Both the position numbers and the translations under genes were made by a program. DNA of 64,000 nucleotides from a virus: the IMG/VR virus record IMGVR_UViG_3300033552_000001, positions 32,001-96,000 of that record. One strand, 5' to 3'. This document shows positions 1-64,000 of the stretch, piece after piece (the stretch's first letter is position 1; each line of letters opens with the position of its first letter). The notes beneath the pieces are model-generated. The model was not told the DNA's origin and did not search any database. It saw nothing but the letters and a program-made list of their open reading frames with translations.

Positions 1-1
1 T

Positions 2-1105
2 GTTACAGTGACAGCTAATTCTCCTAGTGGTAAAGTATTAAGATATGGTGTTTTAGGATTTGTAGGATTTCAAACAAGTAATATATTTAATTTACCAAAC
101 AGTGATGTTAATGGATATACTTTCCAAGTAGTTGAATTAGGAAATGAAACTGATTGTAGAATTCAACAAAATAGAATGGTTTCTTGTGTTCCAACTACAC
201 CTGTTCCTCCTGCTACAACTTGTAATTTATTAATTAATAATGTTAATGTAGTTTGTAATTCAGCTAATAATGCTACCTTAACAGTAGTTGTTTCCAATCC
301 TAGTAATTATGTATTGCAGTATCAAATTGATAATTTAATAACTTGGCAAGACAGTAATGTATTTACTGGAATAACTAACAATGGAACTGGTTATGTTGTA
401 AGAGCAAGAAATAAAAATAACATAAGCTGTTCTGTTTCTAAAAACAATGTTTATGTAGATTGTCAAAATATACCAACTAATTGTGTTCAATTAACTAATT
501 TAGTAATATCAGGAAACAATTCAGTTGTTCCAAATAGTCAAAACAGTTATACAAGTAGTTATGCTGGTGCAGCACCTTACAGTTATGCATGGAGTATTTC
601 AGGTCAAGGAGTTTCAGTTGTAGGAGGTAGTAATGCTAGTTTTGCAACTTTCCAAATGGGAAATAGTAATGGTATAATAACACTCACTGTGACTGGATGT
701 GGAAATCCTGTAACAACTGAATTTATTTATGGATTACAAGCTACTCCAACACCAACACCAACTTCTTGTATTTGTACTGATTTAAATTTGTTAGATGGTG
801 GTGCAGTAGAAGCCTTTAGAGGTGGAAATAACGGAACACAAGATATAATTACTGTTCAAGTTCCTTATGATTTTAGTTCTAATTGTGGGGTTGTTAGAGC
901 AAATAGTTATACATTAAATGTTTATAATGGTACTACTTTATTAGGAACTATTAGTGAATCATTTCCTTTTGAAAATGCAGACCTTACAAAGTCATTCACT
1001 GTGCTTACTCCTACTACTGCAACAAGTTTAATTATGGAACTTAGTGCTGTATGTTTCTATGGACAATCTATTACATCAAGAAGAACATATCCTATTTTAC
1101 CATAA
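2..1105 (+). CDS. Virion/tail-associated beta-rich protein with PKD/Ig-like segments and a Pro-Thr linker; 5' end truncated by the window edge
   Basis: Frame is open from base 2 (gtt aca gtg...). Thr/Asn/Val/Cys-rich, PKD-like stretch YAGAAPYSYAWSISG, linker ATPTPTPT. Lies directly upstream of the tail module. Confidence 0.6.
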   Translation, partial: VTVTANSPSGKVLRYGVLGFVGFQTSNIFNLPNSDVNGYTFQVVELGNETDCRIQQNRMVSCVPTTPVPPATTCNLLINNVNVVCNSANNATLTVVVSNPSNYVLQYQIDNLITWQDSNVFTGITNNGTGYVVRARNKNNISCSVSKNNVYVDCQNIPTNCVQLTNLVISGNNSVVPNSQNSYTSSYAGAAPYSYAWSISGQGVSVVGGSNASFATFQMGNSNGIITLTVTGCGNPVTTEFIYGLQATPTPTPTSCICTDLNLLDGGAVEAFRGGNNGTQDIITVQVPYDFSSNCGVVRANSYTLNVYNGTTLLGTISESFPFENADLTKSFTVLTPTTATSLIMELSAVCFYGQSITSRRTYPILP

Positions 1106-1133
1106 TAGAATATACATTAAACAATCATAAATT

Positions 1134-2156
1134 ATGTTAGCTTTAGGAATAGCCAAATTAAATAATGTAATAGTAGAAGCTGAAAGACAGCAAATAAAAC
1201 AAGGTATTTTACAAGAATACAATCATAAAAATTTAAATGATGAATCATCAGATAGTCATTATAAAAATAGTTATGGTGGTGAAGTGAAGTTTAATTACAT
1301 CTATGACAGACTTACTGAATATATTTCTACTGTAACAGGACTTAAGCTTGAAAAAGCTAATTGTTACAGTAGAATATATTTTAATGATAGTGTATTAAAA
1401 GCTCATTTAGATAGACCAGGTCTTGATTTAACCTTATCAATTCAAATAGAAAATACTTTTAATGTAGATGTAGAATGTCCAATTTATACAAAAGGTTATG
1501 ATGGTACAATATATGAAACTAAATTAAATAATGCTGATGGTGTATTAGTAAAAGGAACAGAATTAGAACATTGGAGAAATCCAATGACTGAAAATAGTAA
1601 TGGATATTTAATGTGTGTCTTTTTTCATTGGACAATTGTCAAAGTTGAATATCAAGAAGAGCAATTATTTTTATCAGTAGAAGAGTGTGATAGTATTATA
1701 AAGCAAGCAGAACAAAATGAATTTTCAGCAAGTAGTGTATTAGAAGATTATGCTGGTTCTAAAGTTGATGTACATGCAAGAAGTAGTGTTTCAATGAATT
1801 GGATACATAATGTAGAAGATATAAATCAAAAATTACTTCCTTACATTGGAAATTTAAGACTTGAAACTTGGCAATTATTAAAATATGAAAAAGACAATCA
1901 ATTCTCACCTCATTTTGATAATGGAGGTAGTATTGATAAAAGACTATTCACTATTTTAATATATTTAAATGATGACTTTGAAGGAGGTACAACAACTTTT
2001 AATAATGAGAATATTGTATTAACTCCTCAAACAGGAAAGATGGTAATATTTAAAAACTTAAAAAATAGAATAACAGATAATAAAAGTATGCACTCTGGTG
2101 ATGTAATAAAAAGTGGTACAAAGTTTTTGCTTGTAAATTGGAGTAACCTACCATAA
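1134..2156 (+). CDS. Tandem two-domain 2OG-Fe(II) dioxygenase (prolyl-4-hydroxylase-like C-terminal domain)
   Basis: Domain 1: HLD...H(WR). Domain 2: PHFD...RLFTILIYLNDDFEGGTTTF...HSGDVIKSGTK, the HxD...H...K facial triad pattern of P4H-like enzymes. Confidence 0.85.
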   Translation: MLALGIAKLNNVIVEAERQQIKQGILQEYNHKNLNDESSDSHYKNSYGGEVKFNYIYDRLTEYISTVTGLKLEKANCYSRIYFNDSVLKAHLDRPGLDLTLSIQIENTFNVDVECPIYTKGYDGTIYETKLNNADGVLVKGTELEHWRNPMTENSNGYLMCVFFHWTIVKVEYQEEQLFLSVEECDSIIKQAEQNEFSASSVLEDYAGSKVDVHARSSVSMNWIHNVEDINQKLLPYIGNLRLETWQLLKYEKDNQFSPHFDNGGSIDKRLFTILIYLNDDFEGGTTTFNNENIVLTPQTGKMVIFKNLKNRITDNKSMHSGDVIKSGTKFLLVNWSNLP

Positions 2157-2174
2157 TTAGTTTATATTTGTAAG

Positions 2175-2801
2175 ATGAAAGTAAAAGAATTAATATCAAC
2201 TATAAATAATGAAATAAAAGCTATTGGACTTGATGACAGAGTTTCCAATAGATATTTGTATAGTAAGTTTTTACATTATGAATCTTTGTTTATAAAAAGA
2301 GATTCTGATAATAGAAGAATATTTAATAACACTGATTTATTCCATTCTATTCCTTGTTTTGAAATGAAGGAAACTTCACCAGTTGAATGTCCTGGCATTT
2401 ATATTCCTAATTTAGAAATGATTAGTAAAAGTGTTATTCCAGTTCCTGATGTTCACAATTCTATTTATGGAAACATGTTAATTGTCAGTAGTGTAGATGA
2501 AAGTGAAATTTTTAAATTCACTACTCCTCAAAATTATAAAAATATATTAAATAGAGGAATGAACAAGACCAAATATTGCTGGCTTAATGGAAATAATAAT
2601 TTAATTATTCCAGAAGATATTCAAAAAGTAAAGCTTAAACTATTACCAAAAGGAAATATTAAATTAGGAATAAATCAAGAAGTCTTTACCCCAAGTTGGT
2701 TAATAGGAGATGTGATTAAGTTTGTCATACAAGATGTAAGAAATGCTAAATCAATTCCAATGGATGAAAATCCAAATATGAATAATAATTTAAAACAATA
2801 A
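2175..2801 (+). CDS. Putative tail ring/connector protein (crAss-like)
   Basis: Position just upstream of the IHF-like, tail tubular and stabilisation genes; size and helical N-terminus fit Crassvirales ring proteins. Mainly synteny. Confidence 0.55.
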   Translation: MKVKELISTINNEIKAIGLDDRVSNRYLYSKFLHYESLFIKRDSDNRRIFNNTDLFHSIPCFEMKETSPVECPGIYIPNLEMISKSVIPVPDVHNSIYGNMLIVSSVDESEIFKFTTPQNYKNILNRGMNKTKYCWLNGNNNLIIPEDIQKVKLKLLPKGNIKLGINQEVFTPSWLIGDVIKFVIQDVRNAKSIPMDENPNMNNNLKQ

Positions 2802-2805
2802 CAAC

Positions 2806-3261
2806 ATGTTAGTATTTGGTAATTTAGAAGCTTATAAACAAAAATTTCCAAAAGAAGATCCTTTGTTAATAAAGAAAATTGTACAACAAAGTAATTTATT
2901 AATTGGAAAAAAGATATTAGCAGGTGAAGATTTCTTAATGCCTGAATCACTTGGAATAATATTTGTAGCAAAAGAAAAGACTAAAAAAGTATTTGATTAT
3001 ATTACTTTCTGTAAAACAGGAGTAATGAAAACTTTAAACAACTTTAAAACTTTTGGATTCCTGTATAAAGTAATGTGGTTTAAAGGATATAAGAATAAAA
3101 AAGCTCACATTTTATATAATGTTTATAAATTTAAAGCTAATAGAGTAGAAGTAACAAGACCTCTTTCTAAAATATTGCAAGCTGGCAATGATTATTACAA
3201 AGAAATGGAATATGTAAAAAGATTTTATAATGGAAATAAAACAAAAGTTTCAAAGCAGTGA
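2806..3261 (+). CDS. IHF/HU-like DNA-binding protein of the crAss-like tail module
   Basis: Basic 151-aa protein with MPESLGIIFV, resembling the HU/IHF beta-arm start; occupies the conserved Crassvirales slot between ring genes. Confidence 0.55.
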   Translation: MLVFGNLEAYKQKFPKEDPLLIKKIVQQSNLLIGKKILAGEDFLMPESLGIIFVAKEKTKKVFDYITFCKTGVMKTLNNFKTFGFLYKVMWFKGYKNKKAHILYNVYKFKANRVEVTRPLSKILQAGNDYYKEMEYVKRFYNGNKTKVSKQ

Positions 3262-4060
3262 TATTTTAATATCAAGAGTAAAAGAGAATTTATCTTCTTA
3301 TGATAATGCAGGCATTATTGATGAAGGTAAATTTTATTTTTTAATTAAAGATGAGCTTAGACTTTTAGGAGAGTATGTTTATATTACTAAAACAGATGTG
3401 GTAACACTTAACAATAAAAAAGCACTGTTACCAAAAGACTTTATACAACTTTATGCTTTGTATAATGTAGATGCTGTTTCTAAAAAAGTAAGTGTTGAAG
3501 GTCAATTACTACCTAAGATTACTTATAAAGCTGAATTTATGAATATTGAAACTTGTAAAACAGATGAATATATTGTAACAGAATCTGCTTTCTTTAATCA
3601 TGAATATAACAGTAGAAGTAAAGGAAAGTTATTAAAATACAACAGTAAAGTAAATACAGACTTGTGTTATAAATACAGTCCTAATTTTACAAGTACTTCT
3701 GCTAATGAATTTAACATTGATAAGAATTACATTTACACTAATTTAACTGATGGTGATTTGTATTTAGAATATTTAGCATTTCCTTATGATGAAGAAGGTT
3801 TTCCAATGATTCCTGATGAATCTAAAATTGAAAAGACCATTGAGAATAGACTTATGTTTGAAGTATTTAGAGATTTTTATATAAATGATATAACTAATAA
3901 TGCTTTGCAGAAAATGCAGTATTTTCAAGCTGAATATAATCTTGCTCACAAGATAGCATTAAATCATGTAAAACTTCCTTCATTTCAACAAATGACAGAA
4001 ATGGCTTACAAGAATGTAAACAAGTTTAGTAGAATAAAAAATATGGTGTATGGCAGATAA
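3230..4060 (+). CDS. Tail tubular/ring protein (crAss-like Ttub)
   Basis: C-terminal GDLYLEYLAFPYDEEGFPMIPD...IE segment is typical of crAss-like tail tube/ring proteins; immediately precedes the muzzle gene. Confidence 0.7.
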   Translation: MEIKQKFQSSDILISRVKENLSSYDNAGIIDEGKFYFLIKDELRLLGEYVYITKTDVVTLNNKKALLPKDFIQLYALYNVDAVSKKVSVEGQLLPKITYKAEFMNIETCKTDEYIVTESAFFNHEYNSRSKGKLLKYNSKVNTDLCYKYSPNFTSTSANEFNIDKNYIYTNLTDGDLYLEYLAFPYDEEGFPMIPDESKIEKTIENRLMFEVFRDFYINDITNNALQKMQYFQAEYNLAHKIALNHVKLPSFQQMTEMAYKNVNKFSRIKNMVYGR

Positions 4061-7000
4061 TAACAATTCAATTATAATTCCTCAAATAGGAATGCAAAAA
4101 GATAAGGATATTCTTACCAAAGATTCTCAAGAATATACTCATGCTTTAAATGCAGTGATTGAAAGTTGGGATGGACATTCTTTTTCTTTACAAAATGAAT
4201 CAAGTGATATATTATGTTTGTCTTTAATTCAAAAAGTAATTGGTACATTACAAATTCCTTCTTTAAATAAAACTATTCTTTTTACTACTGATTCAAAAGG
4301 TGATGATAATATATTAATATTTGATGATATAGTAGTAGAGAAAATTAACATCACTTTAAATCAAGAAGAAAATTGTATTCTATCCTCTTTACAAAATCAA
4401 AAACAAACTGATAAAGTAGTTCCTAAGAAAATAGCAACTGCTAATTTTGGATGGAACATTTCTAATAAAGTAAACATTAAATATAAACTAACTGATTGTA
4501 CTTTAAATTTATATTTTGTTGATGGAGTAAATCCAGATAGATTTATTTATTTCTCCTTACCTAATTACTTAGTATTAGAAGACTTTAAACAAATTAATAC
4601 CTTAACTATTGGTACTTGTGATGAAGTGTATTTTGATATAATTGATGTAGATAAAACTAATTTCAATCAAAACATTTCTTATCCTACCATCTCATTAACA
4701 GAAGAAACTGGTGGAACTTTACAAGAAGGTGTATATCAAATATTTACAGCTTACAGTACATCAAAAGGAATACCTCTTTCATCTTATAATAATTCACAAC
4801 CTTTTCCAATATTTGAAAAACAAATAAAAGAAATAGAAGGGATTGCTTATGATACAAATAAAGCAATTAAAATTACTATTAATGATATTTCTTTAAACTC
4901 TATTTATAAATACTTAAACATTGCTGTAGGGATTACAATAAACAATTACACTTCTTATTTTAGTGTTACAACAGTTCCTATTACTGCTACAATCACTTAT
5001 ATTTATAATAGTAATTTAAATAATATTGCTTCATCAGAACAAGAAATATTAGCTAAATATCCTTATTATGAAAATAGTAAATTAATAGAAACTGGAAATA
5101 ATTATTTATTCAAAGCAAAGGTTGCAGAATTTGATAAAATAAATGTTCAAAGAATTGCTAATTTATTACAATTAGAAGCAGTCACTATTAAAGTAGATGC
5201 TGAATTTTATAAGAAACCTGAAAACTCTCACAAGTATAAATCTTATTTAAGAGATGAAGTATATGTATTTGGACTAGAATTAATAACCAAAGAAGGTGAA
5301 GTTTCTGGAGTTGCAACAATTCCAAATAGACCTCCTAATAATTTAGATTTAACAACAGTTAATAATAATGATGTATTAAATTTAAATAAATCTTTTCATT
5401 GGCAAGTATATAACACTGGATATAAAACATCTTCACCTCATACAACAGAAGTGTGGGAAACATTTGATTTTGCTTATTATCAATCAACTGAAAAATACCC
5501 TAACAATAAAGAAATATATGGAGATTTATGTGGAGAGTATATAAGACTTCATAAATTCCCTGATTGTAGTGTTAGTCACATTCATGATGGAAAGGCAGTA
5601 GAAGTAGCTGGAACATATAATAAAGAAGTGAATTTATTCCCAATGGGAGTAAGAATTAAAAATGCTAATCAAATTGCAAACATCTTAGACTTCTGTGCAA
5701 GTGAGAAAATAATATCACAAAAGCAAAGAGATAGAATTATTGGATATAGATTGGTTAGGGTTAATAGAGCTGGTAATAAATCTATTGTTGCCAAAGGTCT
5801 TTTATATGATATGTGGAATTATGAAAAACCTTCTGTGTATGATGAAAAAGATACTTGTTCTACTAAGAATAAATACTATTATCCTAGTATTGGATTTAAT
5901 GATTTAAGAACAGATCCTTTTATTTCAACTAATGCCAATCATTATAAATATGAAAACTTTGATAAAGGTATTCAAATTCCAGCAGCACATGGATTTGAAG
6001 CAACAGGAAAATATACATTTCATTCTCCAGATACTTCTTTTGTTTCTCCAACCTTAGGAACTGTATTAAAAATTGAAACAGAAGAATATGGAGAAAGTAA
6101 AGGCTTTTTTAATGTAGCTGAAAATCAAGCACAATATAAACTGCTTACTTATAATCATTATAATGTAGCCACTTTAATAGCTAGATTTATTGGTAATAAC
6201 ACTATTCATAAATCAGATAATGCAAGTGGTACTGGACAAGCCATTGGCTCTTCATTAGGAGGTATTATTGGTAGTGCTATTCCAGGAGTAGGAACTGCTA
6301 TTGGAGGAATTGCAGGAGGACTTATTGGAACTTTAGCAGGAGGTAATAATGATGTTACTTCTTCATTACAAAGAAATGCAACTATATTATTTCAAACAGA
6401 AAAGCTTTTACAATTATTTAAAAACCTTTCTGATTATGAAAAATTACAATATCAATATCAAGCAGTAGGTAAGTATAAAGGATATACAACTATTCCTAAT
6501 GCTGGTAATAAACAAAGAAAAGTATTAACAAGTTCTTATTTAAATTCAACAAAACAAAGCCTTGAAGGAAATATATTAGTTAATAATAGTTTTAGAGAGT
6601 CTTCTGTTTATTTACAATTAGATGGTAAATTACTTCCTTCTTGTACTGTTGAAGATAAAAGTAAAAATAAATTAACAGATAGTATTTCTACTCCTTCAAC
6701 TAATCAATGTAAGAAATATAAGGTTGTTTTGAATGGACAAAATCTTCCAAATCAAGCAGGTATTTATGTTGCTTATCAAGATTGTTTAGGAATTCCTCAA
6801 AGGTATGTTACTTTAATAGCAGAAACAATAACTATATTAGCTTCTGTACCTCCATTGACATCTTCAATAATGACTGTTACAGAAATAACACCATGTCCAG
6901 AATGTCAACAAACAGTTTACACTGTTAAAGATTGTGATTGTAAAGGAGTTGAAATGACAGCTCCAATTTCATCTTATTATGGAAGTATTAAGAATGAAAA

Positions 7001-9107
7001 ATCAAATCAATATGGAGCTATTAATGGAATGCAATACATTGATATTACTAATGGTGAAGTAACTAAATTAACAGAAAATAAAATATATTTTGGTGGTGAT
7101 ACTTTTATAACACCATTTGCTTTTAAAAGAAAACATTCTTATTTTAATAGCACTTCTTTTGGTTTACCAGATGATACTGATATGTATTATCAAGACTTAG
7201 GTAATGTTGGTTATCCAACTTATTTCTTTAATACAAAAGAAACTAACAGAGATATAAAACCATCTACTAATTTACTATTTGATTTATTTCAATTTGGTAA
7301 TTTTGCAGGTAGCACTTATAATTTCTGGGGTAGTTTATTTGGTAATAATCAATTTGATTCTGCTAAAAATATATTAAATAACTTTTCAGCATTTGCTTTT
7401 GACCCTTTGTTATGGATTAAAGCTCCTAATTTCTATTTAGATTGTTATGATAATAATATTAAATCTAAACCTTTAAAACTGTTTTCTTTTAAAGCAGTCA
7501 AGGGTATCATGTATTTATATAATTATGCTATTCCTTATTTTTATTGTGAATCAGATATTAATACTTTTTACAGACATGGTAAAAATAATAAAGAATATGA
7601 TTTTTATCCACATCAAGCAGATTTGAATTATTGGCTACAAGAGAAGAATGTTGCCATAAATCAAGATAATTTTTACTTCTATGACAAAACTTATAGCAAG
7701 CAAAATAAAGAAGGTTTTCATTATGTAAATGATATAAACTTTCAACCATACAAAGAATGTAAAACTATTCACAATAATAGAATTATTTATTCTATGCAAG
7801 GTGGTGAGATTGATGATTCAGATTTAAAGGATAGTTATCTAATTAATAAAGCCTTAGATGCTCATGATTTTACTTTGGTAAATGGTGAGCTTACAGGACT
7901 GCATGAAATAGAAAGTGAGAAGTTGTTAGTAACATTTGAAAATAATACACAAGTGTTTTCAGCTTTCAGTACTATTGAAACTTCAGGGGGTGTTGCTCAA
8001 TTAGGTAATGGAGGATTGTTTAGAAATAAACCACAAGAGTTTTCAAAGAGTGAACTTGGATATATTGGTAGTCAACATAATAATATTAAATCAACAGAAT
8101 TTGGTCATATATTAATAGATGCTAAAAGAGGACAAGTGTTTTTAATAGGAACTAATGGTAGTGGAATTAAAGAACTTAGTAAAGATGGGATGAGAAATTG
8201 GATGAAAACTTATTTACCATTTACTATTGATAAATACTTTAAAGAAATAGACATTGACCAAAGTTATAATGGAATTGGTATTTCTGTTTGTTATGATAAA
8301 AAATGGCATAGAGTGTTAATTACTAAATTAGACTACCAACCAAAGTTTAAAGAAATAGTGTATAAAAATAATCAATTTTATTACGGAATACTTCCTGTTA
8401 AATTAACTGATATAAAGTATTTTTATAATAAGTCATTCACTATTTCTTATAATTTTAATTCAACTAATTGGACATCATTTCATTCTTATCTCCCAAGTTA
8501 TTACATTGAGAATAATAATTATTTCTTGGCTGGTAATAATAATACTAATAAAATATGGGGACATAATTTAATTGTAAACTCTCATCAAGTCTTTGAAGGA
8601 AAGTTATATCCATTTGAAGTTGAATTAAATGACAAGTATTCAATGGTAAATAAACAATTACAATCTGTAAATTATTTATTAGATTCTATTGTTTACAAAG
8701 ACAATAATCCTATCTACAATAAGGTAGGAATGAATAAAGCTATTATTTATAATGACCATCAAACTACTGGAACATTATTATTAGAAAGTACTAATAATGA
8801 TAATTTGTTTTTAAATAAAAATTATCCTATATTAGAGCCAGAAATTACCAAAGTATTGCAAACAAAGAAAGAGAATATATTTTCATTTAATCAATTTAAA
8901 AATAGAAAATTTAATAATGAAAGTAATTTCTTACAAGAAAAGAATGGTGTTACAAAACATGTAAATTTAAAAACAATAGGAATTAATTATAATTACAACC
9001 CTATTACTGGTAAAACAAATACAATAAAATTAATACAAGATAAATACAGCAACTATAAATTAATATTTAAATTGGCTTCCTTCAAAACAAATAATTCAAT
9101 TAGATAA
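4050..9107 (+). CDS. Muzzle / tail stabilisation protein (P22 gp10-like, crAss Tstab)
   Basis: 1685 aa. N-terminal GMQKD...YTHALNA, central SYLRDEVYVFG...PNR, LYFGGDTFI, C-terminal YIGSQH...DAKRGQVF and WTSFHSYLP blocks characteristic of crAss-like stabilisation proteins. Confidence 0.8.
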   Translation: MADNNNSIIIPQIGMQKDKDILTKDSQEYTHALNAVIESWDGHSFSLQNESSDILCLSLIQKVIGTLQIPSLNKTILFTTDSKGDDNILIFDDIVVEKINITLNQEENCILSSLQNQKQTDKVVPKKIATANFGWNISNKVNIKYKLTDCTLNLYFVDGVNPDRFIYFSLPNYLVLEDFKQINTLTIGTCDEVYFDIIDVDKTNFNQNISYPTISLTEETGGTLQEGVYQIFTAYSTSKGIPLSSYNNSQPFPIFEKQIKEIEGIAYDTNKAIKITINDISLNSIYKYLNIAVGITINNYTSYFSVTTVPITATITYIYNSNLNNIASSEQEILAKYPYYENSKLIETGNNYLFKAKVAEFDKINVQRIANLLQLEAVTIKVDAEFYKKPENSHKYKSYLRDEVYVFGLELITKEGEVSGVATIPNRPPNNLDLTTVNNNDVLNLNKSFHWQVYNTGYKTSSPHTTEVWETFDFAYYQSTEKYPNNKEIYGDLCGEYIRLHKFPDCSVSHIHDGKAVEVAGTYNKEVNLFPMGVRIKNANQIANILDFCASEKIISQKQRDRIIGYRLVRVNRAGNKSIVAKGLLYDMWNYEKPSVYDEKDTCSTKNKYYYPSIGFNDLRTDPFISTNANHYKYENFDKGIQIPAAHGFEATGKYTFHSPDTSFVSPTLGTVLKIETEEYGESKGFFNVAENQAQYKLLTYNHYNVATLIARFIGNNTIHKSDNASGTGQAIGSSLGGIIGSAIPGVGTAIGGIAGGLIGTLAGGNNDVTSSLQRNATILFQTEKLLQLFKNLSDYEKLQYQYQAVGKYKGYTTIPNAGNKQRKVLTSSYLNSTKQSLEGNILVNNSFRESSVYLQLDGKLLPSCTVEDKSKNKLTDSISTPSTNQCKKYKVVLNGQNLPNQAGIYVAYQDCLGIPQRYVTLIAETITILASVPPLTSSIMTVTEITPCPECQQTVYTVKDCDCKGVEMTAPISSYYGSIKNEKSNQYGAINGMQYIDITNGEVTKLTENKIYFGGDTFITPFAFKRKHSYFNSTSFGLPDDTDMYYQDLGNVGYPTYFFNTKETNRDIKPSTNLLFDLFQFGNFAGSTYNFWGSLFGNNQFDSAKNILNNFSAFAFDPLLWIKAPNFYLDCYDNNIKSKPLKLFSFKAVKGIMYLYNYAIPYFYCESDINTFYRHGKNNKEYDFYPHQADLNYWLQEKNVAINQDNFYFYDKTYSKQNKEGFHYVNDINFQPYKECKTIHNNRIIYSMQGGEIDDSDLKDSYLINKALDAHDFTLVNGELTGLHEIESEKLLVTFENNTQVFSAFSTIETSGGVAQLGNGGLFRNKPQEFSKSELGYIGSQHNNIKSTEFGHILIDAKRGQVFLIGTNGSGIKELSKDGMRNWMKTYLPFTIDKYFKEIDIDQSYNGIGISVCYDKKWHRVLITKLDYQPKFKEIVYKNNQFYYGILPVKLTDIKYFYNKSFTISYNFNSTNWTSFHSYLPSYYIENNNYFLAGNNNTNKIWGHNLIVNSHQVFEGKLYPFEVELNDKYSMVNKQLQSVNYLLDSIVYKDNNPIYNKVGMNKAIIYNDHQTTGTLLLESTNNDNLFLNKNYPILEPEITKVLQTKKENIFSFNQFKNRKFNNESNFLQEKNGVTKHVNLKTIGINYNYNPITGKTNTIKLIQDKYSNYKLIFKLASFKTNNSIR

Positions 9108-10066
9108 TGGAACAAGAATATAATGACTATGACACACAAGAAGATGATCAAGAATTAATTGATGATGATTTTGAAATGGAAGCTGATGAAGATGATCCTT
9201 ATTTAAATGATGATGAATTTATGGATTATGGAGATACTGATGATGAAGCTATTTATGAACAATTGTCAAGAAGAAAATCTCCTTACTCTGCTAAATTTCA
9301 CCCTGCTAATTCTTTTACTAATGAATTAGTAGCTAATGAATCTGGTGGTAATTACAGAGCTTTTAATTCTGATGGAGGAGGTGAAGGAGCTGTTGGTAAA
9401 TATCAATTTAGATGGACAGCTCACAAAGATAAAATTAGAAAGTTTGCTGGTGATGCTAATTTATCAAGAGAAGATTTTATAAATAGTCCTCAATTACAAG
9501 ATGATTTTTATGAAAAAGATTGGATTCCTAATTATTTAGAAAAAGATGTAAAGTCATTAAGGAAAATGAATACTGGTTTAAACAATAGTCAATTGTATAA
9601 ATTAGTCCATTTTAGAGGAAAACAAGGAGCTATGAATTATTTAAATGGCACTGATAGTAATCAACCAGAATCTTATAACATGCCAACATCTAAATATATT
9701 GGTATGCAACCAGGAGGATATACCCCACAAGTATTACAAGGTAAACAATATACTCCTTTTAAAACTAAATTTACAGGACAGGAAATTCCAGGTCTTAATA
9801 TACCACCACTTGGTGAATCAGAAAATGATGGATTTAATTTTGAAGGTATTGGAAACACTATAATGAAAGGAGTTGATGTAATGAATGAAATTGGTAATAA
9901 TGCAGCACAAGGACTTTCACAAGGTATAGATATGGCAGAACAATTTACTTCTGCTCAAATTGAAAATCAGAATAAAAGAAAAAGAATGCAAATGCTTTAT
10001 GAAGATGATGTAAATAATTATAACACATCTTCACAAAGAATAAACAATAACCCAATACTAACATGA
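9107..10066 (+). CDS. Virion-associated lysozyme/transglycosylase-like protein with very acidic N-terminus
   Basis: Catalytic-type ES motif LVANESGGNY...GAVGKYQF of lysozyme-fold enzymes; first about 50 aa are Asp/Glu-rich; contains MQPGG. Confidence 0.7.
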   Translation: MEQEYNDYDTQEDDQELIDDDFEMEADEDDPYLNDDEFMDYGDTDDEAIYEQLSRRKSPYSAKFHPANSFTNELVANESGGNYRAFNSDGGGEGAVGKYQFRWTAHKDKIRKFAGDANLSREDFINSPQLQDDFYEKDWIPNYLEKDVKSLRKMNTGLNNSQLYKLVHFRGKQGAMNYLNGTDSNQPESYNMPTSKYIGMQPGGYTPQVLQGKQYTPFKTKFTGQEIPGLNIPPLGESENDGFNFEGIGNTIMKGVDVMNEIGNNAAQGLSQGIDMAEQFTSAQIENQNKRKRMQMLYEDDVNNYNTSSQRINNNPILT

Positions 10067-10314
10067 TGGAAAGCATAGAAATTGATTTGAAAGAACAGTA
10101 TGTTAAAATGGCAAATGCTTATTCTAAACAAAAAAGTCTTCAAGAAAAAAGAGAAGATAATAGAAAGGATATTGATTTATTAATGGAAGTGTTAGGACAT
10201 CATACAGTGTCTAAATCTGCATCTGAAGAAACAACTTGTGAATTTATTATATTTGATCACAAGGATAGAAATATTATTATAAATAAATTATTATCTAAAA
10301 TAGAATTACTATAA
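10063..10314 (+). CDS. Small hypothetical protein
   Basis: 83-aa ORF coupled to neighbours by ATGA and TAATG overlaps. Confidence 0.6.
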   Translation: MMESIEIDLKEQYVKMANAYSKQKSLQEKREDNRKDIDLLMEVLGHHTVSKSASEETTCEFIIFDHKDRNIIINKLLSKIELL

Positions 10315-13241
10315 TGAAAAACAAATTAGATAAATATTTAAAAGCACAAGGAGGAGGGATTACTCAAATGGATTCTTTATTAACTGCTAATAAAGATAAA
10401 TTATTTATTGACAGAATGATTAATTCTAATAAGTATCCTGTTAGAAATAATTTAGATAAATCTCATAGCACTCATAAATTAGCTTGGGGTGAATCTGATA
10501 ATGGATATGTTGTATATCCAACAATTAATTACAAAGACAATAATTTATTTGAAGATCCAAAAGGTAAATATGCTTTTGATAATAATGATTTTATAGAATT
10601 TAAAGATCAAAAATTAGCTGAAAGATTTGCTAATGGTGAATGGAAAAATAGTAGTTTATTAAAGAATAAGAATACTTTTAAAAAACAGACTGGTGGAATT
10701 GCAAAAGATGCTTTAGGCAGAATATATAATCCTACAAGAGATCCAAATATTTACAATAGAGAGGATGGTAAAAAAATGTCTTATAATAAAGATGTTAAAA
10801 AGTTTATTCCTGTAAGACAAGAAAATACAGATTATCCTAATATAATGAATAATCTTCAAGATTTTGTCCCTAAAGAAAAAAGAAAATTAATTGATAAATA
10901 TACAACAAGAGATGATTTATCAGAAAGTGGGGCAGCCTTAAATTTATCAGCTAAAGTCCAAAATCCAGATTTATTATATGGATTAGATATAATAGGAGGA
11001 TCGCCTAACATTAAATTAACAAAAAGAAGTAGAGCTTTTAATGATGGTAATTTAAGACTCCCTGAAAAATTAGAATCTAATTGGAGTAAAACCTATTTAC
11101 AAGAATTAGCACACAGTTATCAAGAAAAAAGTGGTAATAATAATTATTTAGGAAAACCTAAACAATTTGATAATTCAAAATATACTAGTCAAAAAAAAGC
11201 AGATCTTGATTATGAAAAAACATACGATCAAAAAGGTAGTGTAGAATATCAAGCACATAATGAAATAGATAATGATTTTTCTAATATTGTTTATATAAAT
11301 AAAAATAAAGATAAAAATGTAAAAGAATATTATAATAAAATTAGAGATACAAGAAGAAAAGATATAACAAAAGAAGTATTACCTATAACTGATGAAGAAT
11401 TAGAATTACCTTTAAATTTAAATGTAGATATGTTCCCTAATGATGAATTAAGAAATAAATCTAATTATATCAAAGCAAGTAGAAAAATAGGAGAAAATTA
11501 TAAGTGGTATAACAGACCTTATAACACTATGCATCCTCTCACCAAAAAAGTTAAGTTATCTGATTTAAAGCCTCTTGATATGAAAAAAAATCAAGAAAAA
11601 TGGTATGAAAAAGAATTGTTTCAAAAAGGAGGAATTGCAAAAGACAATACTAATGTTTCTAAGAAATACATTAATCCAATTGATAAACAAAGAATTAATA
11701 ATGATTTTTTAAAATCAAAAGTTGATGCTAATAAATCTTATTTAAATCCTCAATCAAATGTTTCTCAAAGAGTTAAGGATATTGCATTACAAGAGCAAGC
11801 TAATGAAAGAATTAATTCAAGACAGGATAAGGCTAATTTATTAGGACTTGCCTTAGCTCCTGTTCCAATAGCAGGTGAAATTTATAATGGTGGTAATATG
11901 ATTGCCCAAGGAGCAGTTGATGCTTTACAAGGAGAATATGGAAATGTATTAACAAGTGCTGTTCCTTATGGAGTAAGTAAATTGGCTAAATACATGAAGC
12001 CTGCAAAATTTGCAGATAATTATGTAACACAAGAACAAGCTGTAATTGCAAGAGGAGAAAGGATGTTATCTCAAAAATCTAAATTTAGAGATCAACCAGA
12101 AGAAATTAATGAATATTTTAGAACAGCAAAAGATAGACATAATTCAGCAAGTGACCACCCAGCAGAAAAGTTAGGAGTTAATAAAGGAACAAGTACTGAA
12201 ATAAGTAAAGATGCTAATTTATCAGAATTTAATAAAGCAAGAGTAGCTTCACATGAAGTAGGTCATTATTATAGAAATGGTGCTGATGAAGCTAATGAGT
12301 GGGGAAATCTTGTTACTTTAGATCAAAGTAAAACTGGTAGATATTTAAGAGGAAAACCTATTAGAGTTCAAAATGAAAGTGGAGAAATAAAATCATTATC
12401 AAGTGGTACTTACGATGAAACTAGAGAAAGAGCTGGACAATTAAAAGATTATATTGCTAAAAAGAATGGTATTCCTTTAAATCAAGATTTTAACATAACT
12501 GAAAAACAGTTTAATAATTCATTAAAGAATTATGTAAATGATACAGGGTTAGACAATAATATGACTCCATTCATAAAGTCTATTAATGATAAAAAAGGGT
12601 TTTTAGAAATGATGAATAAATCTGCATTAGGAACTACTGTTGCTATAATTGCAAATAAAGAAATGAATAAACAACAAGGAGGGCAAGGTAATTTAATTAA
12701 TGCTGAAAGAGGTGAAGTTTATAGAGATCAATTTGGTAATATTAAAAAAGTATCTGATGATGCTCCTACTCATGATGATGGTATATTAATTCATGATGAC
12801 CAAATGAATACTCCTAAAAAAGCTTCTTATAATAATGGAGGAGTTGTATTAAATGATGCTCATTCTGTATTATCAGCTACTCATGAAAATAGAGACAGTG
12901 ATGATAAATCTTATGGATTGATTGATGAAATGATCAAACTAAAACCAAAAGAATTAGATGGGTATGCAAAACAATTAGGCCTTAAATTAAAGAATAAAAA
13001 ATCAGTTAGTCCATCAAAGGGATTTGAATTACTAAGAGATGCTAAAATAAAGCATGCTGATAAGTTATTAAATAAAAACATTAAGAATGATTATGGTGAT
13101 ATGTTTTCTAAGAATTCAACCAAATTAAATATGATTCAAGGAAATGCTTTAATTGAAGATACTGATTTATATGATATGATGTTTGATATTCAAGAAGCTA
13201 AAAAATTAAATACAAAAAGATATGGAAACTTACTTATTTAA
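10314..13241 (+). CDS. Internal cargo/ejection protein with QxGG-delimited modules and a zincin-like HExxH motif
   Basis: 975 aa with no Cys seen. Motifs KAQGG, KKQTGG, FQKGG, KQQGG; HEVGH at 12252-12266; C-terminal AERGEV...THDDG block typical of crAss-like cargo proteins. Confidence 0.65.
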   Translation: MKNKLDKYLKAQGGGITQMDSLLTANKDKLFIDRMINSNKYPVRNNLDKSHSTHKLAWGESDNGYVVYPTINYKDNNLFEDPKGKYAFDNNDFIEFKDQKLAERFANGEWKNSSLLKNKNTFKKQTGGIAKDALGRIYNPTRDPNIYNREDGKKMSYNKDVKKFIPVRQENTDYPNIMNNLQDFVPKEKRKLIDKYTTRDDLSESGAALNLSAKVQNPDLLYGLDIIGGSPNIKLTKRSRAFNDGNLRLPEKLESNWSKTYLQELAHSYQEKSGNNNYLGKPKQFDNSKYTSQKKADLDYEKTYDQKGSVEYQAHNEIDNDFSNIVYINKNKDKNVKEYYNKIRDTRRKDITKEVLPITDEELELPLNLNVDMFPNDELRNKSNYIKASRKIGENYKWYNRPYNTMHPLTKKVKLSDLKPLDMKKNQEKWYEKELFQKGGIAKDNTNVSKKYINPIDKQRINNDFLKSKVDANKSYLNPQSNVSQRVKDIALQEQANERINSRQDKANLLGLALAPVPIAGEIYNGGNMIAQGAVDALQGEYGNVLTSAVPYGVSKLAKYMKPAKFADNYVTQEQAVIARGERMLSQKSKFRDQPEEINEYFRTAKDRHNSASDHPAEKLGVNKGTSTEISKDANLSEFNKARVASHEVGHYYRNGADEANEWGNLVTLDQSKTGRYLRGKPIRVQNESGEIKSLSSGTYDETRERAGQLKDYIAKKNGIPLNQDFNITEKQFNNSLKNYVNDTGLDNNMTPFIKSINDKKGFLEMMNKSALGTTVAIIANKEMNKQQGGQGNLINAERGEVYRDQFGNIKKVSDDAPTHDDGILIHDDQMNTPKKASYNNGGVVLNDAHSVLSATHENRDSDDKSYGLIDEMIKLKPKELDGYAKQLGLKLKNKKSVSPSKGFELLRDAKIKHADKLLNKNIKNDYGDMFSKNSTKLNMIQGNALIEDTDLYDMMFDIQEAKKLNTKRYGNLLI

Positions 13242-13296
13242 ATAAATTATATTAATTTTACATTAAAATAGTAAGTATTAATAAATTTTATTAAGA

Positions 13297-14382
13297 ATGT
13301 ATAAAAGACTAAATATAAAATTATACCCAACAATAAAACAAAAAATTGTTTTAGATAATCATTTTTCTGGATATAGGTATTGTTATAATTTATGTTTATC
13401 TTACAAAATGCATCTTTGGAAATATTATAAAATAAATAAAACAGGATTTGATTTACAGACAGAATTATGCCAATTAATTAAAGAAGTTCCTTTTTTAAAT
13501 AATTGTAAAGTAGAATGTTTAAGACAAGCAGGTTTAGATGTTGAAAAAACTTATAAAAAATTCTATAAAGGAAGTGGTTTTCCTAAATTTAAATCTAAAA
13601 AAAATAAACAGTCTTTTATTGCACAACAATCTATTTTAATTAAAAAAGGTAGGTTGTCATTTTTTAAAAATTTAATTAAATTTAAAGATTCTGATAAGTA
13701 TTTTAATAAATTAAAAAGTTTAGAAATTAAACAATGTACTTTTAGTAAAGATAAAATTGGTAACTATTGGGCATCATGTCTTATAGAAGATAATGAAATA
13801 AAAATGTTACCTGTAGTTACTAATAAAATAGGATTTGATTTAGGGATTAAAGATTTTTTAATTACATCAAATAGTGAGTTTATACCTAATAATAAATTTA
13901 GTATCAAGAAACAATATAAACTTAGAAAGTTACAAAGAAAATTTAGTAAAACTAAAAAACATGGGAAAAACAGAGAAAAGCTTAGAATTAAAATAGCAAA
14001 ATTATTTCAAAAAATAACTAATCAAAAACAACACTTTTTTCACCAAGTTTCTAATAAATTAATAAGAGAAAATCAATCTATTAATTGTGAAACTTTAAAA
14101 GTAGAAAATATGATTAAAAACAGAAAATTAAGTAAATCAATTCAAGATGTTTCTTGGAGTAGTTTTATTTCAGTATTAGAATATAAATGTATTTGGTATA
14201 ATAAAGAATTAATTAGAATTCCTGCTTTTTATCCGAGTTCAAAATTATGTAGTAGTTGTGGAAATAAAAAAGATGATTTAAAACTTTCTGATAGAATATA
14301 TAATTGTAGTTGTGGAATATCTTTGAATAGAGATTTAAATGCTGCTATAAATATAAGAGATTATAAGGACAAATGTGCCTGA
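13297..14382 (+). CDS. tnpB: IS200/IS605-family RNA-guided endonuclease TnpB
   Basis: N-terminal HTH (KLYPTIKQK), RuvC-I GFDLGIK, RuvC-II CETL, Zn finger CSSCG...CSCG, RuvC-III RDLNAAINI; catalytic D/E/D appear intact. Confidence 0.95.
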   Translation: MYKRLNIKLYPTIKQKIVLDNHFSGYRYCYNLCLSYKMHLWKYYKINKTGFDLQTELCQLIKEVPFLNNCKVECLRQAGLDVEKTYKKFYKGSGFPKFKSKKNKQSFIAQQSILIKKGRLSFFKNLIKFKDSDKYFNKLKSLEIKQCTFSKDKIGNYWASCLIEDNEIKMLPVVTNKIGFDLGIKDFLITSNSEFIPNNKFSIKKQYKLRKLQRKFSKTKKHGKNREKLRIKIAKLFQKITNQKQHFFHQVSNKLIRENQSINCETLKVENMIKNRKLSKSIQDVSWSSFISVLEYKCIWYNKELIRIPAFYPSSKLCSSCGNKKDDLKLSDRIYNCSCGISLNRDLNAAINIRDYKDKCA

Positions 14383-14470
14383 ATTTAAGTCTGCGGAGAA
14401 CAAGTCATTAGACATTCTATGAAGCAGAAATTAAAAGTTTAATAATATTTAAAAATTTAAACAAATAAAA
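14370..14470 (+). ncRNA. Putative TnpB omega-RNA (reRNA) 3' scaffold
   Basis: Nested stem after the stop codon: tctgc(14390-14394)/gcaga(14424-14428), agaa/ttct, gtc-atta-gac; second stem gtttaa(14437-14442)/ttaaac(14457-14462). Position matches known omega-RNAs. Confidence 0.55.
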
Positions 14471-14472
14471 CA

Positions 14473-14658
14473 TTGGAAACTTATCAATATAATATAGCAA
14501 TTAGCCCTTCTAGCTTGTTTACATCAAATGAGGAATTAATGCAATTTATTAATATACCAGCAACAAAGAAAGATTTATGTTGTTTTTTAGAAGTATGTGA
14601 AAAAGAAGAATTGTATGAATATTGCTTATTAATTAATAATAAAATAAAAGAAATATAA
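14473..14658 (+). CDS. Small hypothetical protein (TTG start)
   Basis: 61 aa preceded by the A-rich leader acaaataaaaca used by other genes here; helical C-terminus EKEELYEYCLLI. Confidence 0.5.
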   Translation: METYQYNIAISPSSLFTSNEELMQFINIPATKKDLCCFLEVCEKEELYEYCLLINNKIKEI

Positions 14659-14664
14659 TATATT

Positions 14665-17253
14665 ATGAAACTAAATAAATTAGGAGTTCCCAATAATTTG
14701 TGGAATAACATCAGAGCAAATAAAGGTAGTGGTAGAAAACCAACTGCTGAAATGCTTAAACAAGAAAGAAAAATAAATAATAAACAAACTGGTGGTGATA
14801 ATCAATTGATGGAATTGTTTAATCAATTTGCCTCTTCAATTCAAGATGATAATTTTAACTCTGGTGAAGATGTTTACAATGAATATATTAAATTAGCTCC
14901 ACAAGAGCAAGAACAATTTATTCAAAGTATTCAACAACAAAGTAGTCAACAAGCTCCTCAAGAAGAAATGCAGGAAGAAACTGCTATGATGCAAAGAGGT
15001 GGTACTAATGCTGTTAGAAAGTATCAAGAGATGCTTAATAAAAAGTATGGAACTAATTTAAAAGTAGATGGTATATGGGGAAAACACACTCAATCTGTTT
15101 ATGAAAATAGTAATTTAAAAAGTTTAAAATCTAAAGATATTACCATTGGTGATAGTAAACCAATTGAAAGTTCTTATGAATTTCCAAGAGCTACAAATAC
15201 AGTTAACTTATTAAAAGGAAAAAATATAAACTTTGATAGACCTCAAGATGCTACAGGATATAGTAATATAAATGATTGGGCAGCACATTTTGATAAGCAA
15301 ACAGATTCATTGAATAGTTATTCTAATAGAGTTAAACCTTTCAAAAAGTATGCAACTAAATCTATGGAGAGAAGAGCTATGATGACTCCTCAAGAAGAGT
15401 CTGATTGGTTGGATAGTGGAGGTGTTGGAATAAGAGGAAGTGCTATGGAAAATAGACCTTGGACTTCACAAAATGAAGCAGACTTTAGAGCTAATAAAAT
15501 AAATAGATCAGGAGAAAAAGTTACTCCAGAAGAAGTGCAACAAGCTTTTAATAATGCAGGAGCAGGTCTTACACAAGAAAAAATGGATTATATATTACAA
15601 GAAAGAAATAAAGAACGTAAAGCAAGTGATATTCCAAGTTATTGGAAAGATGAAGATCATGATGAACAAATTAGAAAAAAGTATGGACAACCTATTAAAA
15701 AACAAACAGGTGGAATACCAACTAATAAAAATGGATATTATGAATTAGATCCAGAAGAAAATCCTATTGCAAGAATACCAAGCAATAATATTACTATGAA
15801 AAATATTCCATATAAAATTAAAGCTGTTGGTGGTACTACTGGTAGAGATTATGGATATATGCAACCAGAAGGTGAATATCAATTTGATGATGAAGAATTT
15901 ATGTATGAAATACCAAAAGCTCAAAAAGGGGTTAATTTAAATGATATAACTAAAAAAAGAAATAGTGAATCACTAAATTCTAAACAGTATCAAGACTATT
16001 TAAAAAATCTTGAAAATGAAAAAAATTCTAAGTTTTTACAAGATTCAGCAAATGCTATTAAATATGGGAATACAAAAGGTATTTTAAACAATGATTATTT
16101 TTTGACAGGAGATAATACAAAAACTCCATTTCAAAGAAGAATTCAATCAGAAAATCCCAATTCAATTGCAAGAAGAAATGATAGAAAAGCTAGAATGGAA
16201 CAATCAACAGAAATTGTTCCTGGTAAACTTCCTTATAAAACAAAAAGTGGTAATGTTGTTTCTAAAAAAACTATTGCTAAATATTCTCCTGATCAAACAG
16301 ACCAATATTATGCTAATCAATATGATAGTAAAAAATTTAATAAACAATTTACATCACAAGAATTAGATGCTCAATATCTTCAATCATTAGAATCACAAAA
16401 AGAATTGGCTAAAATAGAAACACCTGTTGGTAATAAATATCCAGATTTTGTTGCACCAAATAATGTTGGACAAACAAAAAATGATTTTAGAAAAGGTAAA
16501 TCAATTACAATGGATTTTGATAATCCAGCAGAAGGACAAGCAATTGCTTATGAAAAATTTAAAAACAGTCAATCATTATCTCCTTATAAACAAACTGTTA
16601 AATTAGAATCACCAGGTTTATATCAAGAGAATGAAGCAGCTTATTTAGCTAATGTAAGAGAGAGTAGAAATTCAGCATTGCAAAATATGAATCCTAATTC
16701 AACCATAGGGCAATCAGCAATGTCTAATGTTTACTCACAGAGCTTAAATCAAGAAAATGATGCTATTGGTCAAGTATTTAAAAACAATGCTCAAAACAGC
16801 ACTAATTACTTGAATCAAAGAAGTGCTATGAATAATCAACAGCAACAAATGAATAATCAATATAATGATAAATATTACAATGATGTATCTCAAATAGAAG
16901 CTGTTAAAAATCAGAATGATATTAATTATATGAATCAAATATCACAGATGAATGCAAAGAGGTTACAAGCTAAAAATAGATTTTTAGGAACAGCAATTGA
17001 AACTGGTTTGGGTGATGCTTTGGATATAGATGATAATAGTGTTACATTTGATGTAAGTAAGATAGGAGCAAGAATTAATGGAGGTAGTAAAAAAGAAAGT
17101 GTTCCTAATACTAATAAACTAAATGTTAAAATGATTGATGGTGTACCTTACCATACTTATATTGATGAGAATGGTAAACCACAAGCAATTCCTGTTAATG
17201 TAAATAAAGCACAATTTGGTGGAATGGGTAAATACAGAATGAAATTAAAATAA
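14665..17253 (+). CDS. Internal cargo/ejection protein with QxGG-delimited modules
   Basis: 862 aa, no Cys seen, Gln/Asn-rich C-terminal coiled region; motifs KQTGG, MQRGG, KKQTGG, KAQKG, KAQFGG; IPSNNITMK...MQPEGEYQF module. Confidence 0.65.
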   Translation: MKLNKLGVPNNLWNNIRANKGSGRKPTAEMLKQERKINNKQTGGDNQLMELFNQFASSIQDDNFNSGEDVYNEYIKLAPQEQEQFIQSIQQQSSQQAPQEEMQEETAMMQRGGTNAVRKYQEMLNKKYGTNLKVDGIWGKHTQSVYENSNLKSLKSKDITIGDSKPIESSYEFPRATNTVNLLKGKNINFDRPQDATGYSNINDWAAHFDKQTDSLNSYSNRVKPFKKYATKSMERRAMMTPQEESDWLDSGGVGIRGSAMENRPWTSQNEADFRANKINRSGEKVTPEEVQQAFNNAGAGLTQEKMDYILQERNKERKASDIPSYWKDEDHDEQIRKKYGQPIKKQTGGIPTNKNGYYELDPEENPIARIPSNNITMKNIPYKIKAVGGTTGRDYGYMQPEGEYQFDDEEFMYEIPKAQKGVNLNDITKKRNSESLNSKQYQDYLKNLENEKNSKFLQDSANAIKYGNTKGILNNDYFLTGDNTKTPFQRRIQSENPNSIARRNDRKARMEQSTEIVPGKLPYKTKSGNVVSKKTIAKYSPDQTDQYYANQYDSKKFNKQFTSQELDAQYLQSLESQKELAKIETPVGNKYPDFVAPNNVGQTKNDFRKGKSITMDFDNPAEGQAIAYEKFKNSQSLSPYKQTVKLESPGLYQENEAAYLANVRESRNSALQNMNPNSTIGQSAMSNVYSQSLNQENDAIGQVFKNNAQNSTNYLNQRSAMNNQQQQMNNQYNDKYYNDVSQIEAVKNQNDINYMNQISQMNAKRLQAKNRFLGTAIETGLGDALDIDDNSVTFDVSKIGARINGGSKKESVPNTNKLNVKMIDGVPYHTYIDENGKPQAIPVNVNKAQFGGMGKYRMKLK

Positions 17254-17322
17254 AAAACCAATGAATAAAATCCATTGGCTTTCCTCAAAACAAACAATCA
17301 TGTTCATAAAATTAAAAACAAA

Positions 17323-17619
17323 ATGGATAATAAAAGAATATTGCATATAGGAATTGGTATTGTTATAGCTATTTTCCTATACTTTTTGTATTACTCTATA
17401 AAGATGGAGAATATAAATAACAAAATAGTAAAAGAAACTATTGAACAATTTGAAATTAAAAAAGAAATTGACAGTTTAAGAATATTAAATAACTATTTAG
17501 AAACATTAAATAAAAAAGATGGAACAGCAATCAATTACATTAAAAAGAATATTGTTAAAAATGATAGTATTATCAATACTCTTACTTTGCAACAATTACA
17601 AAAGCTATTGTCTAAATGA
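17323..17619 (+). CDS. Membrane-anchored coiled-coil protein, possible i-spanin
   Basis: Likely start ATG 17323 (MDNKR); TM segment ILHIGIGIVIAIFLYFLYY followed by coiled coil; overlaps next gene. Confidence 0.5.
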   Translation: MDNKRILHIGIGIVIAIFLYFLYYSIKMENINNKIVKETIEQFEIKKEIDSLRILNNYLETLNKKDGTAINYIKKNIVKNDSIINTLTLQQLQKLLSK

Positions 17620-17956
17620 AATAAAAGCTGATACTTCTATTATAATGAAATATAGAAATACAGAAGGAATATTCTTTGATAAAGAAGCTGTTATTAGAAT
17701 TACTAAGAAAACAGCATTAGCTGATAGTTTAGCATTGGTTAATAAATTCAATGAATTAATAACTAAAAGACAAGAAGAACAACTGCTTAATTGTAAAGAA
17801 GTTGAAACTAAGTTTGATGAATATACTCTTAGTGTAAAAAAAGAAAAAGAGGAATTGAATAGAAAGTTTAATTTAAAAATAGCTGGAAAAAATGTATTAA
17901 TTGGAATGTTTACCACTGCAACTACAATTCTTGGAGTTTTATATTTTTTGAAATAG
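17519..17956 (+). CDS. Exported/membrane protein with N-terminal signal and C-terminal TM helix, possible spanin
   Basis: KRILLKMIVLSILLLC signal-like N-terminus, coiled middle, C-terminal VLIGMFTTATTILGVLYFL. Confidence 0.45.
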   Translation: MEQQSITLKRILLKMIVLSILLLCNNYKSYCLNEIKADTSIIMKYRNTEGIFFDKEAVIRITKKTALADSLALVNKFNELITKRQEEQLLNCKEVETKFDEYTLSVKKEKEELNRKFNLKIAGKNVLIGMFTTATTILGVLYFLK

Positions 17957-17974
17957 GGTTTAAATATTATAACA

Positions 17975-18178
17975 ATGGAAGAAAATAAAATATACAATAT
18001 TAAAGGACAAGACTATATTGAAAATGGTAAATTGTTTAATAGAAAAATAATTATAGATAAGTTAAATGGATTTGGAAATAATTATCATTCAGTAACTTAT
18101 TTAAATAAAGATGATTCTATTAACTATAATACAAGAAAATGTATTTTAAATATAGAAAGAATTATTTTGCCTTTATAA
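17975..18178 (+). CDS. Small hypothetical protein
   Basis: 67-aa ORF with A-rich leader (ataacaATG). Confidence 0.55.
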   Translation: MEENKIYNIKGQDYIENGKLFNRKIIIDKLNGFGNNYHSVTYLNKDDSINYNTRKCILNIERIILPL

Positions 18179-18222
18179 AAATTTACATTACATTTGTCTT
18201 AATATTAACTTGGTCAACTAAT

Positions 18223-18295
18223 AACAGAATAGTGTAAAGAAAGCACCTTAGTTTGTACTAGGAAGTTTGGAATGTGAAAAGAGTCCAATTCTGTA
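18223..18295 (+). ncRNA. tRNA-like cloverleaf (degenerate tRNA or structured ncRNA)
   Basis: Closing stem acagaa/ttctgt, D-arm-like tagtgtaa...agcac, middle arm cttag-tttgta-ctagg, third arm ttgga...tccaa; loops are non-canonical. Confidence 0.35.
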
Positions 18296-18339
18296 TTTTA
18301 TTGTTTAATTTTTTTATTTTTTATTTTTAAGATATTTAC

Positions 18340-18372
18340 AAAACCTTCTATATATTATAGAGGGTTTTTTGT
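18340..18372 (+). terminator. Intrinsic terminator
   Basis: aaaaccttctata-tat-tatagagggtttt hairpin followed by a T tract. Confidence 0.75.
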
Positions 18373-18455
18373 TGTGTTATAATTTATAAAATCGTTTATA
18401 ACCTTTTTTATAATTCATTAATGTTTTACCTATTATAATTAATTTATTTAAGGAG

Positions 18456-18486
18456 TTGCAAAATTACAATTCCTTTTGTATATTTG
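18456..18486 (+). promoter_or_regulatory. Bacteroidota housekeeping-sigma promoter for the BRO gene
   Basis: TTG (18456-18458), 20-nt spacer, TATATTTG (18479-18486) fits TTG-N19/21-TAnnTTTG; the -33 box is overlapped by inverted repeat aaggagttg/caattcctt. Confidence 0.7.
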
Positions 18487-18521
18487 TATTATTAAAATTA
18501 AAACAATATAAATAAAACAAA

Positions 18522-19235
18522 ATGATAAAATTATTTGAATTTCAAAAAAAAGAAATTAGAACAGAAAATATTGATGGTAAATTATGGTTTAGTGGTGCTG
18601 ATGTATTTTCAGTATTAGGGCTTGCATGGAGAGGTGTTAGTTCTTTAAATAGAGATAGACAAATAACTGATAATCATATACTTAAAAAGGGTATCGGGAC
18701 TAACGGTGGTATACAAGAGTTGATTTTTATTGATGAACAAGCTCTTTATAAAATTACTTTTAGAGCTAATAAATCAGAATTGGCAGATGAATTTACAGAT
18801 TGGGTTGCAGAATTACTTGTAAAAATTAGAGAGTCTGTTAGCTTAGATAATACTAATGATTTAAGAAAGCATTTAAACATTACAGTTCAAAAAGATTTTA
18901 GTAATAAAATAAATGCTTTAAATTTTGAAAATGGAGGTGTAACTAAAACAATTGATTATAATGTTAAAAATTGTCAATTACATACAAATCAAAAACCATA
19001 TCAGATTGTCCAGATGGGTAAAGACTTAGGTTTAAAATCAAAACAAACTACTTCTGCAAAAGAAGTAATTAGAGCATTAAAACCTGAACTTGCTTGTAGT
19101 ATGAGTTTTACAGATAAGTTAGTGTCTGAAAATGGTGTTGAACATAATGAAGCAGCAAGAATCTCTATTAATTTTGCACAGCCTTTGTTTGGAGAGTTAA
19201 TACAATTAGGATTTAATCAAAGAAATTTAGAATAA
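18522..19235 (+). CDS. BRO-N domain (antirepressor-like) protein
   Basis: IRTENIDGKLWFSGADVFSVLG...LIFIDEQALYKITFRANK...EFTDWVAE is the BRO-N signature. Confidence 0.85.
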   Translation: MIKLFEFQKKEIRTENIDGKLWFSGADVFSVLGLAWRGVSSLNRDRQITDNHILKKGIGTNGGIQELIFIDEQALYKITFRANKSELADEFTDWVAELLVKIRESVSLDNTNDLRKHLNITVQKDFSNKINALNFENGGVTKTIDYNVKNCQLHTNQKPYQIVQMGKDLGLKSKQTTSAKEVIRALKPELACSMSFTDKLVSENGVEHNEAARISINFAQPLFGELIQLGFNQRNLE

Positions 19236-19243
19236 ATAATATT

Positions 19244-19274
19244 AAAGGTTAAGATTAATTTCTTAACCTTTTTT
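19244..19274 (+). terminator. Intrinsic terminator
   Basis: aaaggttaaga-ttaatt-tcttaaccttt plus T tract. Confidence 0.8.
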
Positions 19275-19378
19275 GTTGTATAACTATAATTTATTAAAAT
19301 TTGTATTATAACATATAATTATTGACTTTTGCATTATAATATATAATAAAAATTAGTTAATGTATATAATTAAATAAA

Positions 19379-21925
19379 ATGATAACTCTTAAAAGCCAAC
19401 CAACACCTGTAACAAATTACACAGATGTATTTGATGAAGAGATGGTGGCTAAGTCTATCTCTTATAGAAAAGCTAAATTTGACCAAGGTGTAAATGCTGT
19501 TCAATCTAAAATAAATCAATTAAGTAGTATTCCTACTTTAACAGATGAAGATGCACAATACTTAAACTCCAAGATTGGTAATTTAACAAACACTATTAAT
19601 AGTAATCAAGGAATAGATTTTTCTGATTCAATGAATCTTTCTAAAATTGATAGTGATGCTCTTGATATAAGTTCTGATAATACAATTCTAAATGCAGCTT
19701 CTTCTGCTAAAAATCATCAAAAAGAAATGAAATTTATGGATGATGCTAAAAATAATCCTAAGAAATATGGTGATATATTATCTCCACATAATGATAGGGA
19801 TTATTCTGATCATCTAAGAGATTATAAATTAAAAAGACAAAATGGTGAAGAGGCTGTATTTTCTTATCAGTATAAACCTTTTGTAGATATTCAAGGGGAA
19901 TTGTTAAAAAGAGTTGAAAAACTAAAAGCAACTGCAACATCAGAAATTAATGGTAATTATATTATTAATGGAAAAGAATTAACACCACAAAGAATTAGAG
20001 CAGAAGCCTTTTCTCAATTACAAACTTCTCCTAAGATGATGGGGCAATTAGCTATTAATTCTAAGTATGATACAGAAAATATATCAGATGCTGATTTAAT
20101 TACTTCTAAAAATCATTTATTACAAATTCAGGAATTAAAATATAGAAAAGATTCAGAAAGTGAACTAGCTAGACTTTTAACATTAGATGTAAAAGATCCA
20201 AATAGAACTGCTGTTAGAATTGCAGAAGCAACAGAAGTTTTTCAAAAACATGAAAAGTCTTACAATAAATATAAAAACTCTCCTACATACATTGGTGAAG
20301 GAGCTTATAACAGGCAGAAATTAGCACAAGAACTTACCTTAAATAATATATTAACAGGACTTGATCAATTTGCTATTTCAGAAAGAAAAATTACACCAAA
20401 TATGATTCCTTTGGCAATTGCAAAACAAGACTTCTTACAAAAAATGGCAAGGCTGACTGAAGATAGAAAAGAAAGAGAATTTAATTATACAAAAGACAGA
20501 GACAAAATTGATGATCAATTTAGAAATTTAGAATTAGCTAGTAAGAATGGTACAAAAACTAAGATTGCAGAAGGTGAATTAGATGGTAGTACAAGTATTG
20601 ATATTCCTAATATTAAAGATGTTGATAATGCACAGAATAATTTTCAAGTAATGAGAGATGATGCTGTAAAAGAAACAAGAAAATTATTGATTGATGAGTA
20701 TAAAAATAGAATTGGTGTGATAGGTAAATTAGATGATGCTTTTCTTAGTAATTATGTTGATAAATTAGTAAGAGCTAATGGAACTTCTGCTAATCTTGAT
20801 GAAGAGAAAACTACTAAAATGCTAAAAGGTAAATTAGCTGAATATGGCAATGCTCAAATCCCAGAAGATGCAGTAATAAAAAATATGTTAAGGTCATTAA
20901 ATAAATTATCAATTGATGTAAAAAAAGTATTTGATACAGGAGAATTATTATCAACTGAAAATTCTCAATTTCTTTCTAAGTATTTAAAAGGTGTTCAAAA
21001 GAATACAGTGATGAATAGTATTCCTCAAAGTGCCTTAGAAAATGCCCTTTCTGTAAATGGAATTAGTCCTAAGGAATATGAATATTTAAAAGGTAAAAAC
21101 TTTGGCACAAGTAAAGATCCAAACAGAAGAAGTCTTTTTACTTCTGATCAATATAGTAAAGAGAAAATGGCATTTGATAATGTACAAAAATCTATTGATC
21201 AATTTTATAAAGACAAAGCATCTACTGCTCAATTATTTCCTTCTCAAACTTACACTGAAAAGTATAGAAAAGAAAGTGGGGTTGATGTTACTTTAAATAA
21301 TGTATTAGGTCAAGGAAGACTTTCTATGGATGGTACTACTAATATTGGTAATGGTGTTTATGGAAAAGAAAATGAAAAAGCAACTAATAGAGGTACAAGA
21401 GTTGAAGCAGTTGATTATAATTATGCAACTCAAGTAGCAAGAGTTAAAGTATTTGGTATAAATACATTAGGTAAGGAATTTGAACAACAGGGAGTTCAAT
21501 CATTTTCAGTTCCAAGAGAATATATGGAAAATCATACTTCTGAAAAAGTTAAAAAAGGTTCTCAAACATTAACTCAATCTGAATTACTACATCTTGCAGG
21601 TGGTGAAATTTATAGACAAACTAAAAGTGGTAAAAGTCCAATGTTTGATCAATTACCTAATAGAATGGCAACACCTTTTAGAGCTGTGCTTGTAGATAAA
21701 AATGATGTTTCTAATAACAAAGTTAACATCTTTATTAAACTACCTGTAAATGGAAGACTTACAACCTTTGAATTACCTGGTGCTTATGATAGTGTTGAAT
21801 ATGCAGAAAGAGATTTAACACAAAAAACATTACAATTATATGAAGATTTAAAAAATCAAGGTAGACCTAAAAAAGACATACCTAATTTAGTAGCAAAAGC
21901 AATTATAGATTCATTAACAAAATAA
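19379..21925 (+). CDS. Large virion ejection protein
   Basis: 848 aa, helical, no Cys seen; first gene of the giant-gene cluster preceding the virion RNA polymerase, as in Crassvirales. Confidence 0.6.
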   Translation: MITLKSQPTPVTNYTDVFDEEMVAKSISYRKAKFDQGVNAVQSKINQLSSIPTLTDEDAQYLNSKIGNLTNTINSNQGIDFSDSMNLSKIDSDALDISSDNTILNAASSAKNHQKEMKFMDDAKNNPKKYGDILSPHNDRDYSDHLRDYKLKRQNGEEAVFSYQYKPFVDIQGELLKRVEKLKATATSEINGNYIINGKELTPQRIRAEAFSQLQTSPKMMGQLAINSKYDTENISDADLITSKNHLLQIQELKYRKDSESELARLLTLDVKDPNRTAVRIAEATEVFQKHEKSYNKYKNSPTYIGEGAYNRQKLAQELTLNNILTGLDQFAISERKITPNMIPLAIAKQDFLQKMARLTEDRKEREFNYTKDRDKIDDQFRNLELASKNGTKTKIAEGELDGSTSIDIPNIKDVDNAQNNFQVMRDDAVKETRKLLIDEYKNRIGVIGKLDDAFLSNYVDKLVRANGTSANLDEEKTTKMLKGKLAEYGNAQIPEDAVIKNMLRSLNKLSIDVKKVFDTGELLSTENSQFLSKYLKGVQKNTVMNSIPQSALENALSVNGISPKEYEYLKGKNFGTSKDPNRRSLFTSDQYSKEKMAFDNVQKSIDQFYKDKASTAQLFPSQTYTEKYRKESGVDVTLNNVLGQGRLSMDGTTNIGNGVYGKENEKATNRGTRVEAVDYNYATQVARVKVFGINTLGKEFEQQGVQSFSVPREYMENHTSEKVKKGSQTLTQSELLHLAGGEIYRQTKSGKSPMFDQLPNRMATPFRAVLVDKNDVSNNKVNIFIKLPVNGRLTTFELPGAYDSVEYAERDLTQKTLQLYEDLKNQGRPKKDIPNLVAKAIIDSLTK

Positions 21926-24900
21926 ATGAAAGAAGAATTAGATTTAACCCAAGTTTCTGAATTACAATTAGATACTCATTTACCAATTCAAGATCAAAAG
22001 ATTCCTGAATTTAATCCATTCAATAGATTCATTAGAAATGAAACTCCTGGAACTGGTAAAATTGTAATGCCTGAATTCAAATTAGACTATCAAGAAAAAC
22101 CTTCTGATAGTGTGCATCCATTAACCATATCTACTAAAGCTGCTCAACCTTACATTAGTAAAGGTTTTAAGCTTGCTGACATGGATATTCATAATGGTTT
22201 AGAAATGGAATTGTCTTCTACTCAAAGTGGATGGGAAAGAAAAGCAAATAATATAAAAAATGCAGGAGCTAATTTAGTTTCAATGGCAGTTCTCACTGGA
22301 TTTTCTAATCCTTTGGATATGGGATTTACCACTGATTTAGGAGATAATACTCTTGGTAAAAAACTATTTGATTGGAGTGCTGAAAAACAAAAAGAAAATT
22401 ATAATTACCAAACTAAAAATGATATTGAAGCAGAAGGAGTTTGGGATAATTTAACTAACTGGATTGACCCAACAAAAGATTCAACAAAAGGTGTTGGTAA
22501 ATTATTAGAAAGTGTAGCTTTTGGTGTAGGTGCTGGACTTGGTATAATGGCACAAGAAGCTGTTGTTTCTTATGCTACAGGAGGTAGTGGTACATTTCCA
22601 TTATTAGCTGCTAAAATTCAACAAGTGGTAAATAGTGCCAAGTATTTAGACAAGGCTTTAGACATATCAAGAATAGCTGAAAAAGGAGCATTAAATTTAG
22701 AAAGGGTATTAAGTGTTGGTGATATAACTAATTCAACAGCTAAGGGACTTAGAAAAATTTATAAAAGTCAATTAGGCTCTCATTCAGAAGCATTATTTGA
22801 AGGACTTGAAGGTAAAGAATCTTTAAAAAATGATTTAATTAGAGAATATGAAGAAATTCATGGGTATAAACCACTTGATGTTGAATTAGCAAAAATAGAA
22901 AAGGTTGCTACTGAAGCAGGTCAAGCAAGATATGGAATAAATAAAGCTTTATTATCTGTAACTAACTTTTCTCAATTCAATTCTTTATTTAAAGCCTACA
23001 GCCCAGAAAAAGAAATTGCTGATGGTTTTCTTGAAAAATTTGGTAAAGCAATTGGTATTGATCCTATTACTAAAAAAGCAGTTCTTAATAGCACTGGTTA
23101 TAAAATAACATCTCCTTGGTTTGAAAAAGGAATTAGAGCTAAATTAAAACCTGCAATTGAAGGAGCAATTGATGTAGGACAAAAAGAAATAGTGGGTAAT
23201 GGACTTATGGAAGGTGTTGAAGAAGGGCTTCAATTCTTTACTGATAAGGCATTAAATAACTATTACTCATGGAAATATCATGGAGATAATAAAAGTGCCA
23301 ATGATGCCATATATGAAGGTACAAAAGCAATGTTTTCTAAAGAAGGTATTGAATCTATTTTCACAGGAATAGTTTCTGGTGCTGGACAATCTGCTATTAC
23401 AAAATACTTTGCTTCATTATCACCTAAATTCAAAGCACAAAAGAAATTATTTGAAACACATCAAGGAGAATTGTTAGATACTTATTTAAAAATTGATGAA
23501 AAGTTTCAAGCACTTCCATTAGAGTTTAAAAAGAAATTAGTTAATGTAATGAACAAAAGTTCTGTAGGAGGAACTGTTGCTGATAAAGCACAATTATTAT
23601 CTGCTACTTCTGGAACATCTGATATATTAAATCAACCAGAAGATGAAGAACAATTTAATCAAGCATTAACACATCAATTTTACACACTTGCTTTACCTTA
23701 TGCAAAACATGGAAATATTGATATTTTAAAAGCTCAATTTGAGGAATATAAAAATTTAGATGATCAAGCATTTATGCAGACATTTGGATTGTCTGATATT
23801 AAAAACAAAAATACTACTATTGATTTATATTTAAAAGAATTTGATGCTATTCAAGAAGCTTACAGAAAATCTAATAATGCATTTTCTAAATCACCAGCTA
23901 CTCCAGAATTACAGAATGAATATAATTATTTAAAAACAGAATTAGCTTTCTCATTATACAATAGTGATAAACTAATTAAAGATGCTAAATCATTAAAAGG
24001 GGCTATTGGAGATGATTATGTACAATTATTATCTAATAAAGGAATGTCTCAATCTACTATTGAGGCTAATAATAATGAGATTGAAGAACTACAAAAAGAA
24101 ATTGAGACACCAGAAAATAATAGACTGATTGCTGGGCTTAAAAAGTACAACAGCTATATTGAAAGGGTGTTAAGTGGCAAAGTTGAATTAAAAAAAGGAG
24201 AATATATTGATATACTAAAACAACTGATTGTTGATCCTTCTGTAAACAAAAAATATGGCAAGCAGAATAGTCTTGCTAATTATGATAACCTTGATGATAA
24301 ACTAAATAAAATATATCAACTATCTAAAATTCAAGATAGAGTTAGATATACACAACAGAAATTAGACAGAATATTAAACAGTGAAAATCCATTAGATTAT
24401 TTACAACAACAAGAAAATGCTTTTGAAAATGAAGCTTTCACTTATAGTAGAACAGTAAATCCAAATCCAATAGTAGAGAATAAGAATATTGTTGAAGTAA
24501 TAACTGATGAAGAATATACTAAATTTCAAGCTGGTGATGTAAGTAAAGAATTATTAACAAGTATTGCTGTTAAATTAAAAGATAAAAAAAGTCTTTCTGT
24601 TAGAGAAAATGAAATAAATAATAAATTTAAAGATGCAATAAATTCTATTCTTGCAGCTATAAAAGCTGATGAAGATAAATTAGTTGAAATTCTTAATCCT
24701 GGTGAACAGCAATTACCTGACCCAGAAATAGCAAGAAAAAAGAAAATTGAAGAAGATAATAGAATTTTAAATCAACAAATTGAAAGAAATAAAAAACTTT
24801 TAGAAGATGAAAAAATCAGATTAAAAAAAGAAAAAGAAAAGATTATATTATTTAATGGGGAAACAGTTATTTATAATAATGAAACAGGTGTATTAAGTGT

Positions 24901-27900
24901 TTCTGCCCTTGGCTTAATAGAAATTGAAACAGAAGACAGAGTTTATGAATTAGGTAATATTGCAGATTATGTTTATTTGTCAGATTTAAAGATTAAATTA
25001 GTTCAAGAAATTGAGCAATTAAATAAGTACACTACACAGAGTGTTAATGATGATTTTATTGTTATAAATAATGTTGAATATAAAATAATTACTAATAGTA
25101 TTGGTAATATTGTAGGGCTAGAAACAAAAGAAGGAAATATTCTTAGAAATGAAGCTTTATTAATTCATGCTGAAATAGAAAGAAATAGATCTGAATATGT
25201 TCAACTTGAAGAAATTGAAGAACTATATGTTGCTGCTAAAACAGAGTTTGATGAAATTAGAATATTAGAAAATATATATAATTTAAATATTACAGAAGGT
25301 ATAAATGACTCTATTGATAAAATTTACAATCAAGAAAAGCTTGATGAAAATGAAAAATTAGCATTAAAATTATGGGTAAATGATGTTATAGATAGAATTA
25401 ATAATTTACTTAAATCATATCCTACTAATGAGAATTTTTTACTTTCTTTTAAAAACTTAAATTTACTTAAAGGCTTACTAAATAAAGATAAAAGTATTAA
25501 AAAACTAAAAAATGAAAAACCAAGAAGCAATAAAAAAGTTGTTACTCCTGTCTCTAACACCAGCCCAAAGACAGCAATTACAGAAGTCATTATCAAAGAA
25601 GACCTTCCAATAGATTTAGAAAGTTCTATAATTACTGATTTAACTGCAATAACATCACTTAATGATTTATTAGAATATTACAATAATTTAATTCCTGAAT
25701 TTCAAGAAAAATATAAAACATTATTTACAATAGCAAAAGAAGATTTGCAATTAAAAAATAAAATTCTTCAGAATTTAAATGCTCCTGTTGAAATATTACC
25801 TGTAATTCCAATTGAAACAGAAGAAAATGATTTGACAGCTAAAATTGCAGAAATAAATTCAAGAAGGCAAGAAGAATATAAAGGTAATGTAATAGAGTCT
25901 TTTAAAACTTATTCAATAGATATAGAAGGAAAAACTTATGAAATTGGAGAAGAAATACATATAGGATCAAATAATATTTTTACTTATGTTAAAAATAAAG
26001 ATGGTCTTTTTGGAAGCTCTGTTGATACAAGAAATTTATTAGCTAAAAAACAAAGCAATAAAAAGTTTTTAAAAGATGAAACAGAAGATTTTATAGATGA
26101 TGAAGTAAAAAAAGAAATTGATGATAAATATGATAAAGAAATTGAAGAACTAATAAATGGAAAACAAGAAGAAACAGAAGAAGAATTACCAATTATTGAT
26201 ACTGATGAAAATGATAATATTGAATCTAAACAATATGAAGCTTTATTTTTAGTAGATGAAAAAGGTGAAATTTTATATGAAGCAAGAGATCAAAAAGCAT
26301 TTAATGATAGATCAGCAGAACTAATTAATCTGCAAGCTAATGGCAATATTGATGCTTTTACTGATGCCATGAATTATGATGTAATAGAAGAAATTAAAAA
26401 TGCAAAATCAGAACCTACTAAATTTAGTATGGAAGAATCTTTGTATAAATTAGATCCTAAAAGTGGTATTAGAATGAGTATTAAAGGGGTTAATATGGGA
26501 TTTATTTCTACTTCTGATGACTTGTATGTTGATTTAAAAATCATAGAAGAAACAATTAATAATAAAAAGATTTTTGATACTAAGGATAGAACATCTGTTA
26601 TTAAAGATGATACTAAAAGAATATTTATTTTATACACTGACTTCTTAAAAGAGTTAGAGGGTAATGTTGCTTTATTTAATACAATTAAAAAAACAAAAGT
26701 ATCTACCACTAATAGTGCTGGAGATAAAGTTGAATCTACTTTATTATTTAGAGATGTAAAAGAAGATATTGGAATGTTAAATGATAAACAAACTGAATAT
26801 TTAAAATCTAAACAAATATTATTGCAATATTTAAAAGCTGATCCAACACAGAAACAATTAAAAGACTTAATAAAAAAACATAATATAATTGATTATCAAG
26901 CTTTTATACATTATAATAAAGAAGTGAAAGATCAATTGTATAAGTTAGAAGATACTTTATTATATAATAAATCTGCTGATAATGCTACTGGTTTATTACA
27001 TGGACATGTGGTTACAATCACTTGGAATCAAAATCCAAATGAAAGACATAATATTAGTATTGATCAAACTTTATATTCAGAGGAAGAAAGAATGTCTGGT
27101 AGTAAAAAGAATGAGGAAGCAGATGCAATTATAGAATACTTAAATACTTTACACACTTCTTTTGGTAAAAAGAAATTAGTTGTAGTTCCTCAAAGAAATG
27201 TTGATGGTAGTACTAGTTTTAGAGTATTAGATACTTTTAACAAAGCTGTTGATAATTCAAATTTAGAAGAAACAATTGATGATAGAGGAGAGTTAGCTGA
27301 ATATTTACAACAATTAGATTTACAAACTAACACTATTGATGGTGTAAAATACACTGATGATACTAAAATTAGATTTAGTTTACAAGCACATACAATTTTA
27401 GATAATGAAGATAATTTAGATTTAAAAGTAATTCTTACTTTACCAGACCAATCAGAACTTGTAGAAAATGTTATATTTAAGAAAAAAACTAGTAAAGGTG
27501 AATTATTAGATATAATTAAAAAACAATTGGATAGTGGTGTAGTTGGTAAGAAATCATTACAATTAAATGTATCTTTGTATACAGTAGAACAAAATAAATT
27601 GTTAACAGGAAAATCAATAAGTAATTTTAACATAAAATCTTATTTTGGTAAAAACCCAAAACAAATTTACAGTACTTTGTATTTAAAAGTTAAGCCTTTT
27701 CAAGGAGTTAATATTCCTAAAGTTGATACAGCAGTTGTAAATACTCCTCCTGTGCCAGTTGATAGTAATTTTGAAGAACCATTTTTTTATGAAGATCAAC
27801 AACAAGATTTTGGTGATGATATGCAATCATTTGATGAAGGAATAAATCTTGAAGATGAAGCAAAAAATGCAGAACTTGAAAAAATGTTACAAGATTTAGA

Positions 27901-28762
27901 AGCTCAAAATAATGAACCAATTATTGATGTTGTAAACACTTCTAATAATTCTTTAACACAAGAAGAAGTTGATTGGTTATATGATAATCTCACTTTAATT
28001 ACAAAAACTTATAATACTTCAACACTTTTTAATTCTATTGATACTAATTTAAAAAAAGAATTACAGTTTAAAGACAATACTATTGTAACTGCAATTTTAC
28101 CAGATGCTGGAGGAACACCTATGTTTTGGTTTAAAAGAAATAGTGGAAATTGGTTAATTACTATAACTCAAAAAAATGATAAAATTGATTTAAATTTGGC
28201 AAAACAGAATAAAAATGGTTCTTATTACAACCAAATTATTTCTCAAGAAAAAATAACAGAATTATTAAAAAAATCAGGTTTGTTAGAATTAACAAATGAT
28301 TTATATAAAGATGCAAATGTAAAACAACCTGCAACAAGGTTAGAACAGTTTGAACTTCAAAATAAAATACAACAAAAATATAATTTAAAAAGAAGTTATA
28401 AAGATATTGTAAACCAGTTAAAACCTTTACAAAATTATTCAGCATTAAATTCTAATATTCCTATTACTCCTGTAAATGCAAATCTTAGTTTTTTACAACA
28501 AATATTAAAAAGATATGATTTTGCAACAGAACAAGATAAAGAAAATATTGAATCATTATCAGAAGAAGAATTTGAACAAATAATTAAAGAAGATTATCCT
28601 GAATTAGATTTATCACTTCCAGAATCAGTTACTTCTACTGGAATGTTTATTGAAAAAGAAATACAAGTAAATAAATCACAATCCCCAATTGCAGCAACAA
28701 GAATAGAAGAACCAACAGTCAATAAAGAAGAATTGAAAGAATTAATTAAAAGATGTGTATAA
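21926..28762 (+). CDS. Giant virion ejection protein (2278 aa) with an N-terminal hydrophobic Gly/Ala segment
   Basis: AFGVGAGLGIMAQEAVVSYATGG membrane-like segment, EGVEEGLQ motif common in phage ejection proteins; single Cys at the penultimate residue. Confidence 0.7.
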   Translation: MKEELDLTQVSELQLDTHLPIQDQKIPEFNPFNRFIRNETPGTGKIVMPEFKLDYQEKPSDSVHPLTISTKAAQPYISKGFKLADMDIHNGLEMELSSTQSGWERKANNIKNAGANLVSMAVLTGFSNPLDMGFTTDLGDNTLGKKLFDWSAEKQKENYNYQTKNDIEAEGVWDNLTNWIDPTKDSTKGVGKLLESVAFGVGAGLGIMAQEAVVSYATGGSGTFPLLAAKIQQVVNSAKYLDKALDISRIAEKGALNLERVLSVGDITNSTAKGLRKIYKSQLGSHSEALFEGLEGKESLKNDLIREYEEIHGYKPLDVELAKIEKVATEAGQARYGINKALLSVTNFSQFNSLFKAYSPEKEIADGFLEKFGKAIGIDPITKKAVLNSTGYKITSPWFEKGIRAKLKPAIEGAIDVGQKEIVGNGLMEGVEEGLQFFTDKALNNYYSWKYHGDNKSANDAIYEGTKAMFSKEGIESIFTGIVSGAGQSAITKYFASLSPKFKAQKKLFETHQGELLDTYLKIDEKFQALPLEFKKKLVNVMNKSSVGGTVADKAQLLSATSGTSDILNQPEDEEQFNQALTHQFYTLALPYAKHGNIDILKAQFEEYKNLDDQAFMQTFGLSDIKNKNTTIDLYLKEFDAIQEAYRKSNNAFSKSPATPELQNEYNYLKTELAFSLYNSDKLIKDAKSLKGAIGDDYVQLLSNKGMSQSTIEANNNEIEELQKEIETPENNRLIAGLKKYNSYIERVLSGKVELKKGEYIDILKQLIVDPSVNKKYGKQNSLANYDNLDDKLNKIYQLSKIQDRVRYTQQKLDRILNSENPLDYLQQQENAFENEAFTYSRTVNPNPIVENKNIVEVITDEEYTKFQAGDVSKELLTSIAVKLKDKKSLSVRENEINNKFKDAINSILAAIKADEDKLVEILNPGEQQLPDPEIARKKKIEEDNRILNQQIERNKKLLEDEKIRLKKEKEKIILFNGETVIYNNETGVLSVSALGLIEIETEDRVYELGNIADYVYLSDLKIKLVQEIEQLNKYTTQSVNDDFIVINNVEYKIITNSIGNIVGLETKEGNILRNEALLIHAEIERNRSEYVQLEEIEELYVAAKTEFDEIRILENIYNLNITEGINDSIDKIYNQEKLDENEKLALKLWVNDVIDRINNLLKSYPTNENFLLSFKNLNLLKGLLNKDKSIKKLKNEKPRSNKKVVTPVSNTSPKTAITEVIIKEDLPIDLESSIITDLTAITSLNDLLEYYNNLIPEFQEKYKTLFTIAKEDLQLKNKILQNLNAPVEILPVIPIETEENDLTAKIAEINSRRQEEYKGNVIESFKTYSIDIEGKTYEIGEEIHIGSNNIFTYVKNKDGLFGSSVDTRNLLAKKQSNKKFLKDETEDFIDDEVKKEIDDKYDKEIEELINGKQEETEEELPIIDTDENDNIESKQYEALFLVDEKGEILYEARDQKAFNDRSAELINLQANGNIDAFTDAMNYDVIEEIKNAKSEPTKFSMEESLYKLDPKSGIRMSIKGVNMGFISTSDDLYVDLKIIEETINNKKIFDTKDRTSVIKDDTKRIFILYTDFLKELEGNVALFNTIKKTKVSTTNSAGDKVESTLLFRDVKEDIGMLNDKQTEYLKSKQILLQYLKADPTQKQLKDLIKKHNIIDYQAFIHYNKEVKDQLYKLEDTLLYNKSADNATGLLHGHVVTITWNQNPNERHNISIDQTLYSEEERMSGSKKNEEADAIIEYLNTLHTSFGKKKLVVVPQRNVDGSTSFRVLDTFNKAVDNSNLEETIDDRGELAEYLQQLDLQTNTIDGVKYTDDTKIRFSLQAHTILDNEDNLDLKVILTLPDQSELVENVIFKKKTSKGELLDIIKKQLDSGVVGKKSLQLNVSLYTVEQNKLLTGKSISNFNIKSYFGKNPKQIYSTLYLKVKPFQGVNIPKVDTAVVNTPPVPVDSNFEEPFFYEDQQQDFGDDMQSFDEGINLEDEAKNAELEKMLQDLEAQNNEPIIDVVNTSNNSLTQEEVDWLYDNLTLITKTYNTSTLFNSIDTNLKKELQFKDNTIVTAILPDAGGTPMFWFKRNSGNWLITITQKNDKIDLNLAKQNKNGSYYNQIISQEKITELLKKSGLLELTNDLYKDANVKQPATRLEQFELQNKIQQKYNLKRSYKDIVNQLKPLQNYSALNSNIPITPVNANLSFLQQILKRYDFATEQDKENIESLSEEEFEQIIKEDYPELDLSLPESVTSTGMFIEKEIQVNKSQSPIAATRIEEPTVNKEELKELIKRCV
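25512..25613 (+). CDS. Candidate overprinted 33-aa ORF in the +1 frame of the 2278-aa gene
   Basis: aaaaaactaaaaaATG leader; MKNQEAIKKLLLLSLTPAQRQQLQKSLSKKTFQ*; not in the ORF track because of its size. Confidence 0.35.
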   Translation: MKNQEAIKKLLLLSLTPAQRQQLQKSLSKKTFQ

Positions 28763-31700
28763 TATGAAAGATTGTTTAATGTTAGATAATTTAGATGTCC
28801 AAGAATGGATTGATAAAGAAGGAATTAATACAACTTATGAAGAATATTTAAAAAAGGGATATTTACCTGATTATAAAGATTGGACAGGTAAAGAAGTTTC
28901 TACTGATACAGCAAAAGATATTTTAAATAGTTTTTTTGGACTTGACACTTTTAATGTTCAAGTGAAAGACTTTTCTAATTTAATGTATAGCCTGCCAGCT
29001 AATACTGCTGCTGCTTATTTACAACAAGTTATTTATTTAAATCAAAATCCTCAAAAAGCAGATGTTTATGAAGAAGGATTTCATGCAATAATGGATGTTG
29101 TAATATCTGCTGATGAAAAGAAAGAAGTGTTGAAAGCTGGGCAATCTGTTTTAAGAGCAAGACTTAAATCAGAAGGTAAAACAATTAACCAATACATCAA
29201 AGAATTAGTAACAAAATATCCTACTATTTATGGTAGATTGTCTGCTGAAAAAGCATTAGAAAGAGCTTTTGAAGAAGAAGTGGCTTCTATGTTTGTTGAT
29301 AGTTTTGAAAATAAAAACTATTTAAAACAAGAATTTGATTTAAGTAAAAAACTTTCGCCCTTCTTTGGTGACAATGCTAAATCAATTGCTAAAATATTAT
29401 CAAAAATATTTAAGTTTTTTAAAGATATTTATAACAAATTTCTTGGTAATCAAGATACACTTTCTTTATTCTTTCAAAACATTAAAGATGGAAAGTTTAA
29501 AAATAATAATAAAGTAATTGATAGTAATGGAGATAATAATATAGTTCCATTTACAAGACTTTTAGAATTATACACTACTAGATTTAACAGAATTTCAAAA
29601 AAAGAAACACAATTTCTTTCTCATTCACTAACATCAGAAGCTACTCAAAGAGTAATTAGAAATGTTGGTGCAATATTCTTTCAATTAGAAGGTGCTAAAT
29701 TATTTAACACTGTTGCTGAAAGAATGGATGAATCAATTGATTTGTATTTTAAATTAGAAGAAGATTTCAAAGAGATTGATTTAAATTCTGAAGTTAATGC
29801 AACTGCTTTAGAAGGACTTAAGGAAGATGTTAAAGAATATATTGAAGTATTTTCTTCTATTGTAGATTTTGATTCAGATACAGTAGAAAATGAAGAAGAA
29901 ACTCCAAATGATTTTGCTAAGTTTGACAGTAGTGCAAATGAGAGTAGTACTTTTGAAAATTCATTTTCTAAACAATTAAAATTAAGAATTGGTAAAACAG
30001 GTAGAGTAAAAACTATTCACAATTATGATTATAAAGGAGAGGGTACTATCTATCCAATTAAATTAATTGAATCAGTTAATGTATTAAATGTATATTATTC
30101 ATTTGCCAGAACATTAGGTAATACCTCTTCAGATAAAGAAAGATGGAATAGGCTTTATGCTTTTTCTAATTTAAAAGGTAATCCAGATGCAAAAGCTTTT
30201 GTTGATACTTTATTGTTTGATTTATTCCATTCACATGAAAGAATGGAAGAGCATGTAGGTAAAGAATTTCATGTAATTGTTGAAGAAATAAAGAAATTGT
30301 ATGTAGCAAAAGTAGCAGGTTTTAATATATTTCCTGAAAATGGAATTACTATTTCTTCTACCAATGCAATGATTATTAATAGTATTTTAAAAGGATTTGA
30401 TTTATGGAAAAGAAGTGAATATATACTAAAAGTAAACACTATATCAAGACAAACAGAATTGTTTGATGCTAATTTAGAAAGTATTAAAAATTCACAGTAT
30501 AAAACTTGGGTAAATTCTTTGCAAGAAATATTTAATGTTGATGCTAAGAATAAAGATAATAAACAATATGTAGAAGTAGAACAAATAAAGTGGGAAAATC
30601 CAGAAACTACTCAAAGTTTTAATGATTTGTTAAATAGACTAAAATCTTATTTTGGTAATTTAAACATTCAGTTGTCAGATGAATATTTAAAATATTCTAT
30701 ATTATCTCCAATGGTAGATAGTAAAAGAGAAATTGTATTTGAAAATGACCCTGCTTTAAGATCTTTATTTACCAATTTTAAAATTCCTAATAATGCATTA
30801 TTAACACCAGACACTACAGCACAAATCAATACAAGAGTTAAAAGATTTATGGTGGCAGGTGATATTAATAATGTTACAAACTTTAAGCAAGGAATGGTTA
30901 GGTATTTAAAATCTATTGCTGAAGGTAATGGGTATTTTGATGAAAGGATTCCTGATAATACATTTAAAGGAGCTGATGGTAAGACAAAATATAATTACCA
31001 AAATAAAACTTATTTCCTACAAAAGATTGATGAAATATTAAAAAATCCAACCAAAGCATTAACTTATAAAACATTAATTGGAAAACAACTTAATGAAGAA
31101 ACACAACAATATGAAAATATTTATTTAAAAGAAGGATTTGAATTTATTTCTGATAATTATCTATTAAAAAAGTTTGCTAATGAATATAAAGCAGCTATTG
31201 ATGCTGGTGATATATTTTCTTTTTCAGCTAATGGACTTAGACAATCAGATAGTTATACTGATATGGCAACTATGCAAACAGTTACTACAGAATCAGATGG
31301 ACTTTCTGTTGGTGATATGTCAACCAGAGATTTTGCTATTTATTTATTATCTGCTGCTGTTACTAAAAAAGAATCTGCTGCTGCTACTACTCCTATATAT
31401 GTAGGTAATTTTGAAGCTTCTAAAACTTTTGAATTTGTAAATCTTCCCTTTATTAAAGGATTGTTTACAGGAGAAAAAGTATCAACAGTGGCAATTGATT
31501 TAGTTAAAAAAGAATTTGAAAAAGAATTTAATAGAATTGTTAGATATGCAAAAAATATTAATACTACTAAATATGATAAATATAACAGTAGTTCAATAGC
31601 TAAAATTACTTATGGAACTGATACTTTAAAAGATTTCTTTTATATTCCATTTACATTAAAAAATGGTAAAAAGCAAGTTAATTTTTCTGCTTTTAGAAGT

Positions 31701-34700
31701 ATGCAATTTAGTGATCATGTAGGTAATTTAATAGATGATGTACATTACAATTTATCACAAGAAGATCAAGATAAAATAAATAGTATTTTAAATGATGCAT
31801 CTTCTGATACTACTGAATTTACTACTAAGGACTTTACTTTACAAGATAACCTATTAACAAAAGCATTATTGGGTAAACCCTTTGATGTTTCTAATGAAAT
31901 TGTTGAAACTGGAATTAATAATGTATTAAATGGTACACTTGATTACATAAAAGAAGAAGGTATTATTGATAATCAGAATAATCTATTATTAGATAATAGT
32001 TATGAAAAGGCTAATACTAATTTTGAGTTTAAAGATAATGCATTACAAGGCAATATTAAAAAGATATTACTTTCTAATATGTTAAATACTATGTTCTTAA
32101 ATCAATTACTGCATGGTGATCAAGCATTATTGTATAAGAATGATATGGTGGATATGTTTAAAAGATTTAAAGGTAGAAATGCTGCTATTAACTCAATGAA
32201 TACTTCTACTATTGCCCCTGAATTAGGAATTGATAAAGTATGGGAGTCAATGGAAGTAATTGTCCATGATGAAATTAAAGGAATTTCTTCTATTGATGGT
32301 AAACCAATTGACAAAGCAGATGCTCAAAATCATACCACTGTTAATTACATGAGGTATGCTATGTATTCATTGAGTAGACTTACAAGAGATTATTCTCAAT
32401 TGTTTGATATTATAGAACAAGGTGAACCAATATCAGCTAAATTAGAAAAGAAAATCTTTGATTTATCATTGTATATTCCTGTTTTAAAAACTGTATTTGC
32501 TGATGGCTATACATTCTTTAAAAAGTCAGATTTTATGTTAACTAAACAGTTGACATCTTTGATGAATCCAATAACAAAAGAATTTGCAGAAACACAAGGA
32601 GATTTTATAAATGGTAGATGGAAACATAAAATAGGAGCTACTGTTGAAACAGTGAGGTGGTCTGATGGTAGTTATTATGAAGTAGTTCCAAGACCAGAGA
32701 AAAATACTACCAAAGAACCATTGCATGATAGAAGAAAAGCAATGGAAGGGTGGAGATTTGCTAATGATGGTTGGAGTTATTCTGGAAGAGAAATTATGTT
32801 ATCAATGCCAATTTCAGCTTCTAAAATGTTAAACCTTAATACATTAAAAGGAAGTGATTTAAAAAGTGATAAAATTGAAGGTTCAATTAGAACTATTGAT
32901 TTAAAATATTATGGATTGCAAGTTGAAAGTTCTCATCCACATGATAAAATTCCTCACTTCTCACAATACATAGAAATTGCTTTAAATGAACTTAATAAAG
33001 CTGGGACTACTAAATTTACCATTGACAAACAAGGATACACTGGAAGCCAACTATTAAGGCTTTACCAAGATGGATTGGTTGCAAGAGATCAAATTAAAAT
33101 TGAGGAATTATTAAATGAGTTATTTGACAAAGATAATGATGGTGTTTTTAAAGAGAAAGAATTTAGAAATAGATTTGCTAAATCATTAGAAACAAGTGGT
33201 GCTGATAAACAAACTATTGAATTAGTAACCAAAGGATATTCATTAAATCATCCTTTAATTAAAGAGAAGTTTATTGCCCAGATATTTTCACATTTTACAA
33301 AAGATGGATTGTCACAAAAGATTGCAGGTGATTCAGCTCCCCATGTAAGTAGTTATGGAATGAAATTAATTAAACAGGTGATTTCAGTTCCTTTAAATGG
33401 TAAAGAAGAAATAACATGGAGAGTTCTTGAAGTTGATAGTCAAGAATATTTTGATGCTGTAAATAGTAAAACAGAAGAACAATGGAATGAAGTAGATTTT
33501 GGAGATTTACTTTTTTACCCAGACATTGAGGGTAATAAAATTAGCAGTAGTCATGGTAAAAAAGCATTAAAAATTGCATTAACTAAAATAGGAGTTGGAG
33601 CATTTTTTATTGATGATTTAAGACATTTTAAACCAAGAATTGAAGAAGGTAAATTAACAGGATATTTTGATGAAGTAGTTCTTCCTAAATTTAATATTAA
33701 TCAAAAAGGTATTAGTAAAAAAGAGAAATATATGTTCTCTGTTAGAATACCTTCACAAGATAAACATTCTGGTGTTAATGTAGAATGGGTACACATGCTT
33801 CCTGCTTATCATGGAAGTTTAGCTGTTGTTCCAAAAGAAATTGTACAGTTGTCAGGACATGACTTTGATGTTGATAAAGCTTTTATTCATAAAGTAGATG
33901 GATATTATGAAAAAGGTATTTTTGTTCCTTATAGTAATGATTTAAAAAGTGTAATTGCTTATAATCTTGCTAATCATAGAGAATTAAAACAATACATTAA
34001 GGATAATCCAACTACAACAATACTAGAAGCATTTAAAAAATTTGGACTTCCAACAACAGAAGTTGAATTTAATTCTTATAAAAAGAAATATGGCGGATAT
34101 TCAAACAGAGGATATATCAATAATTTATTATTACAGGCACAACAACAAGCATTAGCTAATGTTGAAACAATGGATGGTAAAATAGCTGATACTCCTGCTT
34201 CACTTACTTATTTAGATACTGTATTAAAAGAATTTCCTTTGGGAACTGTTGAAACAAACATCACTCCCAAGTATTTACTATCAGATGATGGTAAAACATT
34301 TGTTGCAGGTATTAAAAAGAAATTCAATGTGCATTCAATGTTTGCTCATATAATTACTCATAGAAACACTACTACTGGTAAAAAGAATATCGGCCCTGAT
34401 GTTAACTGGAATTTATTAGATATTGTATTGAATAGACTTGATGTACAAATCAATCCTAAGAATGCTGTTATGGTTGAAATTAATGGAAAACAAGAATCAT
34501 TTGATTCTCTTCAGTTATTTTTAAATCATAAAATGGAAAATGGTGGTGAATTTTTAAGAGTATTTGATGTACTATCCACTATGATTTCTGCTGCAACTGA
34601 TGAGGCTAAAGAGCAATTAAATGCAAGATATGGACTTACTATTGATGCTTTAAATGCAATTCTTCCTTTTGTTGCTATGGGAGGAAATCTTTCTATTGGA

Positions 34701-37115
34701 ATTGCCTTAGTAAATCAACCAGTTATTAAAGAATTTTTAGCTTTTAAAGCCAAGAAGAATTATGCTGTTTTAACAAAAAAAGAAACTGGATATAAATATT
34801 TTAACAATGAAAAGATTATTGAAGAAATGTTTAAATCACAAGATGCTTATGAAATTATAAAAGCATCAGAACTTGTATTTTCAATAGATGATTTAGCCAA
34901 AGGACTTAGACCAAAACAATATGCTGAATCAACAAAAGAAATAAAAATGGCAATGTTAAGAGACTTTTTAAAGTTGTCAGAAATAACTGAATATGGAAAT
35001 AATGTAGTGGGAGCAATTAAGCTTAAAAAAGGACTTTCTACTGATATTTATGCTTTTAATGATACCTTAGAAAAATTGGCTAAAATACAATATGAACCAG
35101 GAAGTACAGAAGATACATCACCATTTTTTATTAAAGAAGAAATTAAAAACAATCCATTAGCAAAAGAAATCAAAGGTAAAATAGAAATAGTAGAAAGAAT
35201 TAATGAAGCTTTGCCAAAACTTCTTGCTATAAAATCTCCAATATTTGAAGCACTTAGAGCTTCTATTAAGACACAAGCAAAGGAAAATTGGAATAATGTT
35301 GAATTAAAAGAATTGGATAGTGAATTAGAATCATTTATTTACAGCCAAATGCTTTATAAATCATTAGAAGAGGCTGGAAACTATGATGCATTATTATTAA
35401 AGTATTTAAAATCAGGACTTACAGATCCTACTGATGATAATAACATTGTTAATGTATTTACAAAATTTAAAACAGCTATTGCAAATGATCCTACTTTAAA
35501 TAACAATTCTTTAATTAAGAAATTAGAATTATTAACAGAAAGTGGTACATCATTTTTAAAACTAAATCAATTAGTTAAATTAAATGATAATCAAATGACT
35601 GATTTAGCTGATGCATTTACTTTTTTAGCTAATAGACCATTTTCAATAAATGAAGGAATATCACCATTAGAATTGACAAAGGCTTTACAAGCATTGTATA
35701 TTATTAAAGATGGTATGCAATTTAAATACACAGGTATTACTAAAATATTTCCTGTTGAAGTATTTACAAGAATGTCTGAAAATATTGAAAAAGTAATAAA
35801 GAATGGTGAAGATGTAAAAGAATTATTTACTACAGCAACATTTAACGAATTTCAAAGAAGATATTTTGAATCTGTTAAACATAAAAGTAGTAGTAAAACA
35901 ATTACAATTTATGATGTTAAAGGAAAAAATGATGAGTATTTATTTGAATTAGATAAAATTACTGGTGCAAGTTTAGCTATTTATACTGAACAGAAAGGAA
36001 GTGGAATAACAGTTGATAAGAAAGGTAATTTACTAAGATATATTACATTAAAAATTGGTAAAGATTCTTACAGTATGAAGCTTATTTCTAATGATGGATT
36101 AACATCTGTTTACAATGAATACAAACCACTTGGTACTTCTAATAGTACTTTAATGGGACTTCCTATTGAAAATAATGTATTTGTCAGTACTGATAGAAAA
36201 GAAGTTTCTTTACCAAGTGATAGTGAAAAGCTTGTAGTTTTTGAAGGAAATATTAACTTTACAGAAATTAATAACAATCAAGATGGACAAAGAACAAAAG
36301 GACAGGATAAAATTAATCAAAGACTATTATCAGATTCAGAAAGACGAAATATTGATAGATTATCATCAATACGAAATAAGGAAATGGAAACACAAGCCTT
36401 GTCAGGGATTATTTTGTATGCTGATTCCAATAAAAAAGGAATTATATCAAAAACTAATAAAGAAGGAAACATTAAAGTGTTTAAAGTGGACAGCTCTGAG
36501 TCCTTATTATCAGTTATACAACAAAAGCTTAATGACAGGAACACCCTCAACGGAAAAATATTTGCAGAACTTAAAAGAGTGGCTGACACCAAATTGGTAG
36601 TTGATAATAACGGGCATTTTATTTATGTTACTGGAGATAATATGTATATTAATCCTAAAGCAATGTTTGAACATTTAAAAACAGAAAATGGTGAAAATTA
36701 TTTAGACACATTGTTATTTGAGGAATTAATTCATATTATTACTAATCAATTAATTACTTTTCAAGAAAAAATAAAATTAACAAAAGATCAATTAAAAAAA
36801 GACTCTGCTTTTGTCACTAAAGTTGCAAATGTTTATCCTACAAAAAATTCTTATGAAGCATATTTTGAGTATATAAGAGTAATGGTTCAACAAGAACTAA
36901 TAGGAACAACTACTTTAAAAGAAAGAATAACATGGGATGAAACTGCCATTAAAATATTTAATGAGCTTATGGAATTTATTTTTTCAGTAATTGAAACAAG
37001 AAACACTAAAAAATTAATTAAAAAACACGTTAATTATATTAATGAAATTAAGAATCAATCAAACCAAGAACAACAATCAGATACAGAATTAAAAATTTGT
37101 GAAGGTAATAAATAA
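28755..37115 (+). CDS. Virion-packaged single-chain DNA-dependent RNA polymerase (phi14:2 gp66-like, two-barrel)
   Basis: RIPSQDKHS...LSGHDFDVDK catalytic DxDxD motif at 33861-33875, DAQ and KSD motifs upstream, TDEAKE downstream; 2786 aa in the crAss-like giant-gene cluster. Confidence 0.9.
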   Translation: MYNMKDCLMLDNLDVQEWIDKEGINTTYEEYLKKGYLPDYKDWTGKEVSTDTAKDILNSFFGLDTFNVQVKDFSNLMYSLPANTAAAYLQQVIYLNQNPQKADVYEEGFHAIMDVVISADEKKEVLKAGQSVLRARLKSEGKTINQYIKELVTKYPTIYGRLSAEKALERAFEEEVASMFVDSFENKNYLKQEFDLSKKLSPFFGDNAKSIAKILSKIFKFFKDIYNKFLGNQDTLSLFFQNIKDGKFKNNNKVIDSNGDNNIVPFTRLLELYTTRFNRISKKETQFLSHSLTSEATQRVIRNVGAIFFQLEGAKLFNTVAERMDESIDLYFKLEEDFKEIDLNSEVNATALEGLKEDVKEYIEVFSSIVDFDSDTVENEEETPNDFAKFDSSANESSTFENSFSKQLKLRIGKTGRVKTIHNYDYKGEGTIYPIKLIESVNVLNVYYSFARTLGNTSSDKERWNRLYAFSNLKGNPDAKAFVDTLLFDLFHSHERMEEHVGKEFHVIVEEIKKLYVAKVAGFNIFPENGITISSTNAMIINSILKGFDLWKRSEYILKVNTISRQTELFDANLESIKNSQYKTWVNSLQEIFNVDAKNKDNKQYVEVEQIKWENPETTQSFNDLLNRLKSYFGNLNIQLSDEYLKYSILSPMVDSKREIVFENDPALRSLFTNFKIPNNALLTPDTTAQINTRVKRFMVAGDINNVTNFKQGMVRYLKSIAEGNGYFDERIPDNTFKGADGKTKYNYQNKTYFLQKIDEILKNPTKALTYKTLIGKQLNEETQQYENIYLKEGFEFISDNYLLKKFANEYKAAIDAGDIFSFSANGLRQSDSYTDMATMQTVTTESDGLSVGDMSTRDFAIYLLSAAVTKKESAAATTPIYVGNFEASKTFEFVNLPFIKGLFTGEKVSTVAIDLVKKEFEKEFNRIVRYAKNINTTKYDKYNSSSIAKITYGTDTLKDFFYIPFTLKNGKKQVNFSAFRSMQFSDHVGNLIDDVHYNLSQEDQDKINSILNDASSDTTEFTTKDFTLQDNLLTKALLGKPFDVSNEIVETGINNVLNGTLDYIKEEGIIDNQNNLLLDNSYEKANTNFEFKDNALQGNIKKILLSNMLNTMFLNQLLHGDQALLYKNDMVDMFKRFKGRNAAINSMNTSTIAPELGIDKVWESMEVIVHDEIKGISSIDGKPIDKADAQNHTTVNYMRYAMYSLSRLTRDYSQLFDIIEQGEPISAKLEKKIFDLSLYIPVLKTVFADGYTFFKKSDFMLTKQLTSLMNPITKEFAETQGDFINGRWKHKIGATVETVRWSDGSYYEVVPRPEKNTTKEPLHDRRKAMEGWRFANDGWSYSGREIMLSMPISASKMLNLNTLKGSDLKSDKIEGSIRTIDLKYYGLQVESSHPHDKIPHFSQYIEIALNELNKAGTTKFTIDKQGYTGSQLLRLYQDGLVARDQIKIEELLNELFDKDNDGVFKEKEFRNRFAKSLETSGADKQTIELVTKGYSLNHPLIKEKFIAQIFSHFTKDGLSQKIAGDSAPHVSSYGMKLIKQVISVPLNGKEEITWRVLEVDSQEYFDAVNSKTEEQWNEVDFGDLLFYPDIEGNKISSSHGKKALKIALTKIGVGAFFIDDLRHFKPRIEEGKLTGYFDEVVLPKFNINQKGISKKEKYMFSVRIPSQDKHSGVNVEWVHMLPAYHGSLAVVPKEIVQLSGHDFDVDKAFIHKVDGYYEKGIFVPYSNDLKSVIAYNLANHRELKQYIKDNPTTTILEAFKKFGLPTTEVEFNSYKKKYGGYSNRGYINNLLLQAQQQALANVETMDGKIADTPASLTYLDTVLKEFPLGTVETNITPKYLLSDDGKTFVAGIKKKFNVHSMFAHIITHRNTTTGKKNIGPDVNWNLLDIVLNRLDVQINPKNAVMVEINGKQESFDSLQLFLNHKMENGGEFLRVFDVLSTMISAATDEAKEQLNARYGLTIDALNAILPFVAMGGNLSIGIALVNQPVIKEFLAFKAKKNYAVLTKKETGYKYFNNEKIIEEMFKSQDAYEIIKASELVFSIDDLAKGLRPKQYAESTKEIKMAMLRDFLKLSEITEYGNNVVGAIKLKKGLSTDIYAFNDTLEKLAKIQYEPGSTEDTSPFFIKEEIKNNPLAKEIKGKIEIVERINEALPKLLAIKSPIFEALRASIKTQAKENWNNVELKELDSELESFIYSQMLYKSLEEAGNYDALLLKYLKSGLTDPTDDNNIVNVFTKFKTAIANDPTLNNNSLIKKLELLTESGTSFLKLNQLVKLNDNQMTDLADAFTFLANRPFSINEGISPLELTKALQALYIIKDGMQFKYTGITKIFPVEVFTRMSENIEKVIKNGEDVKELFTTATFNEFQRRYFESVKHKSSSKTITIYDVKGKNDEYLFELDKITGASLAIYTEQKGSGITVDKKGNLLRYITLKIGKDSYSMKLISNDGLTSVYNEYKPLGTSNSTLMGLPIENNVFVSTDRKEVSLPSDSEKLVVFEGNINFTEINNNQDGQRTKGQDKINQRLLSDSERRNIDRLSSIRNKEMETQALSGIILYADSNKKGIISKTNKEGNIKVFKVDSSESLLSVIQQKLNDRNTLNGKIFAELKRVADTKLVVDNNGHFIYVTGDNMYINPKAMFEHLKTENGENYLDTLLFEELIHIITNQLITFQEKIKLTKDQLKKDSAFVTKVANVYPTKNSYEAYFEYIRVMVQQELIGTTTLKERITWDETAIKIFNELMEFIFSVIETRNTKKLIKKHVNYINEIKNQSNQEQQSDTELKICEGNK
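36283..36600 (+). CDS. Candidate overprinted 105-aa ORF in the +1 frame of the RNA polymerase gene
   Basis: ataacaatcaagATG leader; MDKEQKDRIKLIKDYYQIQKDE...; the main frame uses otherwise avoided CGA codons here. Confidence 0.4.
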   Translation: MDKEQKDRIKLIKDYYQIQKDEILIDYHQYEIRKWKHKPCQGLFCMLIPIKKELYQKLIKKETLKCLKWTALSPYYQLYNKSLMTGTPSTEKYLQNLKEWLTPNW

Positions 37116-37141
37116 TAATAGGTAATGTCAAAATTAATTAA

Positions 37142-37172
37142 TACCTTTGTTGTAGTAGAATTTTCTGCTACA
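37142..37172 (+). promoter_or_regulatory. Bacteroidota -7 box plus 5' leader hairpin for the second BRO gene
   Basis: TACCTTTG at 37142-37149, then tgtagtagaa-tt-ttctgctaca hairpin; the -33 element is weak. Confidence 0.55.
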
Positions 37173-37185
37173 AAACAAAAATATA

Positions 37186-38028
37186 ATGCAAGAATTAACA
37201 AAAAACAATCAATTAGAGGTGGACAACCAGCCGTTATTAACCTCAAAGATTTTGAAATTAGATTATGAAACTCTAATTTCTCCATTTGATGAAAGTATCA
37301 AAGTAATTAGGTTTAAAAGTTTTAAGGACAAAAATGTGAATTTATTTTCTGGCACTGAAACAGCAAAAAATTTAAATCACAGTAATTTAGCAATGGCTTT
37401 ATTAAGAAGTGAATGTATTCCTAATAAAGACTATTTTGTATTGGAAAAAAAGAATTGTCCAAAAGAAATTTGGAAAGATTTTGAAGAATTAAATTTTGTT
37501 TCTAAGTTCTCTCCAAGAACAACTATTTTATTTGAATCTGGTTATTGGAAGCTTTTAAACCATTCTGAATTACCATTAGGTTTGAAGTACAGAAATTGGG
37601 TAGCATCAGAAGTAATGCCTACTATATCAAAAACAGGAAAATATGAATTACCTAAATTTGAAATAGATACAAAATTACTATCTTCTGCAACTGAAAGATC
37701 TGTTCAACTTGAAAATAGTAAAAGTATTAATACTTATAATTTTGAATTAGACGGTACAAAGAAAGTGATTGAGTATAATTTTAAAAACTGTTTACAAGTA
37801 ACTAATAAAACTCCAAAAGAAATTAAAAAAACTTATGGTAGACCAGATAAATCAGCAAAAGAAATATTAAGAAGAACTAATCCTGAATGTGCTATGACAA
37901 TGACAATGAATGATTATTTAGTTGAAAAGTATAATTTAGAAATAGAACAATTAAAAGAAACTGATGAATTTCTAACTAAAACATTTCAATCATTAGGTAA
38001 ATTAGGAATAACATTAAAAATTCAATAA
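37186..38028 (+). CDS. BRO-N-like domain protein, paralog of 18522-19235
   Basis: LFSGTETAKNLNHSN...ILFESGYWKLLNHS...YRNWVASEVMPTISKTGKY is the BRO-N signature; C-terminal domain shared with the first BRO gene. Confidence 0.8.
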   Translation: MQELTKNNQLEVDNQPLLTSKILKLDYETLISPFDESIKVIRFKSFKDKNVNLFSGTETAKNLNHSNLAMALLRSECIPNKDYFVLEKKNCPKEIWKDFEELNFVSKFSPRTTILFESGYWKLLNHSELPLGLKYRNWVASEVMPTISKTGKYELPKFEIDTKLLSSATERSVQLENSKSINTYNFELDGTKKVIEYNFKNCLQVTNKTPKEIKKTYGRPDKSAKEILRRTNPECAMTMTMNDYLVEKYNLEIEQLKETDEFLTKTFQSLGKLGITLKIQ

Positions 38029-38032
38029 TTTT

Positions 38033-38062
38033 AAGAGCTTTTAGAAATAAAAGCTTTTTTAT
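38033..38062 (+). terminator. Intrinsic terminator
   Basis: agctttt-agaaat-aaaagct hairpin followed by a T tract. Confidence 0.6.
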
Positions 38063-38080
38063 TTTAAAAAAAATATAATT

Positions 38081-41000
38081 ATGGCATGCCAAATCCCTTA
38101 TCTTGATAATAAATATCAAGGAGAACAATTAAAATCATTAAGAAGTAAACATATTAAATTAGTAAAAGATATTATTTCTTCTAAATTATTTTATAGAAAG
38201 AATAATCATTTACAATTATCAAGAGATTTAACTTCTGATGTAAGAAAACAACAAGAAGCTTTTGTTGCTACAATTCCTGAATTATCAGTTGTTAAATCAG
38301 ATTTATCTTTTGATATTTTATCATTAAAAGTTGATGTTGTACAACAAACAAATGATATTCAATATCAAAAAGAGAATACAGAAAAGATTGCAAATGAAGA
38401 AGAAATAAATTATAATTATACTACCCAAGAAGTATCAAAAGATAAAAATATTGATAGGTTTTTTACTAATAATAAAACAACTGTAGAAGAAGTGTTGGGT
38501 AAAATAACTCAACCTCAATTAAGAATATTAGCTAATGCATTATTAAAACTTTTAACACCTGCTCAAAGAAAATTAGCAGTAAATCTTGTTGATAGTGGTA
38601 ATTTTAGAGGGCTTATTTCTCCAAATTCAGGAGTAATACAAATAAATAGAAATGCTAATTTTCCAAAAGGAGATGCTTCTAAAACTATTATACATGAGAT
38701 AATACATTTGATGACTATACAATACTTGTCAAGTAATAAATCAAGTGAATTGTATAAAGACTTTGATAAATTATATCAATATGCAAAAAAAATATTATTA
38801 GCACAAAATAAACCTTTTTATGGTATTACTAACATTGATGAATTTATTGCTGAAGCATTGTCTAATGGTGAATTTATTAAAGAACTTTCTTTGATGGGTT
38901 CATTAAAAGGAATTGAAAAATATGATAATTTATTTAGTGAATTTGTTGAAAAAGTATTGGAAGTAATTAAAAAAGTATTTGGTTCTAAAAATGATAATTT
39001 ATACAATCAAATATCTTCTTTGGCTTCACAAATTATTGCTTTAAATGAAGATTTATCATCACAAAGCCTTGATTCATTTGATGAAGAAAGTAGTATGTAT
39101 GATGCAGATAATGTGCCTCCAAATCAAGATGATGAAGCTGTAAATGAAAATACTGAATTTAGTAAATACCTTTCAAATGAAGAAAATGAAGCTACATTTG
39201 TTAAAATGATTAATGGTATTAAAATTAAATTTAATGACTATTTAGGACTTTTACAAGAATCAATGGTTGAATACCCATCTTCTGAAAAAGAAGTGAAATA
39301 TGCTGAATTAAATGCTTTAAGAAAAATATTAAATAATGAAACTACAAAAGATGCTATCATTGGACTTAATAATTATATTACACAATCCACTCAATGGATT
39401 GATTCTATTAGTAATGAGTATTTTAATAATGATAAAAATGTATTAGCTGATGTAAAAGCATTAGAAGCATTACCAGAAGGTGAATTTAAACAAGCTGAAA
39501 TACAAAGACTTACAAGAGTACTTAATAAAACAAAACATTTTCTTTCTTTATTCAATGATTTAGATGAATTTAAAACTGAATTAAATAGATCTGGATTTCT
39601 TCCTGATGATAAATACAATACTAAATTCTTTAATAATAGAGAATTGTTTGCAAAAGAAATGGAAGCTATTGGTGCAAAAAGTATTATTGATATTACTTAT
39701 GATGCAATTGCTAGAAGTAATTTTACTACAGAAGGTATTAAAAACCTTATATTTTTTAATCAGTATAATGGTAAATTAAATACCATTTCTTATGAAGAAG
39801 GTGAGATTTTTAGAGATAAAGTGAATGAAATGTTTAAAAGGAATGTAAACAAAACATTTACTTCTCAAATGTCAGAAGCATTAGGTAAAGCTGAAAGACT
39901 TAAAAAAGAAATTAATAATCTGCATTACACCTTAGCAACTGATTGGTTATTTCCTTTATATGACCAACAACAATCAAAATTAGCAGTTGATAGTCTAATG
40001 AGAGTATCAAAAGCAAAATTTAAGGCATTACTAAAACTTTCTGATAAAGATGAGAATACAGTTGTATCTTGGATTGAAGCTACTATACAGTCAAAAGACC
40101 CATTAGTTGCCACTGTAGCCAAGAAAATAGCTGATGGCTTAAGAGAGGTTGACTTAGAGAATTATAAGCTCTCTGTGGAGATTACCAATGAAAGAGCTGC
40201 TTCTGGATTTGATCAAATGAAACCACAAGAAGTAACCCAAGCTTACAATGAAATGACTAATTTGGTTACTCAATTGGTAGTGGATGACTTTGGTAATCCA
40301 GTTCAATTAACTGATGATGATTTAAGAGAAGGAGTTAAAATTAATACCTTGCAAGGAGAAAAAAGATATTTAACTGTACAAACAAAAGCATGGAAAACTG
40401 GGGAACATACTTCATTAGCAGATGCTTATAAAAAGTTAGTTTCTAATTTAATTTACAGAAAAAATAAAGATGAGAAGGGAGTAGAAATTCCTTCCTTGAT
40501 TAATCAATTAATGGAAGTTGCTTTTAATGATAAAAATGAATTAGATGCAACATCATTGGCTAAATTTATTACAGCTAATCAAAAAATAATGCCTGAATTA
40601 TGGGAAATGAGATTTGTATTATTTAAAACATTAAAAGATGGACTTGCTTTAGAAAATGGTAAATATTACAATTATAATCCAGCATTATTAAAAAGTTTGG
40701 CTGAATCAAAGGATAAAAAACAGCATTTAAAGAAAGTAATTGAAGGACAATTGTGGAGAGTGCTACATTTTAATAAAACATATACAGCAAAAACACAAGA
40801 TGAAGTAACAAAATTGCTTATAAATAATGGAATTACAATTGCTAATGTTAATAAACCATCTAAATACTTAGATGATAACACAGCTGTAAGTGATAACATA
40901 AATAGTTTTAAATTTAATGTAAATAAAAATCAAGCAGGTGCTTATGTATCAGTTGAAAGAGGTGGTGAAACCTTGTATTTATATAAAGATAAAAGTGGTG

Positions 41001-43216
41001 TAATGAGATTTGATACTTATGAAGAGATAGATAAGGATGAAATAGCTTTTGTGTACTACAAGAAAAATGACTTAATTGATTTACAACCACAATTTAAATT
41101 ACCTATATATAATGGAGTACATGACAAATATTTTAAATTTTTGTATAAAGAATATCAAAGACAAAATAAAAAACTTGGTAATAATAGAAATAAACATGGA
41201 ATTGTTTCACAACAACAAAAATCAGGAACAGGACTTTCACAAGTAAAATCAGTTGGTGGACTATTTCAAGATGTATTAGATTGGATTGCCAACATCTATA
41301 CTAAAATTATTGATGGATGGAATGAAAGATTTAATACCCCTGATCAAAATGATGATGCAGAAAAAACTGCTTATGAGGCAGAATATTTAAATGGAAGTAA
41401 AGTACAAAAAGTAGGTATGGCTTTTACTACCAGACTTGAAAATCAAGAAGATGTAGAAACAGATTTATCATTTTCATTAATGGCATTTAACATGATGGTG
41501 AATCAAAACCAGAAGTTAAAATCTTTTGATGCACAAATGCAAGTGGTTAAAACTATTGTTATGGGTGATGCTTTATTAGGTATTTCGCCAAGACTTACTA
41601 AAAAACAAGATGCTTTTGGTAATTTCTTTAGAAAAAGAAGAAGTGGTAAATATGATGATGAAGATAACTTTAAAAAGGATTTGTCTACCAATTTAAATAA
41701 TAAGATAATAGAATTTATTGATGAGATGATGTATGATGAAGCTGAATATGCTGCTTTTGGATTACTAGGTATTAGTAGTAAGAAAGTAGGAGCTGTAATT
41801 GGCAATTATGCTACCTTCACTAGTTTGGCTTTAAATTTTAGTACTATGTTCTCTAACATTCTAAATGGTAAAATATCCACTTATTTAGAAGGTATTCAAG
41901 GTAATTATTTTAATAGAGATATTTGGGTAGCCAGTGAGTTAGAATACTGGAAAGCCATGAAAAACTTTGATCAATATAAAGATTTTGTTAGTCCAAACAT
42001 GAAAGACAAATCATTAATAGGTCAATTAACCATCCTCCTTGATGCCATACAGGGAGAATATTCAGAGGGTAAGTCAATTGATCAATTAAGAAAAAAGAAG
42101 CTGTCAGATGCTCCTAAATCAGCTTTATTTTTCACACAAGATGCTGCTGAAAATTGGATACAGGTTGTAAACATGATTGCCATGTTGAAAGCAGAGAAAT
42201 CACCCACCCATGAGAATTTATGGGAAGAATTCAATGCTAATTTTAAAAGTAATAATGATTTAATCACTATTGATAATATTGATTTACAGAGCAGAATTTT
42301 ACAATTTCAAGGTAAACTACATTCAGTGAATAAAAGACTCAATGGTGCTTATGCAAAGATTGATAAGAGTAGATTACAGAGAAGGTGGTTTGGTAAGCTT
42401 GCCTTAATGTTTAGAAAATACATTTGGCAATTTGCAAAAGCAAGATTTGATGGAGAACAAATAGATGTGGATAGTGGTGATGTTACCAGAGGATATGTAA
42501 GTGCTTATTATGCTGATTTAGTAAAAGATTTAAAAGACAATAAGAATTTCTTTTATAGAGCTGGTAGAATAGTGAAACAAATTGGAGTAGATAACAAAAG
42601 AATTGCATTAGGTACTGTAAATGCTTTGACATTTGGTGCATTAAACAAAGCAATTGATGTAAACAAATGGTATGGCTTTAAAAACATGAAAGAAAGGGAA
42701 ATAGGAGAAGCAAGAAGACTTATCACTGAAATGTCACTCTTCACTGCTTTCACCTTATTAGGAGCAGTATTAGGAGCAATTGGAGATGATGATGATGAAG
42801 AAAAGAAAGGATGGACATTAACACAATTAGAATTAATTGCAAGAAGACAAAGAAGTGATTTGGGAGTGTTTTTACCAACTATGGTGAATATTCCAACCAC
42901 TAACTTTATACCAGGTTTAGCCACTGTTAACTTTGTAACTAAAACAGTAGCCAGTCCAATTCCTGCTATGAGAGCTTACACTAATTTAGTAGCCACATTA
43001 TCACAACTCACTGATGTAGAATACAAAGATGGTGGTGTTAATTTTACAGCTAATGATGAGTATGAACAAAAAGGAATGGGATATGAAAAAGGAGATATGA
43101 AAATTGTAAGAAAATTAGAGAAATCTGTAATTGCTCCTTTATGGCAAACAATTAAATTCTTAAATCCAGAAGAGCAGTTGAAAATTTTAGAAATGTTGAA
43201 TAAAAATGCACAGTAA
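38081..43216 (+). CDS. Giant virion ejection protein with a zincin-like metallopeptidase domain
   Basis: TIIHEIIHLMT (HExxH at 38693-38707) with downstream NIDEFIAEALSN; C-terminal hydrophobic LFTAFTLLGAVLGAI; single Cys at residue 3. Confidence 0.75.
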   Translation: MACQIPYLDNKYQGEQLKSLRSKHIKLVKDIISSKLFYRKNNHLQLSRDLTSDVRKQQEAFVATIPELSVVKSDLSFDILSLKVDVVQQTNDIQYQKENTEKIANEEEINYNYTTQEVSKDKNIDRFFTNNKTTVEEVLGKITQPQLRILANALLKLLTPAQRKLAVNLVDSGNFRGLISPNSGVIQINRNANFPKGDASKTIIHEIIHLMTIQYLSSNKSSELYKDFDKLYQYAKKILLAQNKPFYGITNIDEFIAEALSNGEFIKELSLMGSLKGIEKYDNLFSEFVEKVLEVIKKVFGSKNDNLYNQISSLASQIIALNEDLSSQSLDSFDEESSMYDADNVPPNQDDEAVNENTEFSKYLSNEENEATFVKMINGIKIKFNDYLGLLQESMVEYPSSEKEVKYAELNALRKILNNETTKDAIIGLNNYITQSTQWIDSISNEYFNNDKNVLADVKALEALPEGEFKQAEIQRLTRVLNKTKHFLSLFNDLDEFKTELNRSGFLPDDKYNTKFFNNRELFAKEMEAIGAKSIIDITYDAIARSNFTTEGIKNLIFFNQYNGKLNTISYEEGEIFRDKVNEMFKRNVNKTFTSQMSEALGKAERLKKEINNLHYTLATDWLFPLYDQQQSKLAVDSLMRVSKAKFKALLKLSDKDENTVVSWIEATIQSKDPLVATVAKKIADGLREVDLENYKLSVEITNERAASGFDQMKPQEVTQAYNEMTNLVTQLVVDDFGNPVQLTDDDLREGVKINTLQGEKRYLTVQTKAWKTGEHTSLADAYKKLVSNLIYRKNKDEKGVEIPSLINQLMEVAFNDKNELDATSLAKFITANQKIMPELWEMRFVLFKTLKDGLALENGKYYNYNPALLKSLAESKDKKQHLKKVIEGQLWRVLHFNKTYTAKTQDEVTKLLINNGITIANVNKPSKYLDDNTAVSDNINSFKFNVNKNQAGAYVSVERGGETLYLYKDKSGVMRFDTYEEIDKDEIAFVYYKKNDLIDLQPQFKLPIYNGVHDKYFKFLYKEYQRQNKKLGNNRNKHGIVSQQQKSGTGLSQVKSVGGLFQDVLDWIANIYTKIIDGWNERFNTPDQNDDAEKTAYEAEYLNGSKVQKVGMAFTTRLENQEDVETDLSFSLMAFNMMVNQNQKLKSFDAQMQVVKTIVMGDALLGISPRLTKKQDAFGNFFRKRRSGKYDDEDNFKKDLSTNLNNKIIEFIDEMMYDEAEYAAFGLLGISSKKVGAVIGNYATFTSLALNFSTMFSNILNGKISTYLEGIQGNYFNRDIWVASELEYWKAMKNFDQYKDFVSPNMKDKSLIGQLTILLDAIQGEYSEGKSIDQLRKKKLSDAPKSALFFTQDAAENWIQVVNMIAMLKAEKSPTHENLWEEFNANFKSNNDLITIDNIDLQSRILQFQGKLHSVNKRLNGAYAKIDKSRLQRRWFGKLALMFRKYIWQFAKARFDGEQIDVDSGDVTRGYVSAYYADLVKDLKDNKNFFYRAGRIVKQIGVDNKRIALGTVNALTFGALNKAIDVNKWYGFKNMKEREIGEARRLITEMSLFTAFTLLGAVLGAIGDDDDEEKKGWTLTQLELIARRQRSDLGVFLPTMVNIPTTNFIPGLATVNFVTKTVASPIPAMRAYTNLVATLSQLTDVEYKDGGVNFTANDEYEQKGMGYEKGDMKIVRKLEKSVIAPLWQTIKFLNPEEQLKILEMLNKNAQ

Positions 43217-43241
43217 TAAGTAAATTAGATAATAATAATAG

Positions 43242-43272
43242 AAAGATCAATTTAATAAATTGGTCTTTTTTG
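43242..43272 (+). terminator. Intrinsic terminator ending the ejection-protein operon
   Basis: aaagatcaattt-aat-aaattggtcttt plus T tract. Confidence 0.75.
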
Positions 43273-43369
43273 TTTTAAAAATAATCATATATTGTCAATA
43301 AATAAAGTGTAAGAATCTTTTAAGAAGAGGAATTTGTAACTATTTAAAAATCAGCATATTATACGAAGT

Positions 43370-43418
43370 TTTTTCACAAAAATGTTGGAAATTTTAATTA
43401 TTTTTCACAAAAGTGTGA
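43370..43418. repeat. Direct repeat tttttcacaaaa x2 (31-bp period) and TCACA-N4-TGTGA palindrome
   Basis: Copies at 43370-43381 and 43401-43412; palindrome 43405-43418; upstream of the RepL-like gene. Confidence 0.6.
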
Positions 43419-43467
43419 CCATATCATTATTTTTAGTTACCTTTATAAAAACATAAACAGCAAGAAA

Positions 43468-44010
43468 ATGAAAGGAAATTATGATTATGAGGCTAACATT
43501 TTATTAAAACATGATGAAGAGCCAGCTAAGATTAATCTTAGAACAGGGGAGGTAACTACTATTTATAATAAGACTCCTTTAAAAAAGAAAGTAAAAATAG
43601 CAGATGATATGATTAAATTTGAAAAAGATGGTGTATTTGCAAAAAGTTATAATATTAGTTGGCTTTATTTAAAAAAAGAACTTACTGTTTTAGAATATTC
43701 AGCAGCTCATAATTTAGCATTGGAAGCAAAAGCTTTTACAAACAGTTTAGAACCTATAAATGATAATACAATTTTGGAACATCTTCAAGTAATACTTAAT
43801 GTAAGTATCAATAAAGTAAAAGGTGTTTTAAGTACTTTATTTGATTATGGTGTTTATGGTAAATTTGAAATAGCTGATTCTAAAAAAAGACATACAAAAT
43901 TTTGGGTGTTAAATCCTTATTTAAATTTTAATGGTCAAATGATTGATAGAAATATAGTTAGTTTATTTGATAATACTAAAATTGCTCAAGCATATAGAGG
44001 AGAAATATAA
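43468..44010 (+). CDS. RepL-like winged-helix DNA-binding protein
   Basis: INLRTGEV N-terminal motif, HTH-like ILEHLQVILNVSINKVKGVLSTL, C-terminal WVLNPYLNFNG resembling RepL-type proteins. Confidence 0.55.
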   Translation: MKGNYDYEANILLKHDEEPAKINLRTGEVTTIYNKTPLKKKVKIADDMIKFEKDGVFAKSYNISWLYLKKELTVLEYSAAHNLALEAKAFTNSLEPINDNTILEHLQVILNVSINKVKGVLSTLFDYGVYGKFEIADSKKRHTKFWVLNPYLNFNGQMIDRNIVSLFDNTKIAQAYRGEI

Positions 44011-44011
44011 A

Positions 44012-44515
44012 ATGATATACTTAATTCATAACACAAATAATAACACTTTAAAGATAGGTAAGTCAAAAAATCCTGAAATAAGATTAAAATCTTTATTGAC
44101 TTCTACTGCTGATAATCTAGTACTACTTAAAATTATTGAAGGTAATAATGATTCTATTTTTAAAAATATTTATAAAGATTATCATTTTATCAGAGAATGG
44201 TATAATTATTCAGATTACATAGTTAATGATTTTGAAAATCACTGTTTAATTAAGCAACAAGGTTATAAAATACATTCAAGTAAAAGCAATAGAGATGAAG
44301 GTTATATAAATATAGTTTTTACTTTATTTGATAAAAACAAAACTGAAAATTTATTTAAAGACATAAAAAAAGAATTTAGTTGTATATATCATCATTTAAG
44401 TTTTGATGATACTGTTAAACTAAAATTATGTCATAAATATATTTTAACCTCAAACTTAACAATAAAAAGAAATAAATTTATTTATGATCAACACTTGAGA
44501 TTAGAAAATCAATAA
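44012..44515 (+). CDS. T5orf172/GIY-YIG-like domain protein
   Basis: Likely start ATG 44012: MIYLIHN...LKIGKSKNPEIRLKSL...REWY. Confidence 0.7.
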   Translation: MIYLIHNTNNNTLKIGKSKNPEIRLKSLLTSTADNLVLLKIIEGNNDSIFKNIYKDYHFIREWYNYSDYIVNDFENHCLIKQQGYKIHSSKSNRDEGYINIVFTLFDKNKTENLFKDIKKEFSCIYHHLSFDDTVKLKLCHKYILTSNLTIKRNKFIYDQHLRLENQ

Positions 44516-44554
44516 AAAATTAAAAGAAAATAAACAAAAATAAATAAAACAATT

Positions 44555-45214
44555 ATGCAATTATTAGAAAATAAAAAAACTATTAGCTCCCTTGAATTGG
44601 TTGAGCAAATTAACATTTTTAGAAAAGAAGAAAAATTAAAAGAGCCTTCAAATAGATTATATTCTGAAATTACTCATGATTCTTTATTAAAAATTATTAG
44701 AGATGAATTTGGAGAAGAAATCTCGCTCGGTGAGATGAAGGGGTCAGAATACACATCAAGAGGAAAAATGTATCCAATGTTTAATTTAACTTTAACTGAA
44801 GCTACTCAAGTGTTAATTAAAGAATCAAAAGTTGTCAGAAAAGCAATGATTAGTTATATTGAAAAGTTAGAGAATGTATTAAAAAAAGAATATTCAGTAA
44901 AAGAATTGCTTATAATGCAACTTGCTGGAATTGAAAGAGCTGAATTAGCAGAACAAAAAGTAGAGAATTTAGTAATAGCGTTAGATAGTAGTATGGATTG
45001 GTGTAGCATTATTAAAGTAGCAACACATAATGTAGTTCATGAATCTATTTTTAGTTGGAGAATATTAAAAAATAAATCAATTGAATTGGGATATGAAATT
45101 AAAAAATTACCATCAACAAGATATGAATACCAAAATAGTTATCATGTAAATTGTTTTAGAATGTGTTATCCAGAATACAATTACAATTTTAATAAATACA
45201 TAAATCTAATTTAA
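44555..45214 (+). CDS. Rha/antirepressor-like phage regulatory protein
   Basis: TISSLELVEQIN...HDSLLKIIRDEF...YPMFNLTLTEATQVLIKESKVVRKAMISYIEKLE; C-terminal WRILKNKSIELGYEIKK domain. Confidence 0.75.
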   Translation: MQLLENKKTISSLELVEQINIFRKEEKLKEPSNRLYSEITHDSLLKIIRDEFGEEISLGEMKGSEYTSRGKMYPMFNLTLTEATQVLIKESKVVRKAMISYIEKLENVLKKEYSVKELLIMQLAGIERAELAEQKVENLVIALDSSMDWCSIIKVATHNVVHESIFSWRILKNKSIELGYEIKKLPSTRYEYQNSYHVNCFRMCYPEYNYNFNKYINLI

Positions 45215-45232
45215 TAATTAGGTATTTTAAAT

Positions 45233-45258
45233 AGACAGAGATATTCTCTGTTTTTTTA
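45233..45258 (+). terminator. Intrinsic terminator
   Basis: acagaga-tat-tctctgt plus T tract. Confidence 0.7.
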
Positions 45259-45344
45259 TGTCTAAGAATATTAGCTATAACAATCCATGTACTTTTTAGT
45301 TTTTTAACAATCTTTACCTATTTTTATGGAATAAATAAAAAAAC

Positions 45345-45863
45345 ATGAGAGATATAGATTTTATATTAGCTAAATTAACTGCAATATCCAATAGATTAGG
45401 TAGTGCTTCTTCTGGAGGTGCTACTAGTGGTGGTATTGAAATAGTTTCTACATTATATGATGTTATTACTAGTGGTGTTGGCTATTCAATTGGAAATACA
45501 GTAGAAGAATTAAAATTAGTTAATACTGCCACTGCTGCAGTTTCTTTTATTTATTACAATAAGACAACAAATGCTACTATTACTCCTACATTTAGTCATC
45601 TACAATTAAAAGATAGATTTTCTACACCTTCTCATATTGAATTGTTATCAAGTGCTACTGCTACATTACCTGCTAATACTTATAAATTTGTATCTTTAAT
45701 AGTATTGGAAGGTAGTGCTAATTTAACAGTTGATGGGTTTACAATTAATAATTTTCCAGCTGTATACACAGAAACTTGGGGAAATGGAGTTTCAATTTTG
45801 AATAAATCTATTACAATAACCACTAACCTTACTTCAAGAGTAGTCATAAACTTAATTAAATAA
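45345..45863 (+). CDS. Putative virion structural protein
   Basis: 172 aa, Thr/Ser/Val-rich beta composition; first of the tail-fibre cluster. Confidence 0.55.
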   Translation: MRDIDFILAKLTAISNRLGSASSGGATSGGIEIVSTLYDVITSGVGYSIGNTVEELKLVNTATAAVSFIYYNKTTNATITPTFSHLQLKDRFSTPSHIELLSSATATLPANTYKFVSLIVLEGSANLTVDGFTINNFPAVYTETWGNGVSILNKSITITTNLTSRVVINLIK

Positions 45864-47359
45864 TGCAAGGATCTAATAAAAATCCATTAAAAAATCCAGA
45901 TGGCACTGCAGCAGCATTACAAAATGTTAGTGGTATTGCCTTTAAAACTAATGCTTCATTATTATCAAATGGAAGTTATGTTTCTCCTTGGGTAAGTTAT
46001 GATCAATATTCTTCTGGATCTACTATTATATTTGCAGATGTAATGTCTGCTGTTGGAGGTCTTAAATATGAATATTCAGCAGATGGAGGTGCTACTGTTT
46101 TAGATACAATTAATGTATCCTTTGTTACATTAAATGATTTTAGAGTTGCTATTTTTCCTCTTGGAAAAGGTACTCATATAAGAATTACTTATACTAATGG
46201 AAGTGTTTCTCAAACTAAGTTTTATTTTTCTTTATCGTTAAGTTTAGATTTAGTTAATTCTATGGGTAGTGTATTCTCCCCAGTGAATACAAGTAATATT
46301 GCTTCTATTACAAAAACATTTTTACAAGTACCAGATACTAATATTGTTTCTGGAGTTTATGATTTTATAACAAGAACAGAAAACAGTTTAAATACTTCTG
46401 ATTTATCAAATGGTAGTATTACTGGTGGATTAGCAGGAACTAAATCAGCATTAGCAGGTTCTGTATTTAATTCATCTCCTCCTGTTTTAACTAATGGGCA
46501 ACAAGTTGGTATTCAGAGTGATATAAATGGTAATTTAAAAGTAAGTGATTCTCAAAATAGAGATGTATTTATTACAGGAGCTGCTACTGCAACATTAGGT
46601 AATAATATATTTAATTCTGTTGCAAGTGCTAACAATATAAATGTTTTAACACAAAGTGTAGGAGTAACCTATAGAAGTTTTTCTACTCAAATAATTGGTA
46701 ATTCAGGTATTACTGCTGGAGAAATTGTATTTGAGCATAGTAATAATGGTGTAAATTTTGTACCATTGAATGTGTACAATCAAGCAACCAGAACTTATAC
46801 AAACACTCCAATTACTATTTCAGCAAATACAAATAATTATTTTAGTGGTACTGCTGATTTTATTTTCATTAGATGTAAAATTTCAACAGCATTTGTAGGA
46901 GGAACAGTTCAAACAATAACAAAACTATTAACTACAGAATTTAATTCTACAGTAGCTTTGCCTCTTACTACAGGAAATGGATTAGTAACTACTAATACAG
47001 AAAGAGTAGTGATTGCTAATAGAGTTGAATTAATGGGAGGTTCAATTAGTTCAACTGCTGACTATGTACCATTTCCAGGACAAAGAATTAGAAGTTTAGT
47101 ATTTACTAACACTACAATTTCTACTGTATTTTTACAAATTCATAATAAAACATCATCTCTTATTACAGGAGATATTCCTTTAAATGGACTTATATTTAGA
47201 ATACCAGCTAACAGTACATTGGATAAAACCACAGCTGATTTTGGAGAAACAGGTATTTTATATGGAAACAATATCAGAGTAGGTCTTAGTAGTACTTTTG
47301 ATACTTTCACTGCAATATCTCCTTTAGGTACATCAATAAACATAATAACTGTAATTTAA
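45863..47359 (+). CDS. Putative tail fibre/structural protein with multiple beta-sandwich modules
   Basis: 498 aa, Thr/Ser/Gly/Asn-rich, TAATG-coupled with the previous gene. Confidence 0.6.
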   Translation: MQGSNKNPLKNPDGTAAALQNVSGIAFKTNASLLSNGSYVSPWVSYDQYSSGSTIIFADVMSAVGGLKYEYSADGGATVLDTINVSFVTLNDFRVAIFPLGKGTHIRITYTNGSVSQTKFYFSLSLSLDLVNSMGSVFSPVNTSNIASITKTFLQVPDTNIVSGVYDFITRTENSLNTSDLSNGSITGGLAGTKSALAGSVFNSSPPVLTNGQQVGIQSDINGNLKVSDSQNRDVFITGAATATLGNNIFNSVASANNINVLTQSVGVTYRSFSTQIIGNSGITAGEIVFEHSNNGVNFVPLNVYNQATRTYTNTPITISANTNNYFSGTADFIFIRCKISTAFVGGTVQTITKLLTTEFNSTVALPLTTGNGLVTTNTERVVIANRVELMGGSISSTADYVPFPGQRIRSLVFTNTTISTVFLQIHNKTSSLITGDIPLNGLIFRIPANSTLDKTTADFGETGILYGNNIRVGLSSTFDTFTAISPLGTSINIITVI

Positions 47360-47361
47360 TA

Positions 47362-50300
47362 ATGGCAATATATCAAGATTCAAGTTCAGGAGTACAAAAA
47401 ACAAATGTTTTAAATTTACCTGTAAATGGTAATATTTTAACTGCTGCTACAAGTGTAGACACTTATACAAATATTACTTTCTTACAAACTACTCCTGGAA
47501 TTACAGCAACTTTATTAAACCCAACTGTAACAACTGTACATAAAGTAATTGTATTAGAAAATTTACCTTCTTCAACCACTGCAATTAATATAGTGAGTGC
47601 TTTATCTTTACCTTTTAGTTTAGGAATTGGTAAATCTGTACAATTAGTTTGGAATGGTACAAATTGGAGTAAACTTATTGGAGATGGAAAAGTAACTTAT
47701 GGAATAGGTATTCCATTAACTATTTCTTCAGATAATCTTAATGATACTTATATTTTAACAGATTCTGGTATTAACACTGGAATTGTACAATCAGTATGGG
47801 TATTTGATGGATTATATTGGAAAAAAACAGTGACAATTATAGAGCCTGTTATTGAATTTTCAGTTAATACAAATCCTAATACAGCTCTTACTACTTTTTT
47901 ACCAAATATAGTAAAAAGAATAGATGTTCTTTATAGAAGTACAATTGATGGTAGTTTATGGAGCAGTGATGGTGTAAATTATATAAGCACAGTTGTTACT
48001 TTAAATAGAACAATTCAATCAATTTCAGCTACTGGTAATATTATAGCATGGAATAGTGTAGTGCAAATAGGAGCAACCCCTTTAACAACTAACATTATAC
48101 TTACTTTACCAAGTAATATTGGTTCTAAAAACAAAGATATTGTTTTTAAAAGACTTGATTCAACTTTATTCACAGTAACTATTCTTCCTTTTGGAACAGA
48201 AAGTGTACAAATTACAACTCCTGAAAGTATAAACAGTCAATATGGGGCATTAACAATACATTCAATAAGTAATATTAAATCCCAACAAACTGGAAATATA
48301 GGTATTTCAGGTAGTACTCCTACAATTAGTTATTTGCATGCTAAAAGAATTAATAGTAATCAGACTATTTCTTCAGGTTCATGGTCTAATAGAGATATAA
48401 TTTTAAATGGCTATGAAGGAAATATTCCTTATAATACAACTACAGGAGTAGCTACATTATCAGCAGGAACAGCTTATAAAATTACTGCTGGTCTTGGTAT
48501 TCTTGCTGGAGGTAATTATTTAATACAATATAGTTTAGTAGATGCTGTAACTAATGCTGTTATTAGTCCAGTAATTGAAATGGTTCAATCTAGTAATAAT
48601 ACTTTTAATGTTTCTGCTCCCACTTTAAATTTTATTTATAAACCATCAGTAACTCAAAGTGTAAAACTTAGATTTGGTGGTGGTACTAATATGCAATCTG
48701 GGGAATCAATTAGATTTGAGTTACTTAGTAATCTTACAATAACTCAAATTGGATCTACTCCTACTCTTGTAAATCAAGCATTAACAACAGGTGATTTTCC
48801 TGTAGGAGGAGCAATTCAAGCAACTGTAATTGATCCTTATGTATTAGGTTTTAATATACCACAAACCACACCAAATCAAACATTAGTTATACCAGCACCT
48901 GCTTCATCTACTGATAGTAGAATTATTTATATCAATAATACTGGAACTGCTGATTTTAAAATAGGAGATATTACAGTGGGTGTAAATAAAACTGTAGCTT
49001 ATATATGGAATGGAGTAATATGGAGTAATTTTAGTACAGAAGTAGTAGGTGCTGTATTGTCAGAATATGGTGAAAATTTAATTATTACTGATGCACAACC
49101 TCTTGGAGGATCAGTGTCAGATGTATTAGGTAGTTCATTTACATTGCCAACAGCAGGAATATGGGAAGTTGAATATTCATTAACAGGTAGAGTTGATTCT
49201 ACAGGTTCAAATTGGTATTCTTATATTACAAATACTTCTAATTTTGTAATTCCTAATAGTACAATTCAATCTTTTACTTCTGGTGGTAATAATGCCACTA
49301 TGACTTTAAACCAAAAAGTATTAATAAGTGTAACAGGTTCAACAAGTTATAAACTTAGGGCTGCTTGTCATCCTATTAGTGTTGGAAGTATTTTTAATAG
49401 TGTACCACTAGCAGGTGGTAATGGAGGTACATCAAGAATAACTTGGAAGAAAGTATCTGGTTATCTTCCTGTAATAGGAAGTACTGTAGATTATGTATTT
49501 TTAAAACCTACTAGTAATGGAGGTTCAGCAGTTGTTAATACTGATATTGGATTAGGAATTGCTTTGTCAGGAAATCTTACAGTAGTTAATAATACTATTT
49601 CATTATTGGCTGGTAAAACTTATGAATTAGAAGCTTTTTTAGACTATACAAGTTCTGTTGCTCCTACAAATAGTTATCTTGAATATTATTGGACAGATAA
49701 TGCTGGAATTAGACTTCCTAATTCAAGTGGAGGATTAGCAATACAAGCAAATTCATCAGATGGTAGTATATCAGTATTAGCAAAAGGTTATATCACAACT
49801 ACTATAGCTACTGTTGTAAAACTTAGAACAACATTAGTATCAGGAGCAGTTACATTAGTACCAAGTAATTCTTATGTAAGTGCTAAACAAGTTGGCAGTA
49901 CAGCTTTAATAACTAATACTTCAATCCCAATAAGTAATTTGCCAACTGGAGGTAATATACAAACTGCATTAATTGATCCTTACATTTTAGGATTTAATAT
50001 CAATCAAACAACTGCAAATCAGTTATTAAATATTCCAAATCCAACAACTGCCTCTGTAAATAGAATTATTTACATTAATAATGTTGGTACTGTTTCTTTT
50101 ATTACTAATGGACTTGCTATTACAGCAGGACAAACAGGTGCATTTATTTGGAATGGAGTAGCTTGGTCTACATTTTCAGCTCAAACATCTGGTTCAGTGC
50201 TATCTGAATATGGTGAAAATTTAGGAATTGTTAATAATCAAGGGGTAACTACAAGTATAACAGATGTTACAGGTAGTTCTTTTACAATTCCTTCTGCTGG

Positions 50301-52518
50301 TGTATGGGAAATTGAATATGCTTTAAGTGGACATGTTACAAATTCTGGACAATTGTTTTTTGCTTATCTTACTGATAATGCAAATATTACAATTCCCAAC
50401 ACTTCAATTCATTTACATTCTGGAGCTGCTAATGCTTCATTAACATTAAGTCAGAGAGCTGTAATTACTACAATAGGAGCAGCAACTTACAAACTTAAAG
50501 CAGGAGTTAGTTCTGGTGGTGGTACTATTAGTAATAGTTTACAAACTACAACTAATCCAGGAGGTAGTTCAAGAATTAATTGGAAAAAGATTTCAGGATT
50601 TGTTCCAGTGATAGGTCAAAGTGTAGAAACTACTTATGCTAAACAGACTACAACTCAAGGTACTCCTTCAAATGGAACTGCTTTAAACTTTGAAAATATT
50701 GATGGAACTACGCCATTTTCTGGAGGAACAACATTTACATTATCTGCTAATAAAACATATTATTTACAAGGTGCTGCTGGTATTATGTCAGGTTCAAATG
50801 GTGGATTTAGTGTACAGTTTTATAATGTAATTACTGGACTTTACATTGGTATTGCATCAATGACAAGTTCTCCAGCCAACGGACAAAATCATACACCTTC
50901 TGGTGGGGGAGTAGCAACTGCTAAAATTACACCAACTATAAATACACAAATACAATTAAGAATAATTAATATTCAAGGAACTGCTGGTATTATTGGTGGT
51001 TCAGGGCTTATAAATGCGGGTGCTGGTGTTGGTTCAGGAGATAGTGGTAATAGTGCGTCATGGTTAAAAATCACCCAAGAAGGTTCAAGTGCTTATTCAG
51101 TTCTTAATACTTATGTAGGGGCAACTTCAACTACTGCTGGAATAACAGGTGGAGTACCAGTATCAGCAATAGGAGATCAAGGAAAAGTATTATTAGCTGA
51201 TGGAACTTGGATAACTCCTTTTACAGAAATTAATAGAATTAAACCAGCAACAGCAACCAATACAATTGATAATACAAATTTTAATCAAACTTGGAACTGG
51301 TCAACTGCTACTACTCAAAATGCTTTAAATTTAGTAGCTCCTTCTTTAACAACTGGTGCTTTATTATCATTAATTTCATCGGCAACTACAACAGCATTAA
51401 CAATACCATCTGGCAAAGTTGGCATTGGGACTGCAACTCCAAATTCTACTGCAAAATTAGAAGTAGTTGGTAATATTCTTTCTACAACATTTACTAAATC
51501 AGGCGGTTTAGTTTCTCAAAATTTATTAGCGGATGGTACTGTTTTTGATAAATATAATAGCTCAATATCAACTGGAGTTTATTTTCAAAACTCAACACTT
51601 GCTACAACATTAATAGATGGAATGACTGTTACACCACCATTAGCAGGTACTTATAAAATAGACTTTAATGGTCAGTTCAATACCCAACTTGCTAATGTTA
51701 CTCAACAAGCCACAGTAGATTTGAATGCTTTGTATTTAGATTTAAATTCACAACCTGTTACTGGCATTTTTCCATTATTTACTTCAGGTACAACAATTAC
51801 TCCAGGAGTTTATTATGTTGCAGGAGCAGTTGCTATATCTGGAACAATAACTTTAAATGGAGGGGGTAATGCTAATTCAATATTTATATTTAGAACTGAT
51901 GCAGCATTATCTACTTCTGCAAGTTGTGTGTTTAATCTTGTGAATGGAGCTGCTGCTAAAAATATATTTTTTATAGCTGTTGGAGCAATAACAATTGGAG
52001 CAAGCAGTAATATATCTGGCACATTTATTTCTCCTTCAGCACCTATTAACATTGGTTCTGGAGCATACATAAATGGTAGATTTTATTCAATTGGTTCAGC
52101 TCTTACAGTGAATGGTAGTGTAATATTATCAGCACCTTCAACAACATTTGCAATGGGTGTTTTAGCTAACTTTATTTTATTTACAACATCAGGGACAGTT
52201 ACTAACAGTGGGGCAAATACATTTGTGGGAGATATTGGTACAAATAGTGGTCTTGTTACTGGATTTGAAGCAGCTACTGTTTCAGGTAGTATTTATTTAC
52301 CAAATCAAGGGGCTTCATTAGTTGCTGTTTCAATTTACATAGATAATGTTATAGTGAGTACTTCAACAAGAGAAAGAGTTGATACAATTGATAAAGTAGA
52401 TGTTATACTAACAGAAACAGTATCTCTTACAGCAGGTCAGGTTATTTCTATAAAAGTTTTAAATTCGATTGGTATTTCTAGATTTTATAATAGAAATTTA
52501 AGAGTAAGTAAAATATAA
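47362..52518 (+). CDS. Long tail fibre / receptor-binding protein with internal duplication and C-terminal DUF3494 (ice-binding-like) domain
   Basis: 1718 aa; repeated modules at about 48784-49494 and 49933-50637; GKVGIGTATP fibre motif; TITPGVY...NANSIFIFRT...NGAAAKNIFF...GRFYS DUF3494 signature. Confidence 0.8.
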   Translation: MAIYQDSSSGVQKTNVLNLPVNGNILTAATSVDTYTNITFLQTTPGITATLLNPTVTTVHKVIVLENLPSSTTAINIVSALSLPFSLGIGKSVQLVWNGTNWSKLIGDGKVTYGIGIPLTISSDNLNDTYILTDSGINTGIVQSVWVFDGLYWKKTVTIIEPVIEFSVNTNPNTALTTFLPNIVKRIDVLYRSTIDGSLWSSDGVNYISTVVTLNRTIQSISATGNIIAWNSVVQIGATPLTTNIILTLPSNIGSKNKDIVFKRLDSTLFTVTILPFGTESVQITTPESINSQYGALTIHSISNIKSQQTGNIGISGSTPTISYLHAKRINSNQTISSGSWSNRDIILNGYEGNIPYNTTTGVATLSAGTAYKITAGLGILAGGNYLIQYSLVDAVTNAVISPVIEMVQSSNNTFNVSAPTLNFIYKPSVTQSVKLRFGGGTNMQSGESIRFELLSNLTITQIGSTPTLVNQALTTGDFPVGGAIQATVIDPYVLGFNIPQTTPNQTLVIPAPASSTDSRIIYINNTGTADFKIGDITVGVNKTVAYIWNGVIWSNFSTEVVGAVLSEYGENLIITDAQPLGGSVSDVLGSSFTLPTAGIWEVEYSLTGRVDSTGSNWYSYITNTSNFVIPNSTIQSFTSGGNNATMTLNQKVLISVTGSTSYKLRAACHPISVGSIFNSVPLAGGNGGTSRITWKKVSGYLPVIGSTVDYVFLKPTSNGGSAVVNTDIGLGIALSGNLTVVNNTISLLAGKTYELEAFLDYTSSVAPTNSYLEYYWTDNAGIRLPNSSGGLAIQANSSDGSISVLAKGYITTTIATVVKLRTTLVSGAVTLVPSNSYVSAKQVGSTALITNTSIPISNLPTGGNIQTALIDPYILGFNINQTTANQLLNIPNPTTASVNRIIYINNVGTVSFITNGLAITAGQTGAFIWNGVAWSTFSAQTSGSVLSEYGENLGIVNNQGVTTSITDVTGSSFTIPSAGVWEIEYALSGHVTNSGQLFFAYLTDNANITIPNTSIHLHSGAANASLTLSQRAVITTIGAATYKLKAGVSSGGGTISNSLQTTTNPGGSSRINWKKISGFVPVIGQSVETTYAKQTTTQGTPSNGTALNFENIDGTTPFSGGTTFTLSANKTYYLQGAAGIMSGSNGGFSVQFYNVITGLYIGIASMTSSPANGQNHTPSGGGVATAKITPTINTQIQLRIINIQGTAGIIGGSGLINAGAGVGSGDSGNSASWLKITQEGSSAYSVLNTYVGATSTTAGITGGVPVSAIGDQGKVLLADGTWITPFTEINRIKPATATNTIDNTNFNQTWNWSTATTQNALNLVAPSLTTGALLSLISSATTTALTIPSGKVGIGTATPNSTAKLEVVGNILSTTFTKSGGLVSQNLLADGTVFDKYNSSISTGVYFQNSTLATTLIDGMTVTPPLAGTYKIDFNGQFNTQLANVTQQATVDLNALYLDLNSQPVTGIFPLFTSGTTITPGVYYVAGAVAISGTITLNGGGNANSIFIFRTDAALSTSASCVFNLVNGAAAKNIFFIAVGAITIGASSNISGTFISPSAPINIGSGAYINGRFYSIGSALTVNGSVILSAPSTTFAMGVLANFILFTTSGTVTNSGANTFVGDIGTNSGLVTGFEAATVSGSIYLPNQGASLVAVSIYIDNVIVSTSTRERVDTIDKVDVILTETVSLTAGQVISIKVLNSIGISRFYNRNLRVSKI

Positions 52519-52545
52519 GCACACCCACATAATATTAATAAATAA

Positions 52546-52896
52546 ATGCAAGCAAAATCACTTTTAGAAATAATAAATGGCATCCTTGAAAGTAATCATA
52601 AAACATTAGTAATAAGCTGGTTATTCACAGGAAGCATTATTACTTATTTATACAACAACAATGTCTCATTACAATCAAAGTTAGATTTAAGTCAAGCAAA
52701 TAATCAAACATTACTTATTAAATCTAATGACAATTGTGAAGAACAAATTAAAAACAATAGAGCTAAGTTTCAGTTTCAATTAGATGATTTTATTAATAAA
52801 TCAAATAATAGAAGAGATAGTACAGAGAATTATTTTTACAATGAACTTAGAAAAGCAAATCAAAAAATTAATGAAAAAATAATCAAAATCCAATGA
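52546..52896 (+). CDS. Membrane protein, possible holin/spanin component
   Basis: One hydrophobic segment TLVISWLFTGSIITYLY then coiled coil; upstream of the endolysin. Confidence 0.45.
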   Translation: MQAKSLLEIINGILESNHKTLVISWLFTGSIITYLYNNNVSLQSKLDLSQANNQTLLIKSNDNCEEQIKNNRAKFQFQLDDFINKSNNRRDSTENYFYNELRKANQKINEKIIKIQ

Positions 52897-53138
52897 AAAC
52901 ATTAACAATTATTCTTTTAGTTCTTTTTATAGGTCTTTTAAGCAAGGATAACCACGAACATAAAATAGTGTTTACAGCTCCTAAATTAAAAGAAACACCT
53001 GTTAAAAAGATTTCTCAAAAAGTTGAGACTCAATTGCACATTCTTCAAAATAATATGAAGAAATATGATAGAGTAATAAAAATAAAAGCATTACAAGATA
53101 GTATTATAGTGATACCAGATACTGTTATTAAAAAATAA
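52893..53138 (+). CDS. Small exported/membrane-anchored protein, possible lysis accessory
   Basis: MKTLTIILLVLFIGLLS signal/TM; ATGA overlap with the previous gene. Confidence 0.45.
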   Translation: MKTLTIILLVLFIGLLSKDNHEHKIVFTAPKLKETPVKKISQKVETQLHILQNNMKKYDRVIKIKALQDSIIVIPDTVIKK

Positions 53139-53174
53139 AAGATGTTTAAAAAATCTGATTTTTAGATTAAGTTA

Positions 53175-53190
53175 TAATTTTGTATTTTTG
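53175..53190 (+). promoter_or_regulatory. Bacteroidota -7 boxes upstream of the homing endonuclease
   Basis: TAATTTTG (53175-53182) and TATTTTTG (53183-53190) both match TAnnTTTG. Confidence 0.5.
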
Positions 53191-53202
53191 TATAAAAAAA
53201 AT

Positions 53203-54183
53203 ATGACATCTGGAATTTATAAAATAACATCTCCTTCTAATAAGATTTACATAGGGCAATCTATGGATATAGAAAAAAGGTTTAGACAGTACAAAAATAA
53301 TCATTTTACTAAACAAGTAAGATTAAACCATTCTATAAATAAATATGGATTTGATAATCATGTACTTGAAATTATTGAAGAATGTTTATTTGAACAATTA
53401 AATTTTAGAGAAAGACATTGGCAAGAACATTATGATGTTATAGGAAAAAATGGATTAAATTGTGTTTTAGTTAATACTAAATATAAAAAAGCAGTTCCTT
53501 CTAAAGAGTCTATTGAAAAAAATAGAAATACACATAAAGAACTTTATAGACAAGGAAAAAGTCCTTTATGTAAATTACATTTGTTTCAAGTAGGTGTAAA
53601 TGCTTCTTTTTATGGTAGAAAACATTCTGATAAAGCAAAACAAGAAATGAGTCAAGCTAAATTAGGTATAAAATGGACAGATGAATTTAGAAGAATAAGA
53701 AAAGAAAATTATATAAAAGAAAATCATCCAAATTATAATAAATCTCATTCTGAAATAACAAGAAAAAAAATATCAGAAAGAGCAAAAGAAAGATTAAGTA
53801 TATTTCATTGTAATGCTAAAAGAGTTATTAACATAGAAACTTTAGAAGTATTTAAAGATGTTAAAACAGCTAATTTATCAATATTAGAATTAAACAAAAC
53901 TAGAAGAGAGTTAAGTAGAATTTTATCTTATGCAACTTATAATCCTTCTAAATTAATGTTTTGTGAAAACTATGAAAATTTAGAAAAAAGAGAAGAAGGA
54001 TTATTAAAAATGAATAAAGAATTTCCAATAAAAGCAGTTATAAATACAATCACAAAAGAAATTTTTAATACAGTAAAAGAAGCTGCAAAGTCAATAAGTA
54101 TGGATAAAGGAAGTTTAAGTAATAGATTAAGAAATGTAATTTTTAATAATACTGACTTTATATTTTTATCAAATTATAAATAA
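53203..54183 (+). CDS. Free-standing GIY-YIG homing endonuclease with NUMOD3 and NUMOD1-like DNA-binding repeats
   Basis: Likely start ATG 53203: SGIYKITSPSNKIYIGQS...R; NUMOD3 FYGRKHSDKAKQEMS and NYNKSHSEITRKKISE; C-terminal FNTVKEAAKSI. Confidence 0.9.
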   Translation: MTSGIYKITSPSNKIYIGQSMDIEKRFRQYKNNHFTKQVRLNHSINKYGFDNHVLEIIEECLFEQLNFRERHWQEHYDVIGKNGLNCVLVNTKYKKAVPSKESIEKNRNTHKELYRQGKSPLCKLHLFQVGVNASFYGRKHSDKAKQEMSQAKLGIKWTDEFRRIRKENYIKENHPNYNKSHSEITRKKISERAKERLSIFHCNAKRVINIETLEVFKDVKTANLSILELNKTRRELSRILSYATYNPSKLMFCENYENLEKREEGLLKMNKEFPIKAVINTITKEIFNTVKEAAKSISMDKGSLSNRLRNVIFNNTDFIFLSNYK

Positions 54184-54185
54184 AT

Positions 54186-54740
54186 ATGAACTTTACAAAA
54201 AAAGACTTTGAAGAATTTAAAATAGTTAATACTGATTTATATTTAAATTGGTTTAATTTGTATTGTGTAGAGTTTAAAATTAATACAGCAGATAGATTAC
54301 TTTGCTTCCTGCCTAATTTACTACATGAATCTAATAATTTTGAATGGGTTAAAGAAATTTTACCTAAAAACAATCCTATTTATGTAAAAAAACTTGGTAA
54401 TTATTTTGGCAGAGGGCTTATGCAAGTCACTCATCAAAAAAACTATAAATTATTTAATGATTGGTGTAATTTAAATATTAAAGAATTTAATAAAGATTTT
54501 ATTAAAAACCCTGAATTATTACAAACTCCACAATATGCTGTATTATCGGCATTTTGGTTTTGGAAAAGTAATAATTTAGAAAAATATGCGGACAGAAAAG
54601 ATTTTTTAAATGTATGCTCATTAATTAATACAGGCAGAATACAAAAGCCTTCAAAGCCACATAAAATAAATGGATTGGATGACAGAATTAAAAAGTATGC
54701 AGTCATTGAAAAATGGTGCATTAAAAACAAAATAACATAA
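54186..54740 (+). CDS. Glycoside hydrolase family 19 (chitinase-like) endolysin
   Basis: LHES...E, YFGRGLMQVTHQKNY, NPELL...AVLSAFWFW, IN...NGLDDR motifs. Confidence 0.9.
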   Translation: MNFTKKDFEEFKIVNTDLYLNWFNLYCVEFKINTADRLLCFLPNLLHESNNFEWVKEILPKNNPIYVKKLGNYFGRGLMQVTHQKNYKLFNDWCNLNIKEFNKDFIKNPELLQTPQYAVLSAFWFWKSNNLEKYADRKDFLNVCSLINTGRIQKPSKPHKINGLDDRIKKYAVIEKWCIKNKIT

Positions 54741-54958
54741 TGCATAATTGTCAAACTTGTGGTTGTAATAGCCATTCAACTTGTAATTGTAATACTCCTA
54801 TAATTGCAAGACCAGTAGGTCAAATATCTGGTGAATTATTAGGAAGTAATCAAATTGCTTTAATTCAAAATGGAGCAGTAATTGGTACAATTCCTGTGGT
54901 ATCATCAGGAGGAACAACAGATATATTAGATGCTTTTGGTGATGTAATCCCTAATTAA
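54740..54958 (+). CDS. Small protein with Cys/His-rich N-terminus
   Basis: MHNCQTCGCNSHSTCNCN; TAATG-coupled to the endolysin. Confidence 0.6.
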   Translation: MHNCQTCGCNSHSTCNCNTPIIARPVGQISGELLGSNQIALIQNGAVIGTIPVVSSGGTTDILDAFGDVIPN

Positions 54959-54959
54959 A

Positions 54960-55244
54960 ATGAAAACAGACAAACCTTTTATAGAAACAGTATATCTTGA
55001 TGAATTATATCCTGTTATTATAGGAAATGCAACAGGATATAATATTATAAATGTTTATGATGAGAATTTTCTATTGGTTAAATCAATAGCAAATCTTTAC
55101 AATAAATTTATAATAAACTTAGATGATGTAATAGTAAACAGTTCTGCTTTTACATTTACAGCTACCAGTCCTGGTAAAACAGAAAGTAATTACAGCAGAA
55201 TATTAACAAAAAGAACTTATTTAACAGGATGTCAAAACAAGTAG
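54960..55244 (+). CDS. Hypothetical protein (tail cluster)
   Basis: 94-aa ORF tightly packed in the operon. Confidence 0.55.
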   Translation: MKTDKPFIETVYLDELYPVIIGNATGYNIINVYDENFLLVKSIANLYNKFIINLDDVIVNSSAFTFTATSPGKTESNYSRILTKRTYLTGCQNK

Positions 55245-55717
55245 TAATATTAAACAATCTATCAGATGGATTTTTTGATAAAGGTGTAAAGGAATCTAAA
55301 AAGGTTCAATATAAATTAGGAATGTCTATTTCAGAATTAAGAAGTACTAACCAAGTTCTTCCTGTTATATTTATTACTGATTCAGGAGTTGCTGGGAGTT
55401 TTAGACTTGATGTAGCAGATAGTATTACTCCTGATGATGGAGCTAATGTACTACTCTCTTTAAATGGAAAGAGATATAAAAGAGTAGGTGGCTTTACACA
55501 AAGAAAAGAAGTATTTATTAATTTAATAGCAGGAAATGATTCTGTGGTCTTACAATTTAAACCTTTTGATTTATCTACATTAGTAGTAAGTAGAAATGGA
55601 TTTATTGTCAATGACTTTGGAATTAATAATAAAACTATTACTTTTCTTACATCATTTGGAAATAGTTCAGGAGCTGCAATTGCTTCTGAAGAAATCATTG
55701 TAACTTACTCTAGCTAA
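55229..55717 (+). CDS. Tail adaptor-like protein sharing modules with both downstream fibre genes
   Basis: ITDSGVAGSF...DDG...GKRYKR matches the tailspike N-terminus; C-terminal LSTLVVSRNGF...SSGA matches the 284-aa protein. Confidence 0.6.
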   Translation: MSKQVVILNNLSDGFFDKGVKESKKVQYKLGMSISELRSTNQVLPVIFITDSGVAGSFRLDVADSITPDDGANVLLSLNGKRYKRVGGFTQRKEVFINLIAGNDSVVLQFKPFDLSTLVVSRNGFIVNDFGINNKTITFLTSFGNSSGAAIASEEIIVTYSS

Positions 55718-55760
55718 AATTAAAATTAATTAACATAAATAACCAAATAAATAATAACCA

Positions 55761-56615
55761 ATGGCAAGAGCTAGAATTGGATTACAATTAGAGAAATCCA
55801 CAACTGCAGGTAGTATTGTAAAAACTTCTGCAATTAATGAACAAGAGTATTTAAGTCCTGGTTCAAATGGGCAAGTATTAACAGTGGTAGCTGGTGTTCC
55901 AGCATGGGGAACAATTCCTTTTCCATCTGAATTTGAGCAAGTAGCTAATAATGCAGCAAGACCAGTAACAGGATCATTAGATGTAATTTATTATGCAACT
56001 GCAGAAAATGTATTTAGTATTTGGACTGGAACAGTTTATGTAACAGTACCATCTTCTCCTTCATTTACTCTTGCAGGTAATTCAGGAACTTCTCAAAGTA
56101 TTGCCTCTGGAAGTACATTATCAGTATTAGCTTCTTTAGGATTTGCTACAGTAGCATCAGCCACAGGAATTGTTACTTTAACTCCTCCAGCAGGTGTTAC
56201 TACAGGTAATGTAATGACTTGGAATGGTACAATTTGGACATCAACAGCTCCTGCATCTTCTTCATTTACATTAGCAGGTGATACAGGTACTTCACAAACA
56301 GTAACTGGAGGTTCAACTGCTACTATTAAAGGTGGAGTTACATCAGGAGTTTTAGTAACAATGTCTGCTACAAATACAGCAACTATTACTTTAAAGAAAC
56401 AAAGAGATGTATTTGCTCCAGTATCAGCAGCTACCACTGTTACATTAACTCAAACTCCTAATTTATCTACTCTTGAGATTTTTAGGAATGGTTTTTTACA
56501 GGATTTAACAACTGATTATACTGTTGCAGGTTTGGTAGTCACTTTTGTAGTAGCATTTAATGCTTCTTCAGGTGCAACAAATACAGAGTCTGTTTCAGCT
56601 ATTTACAATTTTTAA
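55761..56615 (+). CDS. Tail fibre-like structural protein
   Basis: PGSNGQVLTVVAGVPAWG fibre motif, duplicated SFTLAG(N/D)(S/T)GTSQ module, GNVMTWNGTIW. Confidence 0.7.
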   Translation: MARARIGLQLEKSTTAGSIVKTSAINEQEYLSPGSNGQVLTVVAGVPAWGTIPFPSEFEQVANNAARPVTGSLDVIYYATAENVFSIWTGTVYVTVPSSPSFTLAGNSGTSQSIASGSTLSVLASLGFATVASATGIVTLTPPAGVTTGNVMTWNGTIWTSTAPASSSFTLAGDTGTSQTVTGGSTATIKGGVTSGVLVTMSATNTATITLKKQRDVFAPVSAATTVTLTQTPNLSTLEIFRNGFLQDLTTDYTVAGLVVTFVVAFNASSGATNTESVSAIYNF

Positions 56616-56634
56616 CAGGTAACATTTATAAATA

Positions 56635-56683
56635 TATATTATTTAGTTATATTTGTAGCTAATAAATATAACTAAATAATATA
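56635..56683. promoter_or_regulatory. Perfect 20-bp inverted repeat overlapping a TATATTTG promoter box
   Basis: tatattatttagttatattt (56635-56654), 9-nt loop, aaatataactaaataatata (56664-56683); TATATTTG at 56648-56655. Confidence 0.65.
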
Positions 56684-56698
56684 AAATAATTAAATATT

Positions 56699-58456
56699 AT
56701 GTCAAGAGCAAGATTAAATACACAATTAGAGGTTTCAAAACAACCTAATATGATATTAGCTTCTAATTCACAAAATGGAGCTAATGAAATGGTGTATAAG
56801 GAATTTAACACAACCTTAGCAAATTTAAAAACATCAACAAATCTTTTTTATCCATTTGTAGTGATTACAGATATAGGTAAAGAAGGTATGTTTAAATATG
56901 ATAGTACTGACACAACTTCTGTAAATGATGACATTTACATGATTGTTGATGGTGCTGGTAAAAGATATAAAAGAACTTCTGATATTGTAGATACTAAATT
57001 ACATAAAGTGTTAACAATTGCTAATTTACAAACATATACTCAATCTATACTTTCTTATTTTGATGGAAGTATTTGGGAAAAAAAGGGAGGTAATGTAGTA
57101 AGTAATGGTGGTACTTTTGCTGGTACAATTATACAAGTCAATACTTCATTTTATTGGGAAAGAAAGGTTGAGAATTATGTATATCCAGAATGGTTTGGTG
57201 CTAATACTGCAAATACTAATAACAGTGCTGAATTACAAAAAACTATAGATTATGCTATTGCAAATAATTTTTCTGTTAAGTTGACAAGAAAAGCAGGAGG
57301 TAGTTTGGGTCTTTATAAAATAACATCACCTTTAACTATTAGTAATAGAATTTCAATTATTGGAGATGGTATCAATTATTGTGGTATATTTTGCATTGGT
57401 TGTCATGGATTTGTTATTAGTGAGGGGGTTAATAATGTTACAATAAAAGATTTAGCAATAATTGCAGGTACAAGATATACAACAACTGTTCATAACTTTA
57501 TTGCTATACAAACTTTAGGTACTTTTGCTTCTCAAAACTATTGGCATATTTATAAAGATTTATTTCTTGATGGTTTTAGATGGGGAATACAATGTCCATA
57601 TACTTGGTCTACTACAATTAACAGTGTTACAAGTGTTTTTTGTGGTGGTGGTATTAATGCCCCAGGACAATCAGTCAATAACTTTGTTTCTCAATGTCAA
57701 TTCACAGGAAATAATGAATCTGCTTCTATTGGTATTCAGCTTGGTGATGGTGCAATGGTTATTGAAGGTTGGGGAATTACAGATTGTTTAATTGCAAATT
57801 TTGCAGTAGGAATACAAATCAATGGAGGAAGTAATATCACCATCAGAGGAAATATCATTGATTTCTTTTCACAAAGAGGAATTTTCCTTCAAAGTAATGC
57901 TATTGGAGCTTCTATGAATTGTACTATTTCAGAAAACTATTTGGCTTGTAGTGCTGTAGGTTCAACAGGTATTTGGTTATTAAATAATTTTGCAGGCTCA
58001 ATTTCACAAAACAGAGGTAATACTATTAGTGATAATCAAATTCTTTTTTACAGTCCAAGTTCATTAGCTTATGGAATTTATGTTTCAGGAACAGCTGAAA
58101 TAAGCAATACAATTACAGGAAATAAAATTGAAGCTACTTCATTTGATTTAAGAGTGACTACAGGAATTAACACTGTTGTATCCAATAATAATTTTAAAGG
58201 AGCTGGTTATTTTGGAGATATTGCTGTTAATTATTATGGAAATAGAGGAATTATCCAATCAAGTGCTGTTACTTTATTTCAATCAAACGGAAAAACAAAA
58301 ATTTATTATGATAGTGTAATTCCAACAACAGGAACTTATACAATAGGAGATATATTATATAATGTAACTCCAGCTCCTTCTGTTTATGTTGGATGGGTAT
58401 GTACTGTAAGTGGGACTCCTGGAACATGGAAAGGATTTGGACTAATACAAACATAA
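56699..58456 (+). CDS. Tailspike / right-handed beta-helix depolymerase (pectate-lyase-like)
   Basis: YVYPEWFGA...NSAELQKTIDYA...GLYKITSPL pectate_lyase_3-type start followed by beta-helix repeats; C-terminal GWVCTVSGTPGTWKGFG. Confidence 0.85.
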   Translation: MSRARLNTQLEVSKQPNMILASNSQNGANEMVYKEFNTTLANLKTSTNLFYPFVVITDIGKEGMFKYDSTDTTSVNDDIYMIVDGAGKRYKRTSDIVDTKLHKVLTIANLQTYTQSILSYFDGSIWEKKGGNVVSNGGTFAGTIIQVNTSFYWERKVENYVYPEWFGANTANTNNSAELQKTIDYAIANNFSVKLTRKAGGSLGLYKITSPLTISNRISIIGDGINYCGIFCIGCHGFVISEGVNNVTIKDLAIIAGTRYTTTVHNFIAIQTLGTFASQNYWHIYKDLFLDGFRWGIQCPYTWSTTINSVTSVFCGGGINAPGQSVNNFVSQCQFTGNNESASIGIQLGDGAMVIEGWGITDCLIANFAVGIQINGGSNITIRGNIIDFFSQRGIFLQSNAIGASMNCTISENYLACSAVGSTGIWLLNNFAGSISQNRGNTISDNQILFYSPSSLAYGIYVSGTAEISNTITGNKIEATSFDLRVTTGINTVVSNNNFKGAGYFGDIAVNYYGNRGIIQSSAVTLFQSNGKTKIYYDSVIPTTGTYTIGDILYNVTPAPSVYVGWVCTVSGTPGTWKGFGLIQT

Positions 58457-58491
58457 ATAATACAATAACAATTTAAACTAAATAAAAAAAA

Positions 58492-59022
58492 ATGGCAAAG
58501 GCAAGAAGTCACAATTCAGAATGTGCAATGTGTTGTAATCCAACACCAACAGAAGTTTACAAACATCTTCCAGGATTTGTAAATTTATTATGTGGAGTTT
58601 CCTCTAAATTAGGAGAAGGTTTTACAGTAACTGGAACAGGAGCATTAGTTAAAGCAACTTCTCCAACTTTAGTAACTCCTATTTTAGGATTGGCATCAGC
58701 TACTGGTGTAGTTGTAACTAAGTCAAGTGCTTCACAAAGTACTTCTACTACAACAGGAGTAACAGCTAATGGTAATGCAGGTGTAATTACTACATTTGCT
58801 CAAACATTGCTTTCTAATACAAGCACATCATTTACAATTAGTAATTCATCAGTAACTGCAACATCAGTTATTCAATTAACAATTGATGATGGTGTTTCAA
58901 CTGGTAATGCAATTTTAAAAGTGGGTACAGTAGCTGCTGGAAGTTTTGTAGTTAAAATTTATAATGCACATCCAACAGTAGCTTTAAATAGTGCTGTTAA
59001 AATTCATTATTTAATTTCTTAA
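58492..59022 (+). CDS. Putative virion structural/decoration protein
   Basis: Cys-rich N-terminus (ECAMCCNP), Thr/Ser-rich beta domain TSTTTGVTANGNAGVIT...; last gene of the + strand module. Confidence 0.6.
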   Translation: MAKARSHNSECAMCCNPTPTEVYKHLPGFVNLLCGVSSKLGEGFTVTGTGALVKATSPTLVTPILGLASATGVVVTKSSASQSTSTTTGVTANGNAGVITTFAQTLLSNTSTSFTISNSSVTATSVIQLTIDDGVSTGNAILKVGTVAAGSFVVKIYNAHPTVALNSAVKIHYLIS

Positions 59023-59029
59023 ATTAAAA

Positions 59030-59075
59030 AAAAAGGTAAGAAGGGGAAATATAATTTTCCCCTTCTTTATTTTTT
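59030..59075. terminator. Bidirectional intrinsic terminator between convergent modules
   Basis: aagaaggggaaa-tataat-tttccccttctt (59038-59067) with an A tract on the left and a T tract on the right. Confidence 0.85.
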
Positions 59076-59340
59076 ATATTTTAAAATAATCAATTTCAAA
59101 ACTATCATCAATATATTCTGCTTCTAATAAATCAAAATTCTTATCATTTCTTATTGAATCAGGAATAGGTAATTCAGATAAAACATCTTCATTTATTTCT
59201 TGTAATTTATACAAAAGACTATTATTTATACAAGTTAAATACTCATCATGTTTAAAGTGCTCTTCAATTTCTTCATTAATTTCCAATTCAACTTCTTTTA
59301 CATATTGAACTGTATAATATACATTTAATTTATGTTTCAT
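59074..59340 (-). CDS. Small acidic hypothetical protein
   Basis: 88 aa; last gene of the - strand small-gene array. Confidence 0.65.
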   Translation of the reverse strand: MKHKLNVYYTVQYVKEVELEINEEIEEHFKHDEYLTCINNSLLYKLQEINEDVLSELPIPDSIRNDKNFDLLEAEYIDDSFEIDYFKI

Positions 59341-59358
59341 TATTATCTTGTTTTAATT

Positions 59359-59742
59359 TTATCCAATTGTAAATCCTGTATCTTCTTCATCTGGATTTAT
59401 ATAGATTTCTTTTATTTCAACATGATTACATTGATTAATACCACTTTTCTTTATTGATATTTTACTTGTGTAATATTTATTATAATAAAGTTTATTCATA
59501 TAAAAATCCCAAAAAACATATCCTATTTTTCTATATCCCTCTTTATAGTCTATATAAATTTTATAAGATTTTTTAAGTATATCATGTTGGTTTCCTTTTA
59601 AAAAATAAAAAGTATCTAATTTACTGTTTAAAACATTATTTAAATCCTTTTTATTATTATGAATTGTTTTTCTATTCCAAGTATGAGTAATTCTTTTATA
59701 ATTATCATACTTTAACAATATAATTTTTCCTACATGTGTCAT
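59359..59742 (-). CDS. Hypothetical protein
   Basis: 127 aa, ATGA-coupled. Confidence 0.6.
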   Translation of the reverse strand: MTHVGKIILLKYDNYKRITHTWNRKTIHNNKKDLNNVLNSKLDTFYFLKGNQHDILKKSYKIYIDYKEGYRKIGYVFWDFYMNKLYYNKYYTSKISIKKSGINQCNHVEIKEIYINPDEEDTGFTIG

Positions 59743-60002
59743 ATCTCTATACTATCTTTATCTAATTGTAAAATTGATTCTTTTAATACATATACTTTAA
59801 TATTATCTTCTCTAAATAATCCAGCTCTTTCAGAAGTATCAATAATATTATAATCAGCATCAGCATAATCACTTGCTTCAATTAAAGTCTTTTGCCTCAC
59901 TAATTTCATTAATTCTATACAATTATCTAAATCTACTACTTTACTTCCATCTTTTGTATGATGGTATTCTGTTTCTAGTAATTCTTCAAATGTTTTTCTC
60001 AT
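59739..60002 (-). CDS. Hypothetical protein
   Basis: 87 aa in a coupled array. Confidence 0.65.
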   Translation of the reverse strand: MRKTFEELLETEYHHTKDGSKVVDLDNCIELMKLVRQKTLIEASDYADADYNIIDTSERAGLFREDNIKVYVLKESILQLDKDSIEI

Positions 60003-60006
60003 GATT

Positions 60007-60222
60007 CTATATTTTTCTAATTAAACTTCCTTTATAAAATATTAACACTGTTTTTTGTTCTACATTCACATCTTCATCTTCTTTCTCTTTATCAATTGAT
60101 TCTTTTAAATCAAAATTACTCATTGATCTAATTTTCTTAATAGCGGACATTTCATATTTGCTTTCAATATTAATTTCTCCTTTTTGGTTACTTCTGTAAC
60201 TATCAAATTTATAGTTTTGCAT
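60007..60222 (-). CDS. Hypothetical protein
   Basis: 71 aa in a coupled array. Confidence 0.6.
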   Translation of the reverse strand: MQNYKFDSYRSNQKGEINIESKYEMSAIKKIRSMSNFDLKESIDKEKEDEDVNVEQKTVLIFYKGSLIRKI

Positions 60223-60223
60223 T

Positions 60224-60517
60224 TTATTTTATGATTAATTGTTTGATTTCTTTTAATTTGTGAATTAGCTGAACTGGTATTTTATTTAATATTTCTATTA
60301 TTTGATTATTGGCATTATCTAATCTATGCATTCCTGTAACATTATTTATAAACAAAACAGTTCTTTTTTTATCATATTTTTTATATATAATTAAAAAGCC
60401 AACTCTATATTTCTTACAAATATATACTACTTCTTCTTGTAATAATTCTAAAATCTCATCCTCTAAATTAATATATAAATCTGATTTATTCTTAATTTTT
60501 CTTTTATTTGTATTCAT
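60224..60517 (-). CDS. Hypothetical protein
   Basis: 97 aa in a coupled array. Confidence 0.6.
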   Translation of the reverse strand: MNTNKRKIKNKSDLYINLEDEILELLQEEVVYICKKYRVGFLIIYKKYDKKRTVLFINNVTGMHRLDNANNQIIEILNKIPVQLIHKLKEIKQLIIK

Positions 60518-61001
60518 TTAGAAACTCATCAAAAACTTCTTGTTTATATTGAACGACATTTCCTGTATAATTATTCCATCTTCTAAGCATTGATTCTAAC
60601 ACTTCAAATTGATATAATTTATTACCATTTGCAATCAATTCTAAATCAACACTTAATGATTCAATTTGATTATCATTTGCTTCAAAATATATCTTCATAA
60701 AATTAGAAAATATCTTCTTTTCAGTTTTCCATAAATACTGAATATCATTTGTATTACCATCAAATTCATCTAATATACCAGATTCTTTTAATTGAACATC
60801 ATCTGTTAATAAATTATAAACCCTTTTTTCAGCTTCAATTAAATATTGATTTTTATCTATTAATAAATTTAATAGTTTTTTATTTTCTTGTCTAAACCAT
60901 TTACTATTTTTTAATAATGATTTTGCTTGTTCAACAAAAAAGGATGCCACAAATAATAATGACATCCCTTTACCAAATTCTTCTTCTGTTTTATTTCTCA
61001 T
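60504..61001 (-). CDS. Hypothetical helical protein
   Basis: 165 aa, overlaps both neighbours by a few bases. Confidence 0.65.
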   Translation of the reverse strand: MRNKTEEEFGKGMSLLFVASFFVEQAKSLLKNSKWFRQENKKLLNLLIDKNQYLIEAEKRVYNLLTDDVQLKESGILDEFDGNTNDIQYLWKTEKKIFSNFMKIYFEANDNQIESLSVDLELIANGNKLYQFEVLESMLRRWNNYTGNVVQYKQEVFDEFLNEYK

Positions 61002-61246
61002 TTTATTGTTAGATATAATTTATTAATATACTCTACATATCTGTTTTCACAGAACTCTAATAAAGATTTATATGATTTTTTAACATGTTTGCCAGATTGC
61101 CATATTGGATATTCACCTAAGTAAATTCCTTTATACTCTCCACGATGATGTAAATAAAATTCAAAACCTTCATCAAAATTATTATCTTTTTTAAAATAAA
61201 TTAAATTTAATTTATCCAATACTTTTATAACTGTTTCTTCTGTCAT
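60998..61246 (-). CDS. Hypothetical protein
   Basis: 82 aa, ATGA-coupled. Confidence 0.65.
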   Translation of the reverse strand: MTEETVIKVLDKLNLIYFKKDNNFDEGFEFYLHHRGEYKGIYLGEYPIWQSGKHVKKSYKSLLEFCENRYVEYINKLYLTIK

Positions 61247-61437
61247 TTTATTTTAGTTATATTCCATTTACAAAAAATATATGTTTCTCCTTGATTTTGA
61301 AAATTAGGGCAATTTACATCCCATTTATAATAACCATACCAATATTTACTTCTGATGAATAAGTAGTCACCATGTATATATCTACCTTTAAAAGTAAACA
61401 ATTTGATTAGTTTCTTTTTGTATTTATTAATGTTCAT
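61243..61437 (-). CDS. Hypothetical aromatic-rich protein
   Basis: 64 aa, ATGA-coupled. Confidence 0.55.
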   Translation of the reverse strand: MNINKYKKKLIKLFTFKGRYIHGDYLFIRSKYWYGYYKWDVNCPNFQNQGETYIFCKWNITKIK

Positions 61438-61438
61438 T

Positions 61439-61675
61439 TTATAATTTATTTAGTTGAACCTTCACAGCATCCCAATAATCAAATACATGACTAGGAATAT
61501 CTATATAGTCATCATTTATATTAATTATTTGATCTATAATTTCATCAACTGTATTAATTGCAAGTTGCTTACTTAAAATATTAATTAATATTTCTTCTGA
61601 TGAATCACTATCTATATCAAATAATATCATATAATTATCATGATATAATTGATCACACTTTTCTTTTGGAGTCAT
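61439..61675 (-). CDS. Small hypothetical protein, paralog family copy 3
   Basis: MTPKEKCDQL...KQLAINTVDEII...YWDAVKVQLNKL. Confidence 0.7.
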   Translation of the reverse strand: MTPKEKCDQLYHDNYMILFDIDSDSSEEILINILSKQLAINTVDEIIDQIININDDYIDIPSHVFDYWDAVKVQLNKL

Positions 61676-61687
61676 TTTATTTTTATT

Positions 61688-61873
61688 TTATAATTTATTT
61701 AATTCAATTTCAACTTCAGCCCAATATTCCCAAGTTTCTTGTATATCAGGTAAAACATTATAAATTTCATTTACACAAAGTAATGCACAAGCTTTATTAT
61801 AACTATCACATTGCATACTTACATTTCTAAATTTATCAAGTAGTTCCTTTGCTTTTTGTTCTGGATTGTTCAT
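61688..61873 (-). CDS. Small hypothetical protein, paralog family copy 2
   Basis: MNNPEQKAKELLDKF...KACALLCVNEI...YWAEVEIELNKL. Confidence 0.7.
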   Translation of the reverse strand: MNNPEQKAKELLDKFRNVSMQCDSYNKACALLCVNEIYNVLPDIQETWEYWAEVEIELNKL

Positions 61874-62049
61874 AAGTTATTTATTTCTGTTATTACATCA
61901 TTCCAATATACTAAATTACCATTAAGAGGATTTGAATTAATAATTTCATTTACACATTTTATTGCACATTGTTTTGCATTTTCATGGTGATAATAATTTA
62001 ATGAAAATTTATCAACCAATTGTTCTGCTTTGAATTTTGCTTTCATCAT
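61870..62049 (-). CDS. Small hypothetical protein, paralog family copy 1 (missing from the ORF track)
   Basis: Translated by hand: MMKAKFKAEQLVDKFSLNYYHHENAKQCAIKCVNEIINSNPLNGNLVYWNDVITEINNL*; ATGA-coupled to copy 2. Confidence 0.7.
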   Translation of the reverse strand: MMKAKFKAEQLVDKFSLNYYHHENAKQCAIKCVNEIINSNPLNGNLVYWNDVITEINNL

Positions 62050-62365
62050 AAGTTTGTTTTAATTCTTGTTGAAATTCTATTTCTTCTATTTCTACTTTTT
62101 CAAGTAATGGATTTCCAAGTAAATCAGAAAATCTTTTTATATGAAAAGTTTGCTCAATAAGAACATTATCATAATAACCAATAGGAACATTAGGATTAAT
62201 AATTTCTTGTACTGTTAGTCCCCAATCTCCATTTGAATGTTGTTTTTTGTATCTTAAATTATATATTTTTCCTTCAACAGGAAAAACAACATTATATTTA
62301 TTAAAAAACTCTAAATGTTCTTTTGAATATTTAGAGTTAATACATAAAATTTCTGTGTTATTCAT
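62012..62365 (-). CDS. Hypothetical protein
   Basis: 117 aa in a coupled array. Confidence 0.65.
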   Translation of the reverse strand: MNNTEILCINSKYSKEHLEFFNKYNVVFPVEGKIYNLRYKKQHSNGDWGLTVQEIINPNVPIGYYDNVLIEQTFHIKRFSDLLGNPLLEKVEIEEIEFQQELKQTYDESKIQSRTIG

Positions 62366-62762
62366 TTTCTTGATTTAATCTTGGTGGAGTCAATGAAAAA
62401 TGATTATAAGATCCATTTTTTGTACTTTTAAATTTATAATCATTATCATTATCATTTATTTTTTCTAATACAGAATATAAACAAGAATTAAATTGTAAAT
62501 CATCCCAAAAATATCCCCTACTACCGATTTCAAATTCTTGAACAGGTCTTTCATTACTATACCCATCTAATGTATATTCTGTAAAAGAAAGAGTTTTAAG
62601 TGTTTCTTCATAGTAATAAAAATATGTTTTATGCCTATCTTTACATCTTTTTTCAGTTATTACTTCTACTTTATGGTCTTCTTGCTCACTTAATGCTTCT
62701 ACAACCATCCATCCATGTCTATAATCAAATACTTTATCTCCTATTTTAAAGTTATGTCTCAT
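62358..62762 (-). CDS. Hypothetical protein with SH3/KOW-like start
   Basis: FKIGDKVFDYRHGWMVV N-terminus. Confidence 0.65.
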   Translation of the reverse strand: MRHNFKIGDKVFDYRHGWMVVEALSEQEDHKVEVITEKRCKDRHKTYFYYYEETLKTLSFTEYTLDGYSNERPVQEFEIGSRGYFWDDLQFNSCLYSVLEKINDNDNDYKFKSTKNGSYNHFSLTPPRLNQENE

Positions 62763-62763
62763 C

Positions 62764-63018
62764 TTATTTATTTTTAAATTTTGTTAATTCATGAATATAA
62801 TCTTCCCATCTAAACTTACACAGTTCTAATATATCATTATAATTATCTTCTTTATCTTCTGTATCTGTAAATAATAAAATAATAGAATTGTGAGAAATAA
62901 AATTGCAAGTTGATGTAATAATTACATTAAATCTATTTCCAGCTTCAAGCATTTCATCAGAAGTATATAATTTATCCAATGCTACTACTATTCTTTTATA
63001 CTTATCAAGTTTATTCAT
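62764..63018 (-). CDS. Hypothetical protein
   Basis: 84 aa in a coupled array. Confidence 0.6.
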   Translation of the reverse strand: MNKLDKYKRIVVALDKLYTSDEMLEAGNRFNVIITSTCNFISHNSIILLFTDTEDKEDNYNDILELCKFRWEDYIHELTKFKNK

Positions 63019-63256
63019 TTTTATGTTGTTTTAAACATTCTATAATTTCAGCTCCTGTCTTATTAAAGTTTTTAGCTAAATTAGCAGCAACTAAAACATC
63101 TTCAATAGTATATAAATTTTCTTTGGCTTGTAAATACCCAAAATAAAATCCTTCTTGTTTGGAATCAAATTCAATTTCTGATTGTATTCCTGGAAAACAA
63201 AAACAATGTTCAAATGCTAATTGCCAAGCTTCTTCATTTAATCCTTTTTCATTCAT
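63011..63256 (-). CDS. Hypothetical protein
   Basis: 81 aa; FYFGYLQAKENLYTIEDV type motif seen in small phage proteins. Confidence 0.6.
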   Translation of the reverse strand: MNEKGLNEEAWQLAFEHCFCFPGIQSEIEFDSKQEGFYFGYLQAKENLYTIEDVLVAANLAKNFNKTGAEIIECLKQHKNE

Positions 63257-63258
63257 GA

Positions 63259-63564
63259 TTATTTTAGTTTAAATTCATCAAATTCTTCATATATAACTTC
63301 ACCTTTTGTTTGTTGGCATTTTCCATTATTATAATAATTACGCCAAAAATCACCACTTTCTTCACCTTCACCAGTTAATTGAAATGTTGTATCTGGATAT
63401 TTTAAAGAATATTGTAACATATCTTCATGAGTATCATACCATTTTATTAAACCATTATCCCAATCATCTCCATAACTATTGGCATCTCCTATTTCAGAAA
63501 CATAATCAATTTCTTTATCTTCTCCTTTAATAACTTTTAAATCAAAGTTTGTGTAATATCCCAT
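63259..63564 (-). CDS. Conserved-looking phage hypothetical protein
   Basis: MGYYTNF...KWY...DML..S.KYP..F.LTGEGEE..DFW..YYNNGK pattern. Confidence 0.7.
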   Translation of the reverse strand: MGYYTNFDLKVIKGEDKEIDYVSEIGDANSYGDDWDNGLIKWYDTHEDMLQYSLKYPDTTFQLTGEGEESGDFWRNYYNNGKCQQTKGEVIYEEFDEFKLK

Positions 63565-63575
63565 ATTATTGTTGT

Positions 63576-63998
63576 TTATTGAATAACTAATTTATTATTT
63601 ATTAATAACTCACTATTTTTAACTCCTTTTTTAATTACCTTTTTGTATTTAAGTCCTACAATTACAGGTATATCTTTAAATTTAATAATATTATCATCTT
63701 CATCACCATTTACTACTTGCCATCCTTCATATTCAGTTGGAACTTCTTTAAATACTAATGCTACTGGTTTATTATCTTTTAGTAATTTACTCCATATATG
63801 CTTTGTGTCTTGTTGTCCTGAATATAGAGTAAAATAGTTAGGGATTTCTAAATATGGAGATGAGGGAGACTTTACATAATCCAAAAATTGAGTAGTTGGA
63901 CACAATTCAAATAGATTTTTACCTTCATAATGAATATCTTTCCATTGAATTTCTGAAAATACATTTGGTCTTACTGTAAAGTTTTTATAAACACTACT
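63576..63998 (-). CDS. Hypothetical protein, 5' end truncated by the window edge
   Basis: The frame of the 109-aa track ORF stays open to the window end (SSVYKNFTVRPNVFSEIQWKDIHYEGKNLFELCPTT...). Confidence 0.6.
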   Translation of the reverse strand, partial: SSVYKNFTVRPNVFSEIQWKDIHYEGKNLFELCPTTQFLDYVKSPSSPYLEIPNYFTLYSGQQDTKHIWSKLLKDNKPVALVFKEVPTEYEGWQVVNGDEDDNIIKFKDIPVIVGLKYKKVIKKGVKNSELLINNKLVIQ

Positions 63999-64000
63999 TT

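Follow-up and report, generated by a model that had tools for sequence, protein, structure and literature searches.

Ejection proteins of crassviruses and other phages

Among the described systems, the gp47-gp50-gp49 block of ΦcrAss001 (Bayfield et al. 2023) stands close to the locus presented here: its three products are virion proteins by mass spectrometry, have been proposed to leave through the tail in a partly unfolded state, and were left unresolved by cryo-EM (PMC10172136). Inter-subunit disulfides are present in these virions, among the portal-vertex and tail proteins, and the paper neither contains the word cysteine nor discusses a link between gp47, gp50 and gp49 (PMC10172136). Among crassviruses, presence in the virion has been documented by mass spectrometry for ΦcrAss001 and phi14:2 only; the phage described here is an uncultured one. 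In phi14:2, a DFDxD two-barrel polymerase is encoded between two giant virion proteins, the downstream one of which possesses a zincin motif; these proteins, named gp66, gp65 and gp67 by Drobysheva et al. (bioRxiv 10.1101/2020.03.07.982082), correspond to GenBank gp077, gp076 and gp078, respectively, and the GenBank numbers are used below. For the fused forms, the cleavage of a polyprotein, not the rejoining of split products, was proposed in the same preprint, which mentions neither cysteine nor disulfide. The facing-end Cys pattern reported below is unmentioned in the crassvirus literature consulted.

A disulfide between two ejection proteins has been visualized by cryo-EM in the pre-ejectosome of the cyanophage A4 (Anabaena phage A-4L), where Cys1715 of gp27 is bonded to Cys5 of gp26 inside the capsid (PNAS 2025, PMC12002296). 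In that paper, the bond is taken to stabilise a helix-in-cleft contact locally, and no rule tied to gene boundaries is drawn from it (PMC12002296). Both residues are the only Cys of their respective chains, of 1717 aa for gp27 and 1114 aa for gp26.

Organization of the polymerase block

The window analysed here is a stretch of 64,000 nucleotides of viral DNA, in which the muzzle gene at 4050..9107 identifies the following block as a crAss tail/cargo operon. The muzzle protein matches Pfam PF25731 crAss_MUZ with 50.8 bits, against a curated cut-off of 27, and phrog_37948 with an E-value of 1e-113. The block lies 3' of this gene, and all of its genes occur on the + strand:

4050..9107, + strand: crassvirus muzzle protein, 1685 aa, 19 Cys (PF25731 crAss_MUZ, phrog_37948)
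9107..10066, + strand: 319-aa protein in cargo position, 0 Cys, without Pfam or PHROG match
10314..13241, + strand: 975-aa protein in cargo position, no in-frame Cys, 57 out-of-frame TGY
14665..17253, + strand: 862-aa protein in cargo position, 0 Cys by count
19379..21925, + strand: 848-aa protein in cargo position, 0 Cys by count
21926..28762, + strand: protein A, 2278 aa, putative first chain member, with a lone Cys2277 and no N-terminal Cys
28754..28756, + strand: TGT codon of Cys2277 in protein A, which ends in ...KRCV (codon read)
28764..37115, + strand: virion RNA polymerase, putative middle chain member, with Cys4 and Cys2779 only
28773..28775, + strand: TGT codon of Cys4 in the polymerase (MKDC...), column invariant in the 13-sequence alignment A1
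33855..33875, + strand: GHDFDVD, metal-binding/catalytic motif of two-barrel RNA polymerases, residues 1698-1704, Asp conserved
37098..37100, + strand: TGT codon of Cys2779 in the polymerase, which ends in ...LKICEGNK (codon read)
37186..38028, + strand: BRO/anti-repressor-like gene, 280 aa, 4 Cys (PHROG, Pfam)
38081..43216, + strand: protein C, gp49-like, 1711 aa, putative last chain member, with a lone Cys3 and no C-terminal Cys
38087..38089, + strand: TGC codon of Cys3 in protein C (MAC...), column invariant in alignment A2
38693..38707, + strand: HEIIH zincin motif in protein C, residues 205-209 (sequence motif)

Depending on the start codon, the polymerase comprises 2783 aa from the ATG at 28764, with Cys at positions 4 and 2779, or 2786 aa from the GTG at 28755, with Cys at positions 7 and 2782. 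The BRO gene that the first-pass annotation had placed between the polymerase and protein C was recovered through anti-repressor PHROG families (E 9e-10) and a weak Bro-N match; it is outside the chain. With respect to the four smaller proteins of 319, 975, 862 and 848 aa, which the same annotation had termed cargo, the name agrees with their position after the muzzle gene but finds no counterpart in any Pfam or PHROG family.

Cysteine content of the block

An exact count gives one Cys in protein A, two in the polymerase and one in protein C, so that the only-four-Cys claim of the first-pass annotation holds, without any additional internal residue in the three giants; its Cys-free smaller proteins and its Cys-rich muzzle were likewise borne out by the counts listed above. 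Taken together, the seven proteins contain 4 in-frame TGY in 9783 codons, versus 106.7 expected (Poisson P = 2.5e-40), and 135 and 523 TGY in the two other frames. Since TGY is plentiful out of frame, the shortage of Cys acts at the protein level. The remaining ORFs of the window have a mean Cys content of 1.09%. If the four Cys were placed uniformly, all of them would fall within the 7-residue zones at the four facing ends with a probability of ~3e-10.

Homologues and cultured reference phages

The polymerase carries the DFDxD signature of its class, with D1700, D1702 and D1704 invariant across alignment A1, and a search of IMG/VR with the GHDFDVD motif yielded 303 crAss-type relatives. Conservation of the terminal Cys, a check put forward together with the original claim, was found at the ends of all three giants. 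A Cys occurs within the last 7 residues in 29/29 polymerase homologues (23-53% identity), the 12 nearest of which also carry a Cys at position 3-5, and Cys3 is the sole Cys in 5/5 orthologues of protein C. For the C-terminal half of protein A, 15 of 21 homologues have a Cys, mostly their sole one, within the last 5 residues. The terminal Cys is kept in homologues of as little as 23% identity, even as the residues around it drift, and the N-terminal module adjoining the Cys is better conserved than the sequence that follows this module.

Protein C is related to ΦcrAss001 gp49 (E 3e-19) and to phi14:2 gp076 (E 3e-9) according to phmmer, and its HExxH motif recurs in the latter (HEIMH, residue 245). 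Protein A fits ΦcrAss001 gp47 and phi14:2 gp078 in size and position; no sequence match to these two proteins or to p-crAssphage gp45 was found, no full-length orthologue was detected, and homologues exist only for a domain of ~180 aa near its C-terminus.

The cultured reference phages ΦcrAss001, phi14:2 and p-crAssphage all fit the facing-end rule. Counting negative positions from the C-terminus, ΦcrAss001 has a Cys at -3 in gp47, Cys5 and a Cys at -9 in gp50, and Cys5 in gp49, whereas in phi14:2 a Cys is the last residue of gp078, gp077 has Cys3 and a Cys at -2, and gp076 has Cys3, i.e., the same pattern of exactly four terminal Cys as in the window. In p-crAssphage, gp45 has a Cys at -2 and gp44, a fusion of the polymerase and D, has Cys3 and no C-terminal Cys. 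The ΦcrAss001 block resembles that of the window in its location 3' of the muzzle gene, its Cys rule and the homology of gp49 to protein C, but differs by having gp47 on the opposite strand and one extra internal Cys in gp50. As a separate observation, gp47 of p-crAssphage terminates in a lone Cys, for which a facing partner is not obvious.

Separate versus fused genes across the order

A survey of 80 IMG/VR loci, 29 database proteins and the reference phages, whose polymerases fall into 55 clusters at 40% identity, extends the pattern to the whole order: Cys occur at the facing ends where the genes of the polymerase block are separate and are absent where they are fused. Both facing ends possess a Cys in 31/31 clusters (57 loci) with a separate polymerase/downstream junction and in 9/9 clusters with a separate upstream/polymerase junction, and the gp47-like protein encoded convergently in crAss001-like loci has a C-terminal Cys in 21/21 of them. 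Depending on the lineage, the junction Cys are located 0-12 residues from the C-terminus and 3-8 from the N-terminus. A Cys was found at the outer N-terminus of the first protein in 0/20 clusters and at the outer C-terminus of the last protein in 0/25; among background ORFs, end Cys occur in 4/79 and 7/79 (5-9%).

The gp49 module is part of the fused giants of loci L036 (5636 aa, E 1e-73) and L051 (5472 aa, E 4e-61), neither of which has any Cys. The same module is included in the fused proteins of L004, L031 and L057, which lack Cys at the junction and at the C-terminus, and in L038 and L077 the gp47 module is fused upstream and the junction Cys is missing. Where the fission point differs (L010-L012/L064; L028 versus L038), the pair of Cys shifts with the gene boundary. 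On a tree of the 55 polymerase cores, with the N-side split or fused state scored by the position of the catalytic motif and homology used only for L038, L077 and L028, 12 split-state changes match 12 Cys-state changes. Independent contrasts on the N side all point in the same direction (10/10, p 0.002), as do about 5/5 on the C side, where 5 pairs are available. A few internal Cys are tolerated in some lineages, and one exception, L014, has a polymerase without a C-terminal Cys, yet a later protein begins with M-Q-C.

A head-to-tail tether as the preferred reading

In our opinion, the four Cys of the block probably form two pairs, one per junction, that tether the proteins head to tail, most likely by disulfides, a reading to which we assign a probability of roughly 0.6. 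Cys2277 of protein A would pair with the polymerase Cys4, and the polymerase Cys2779 with Cys3 of protein C, the gp49-like member; the two inter-chain disulfides would arise after the proteins have been packed in the virion. This would rejoin the three gene products in a single linear thread, ~6770 residues long and roughly 0.8 MDa in mass, mimicking the single polyprotein encoded by other crassviruses. Such proteins presumably exit the capsid at least partly unfolded, via the narrow tail. An internal cross-link would jam this threading, which is a likely reason for the purge of Cys, and a link no more than about 12 residues away from a chain end would leave the chain nearly linear and threadable. 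The tether could ensure fixed stoichiometry, co-packaging and sequential exit, before being reduced, or else persisting, in the cytoplasm. Disulfides appear chemically plausible by analogy with those of the ΦcrAss001 virion and with the A4 precedent. The reducing cytoplasm in which virions assemble, and the anoxic setting of gut crassviruses, may stand in the way of thiol oxidation. With respect to the A-polymerase-C linkage of the first-pass annotation, the Cys restricted to facing ends, their absence from fusions and the plausibility of a disulfide speak in its favour, whereas the bond itself, its chemistry, the time of its formation and its role are what we infer from this pattern.

That the same holds in every split-gene crassvirus, with the block proteins joined by terminal disulfides and delivered as a unit in the form of a thread of ~0.7-1 MDa, is put forward more tentatively, at slightly below even odds. 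If true, this thread would be packed and pulled through the tail, and would act as a post-translational polyprotein.

Other explanations of the facing-end cysteines

It is conceivable, albeit unlikely, that a covalent tether serves to set a 1:1:1 stoichiometry and co-packaging, or to build a polymerase holoenzyme, the order of exit being irrelevant. Annotations describe the three proteins as RNAP-associated, some phages encode them as one polyprotein, and equal copy numbers would be ensured by fusion and tethering alike; for such a purpose, however, any surface Cys would do, and the strict confinement of the Cys, in every lineage, to about 12 terminal residues fits threading better.

Rather improbable in our view is that the facing ends meet but that their Cys bind a shared metal ion, or serve non-covalent docking, instead of forming a disulfide; one zinc might, for instance, be coordinated by the four thiolates of two junction copies, in the manner of the Rad50 zinc hook. 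The facing-end pairing is equally compatible with this explanation, the reducing cytoplasm favours metal sites over disulfides, and the better-conserved N-terminal module beside the Cys suggests a docking surface. However, each end offers a single Cys, next to which a conserved His, Cys or Asp was not seen, an ordinary zinc site could be assembled only if two junctions came together, and in A4, the only solved case with a matching signature, the Cys form a disulfide.

There is only a slim chance that the terminal Cys bond to a third partner (the portal, an inner capsid protein, a DNA end or a host factor) or act as an independent end signal. The disulfides among portal-vertex and tail proteins of ΦcrAss001 and the lone terminal Cys of p-crAssphage gp47 would agree with such a role; the outer ends devoid of Cys (0/20 and 0/25 clusters), and the joint gain and loss of both Cys of a pair when genes split or fuse, argue against it.

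Finally, chain ends are frequently disordered and under weak constraint, but the idea that the four Cys are harmless leftovers at such ends, Cys being selected out elsewhere, is virtually untenable, as it is contradicted by the comparative data (the Cys are conserved amid variable neighbours, the outer ends, equally free, never carry one, and just 5-9% of background proteins have an end Cys) and, from the window alone, by the uniform-placement P of ~3e-10.

Protein trans-splicing by a split intein was also considered and rejected, since Cys located 0-12 residues from the C-terminus and 3-8 from the N-terminus are too close to the chain ends for intein fragments to fit; the Pfam comparison brought up neither an intein nor a Hint family. 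Split inteins require, at the end of the first product, an N-fragment of ~100 aa that begins with Cys and, at the start of the second, a C-fragment whose final Asn precedes a Cys, Ser or Thr.

Comparison with Cys-free ejection proteins of other phages

The ejection proteins of A4 resemble those of the window in being consecutive and in having their sole Cys at the facing ends, at -3|5 in A4 versus -2|4 and -5|3 in the window. They differ by a single bond, without a three-member chain and without an RNA polymerase. A phmmer comparison of A4 gp26-gp29 with all window, reference and locus giants returned no match at E-values up to 10; given this lack of homology to the crAss polymerase block, the resemblance is one of analogy, not of family membership. 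Should the tether exist, it would, together with A4, point to a Cys-free body with terminal Cys pairs as a general convergent design for the ejection proteins of short-tailed phages.

Being almost free of Cys from end to end, the proteins of the block resemble the ejection proteins of N4 (gp50/51/52, 0 Cys in 4294 aa) and T7 (gp15/gp16, 0 Cys in 2065 aa). The virion RNA polymerase of N4 belongs to the T7-like single-subunit enzymes and is not related to that of crAss-like phages. Both this N4 protein (gp50, 3500 aa) and the fused crassvirus giants, e.g., the 5636-aa protein of L036, are Cys-free, ejected and polymerase-bearing, in function the uninterrupted thread that a tether would mimic, and, as their parts are joined by the peptide backbone, junction Cys are unneeded.

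Gene organization around the polymerase

The + strand of the window carries a crassvirus tail/cargo operon in which three consecutive giant proteins, referred to as protein A, the polymerase and protein C, are the proposed members of an end-to-end chain. The corresponding gene row comprises the following features:

4050-9107, + strand: muzzle protein (PF25731)
after the muzzle gene, + strand: proteins of 319, 975, 862 and 848 aa, without family match
13297-14382, + strand: TnpB / IS605 OrfB (Cas12f-like), 361 aa, 14 Cys (phrog_506, E 3e-97; PF01385, PF07282)
18522-19235, + strand: BRO/anti-repressor-like gene, inserted in the cargo/polymerase row
21926-28762, + strand: protein A, 2278 aa
28764-37115, + strand: polymerase, 2783 aa from ATG
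37186-38028, + strand: BRO/anti-repressor-like gene, between polymerase and protein C
38081-43216, + strand: protein C, 1711 aa

The row is thus interrupted by three mobile or moron-type genes, namely TnpB, which sits between two Cys-free cargo-position genes, and the two BRO/anti-repressor-like genes. The polymerase displays the sequence GHDFDVD, invariant in 13 homologues, which is the metal-binding motif of the crAss-type two-barrel RNA polymerases. Protein C is homologous to gp49 of crAss001 (E 3e-19) and to gp076 of phi14:2 (E 3e-9), and has an HExxH motif in common with the latter. Neither PHROGs nor Pfam assigns a family to the three giants or to the four smaller cargo-position proteins, and tblastn of the window polymerase against the GenBank phage collection gave no match; the window lineage is very AT-rich. 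Upstream of the muzzle gene, a 340-aa protein (1134-2156, +) resembles a ferrochelatase in its N-terminal half and a 2OG-Fe(II) oxygenase in its C-terminal half, and matches phrog_2954 and phrog_61 with E-values of about 1e-22 each.

Cysteine content of the giant proteins

The first-pass annotation had counted four cysteines in the three giants, all located at facing ends, and this count proved exact: protein A contains only Cys2277, the polymerase only Cys4 and Cys2779, and protein C only Cys3. The 319-, 975-, 862- and 848-aa proteins are Cys-free, as had been claimed, and the second Cys pair is kept although the BRO gene at 37186-38028 parts the polymerase from protein C. Only 4 of the 9783 codons of the seven proteins are TGY, compared to 106.7 expected from the remaining ORFs of the window (P = 2.5e-40). 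Since TGY is plentiful out of frame in the seven Cys-poor genes (135 and 523 occurrences), selection acts at the protein level. Upon random placement of four cysteines in the three giants, the probability for all of them to fall in the four facing 7-residue end zones is about 3e-10.

Conservation of the terminal cysteines

A Cys occurs within the last 7 residues of all 29 polymerase homologues (2666-4836 aa, 23-53% identity); the 12 nearest ones also possess a Cys at position 3-5, and internal Cys are found in only 3 of the 29. Cys3 is the sole Cys in 5/5 protein C orthologues (45-58% identity). For protein A, no full-length relative was found; when its last 1199 residues were used in an exhaustive search without profiles, 21 proteins were retrieved, 15 of which have a Cys, usually their sole one, in the last five residues. 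Conservation in orthologues, on which the first-pass annotation had made its proposal depend, therefore holds for the polymerase and protein C, and for 15/21 relatives of protein A.

Some of these relatives differ in their overall organization. P0046, a 2500-aa database protein which has its C-terminal domain in common with protein A, exhibits both Cys5 and a Cys at -5, and the A-type protein of its phage may be the middle member of a longer chain. The closest polymerase relatives (P0002, P0003, P0006, P0008 and P0009) are 600-1600 aa longer and all keep the terminal Cys. The longer relatives bear PIF1/AAA_30-type helicase domains or, in the case of P0003, a PF08719 domain. Extra cargo modules seem to have been spliced ahead of the tether tip, if the added domains are C-terminal as the motif positions suggest.

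Junction cysteines across Crassvirales

An alignment-based scan of IMG/VR delivered 80 loci around crAss-type polymerase motifs, whereas a related-locus search with a single protein gave none. Gene order was taken from these IMG/VR loci and from GenBank phages. With the database proteins and reference phages included, the survey set amounts to 102 polymerases in 55 clusters at 40% identity, the neighbouring giants being assigned by size and position only. The junction between the polymerase and the downstream giant shows facing-end Cys on both sides in 31/31 clusters (57 loci), and the upstream/polymerase junction in 9/9 clusters. The convergently encoded gp47-like protein of the crAss001-like loci has a C-terminal Cys in all 21 of them. 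At the outer ends of the chain, the N-terminus of the first protein has no Cys in any of 20 clusters, nor has the C-terminus of the last protein in any of 25. As a background, 79 further complete ORFs of these loci, with 1.36% Cys overall, have a Cys near the N-terminus in 4 cases and near the C-terminus in 7. Except for the Cys, the terminal sequences are weakly conserved.

The single exception is locus L014, in which the polymerase end is devoid of Cys, yet a later giant starts with M-Q-C. In this locus (L014:5990-20299), the 2723-aa polymerase ends in a different domain type and is followed by a 697-aa gene, and the later M-Q-C giant has no visible partner; the locus may be rearranged.

The same distribution is readily recognized in cultured and reference phages. 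In ΦcrAss001, which keeps the rule although the gp47 gene is on the opposite strand, gp47 (2341 aa) has its sole Cys at -3, gp50 has Cys5, Cys1334 and a Cys at -9, and gp49 has Cys5 only. In phi14:2, the last residue of gp078 is its only Cys, the solved polymerase (GenBank gp077, 2180 aa) possesses Cys3 and a Cys at -2, and gp076 possesses Cys3 only. In p-crAssphage, gp45 has a Cys at -2, and gp44, whose annotation describes a fusion of the polymerase with a further subunit, possesses Cys3 and lacks a C-terminal Cys. Another p-crAssphage protein, the 857-aa gp47 (L083:1588-4161), contains a single Cys at -2 and is adjacent to the Cys-free gp46; its terminal Cys may be unpaired or have another partner.

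Gene fusion, fission and moving boundaries

Five loci (L004, L031, L036, L051 and L057) contain polymerases with neither a C-terminal Cys nor a downstream giant, and in all of them a gp49-type module is fused to the C-terminal part (E 1e-30 to 1e-123); the fused proteins of L036 (5636 aa) and L051 (5472 aa) are entirely Cys-free. Similarly, a gp47-type module is fused upstream of the polymerase in L038 and L077, and the equivalent junction is without Cys. All polymerases whose catalytic motif is at least 2600 residues away from the N-terminus lack the N-terminal Cys, and all those with a closer motif have it. Wherever the gene boundary has shifted, a Cys pair occurs at the new boundary (L010-L012 and L064; L028 compared to L038). 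In L010, L011, L012 and L064, the polymerase is split elsewhere, so that only about 270 residues precede the catalytic motif; the upstream protein of 2700-2970 aa presumably includes the N-terminal part of the polymerase as a fusion.

On a maximum-likelihood tree of the 55 polymerase cores ('quick' search, LG+G4), the N-side split state, scored by motif position and not by homology, and the Cys state each undergo 12 changes, and 10/10 independent pairs on supported branches are concordant (sign test, p = 0.002). On the C side, 5 changes were counted and about 5/5 pairs are concordant (p = 0.06, the floor for five pairs). The matched gain and loss of Cys at the boundaries, along with the lack of Cys at the outer ends, is as expected for a pairwise link between facing ends. 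Such a terminal-Cys tether, if true, would explain why gene fusion and fission are interchangeable in the polymerase block.

Nature of the putative link

A disulfide would be the simplest chemistry for the putative junction bond. Each end offers one thiol, and no conserved extra metal ligand occurs close by. Inter-subunit disulfides have been described at the portal vertex and in the tail of crAss001 virions (PMC10172136). According to the published view, ejection proteins exit at least partly unfolded through channels of 25-50 Å. Only end-to-end links would be tolerated, since such links leave the chain linear, and this would account for the location of the Cys, which are never more than about 12 residues away from an end. 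The stage at which the thiols would oxidize, the direction and order in which the proteins would leave, and their presumed reduction in the host are inferences.

Among orthologues of protein C, identity amounts to 67% over the first 85 residues and to 37% over the following 245. In the polymerase, a C-terminal stretch of roughly 450 residues is hypervariable, with the tip motif S-D-(T/S)-x-F...C being kept. The polymerase/gp49 junction, mapped on the fused giants with full-length crAss001 gp50 and gp49, spans about 85 residues in the fused forms versus about 310 in split crAss001; phmmer searches with the terminal 400 aa of gp50 and gp49 gave no match in these giants. The conserved start of protein C, the polymerase tip motif and the different lengths of the fused and split junctions are hints of docking modules. 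The predicted complex of the C-terminal 250 aa of the polymerase with the first 250 aa of protein C, computed with the 13-sequence polymerase alignment as the sole alignment, scored 0.02, which speaks neither for nor against binding.

Other explanations for the terminal Cys have been considered. Generic end tags and neutral leftovers are hard to reconcile with the observed pattern. A nucleotide-level cause, i.e., a TGY imposed by a ribosome-binding site or a start/stop overlap, was rejected on the ground that the pairs survive gene separation: they persist across inserted genes or 0.5-kb gaps (the window, L010, L015 and L049) and with an opposite-strand partner (crAss001). A split intein or native-ligation chemistry was rejected for want of room and motifs.

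Comparison with other phages

Crassviruses are the most abundant human gut phages. The structural papers on ΦcrAss001 and N4 ask how the megadalton cargo is packed and passes through the narrow tail. If true, the terminal-Cys tether would explain a fixed stoichiometry and a kept order of three separate gene products, and their ejection as one continuous thread.

A comparable arrangement, in line with the disulfide reading, is known from cyanophage A4 (A-4L), in which gp27 (1717 aa) contains only Cys1715 and gp26 (1114 aa) only Cys5. The cryo-EM structure (PNAS 2025) revealed a gp27 Cys1715-gp26 Cys5 disulfide inside the capsid, by which the C-terminal gp27 helix is stapled into a gp26 cleft (PMC12002296). 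The A4 proteins have no sequence similarity to the crAss block, and the likeness is therefore an analogy. A general Cys lack is common to the crAss block and the ejection proteins of unrelated podophages, e.g., N4 gp50/51/52 (0 Cys in 4294 aa) and T7 gp15/16 (0 in 2065 aa), and it fits the published partly unfolded exit of such proteins. In T7, the single Cys of gp14 is residue 2 and has no apparent facing partner, gp15 and gp16 having none.

Cysteine goes unmentioned in the cargo/polymerase context in the ΦcrAss001 atlas, in the phi14:2 preprint and in the 2026 N4 paper. Full-text literature searches on cysteine or disulfide in crassvirus cargo or polymerase proteins did not bring up the pattern either. 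The A4 paper reported one such bond and not the rule (PMC12002296). Disulfide-linked ejection proteins are thus known, and what appears new is the putative chain of three members centred on a virion RNA polymerase, along with evolutionary evidence from across the order. For annotation, this means that a giant protein whose only Cys is terminal would probably belong to an ejected chain, and that the neighbour it joins could be told from the end at which this Cys lies.

Additional features of the polymerase block

The tolerated internal Cys recur near the catalytic motif (L019, L023, L028, L038 and Cys1334 of crAss001 gp50), either about 10 residues after it or 70-150 before, which suggests that the active-site region holds a second conserved Cys specific to certain lineages. 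A zincin HExxH motif is located about 200 residues past the N-terminus of the downstream protein in the window (38693-38707) and in phi14:2, whereas in crAss001 and p-crAssphage it belongs to the upstream protein (gp47, residue 2157, and gp45, residue 1743, respectively) and precedes the C-terminus by about 200 residues. In both arrangements, the HExxH motif adjoins a polymerase junction.

Follow-up and report, generated by a model that had tools for sequence, protein, structure and literature searches.

A putative phage fibre-like protein ending in a jelly-roll head with a circularly permuted DUF3494 domain

The protein P0001, encoded in the 64,000-nucleotide stretch of viral DNA analysed here (the window), is probably a fibre-like virion protein that ends in a composite adhesion head with a circularly permuted DUF3494 insert; this is the explanation that best accounts for the results as a whole. 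The predicted structure supports a description of its C-terminal 318 residues as a jelly-roll knob with a complete, re-ordered DUF3494 beta-helix in one loop. The insert runs from a long helix through the solenoid coils to the coil that comes first in every solved member of the family, and a linker of about 10 residues closes the old termini.

The C-terminal 318 residues, at window positions 51562-52515, are referred to as P0002, and residue numbers below are those of P0002 unless they are given as positions in P0001. A sequence-only reading of the window had placed a permuted, ice-binding-type domain at 51682-52296 (residues 41-245), with its trailing segment at 52147-52266 (residues 196-235), and all the peptides quoted there are in frame in the open reading frame that encodes P0001. 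The gene and the parts of its C-terminal module are as follows, with the basis of each assignment in brackets.

47362..52518, + strand: whole gene, putative fibre-like virion protein P0001, 1718 aa (ORF list, translation)
51562..51693, + strand: N-terminal part of the TNF/C1q-like jelly roll, residues 1-44, with four strands, the last at 29-42 (AF2 secondary structure, fold matches, host-domain profile 1-49)
51694..51747, + strand: DUF3494 long alpha-helix, residues 45-62, the new N-terminus after permutation (DSSP helix 46-62; alignment with the helix of 5UYT and of further ice-binding proteins)
51748..52125, + strand: DUF3494 beta-solenoid coils, residues 63-188 (PF11999 profile 48-207; VIA Z 16-19.5 over model residues 45..190)
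52126..52155, + strand: short linker between the old C- and N-termini, residues 189-198 (pLDDT dip; continuous alignment over the tandem junction)
52156..52311, + strand: relocated 'initial coil', residues 199-250, predicted last coil or coils of a continuous solenoid (canonical profile 3-62, pLDDT 92-97, beta-helix alignments)
52312..52515, + strand: C-terminal part of the TNF/C1q-like jelly roll, residues 251-318, with five strands, to the end of the protein (AF2 strands 253-317; host-domain profile 41-111; fold matches)

The family assignment made in the sequence-only reading is borne out by profile and pairwise searches. The Pfam profile PF11999 matches residues 37-188 with 100.8 bits (E 1e-28, cut-off 28.7), and phmmer matches P0002 to 25 solved DUF3494 chains. 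The PF11999 match is limited to profile positions 48-207 of 208; residues 198-242, which lie beyond it, are aligned by phmmer with residues 6-48 of the 5UYT chain. Submitted to Pfam by itself, the trailing fragment has no match that passes the HMMER filters. In the canonical order, an initial coil is followed by the helix and then by a reverse stack that ends beside the initial coil (PMC11645318). Here, the homologue of the initial coil follows the stack.

A profile built from 70 canonical DUF3494 domains makes the re-ordering explicit. With the native sequence it gives two matches, one of profile positions 50-207 on residues 35-192 and the other of positions 3-62 on residues 194-252 (49.3 bits, iE 2e-17). 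When the insert is re-permuted, there is a single end-to-end match over positions 5-205, with 195.6 bits. Two out-of-order matches in the native sequence that become one full-length match on re-permutation identify the insert as a DUF3494 homologue with permuted topology and not a canonical member, so that the permutation proposed earlier stands. The counterpart of residues ~190-250 directly precedes that of residues ~45-195 in 97 proteins with canonical or tandem domains. Together, these alignments make the trailing segment a homologue of the N-terminal coil of canonical domains, at a level far beyond chance. The literature searched on DUF3494, including the account of non-canonical forms by Raymond 2024 (PMC11645318), yielded no permuted form.

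The AlphaFold2 model of P0002 has a pLDDT of 95.7 and a pTM of 0.81. It shows the two hallmarks of the DUF3494 fold, a right-handed triangular beta-solenoid and a long flanking alpha-helix (residues 46-62 by DSSP), and the ice-binding proteins of the family that have been solved all superpose on its residues 45-190, with VIA Z of 16-19.5 and rmsd of 1.2-1.9 Å. The best match by both sequence and structure is IBPv, an antifreeze protein with two DUF3494 domains from the Flavobacteriaceae isolate 3519-10 (5UYT, PMC5673226), with a phmmer E of 2e-50, 35-37% identity, and a Z of 19.5 at an rmsd of 1.9 Å over 153 residues. Both share the triangular beta-solenoid and the long flanking helix, but IBPv consists of two canonical domains, whereas the insert is one domain in which the helix comes first and the initial coil last. 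Moreover, IBPv is secreted as a free protein, and its thermal hysteresis has been measured, while the insert is a predicted domain within the jelly roll of a 1718-aa phage protein. The single-domain IBP-1-fold proteins FfIBP (4NU2), ColAFP (3WP9), TisAFP (3VN3), LeIBP (3UYU), SfIBP_1 (6BG8), AnpIBP (7BWX) and EfcIBP (6EIO) superpose on the helix and coils of the insert with Z of 16-17.7 and rmsd of 1.2-1.8 Å over 141-149 residues. The insert has nothing in sequence order to match their first ~50-60 residues, the initial coil; the equivalent segment follows its last coil.

Residues 46-245 align without a break with residues 56-265 of the 5UYT chain, a stretch that takes in the helix and coils from domain A and the first coil from domain B. 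This likeness to a slice of a tandem protein would also be expected if the trailing segment were the stump of a truncated second DUF3494 repeat, leaving a solenoid that is incomplete and a domain that is truncated at its N-terminus. We regard that reading as very improbable. In the model, the pLDDT falls to 84 in block 191-200 and is 96-97 across residues 201-250, the trailing segment. Uninterrupted beta-helices (4I84, 1RWR, 8CPK, 8VBA, 2ODL and 4WA0) align over model residues 63 to 249 or 250 with 153-163 residues; since residues 63-190 supply only 128, at least 25-35 of the aligned residues must fall in the trailing part. When the model is superposed sequentially on tandem 5UYT through the junction and the trailing segment, the rmsd is 17.9 Å, and thus the segment is not placed as in the two-domain protein. 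It is also as conserved as the solenoid (0.431 versus 0.416), none of the 67 module proteins described below lacks it, and a solenoid without it would miss the coil that caps the last turn in all solved structures. Together, the pLDDT, the beta-helix alignments and the poor superposition on 5UYT favor the earlier proposal that the segment completes the solenoid. The model therefore supports a trailing coil that continues the solenoid stack, its packing being deduced from alignment ranges and pLDDT.

A permutation of this kind makes the solenoid continuous. Because the domain now ends at the site of a former peptide bond, its two ends should lie side by side, and it can be spliced into a loop. 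That the new termini are brought together is what the logic of the permutation and the fold matches would lead us to expect.

Duplication followed by trimming is a classical route to circular permutation. The insert would be a slice of a tandem DUF3494 array, taking the helix and coils from repeat n and the first coil from repeat n+1, and we consider this the most economical origin. Dozens of tandem proteins align in the same way as 5UYT (for example, residues 46-248 on residues 81-297 of the tandem protein P0036), and linker residues 189-198 are the counterpart of the inter-domain junction in these proteins. The nearest canonical relatives of the insert are likewise tandem DUF3494 proteins. 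An alignment that runs across the tandem junction fits the duplication-trimming route; it is compatible with such a historical event and not proof of it.

The sequences flanking the insert, 44 residues before it and 68 after, fold in the model into a single sandwich, as the sequence-only reading had anticipated from the flanking strands that it quoted. Residues 1-44 and 251-318 jointly align with 110 of the ~130 residues of TNF-like lectins, with Z of 15 and rmsd of 1.6-1.8 Å. These include PLTL (9IB6/9IB7; Z 15.0-15.2, 110 of 133-134 residues, rmsd 1.6 Å) and the N-terminal domain of BC2L-C (2WQ4; Z 15.1). BclA, C1q, EDA and the cyanophage structure 8KE9 match the model range 1..318 with Z of 11-12; for the short-tail-fibre binding domain of cyanophage A-1(L), Z is 11.9. 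Across the TNF-like lectins and C1q/BclA-type heads compared (PLTL, BC2L-C, BclA 1WCK, ExsFA 7R5I and A-1(L) 8KE9), the shared ten-strand-type jelly roll gives Z of 12-15 over 100-113 residues, with rmsd of 1.6-2.2 Å and identity of 9-18%. In Pfam, the only match to P0002 at E up to 1 is PF11999, with none to C1q or TNF, and the jelly-roll flanks alone have no match at E up to 10. The host sandwich is thus best described, on the strength of the model, as a TNF/C1q-like jelly roll whose resemblance to these heads is at the fold level only.

Such heads are distal on fibres and are usually trimeric binders of carbohydrates or surfaces. None of the TNF/C1q-like structures compared has a domain of ~206 residues inserted in a loop, whereas P0002 does. 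In the model, the insertion point lies between jelly-roll strands four and five; by strand count this may be the C-D loop, pointing away from the stalk. Domains of the TNF/C1q-like fold are normally trimeric, and both Bacillus BclA and other phage fibres are tipped with them. By analogy, we infer that the head forms a trimer. As many as three beta-solenoids would then serve as flat surfaces for adhesion at the distal fibre end.

The module is not confined to P0001. It ends at least 67 other protein clusters (50% identity), is found whole, over all 318 residues, in 52 of the best 149 representative clusters, and is nearly always C-terminal, in proteins of 299-1731 aa with unrelated N-termini. 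There are 21 module ORFs on IMG/VR viral contigs, and three IMG/VR loci each have two adjacent copies; in one related locus (L001), the module adjoins minor-tail, portal and tail-spike genes. Since about 16 signal-peptide proteins, apparently cellular, also carry it, the module is, judged from their signal-peptide N-termini, not phage-specific. A tblastn search of 50,697 phage records (INPHARED) gave no match to the module in a cultured phage, and BFVD contains no full-module model; both results count against our preferred explanation, since neither collection offers an experimentally studied fibre to anchor the function. With a single protein as query, the viral contigs gave no confirmed relative; an alignment query did find relatives. 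A scan of genome contigs with a pattern from the host-domain motif found none.

In all module proteins, the host domain is split at the same position, and no uninterrupted homologue of the host domain is present among the 2591 ORFs of the window and the loci. A tree of the solenoid core does not group the module domains in one clade (support of 25-87 along the backbone). An AU test does not reject a single clade for them (p 0.437), and the data are thus compatible with a module that arose only once. Mean pairwise identity across the module family is 0.415 for the insert versus 0.329 for the host scaffold. This counts against our preferred explanation, in that a receptor-contact surface usually evolves fast and here the insert is conserved above its scaffold. 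On the same side stand the apparently cellular proteins that carry the module, the failure of the module domains to group in the solenoid-core tree, and the missing PHROG and Pfam tail-fibre matches of P0001 (below).

The window is part of a 130-kb virus record of IMG/VR and holds virion structural genes as well as a GH19 endolysin. One structural protein links the record to crAss-like and Cellulophaga phages, with 25-31% identity. P0001 itself is long and repeat-rich: in a chunked self-BLAST (E 1e-12 to 1e-41), P0001 positions 434-762 resemble 819-1133, and a second set of repeats comprises positions 18-105, 478-557 and 859-938. The host jelly roll was also considered as a copy of these upstream domains, and the best E of 0.069 was not significant. 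Neither P0001 nor P0002 has a family match in PHROG, P0001 has no tail-fibre match in Pfam, and its positions 1-1400 match no PDB sequence. The giant neighboring proteins (2278, 2786 and 1711 aa) have no match in PHROG, the PDB or the phage records. Thus, of the earlier designation of P0001 as a tail fibre, the fibre-like character is upheld by gene context and fold (a virion gene neighborhood, a long repeat-rich protein, and a C-terminal head shared by unrelated proteins), while a family match that would name it as a tail fibre was not found in PHROG.

These observations leave some room for a different role, in which P0001 is another, surface-exposed virion decoration or a carried adhesin, and its module makes it generally sticky towards particles, slime or the surfaces of algae instead of recognizing a host. 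The missing tail-fibre match, the cellular-looking signal-peptide proteins that also end in the module, and an insert that is conserved rather than hypervariable would all suit such a role, as would the further receptor-binding candidate that the phage encodes downstream, at 56699-58456: this beta-helix protein matches a tail-fibre family in PHROG. However, TNF/C1q-like heads are typical of fibre tips (8KE9, 9K09, 8OKW), the module is C-terminal on long repeat-rich proteins and near tail genes in other viral contigs, and the paired adjacent module genes resemble receptor-binding-protein cassettes; we find this role quite unlikely.

For the head as a fibre tip, adhesion to a polymer of the host surface is the preferred reading, with a host that is probably of Bacteroidota type, and ice binding is less likely. 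Attachment to ice or biofilm, which the sequence-only reading had put forward, is speculation. On the ice reading, the displayed DUF3494 domain would have a working ice-binding site, with which the virion, or a fibre released on lysis, adsorbs to ice, or shapes it around the particle and its host, in a cold habitat. Among solved structures, the nearest relatives have proven antifreeze or ice-binding activity (5UYT, at the identity given above, FfIBP, ColAFP and SfIBP_1). The activity of IBPv domain B needs a row of small residues on its flat ice-binding face, A364, A391, A410 and G429, plus S431 (PMC5673226); in the alignment to 5UYT, this row maps to A115, A142, P161, A180 and T182, and A115 and A142 are invariant across the module family. 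In IBPv domain A, the bulky L174 lowers activity (PMC5673226), and the insert has Ala at that position. An insert conserved above its scaffold is also what an unchanging ligand predicts, and PF11999 genes are known from Arctic viral contigs (PMC11515562). On the other hand, DUF3494 is widespread in organisms of non-icy habitats (PMC11645318), the Ala/Gly conservation reflects structure throughout the family and is no marker of ice binding, one of the four row positions is a proline (Pro161), and host recognition is the canonical role of fibre tips. All considered, a working ice-binding site seems rather unlikely. It is unlikely, too, that three functional permuted solenoids per tip anchor virions to ice or brine-channel walls where cold-adapted hosts attach; if true, a virion adhesion module would recognize the physical habitat instead of a host receptor.

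Rahlff et al. 2024 (PMC11515562) described PF11999 'ice-binding-like' genes with links to Flavobacteriales on Arctic viral contigs and classed them as auxiliary metabolic genes. They are like the present gene in being PF11999 matches on uncultured phage contigs. In that study, however, they were read as serving host cryoprotection, with fibre location, permutation and insertion not part of the description (PMC11515562), whereas here the domain lies within a putative fibre-like structural protein.

As a natural circular permutant, the insert would be the first to be described for the IBP-1/DUF3494 fold. As a slice from a tandem array, made insertable by new termini that meet where a peptide bond once was, it would also illustrate permutation by duplication in textbook form. 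The compact 318-residue module, with its at least 67 clusters, offers a construct for probing what non-ice DUF3494 domains bind. Viral PF11999 genes, so far treated as 'auxiliary metabolic genes' for host cryoprotection (PMC11515562), can encode structural components of the machinery for adsorption, and their annotation should change.

The feature lies in the last fifth of a fibre-like protein, P0001 (1718 residues), and residue numbers below refer to its C-terminal 318 residues (P0002), which were used as the working unit:

47362..52518, + strand: gene of the fibre-like protein P0001
47362-51561: fibre body, P0001 residues 1-1400, made of internal repeats
51562-52515: P0002

All peptides quoted in the sequence-only reading are in frame in this gene; the span it described, 51682-52296, corresponds to residues 41-245, and its last segment, 52147-52266, to residues 196-235. 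In the fibre body, P0001 residues 434-762 recur at 819-1133 (35-55% identity), a small domain at 18-105 has further copies at 478-557 and 859-938, and residues 738-832 are similar to 953-1056. Sequence searches of P0001 residues 1-1400 against Pfam, PHROG and PDB turned up nothing beyond a sub-threshold FNG domain hit at 1077-1148.

The expected DUF3494 match was found: Pfam PF11999 (Ice_binding, DUF3494) scores 100.8 bits against P0002 (cut-off 28.7), its only match in the window, and 25 solved DUF3494 chains are matched by sequence, the best being the two-domain antifreeze protein IBPv (PDB 5UYT, E 2e-50). The PF11999 match is limited to profile positions 48-207 of 208, on residues 37-188. 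Three independent lines of sequence comparison show the missing first 50 or so positions to sit after the solenoid. With phmmer, residues 198-242 align with 5UYT chain residues 6-48, the initial coil of domain A, and residues 46-245 align in a single unbroken stretch with 56-265, that is, the domain A helix and coils, the junction and the domain B initial coil. An exhaustive homologue search covered 1.84 billion representatives, and the best 149 clusters were analysed; in the 97 that are canonical or tandem DUF3494 proteins, the segment matching query ~190-250 immediately precedes that matching ~45-195. Finally, a profile built from 70 canonical first domains matches native P0002 twice in reversed order, with positions 50-207 on residues 35-192 (144.8 bits) and positions 3-62 on residues 194-252 (49.3 bits, iE 2e-17). 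Once the insert is re-permuted by putting residues 194-250 first, there is one near-full-length match (positions 5-205, 195.6 bits), which bears out the proposed circular permutation.

An AlphaFold2 model of P0002, built with a 48-sequence alignment of module homologues, has a mean pLDDT of 95.7 and a pTM of 0.81; pLDDT dips only in the block 191-200 (84), and residues 201-250 are at 92-97. Solved ice-binding proteins superimpose on model residues 45..190 (Z 16-19.5, rmsd 1.2-1.9 Å, 141-153 residues). When 48,161 representative chains were searched, many uninterrupted right-handed beta-helices aligned 153-163 residues over 63..249/250 (Z 10.9-12.1), namely the two-partner-secretion domains 4I84, 1RWR, 8CPK, 8VBA and 2ODL, and the adhesin 4WA0. 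Because the stretch 63-190 can supply no more than 128 of these, the trailing part must account for at least 25-35 of the aligned positions, and in the model the solenoid is thus uninterrupted through the trailing coil, whose position is deduced from the aligned ranges of sequential alignments rather than from direct superposition on a canonical initial coil. Against tandem 5UYT the rmsd is 17.9 Å over 213 columns (Foldseek, sequential), and so the trailing coil is not at the site of the next-domain coil in the two-domain protein. Both results agree with the earlier proposal that the trailing segment completes the solenoid.

The beta-sandwich into which the domain was said to be inserted is also recovered, and can now be specified: residues 1-44 and 251-318 fold as one unit in the model, on which the TNF-like lectins PLTL (9IB6/9IB7) and the BC2L-C N-terminal domain (2WQ4) align 110 of ~130 residues (Z 15, rmsd 1.6-1.8 Å, model range 1..318). 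Further fold matches at Z 11-14 include BclA, ExsFA, C1q and EDA, the short-tail-fibre binding domain of cyanophage A-1(L) (8KE9), a cyanophage A4 tail protein (9K09) and a Bdellovibrio fibre tip (8OKW). The matches to TNF-like lectins, BclA and C1q identify the sandwich as a TNF/C1q-like jelly roll; at the sequence level the host domain has no Pfam family match. The insert is placed between strands 29-42 and 253-260, which by strand count would be the C-D loop, on the side facing away from the chain termini. The head is probably trimeric, as is usual for this fold.

The whole 318-residue unit is matched in one stretch in 52 of the 149 best representative clusters, and in 67 proteins overall. 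It is nearly always C-terminal in its carriers, which are 299 to 1731 residues long with unrelated N-terminal parts. A scan of IMG/VR confirmed 136 DUF3494-encoding stretches, and among the 80 loci kept, 21 ORFs contain the full module. A host-half profile finds the identical split, with halves ~200 residues apart, in every module case, and no uninterrupted host-domain homologue among 2591 local ORFs. Three viral loci each have two adjacent module genes: L001 (5048-8957; 947 aa + 359 aa), L002 (4637-8546) and L008 (6713-8939). These pairs look like paired receptor-binding-protein cassettes, and module neighbours in L001 match portal, tail-spike and minor-tail families. Separately, viral DUF3494 proteins in L016-L019 (475-aa ORFs) and L021 (1134-aa ORF) match query ~51-259 or 61-309 and lack the N-terminal host half; they may be other arrangements of the permuted domain on a different scaffold.

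Some 16 module proteins have an N-terminal signal peptide; thus, the module is not confined to phage fibres. In P0001 the motif VGIGT..P (aa 1353-1362, window 51418-51447) precedes the module by 48 residues; in five of the signal-peptide homologues (P0185, P0168, P0164, P0075 and P0132) it comes immediately after the signal peptide, and for three of these the source tables give an additional Pfam family, PF26696. Since the motif is common to both kinds of protein, the shared unit may be larger than 318 residues.

Reading a tandem array from one repeat's helix through to the initial coil of the following repeat already yields a permuted domain, and an alignment that crosses tandem-domain junctions without a break, as seen here, is the outcome expected of permutation by duplication and trimming. 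In a FastTree phylogeny of 364 solenoid cores, the window domain falls within a 30-member clade of module domains (support 98); module domains are not all united, with backbone support of 25-87, and on an 80-core subsample a single module clade remains acceptable under an AU test (delta lnL 3.9, p 0.437). On the shared host domain and identical junctions, we tentatively favour one origin of the module.

The window covers bases 32001-96000 of a 130,130-base IMG/VR virus record estimated to be 88% complete. Virion structural protein genes lie near the fibre gene, as do other features:

53188-54183: GIY-YIG + NUMOD3 homing-endonuclease-like gene, between the fibre gene and the endolysin
54186-54740: glycoside hydrolase family 19 (GH19, chitinase-like) endolysin, with strong PHROG endolysin matches
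21926-43216: three consecutive giant ORFs (2278, 2786 and 1711 aa)

The endolysin has tblastn matches in 1947 phage records. Also nearby is the gene of a beta-helix protein that has a tail-fibre match. Distant similarity, at 25-31% identity, links one structural protein to proteins of the Cellulophaga phages phi17:2 and phi4:1, of a Leptolyngbya phage, and to ring or tail-tubular proteins of crAss-like phages. None of the giant ORFs has a PHROG match, and the 2786-aa one has neither a PDB sequence match nor a tblastn match in the phage collection. Amid large virion genes, a 361-aa protein (13297-14382) matches the PHROG 'transposase' phrog_506 (E 3e-97); in a 340-aa protein (1134-2156), the N-terminal half matches ferrochelatase-annotated PHROG families and the C-terminal half a 2OG-Fe(II) oxygenase PHROG.

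A full-text literature search found no papers joining DUF3494 or ice-binding with circular permutation, and neither 'permut' nor 'phage' occurs in the text of Raymond 2024 on non-canonical DUF3494 (PMC11645318). For Arctic viral contigs, PF11999 genes have been reported as auxiliary metabolic genes, with no structural context given (PMC11515562). BFVD holds canonical DUF3494 models from giant viruses and no full-module match.

Host recognition is normally sited at the distal head of a long, repeat-rich virion protein. Given this position and the cassette-like paired copies in relatives, we rank host-surface adhesion first within the accepted architecture, as the probable function. Ice binding by the inserted domain, ranked second, appears unlikely, even with active antifreeze proteins as the closest solved relatives and an insert better conserved family-wide than the scaffold (mean pairwise identity 0.415 versus 0.329). 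Also in favour of ice, the row of small residues required by IBPv domain B (A364, A391, A410 and G429, with S431; PMC5673226) maps to P0002 A115, A142, P161, A180 and T182; however, these positions are conserved across the whole family, and DUF3494 is common in organisms of non-icy habitats, where its role is unknown (PMC11645318). Non-specific decoration ranks third. The module architecture is well supported, and adhesion to the host surface is the leading candidate for its function.
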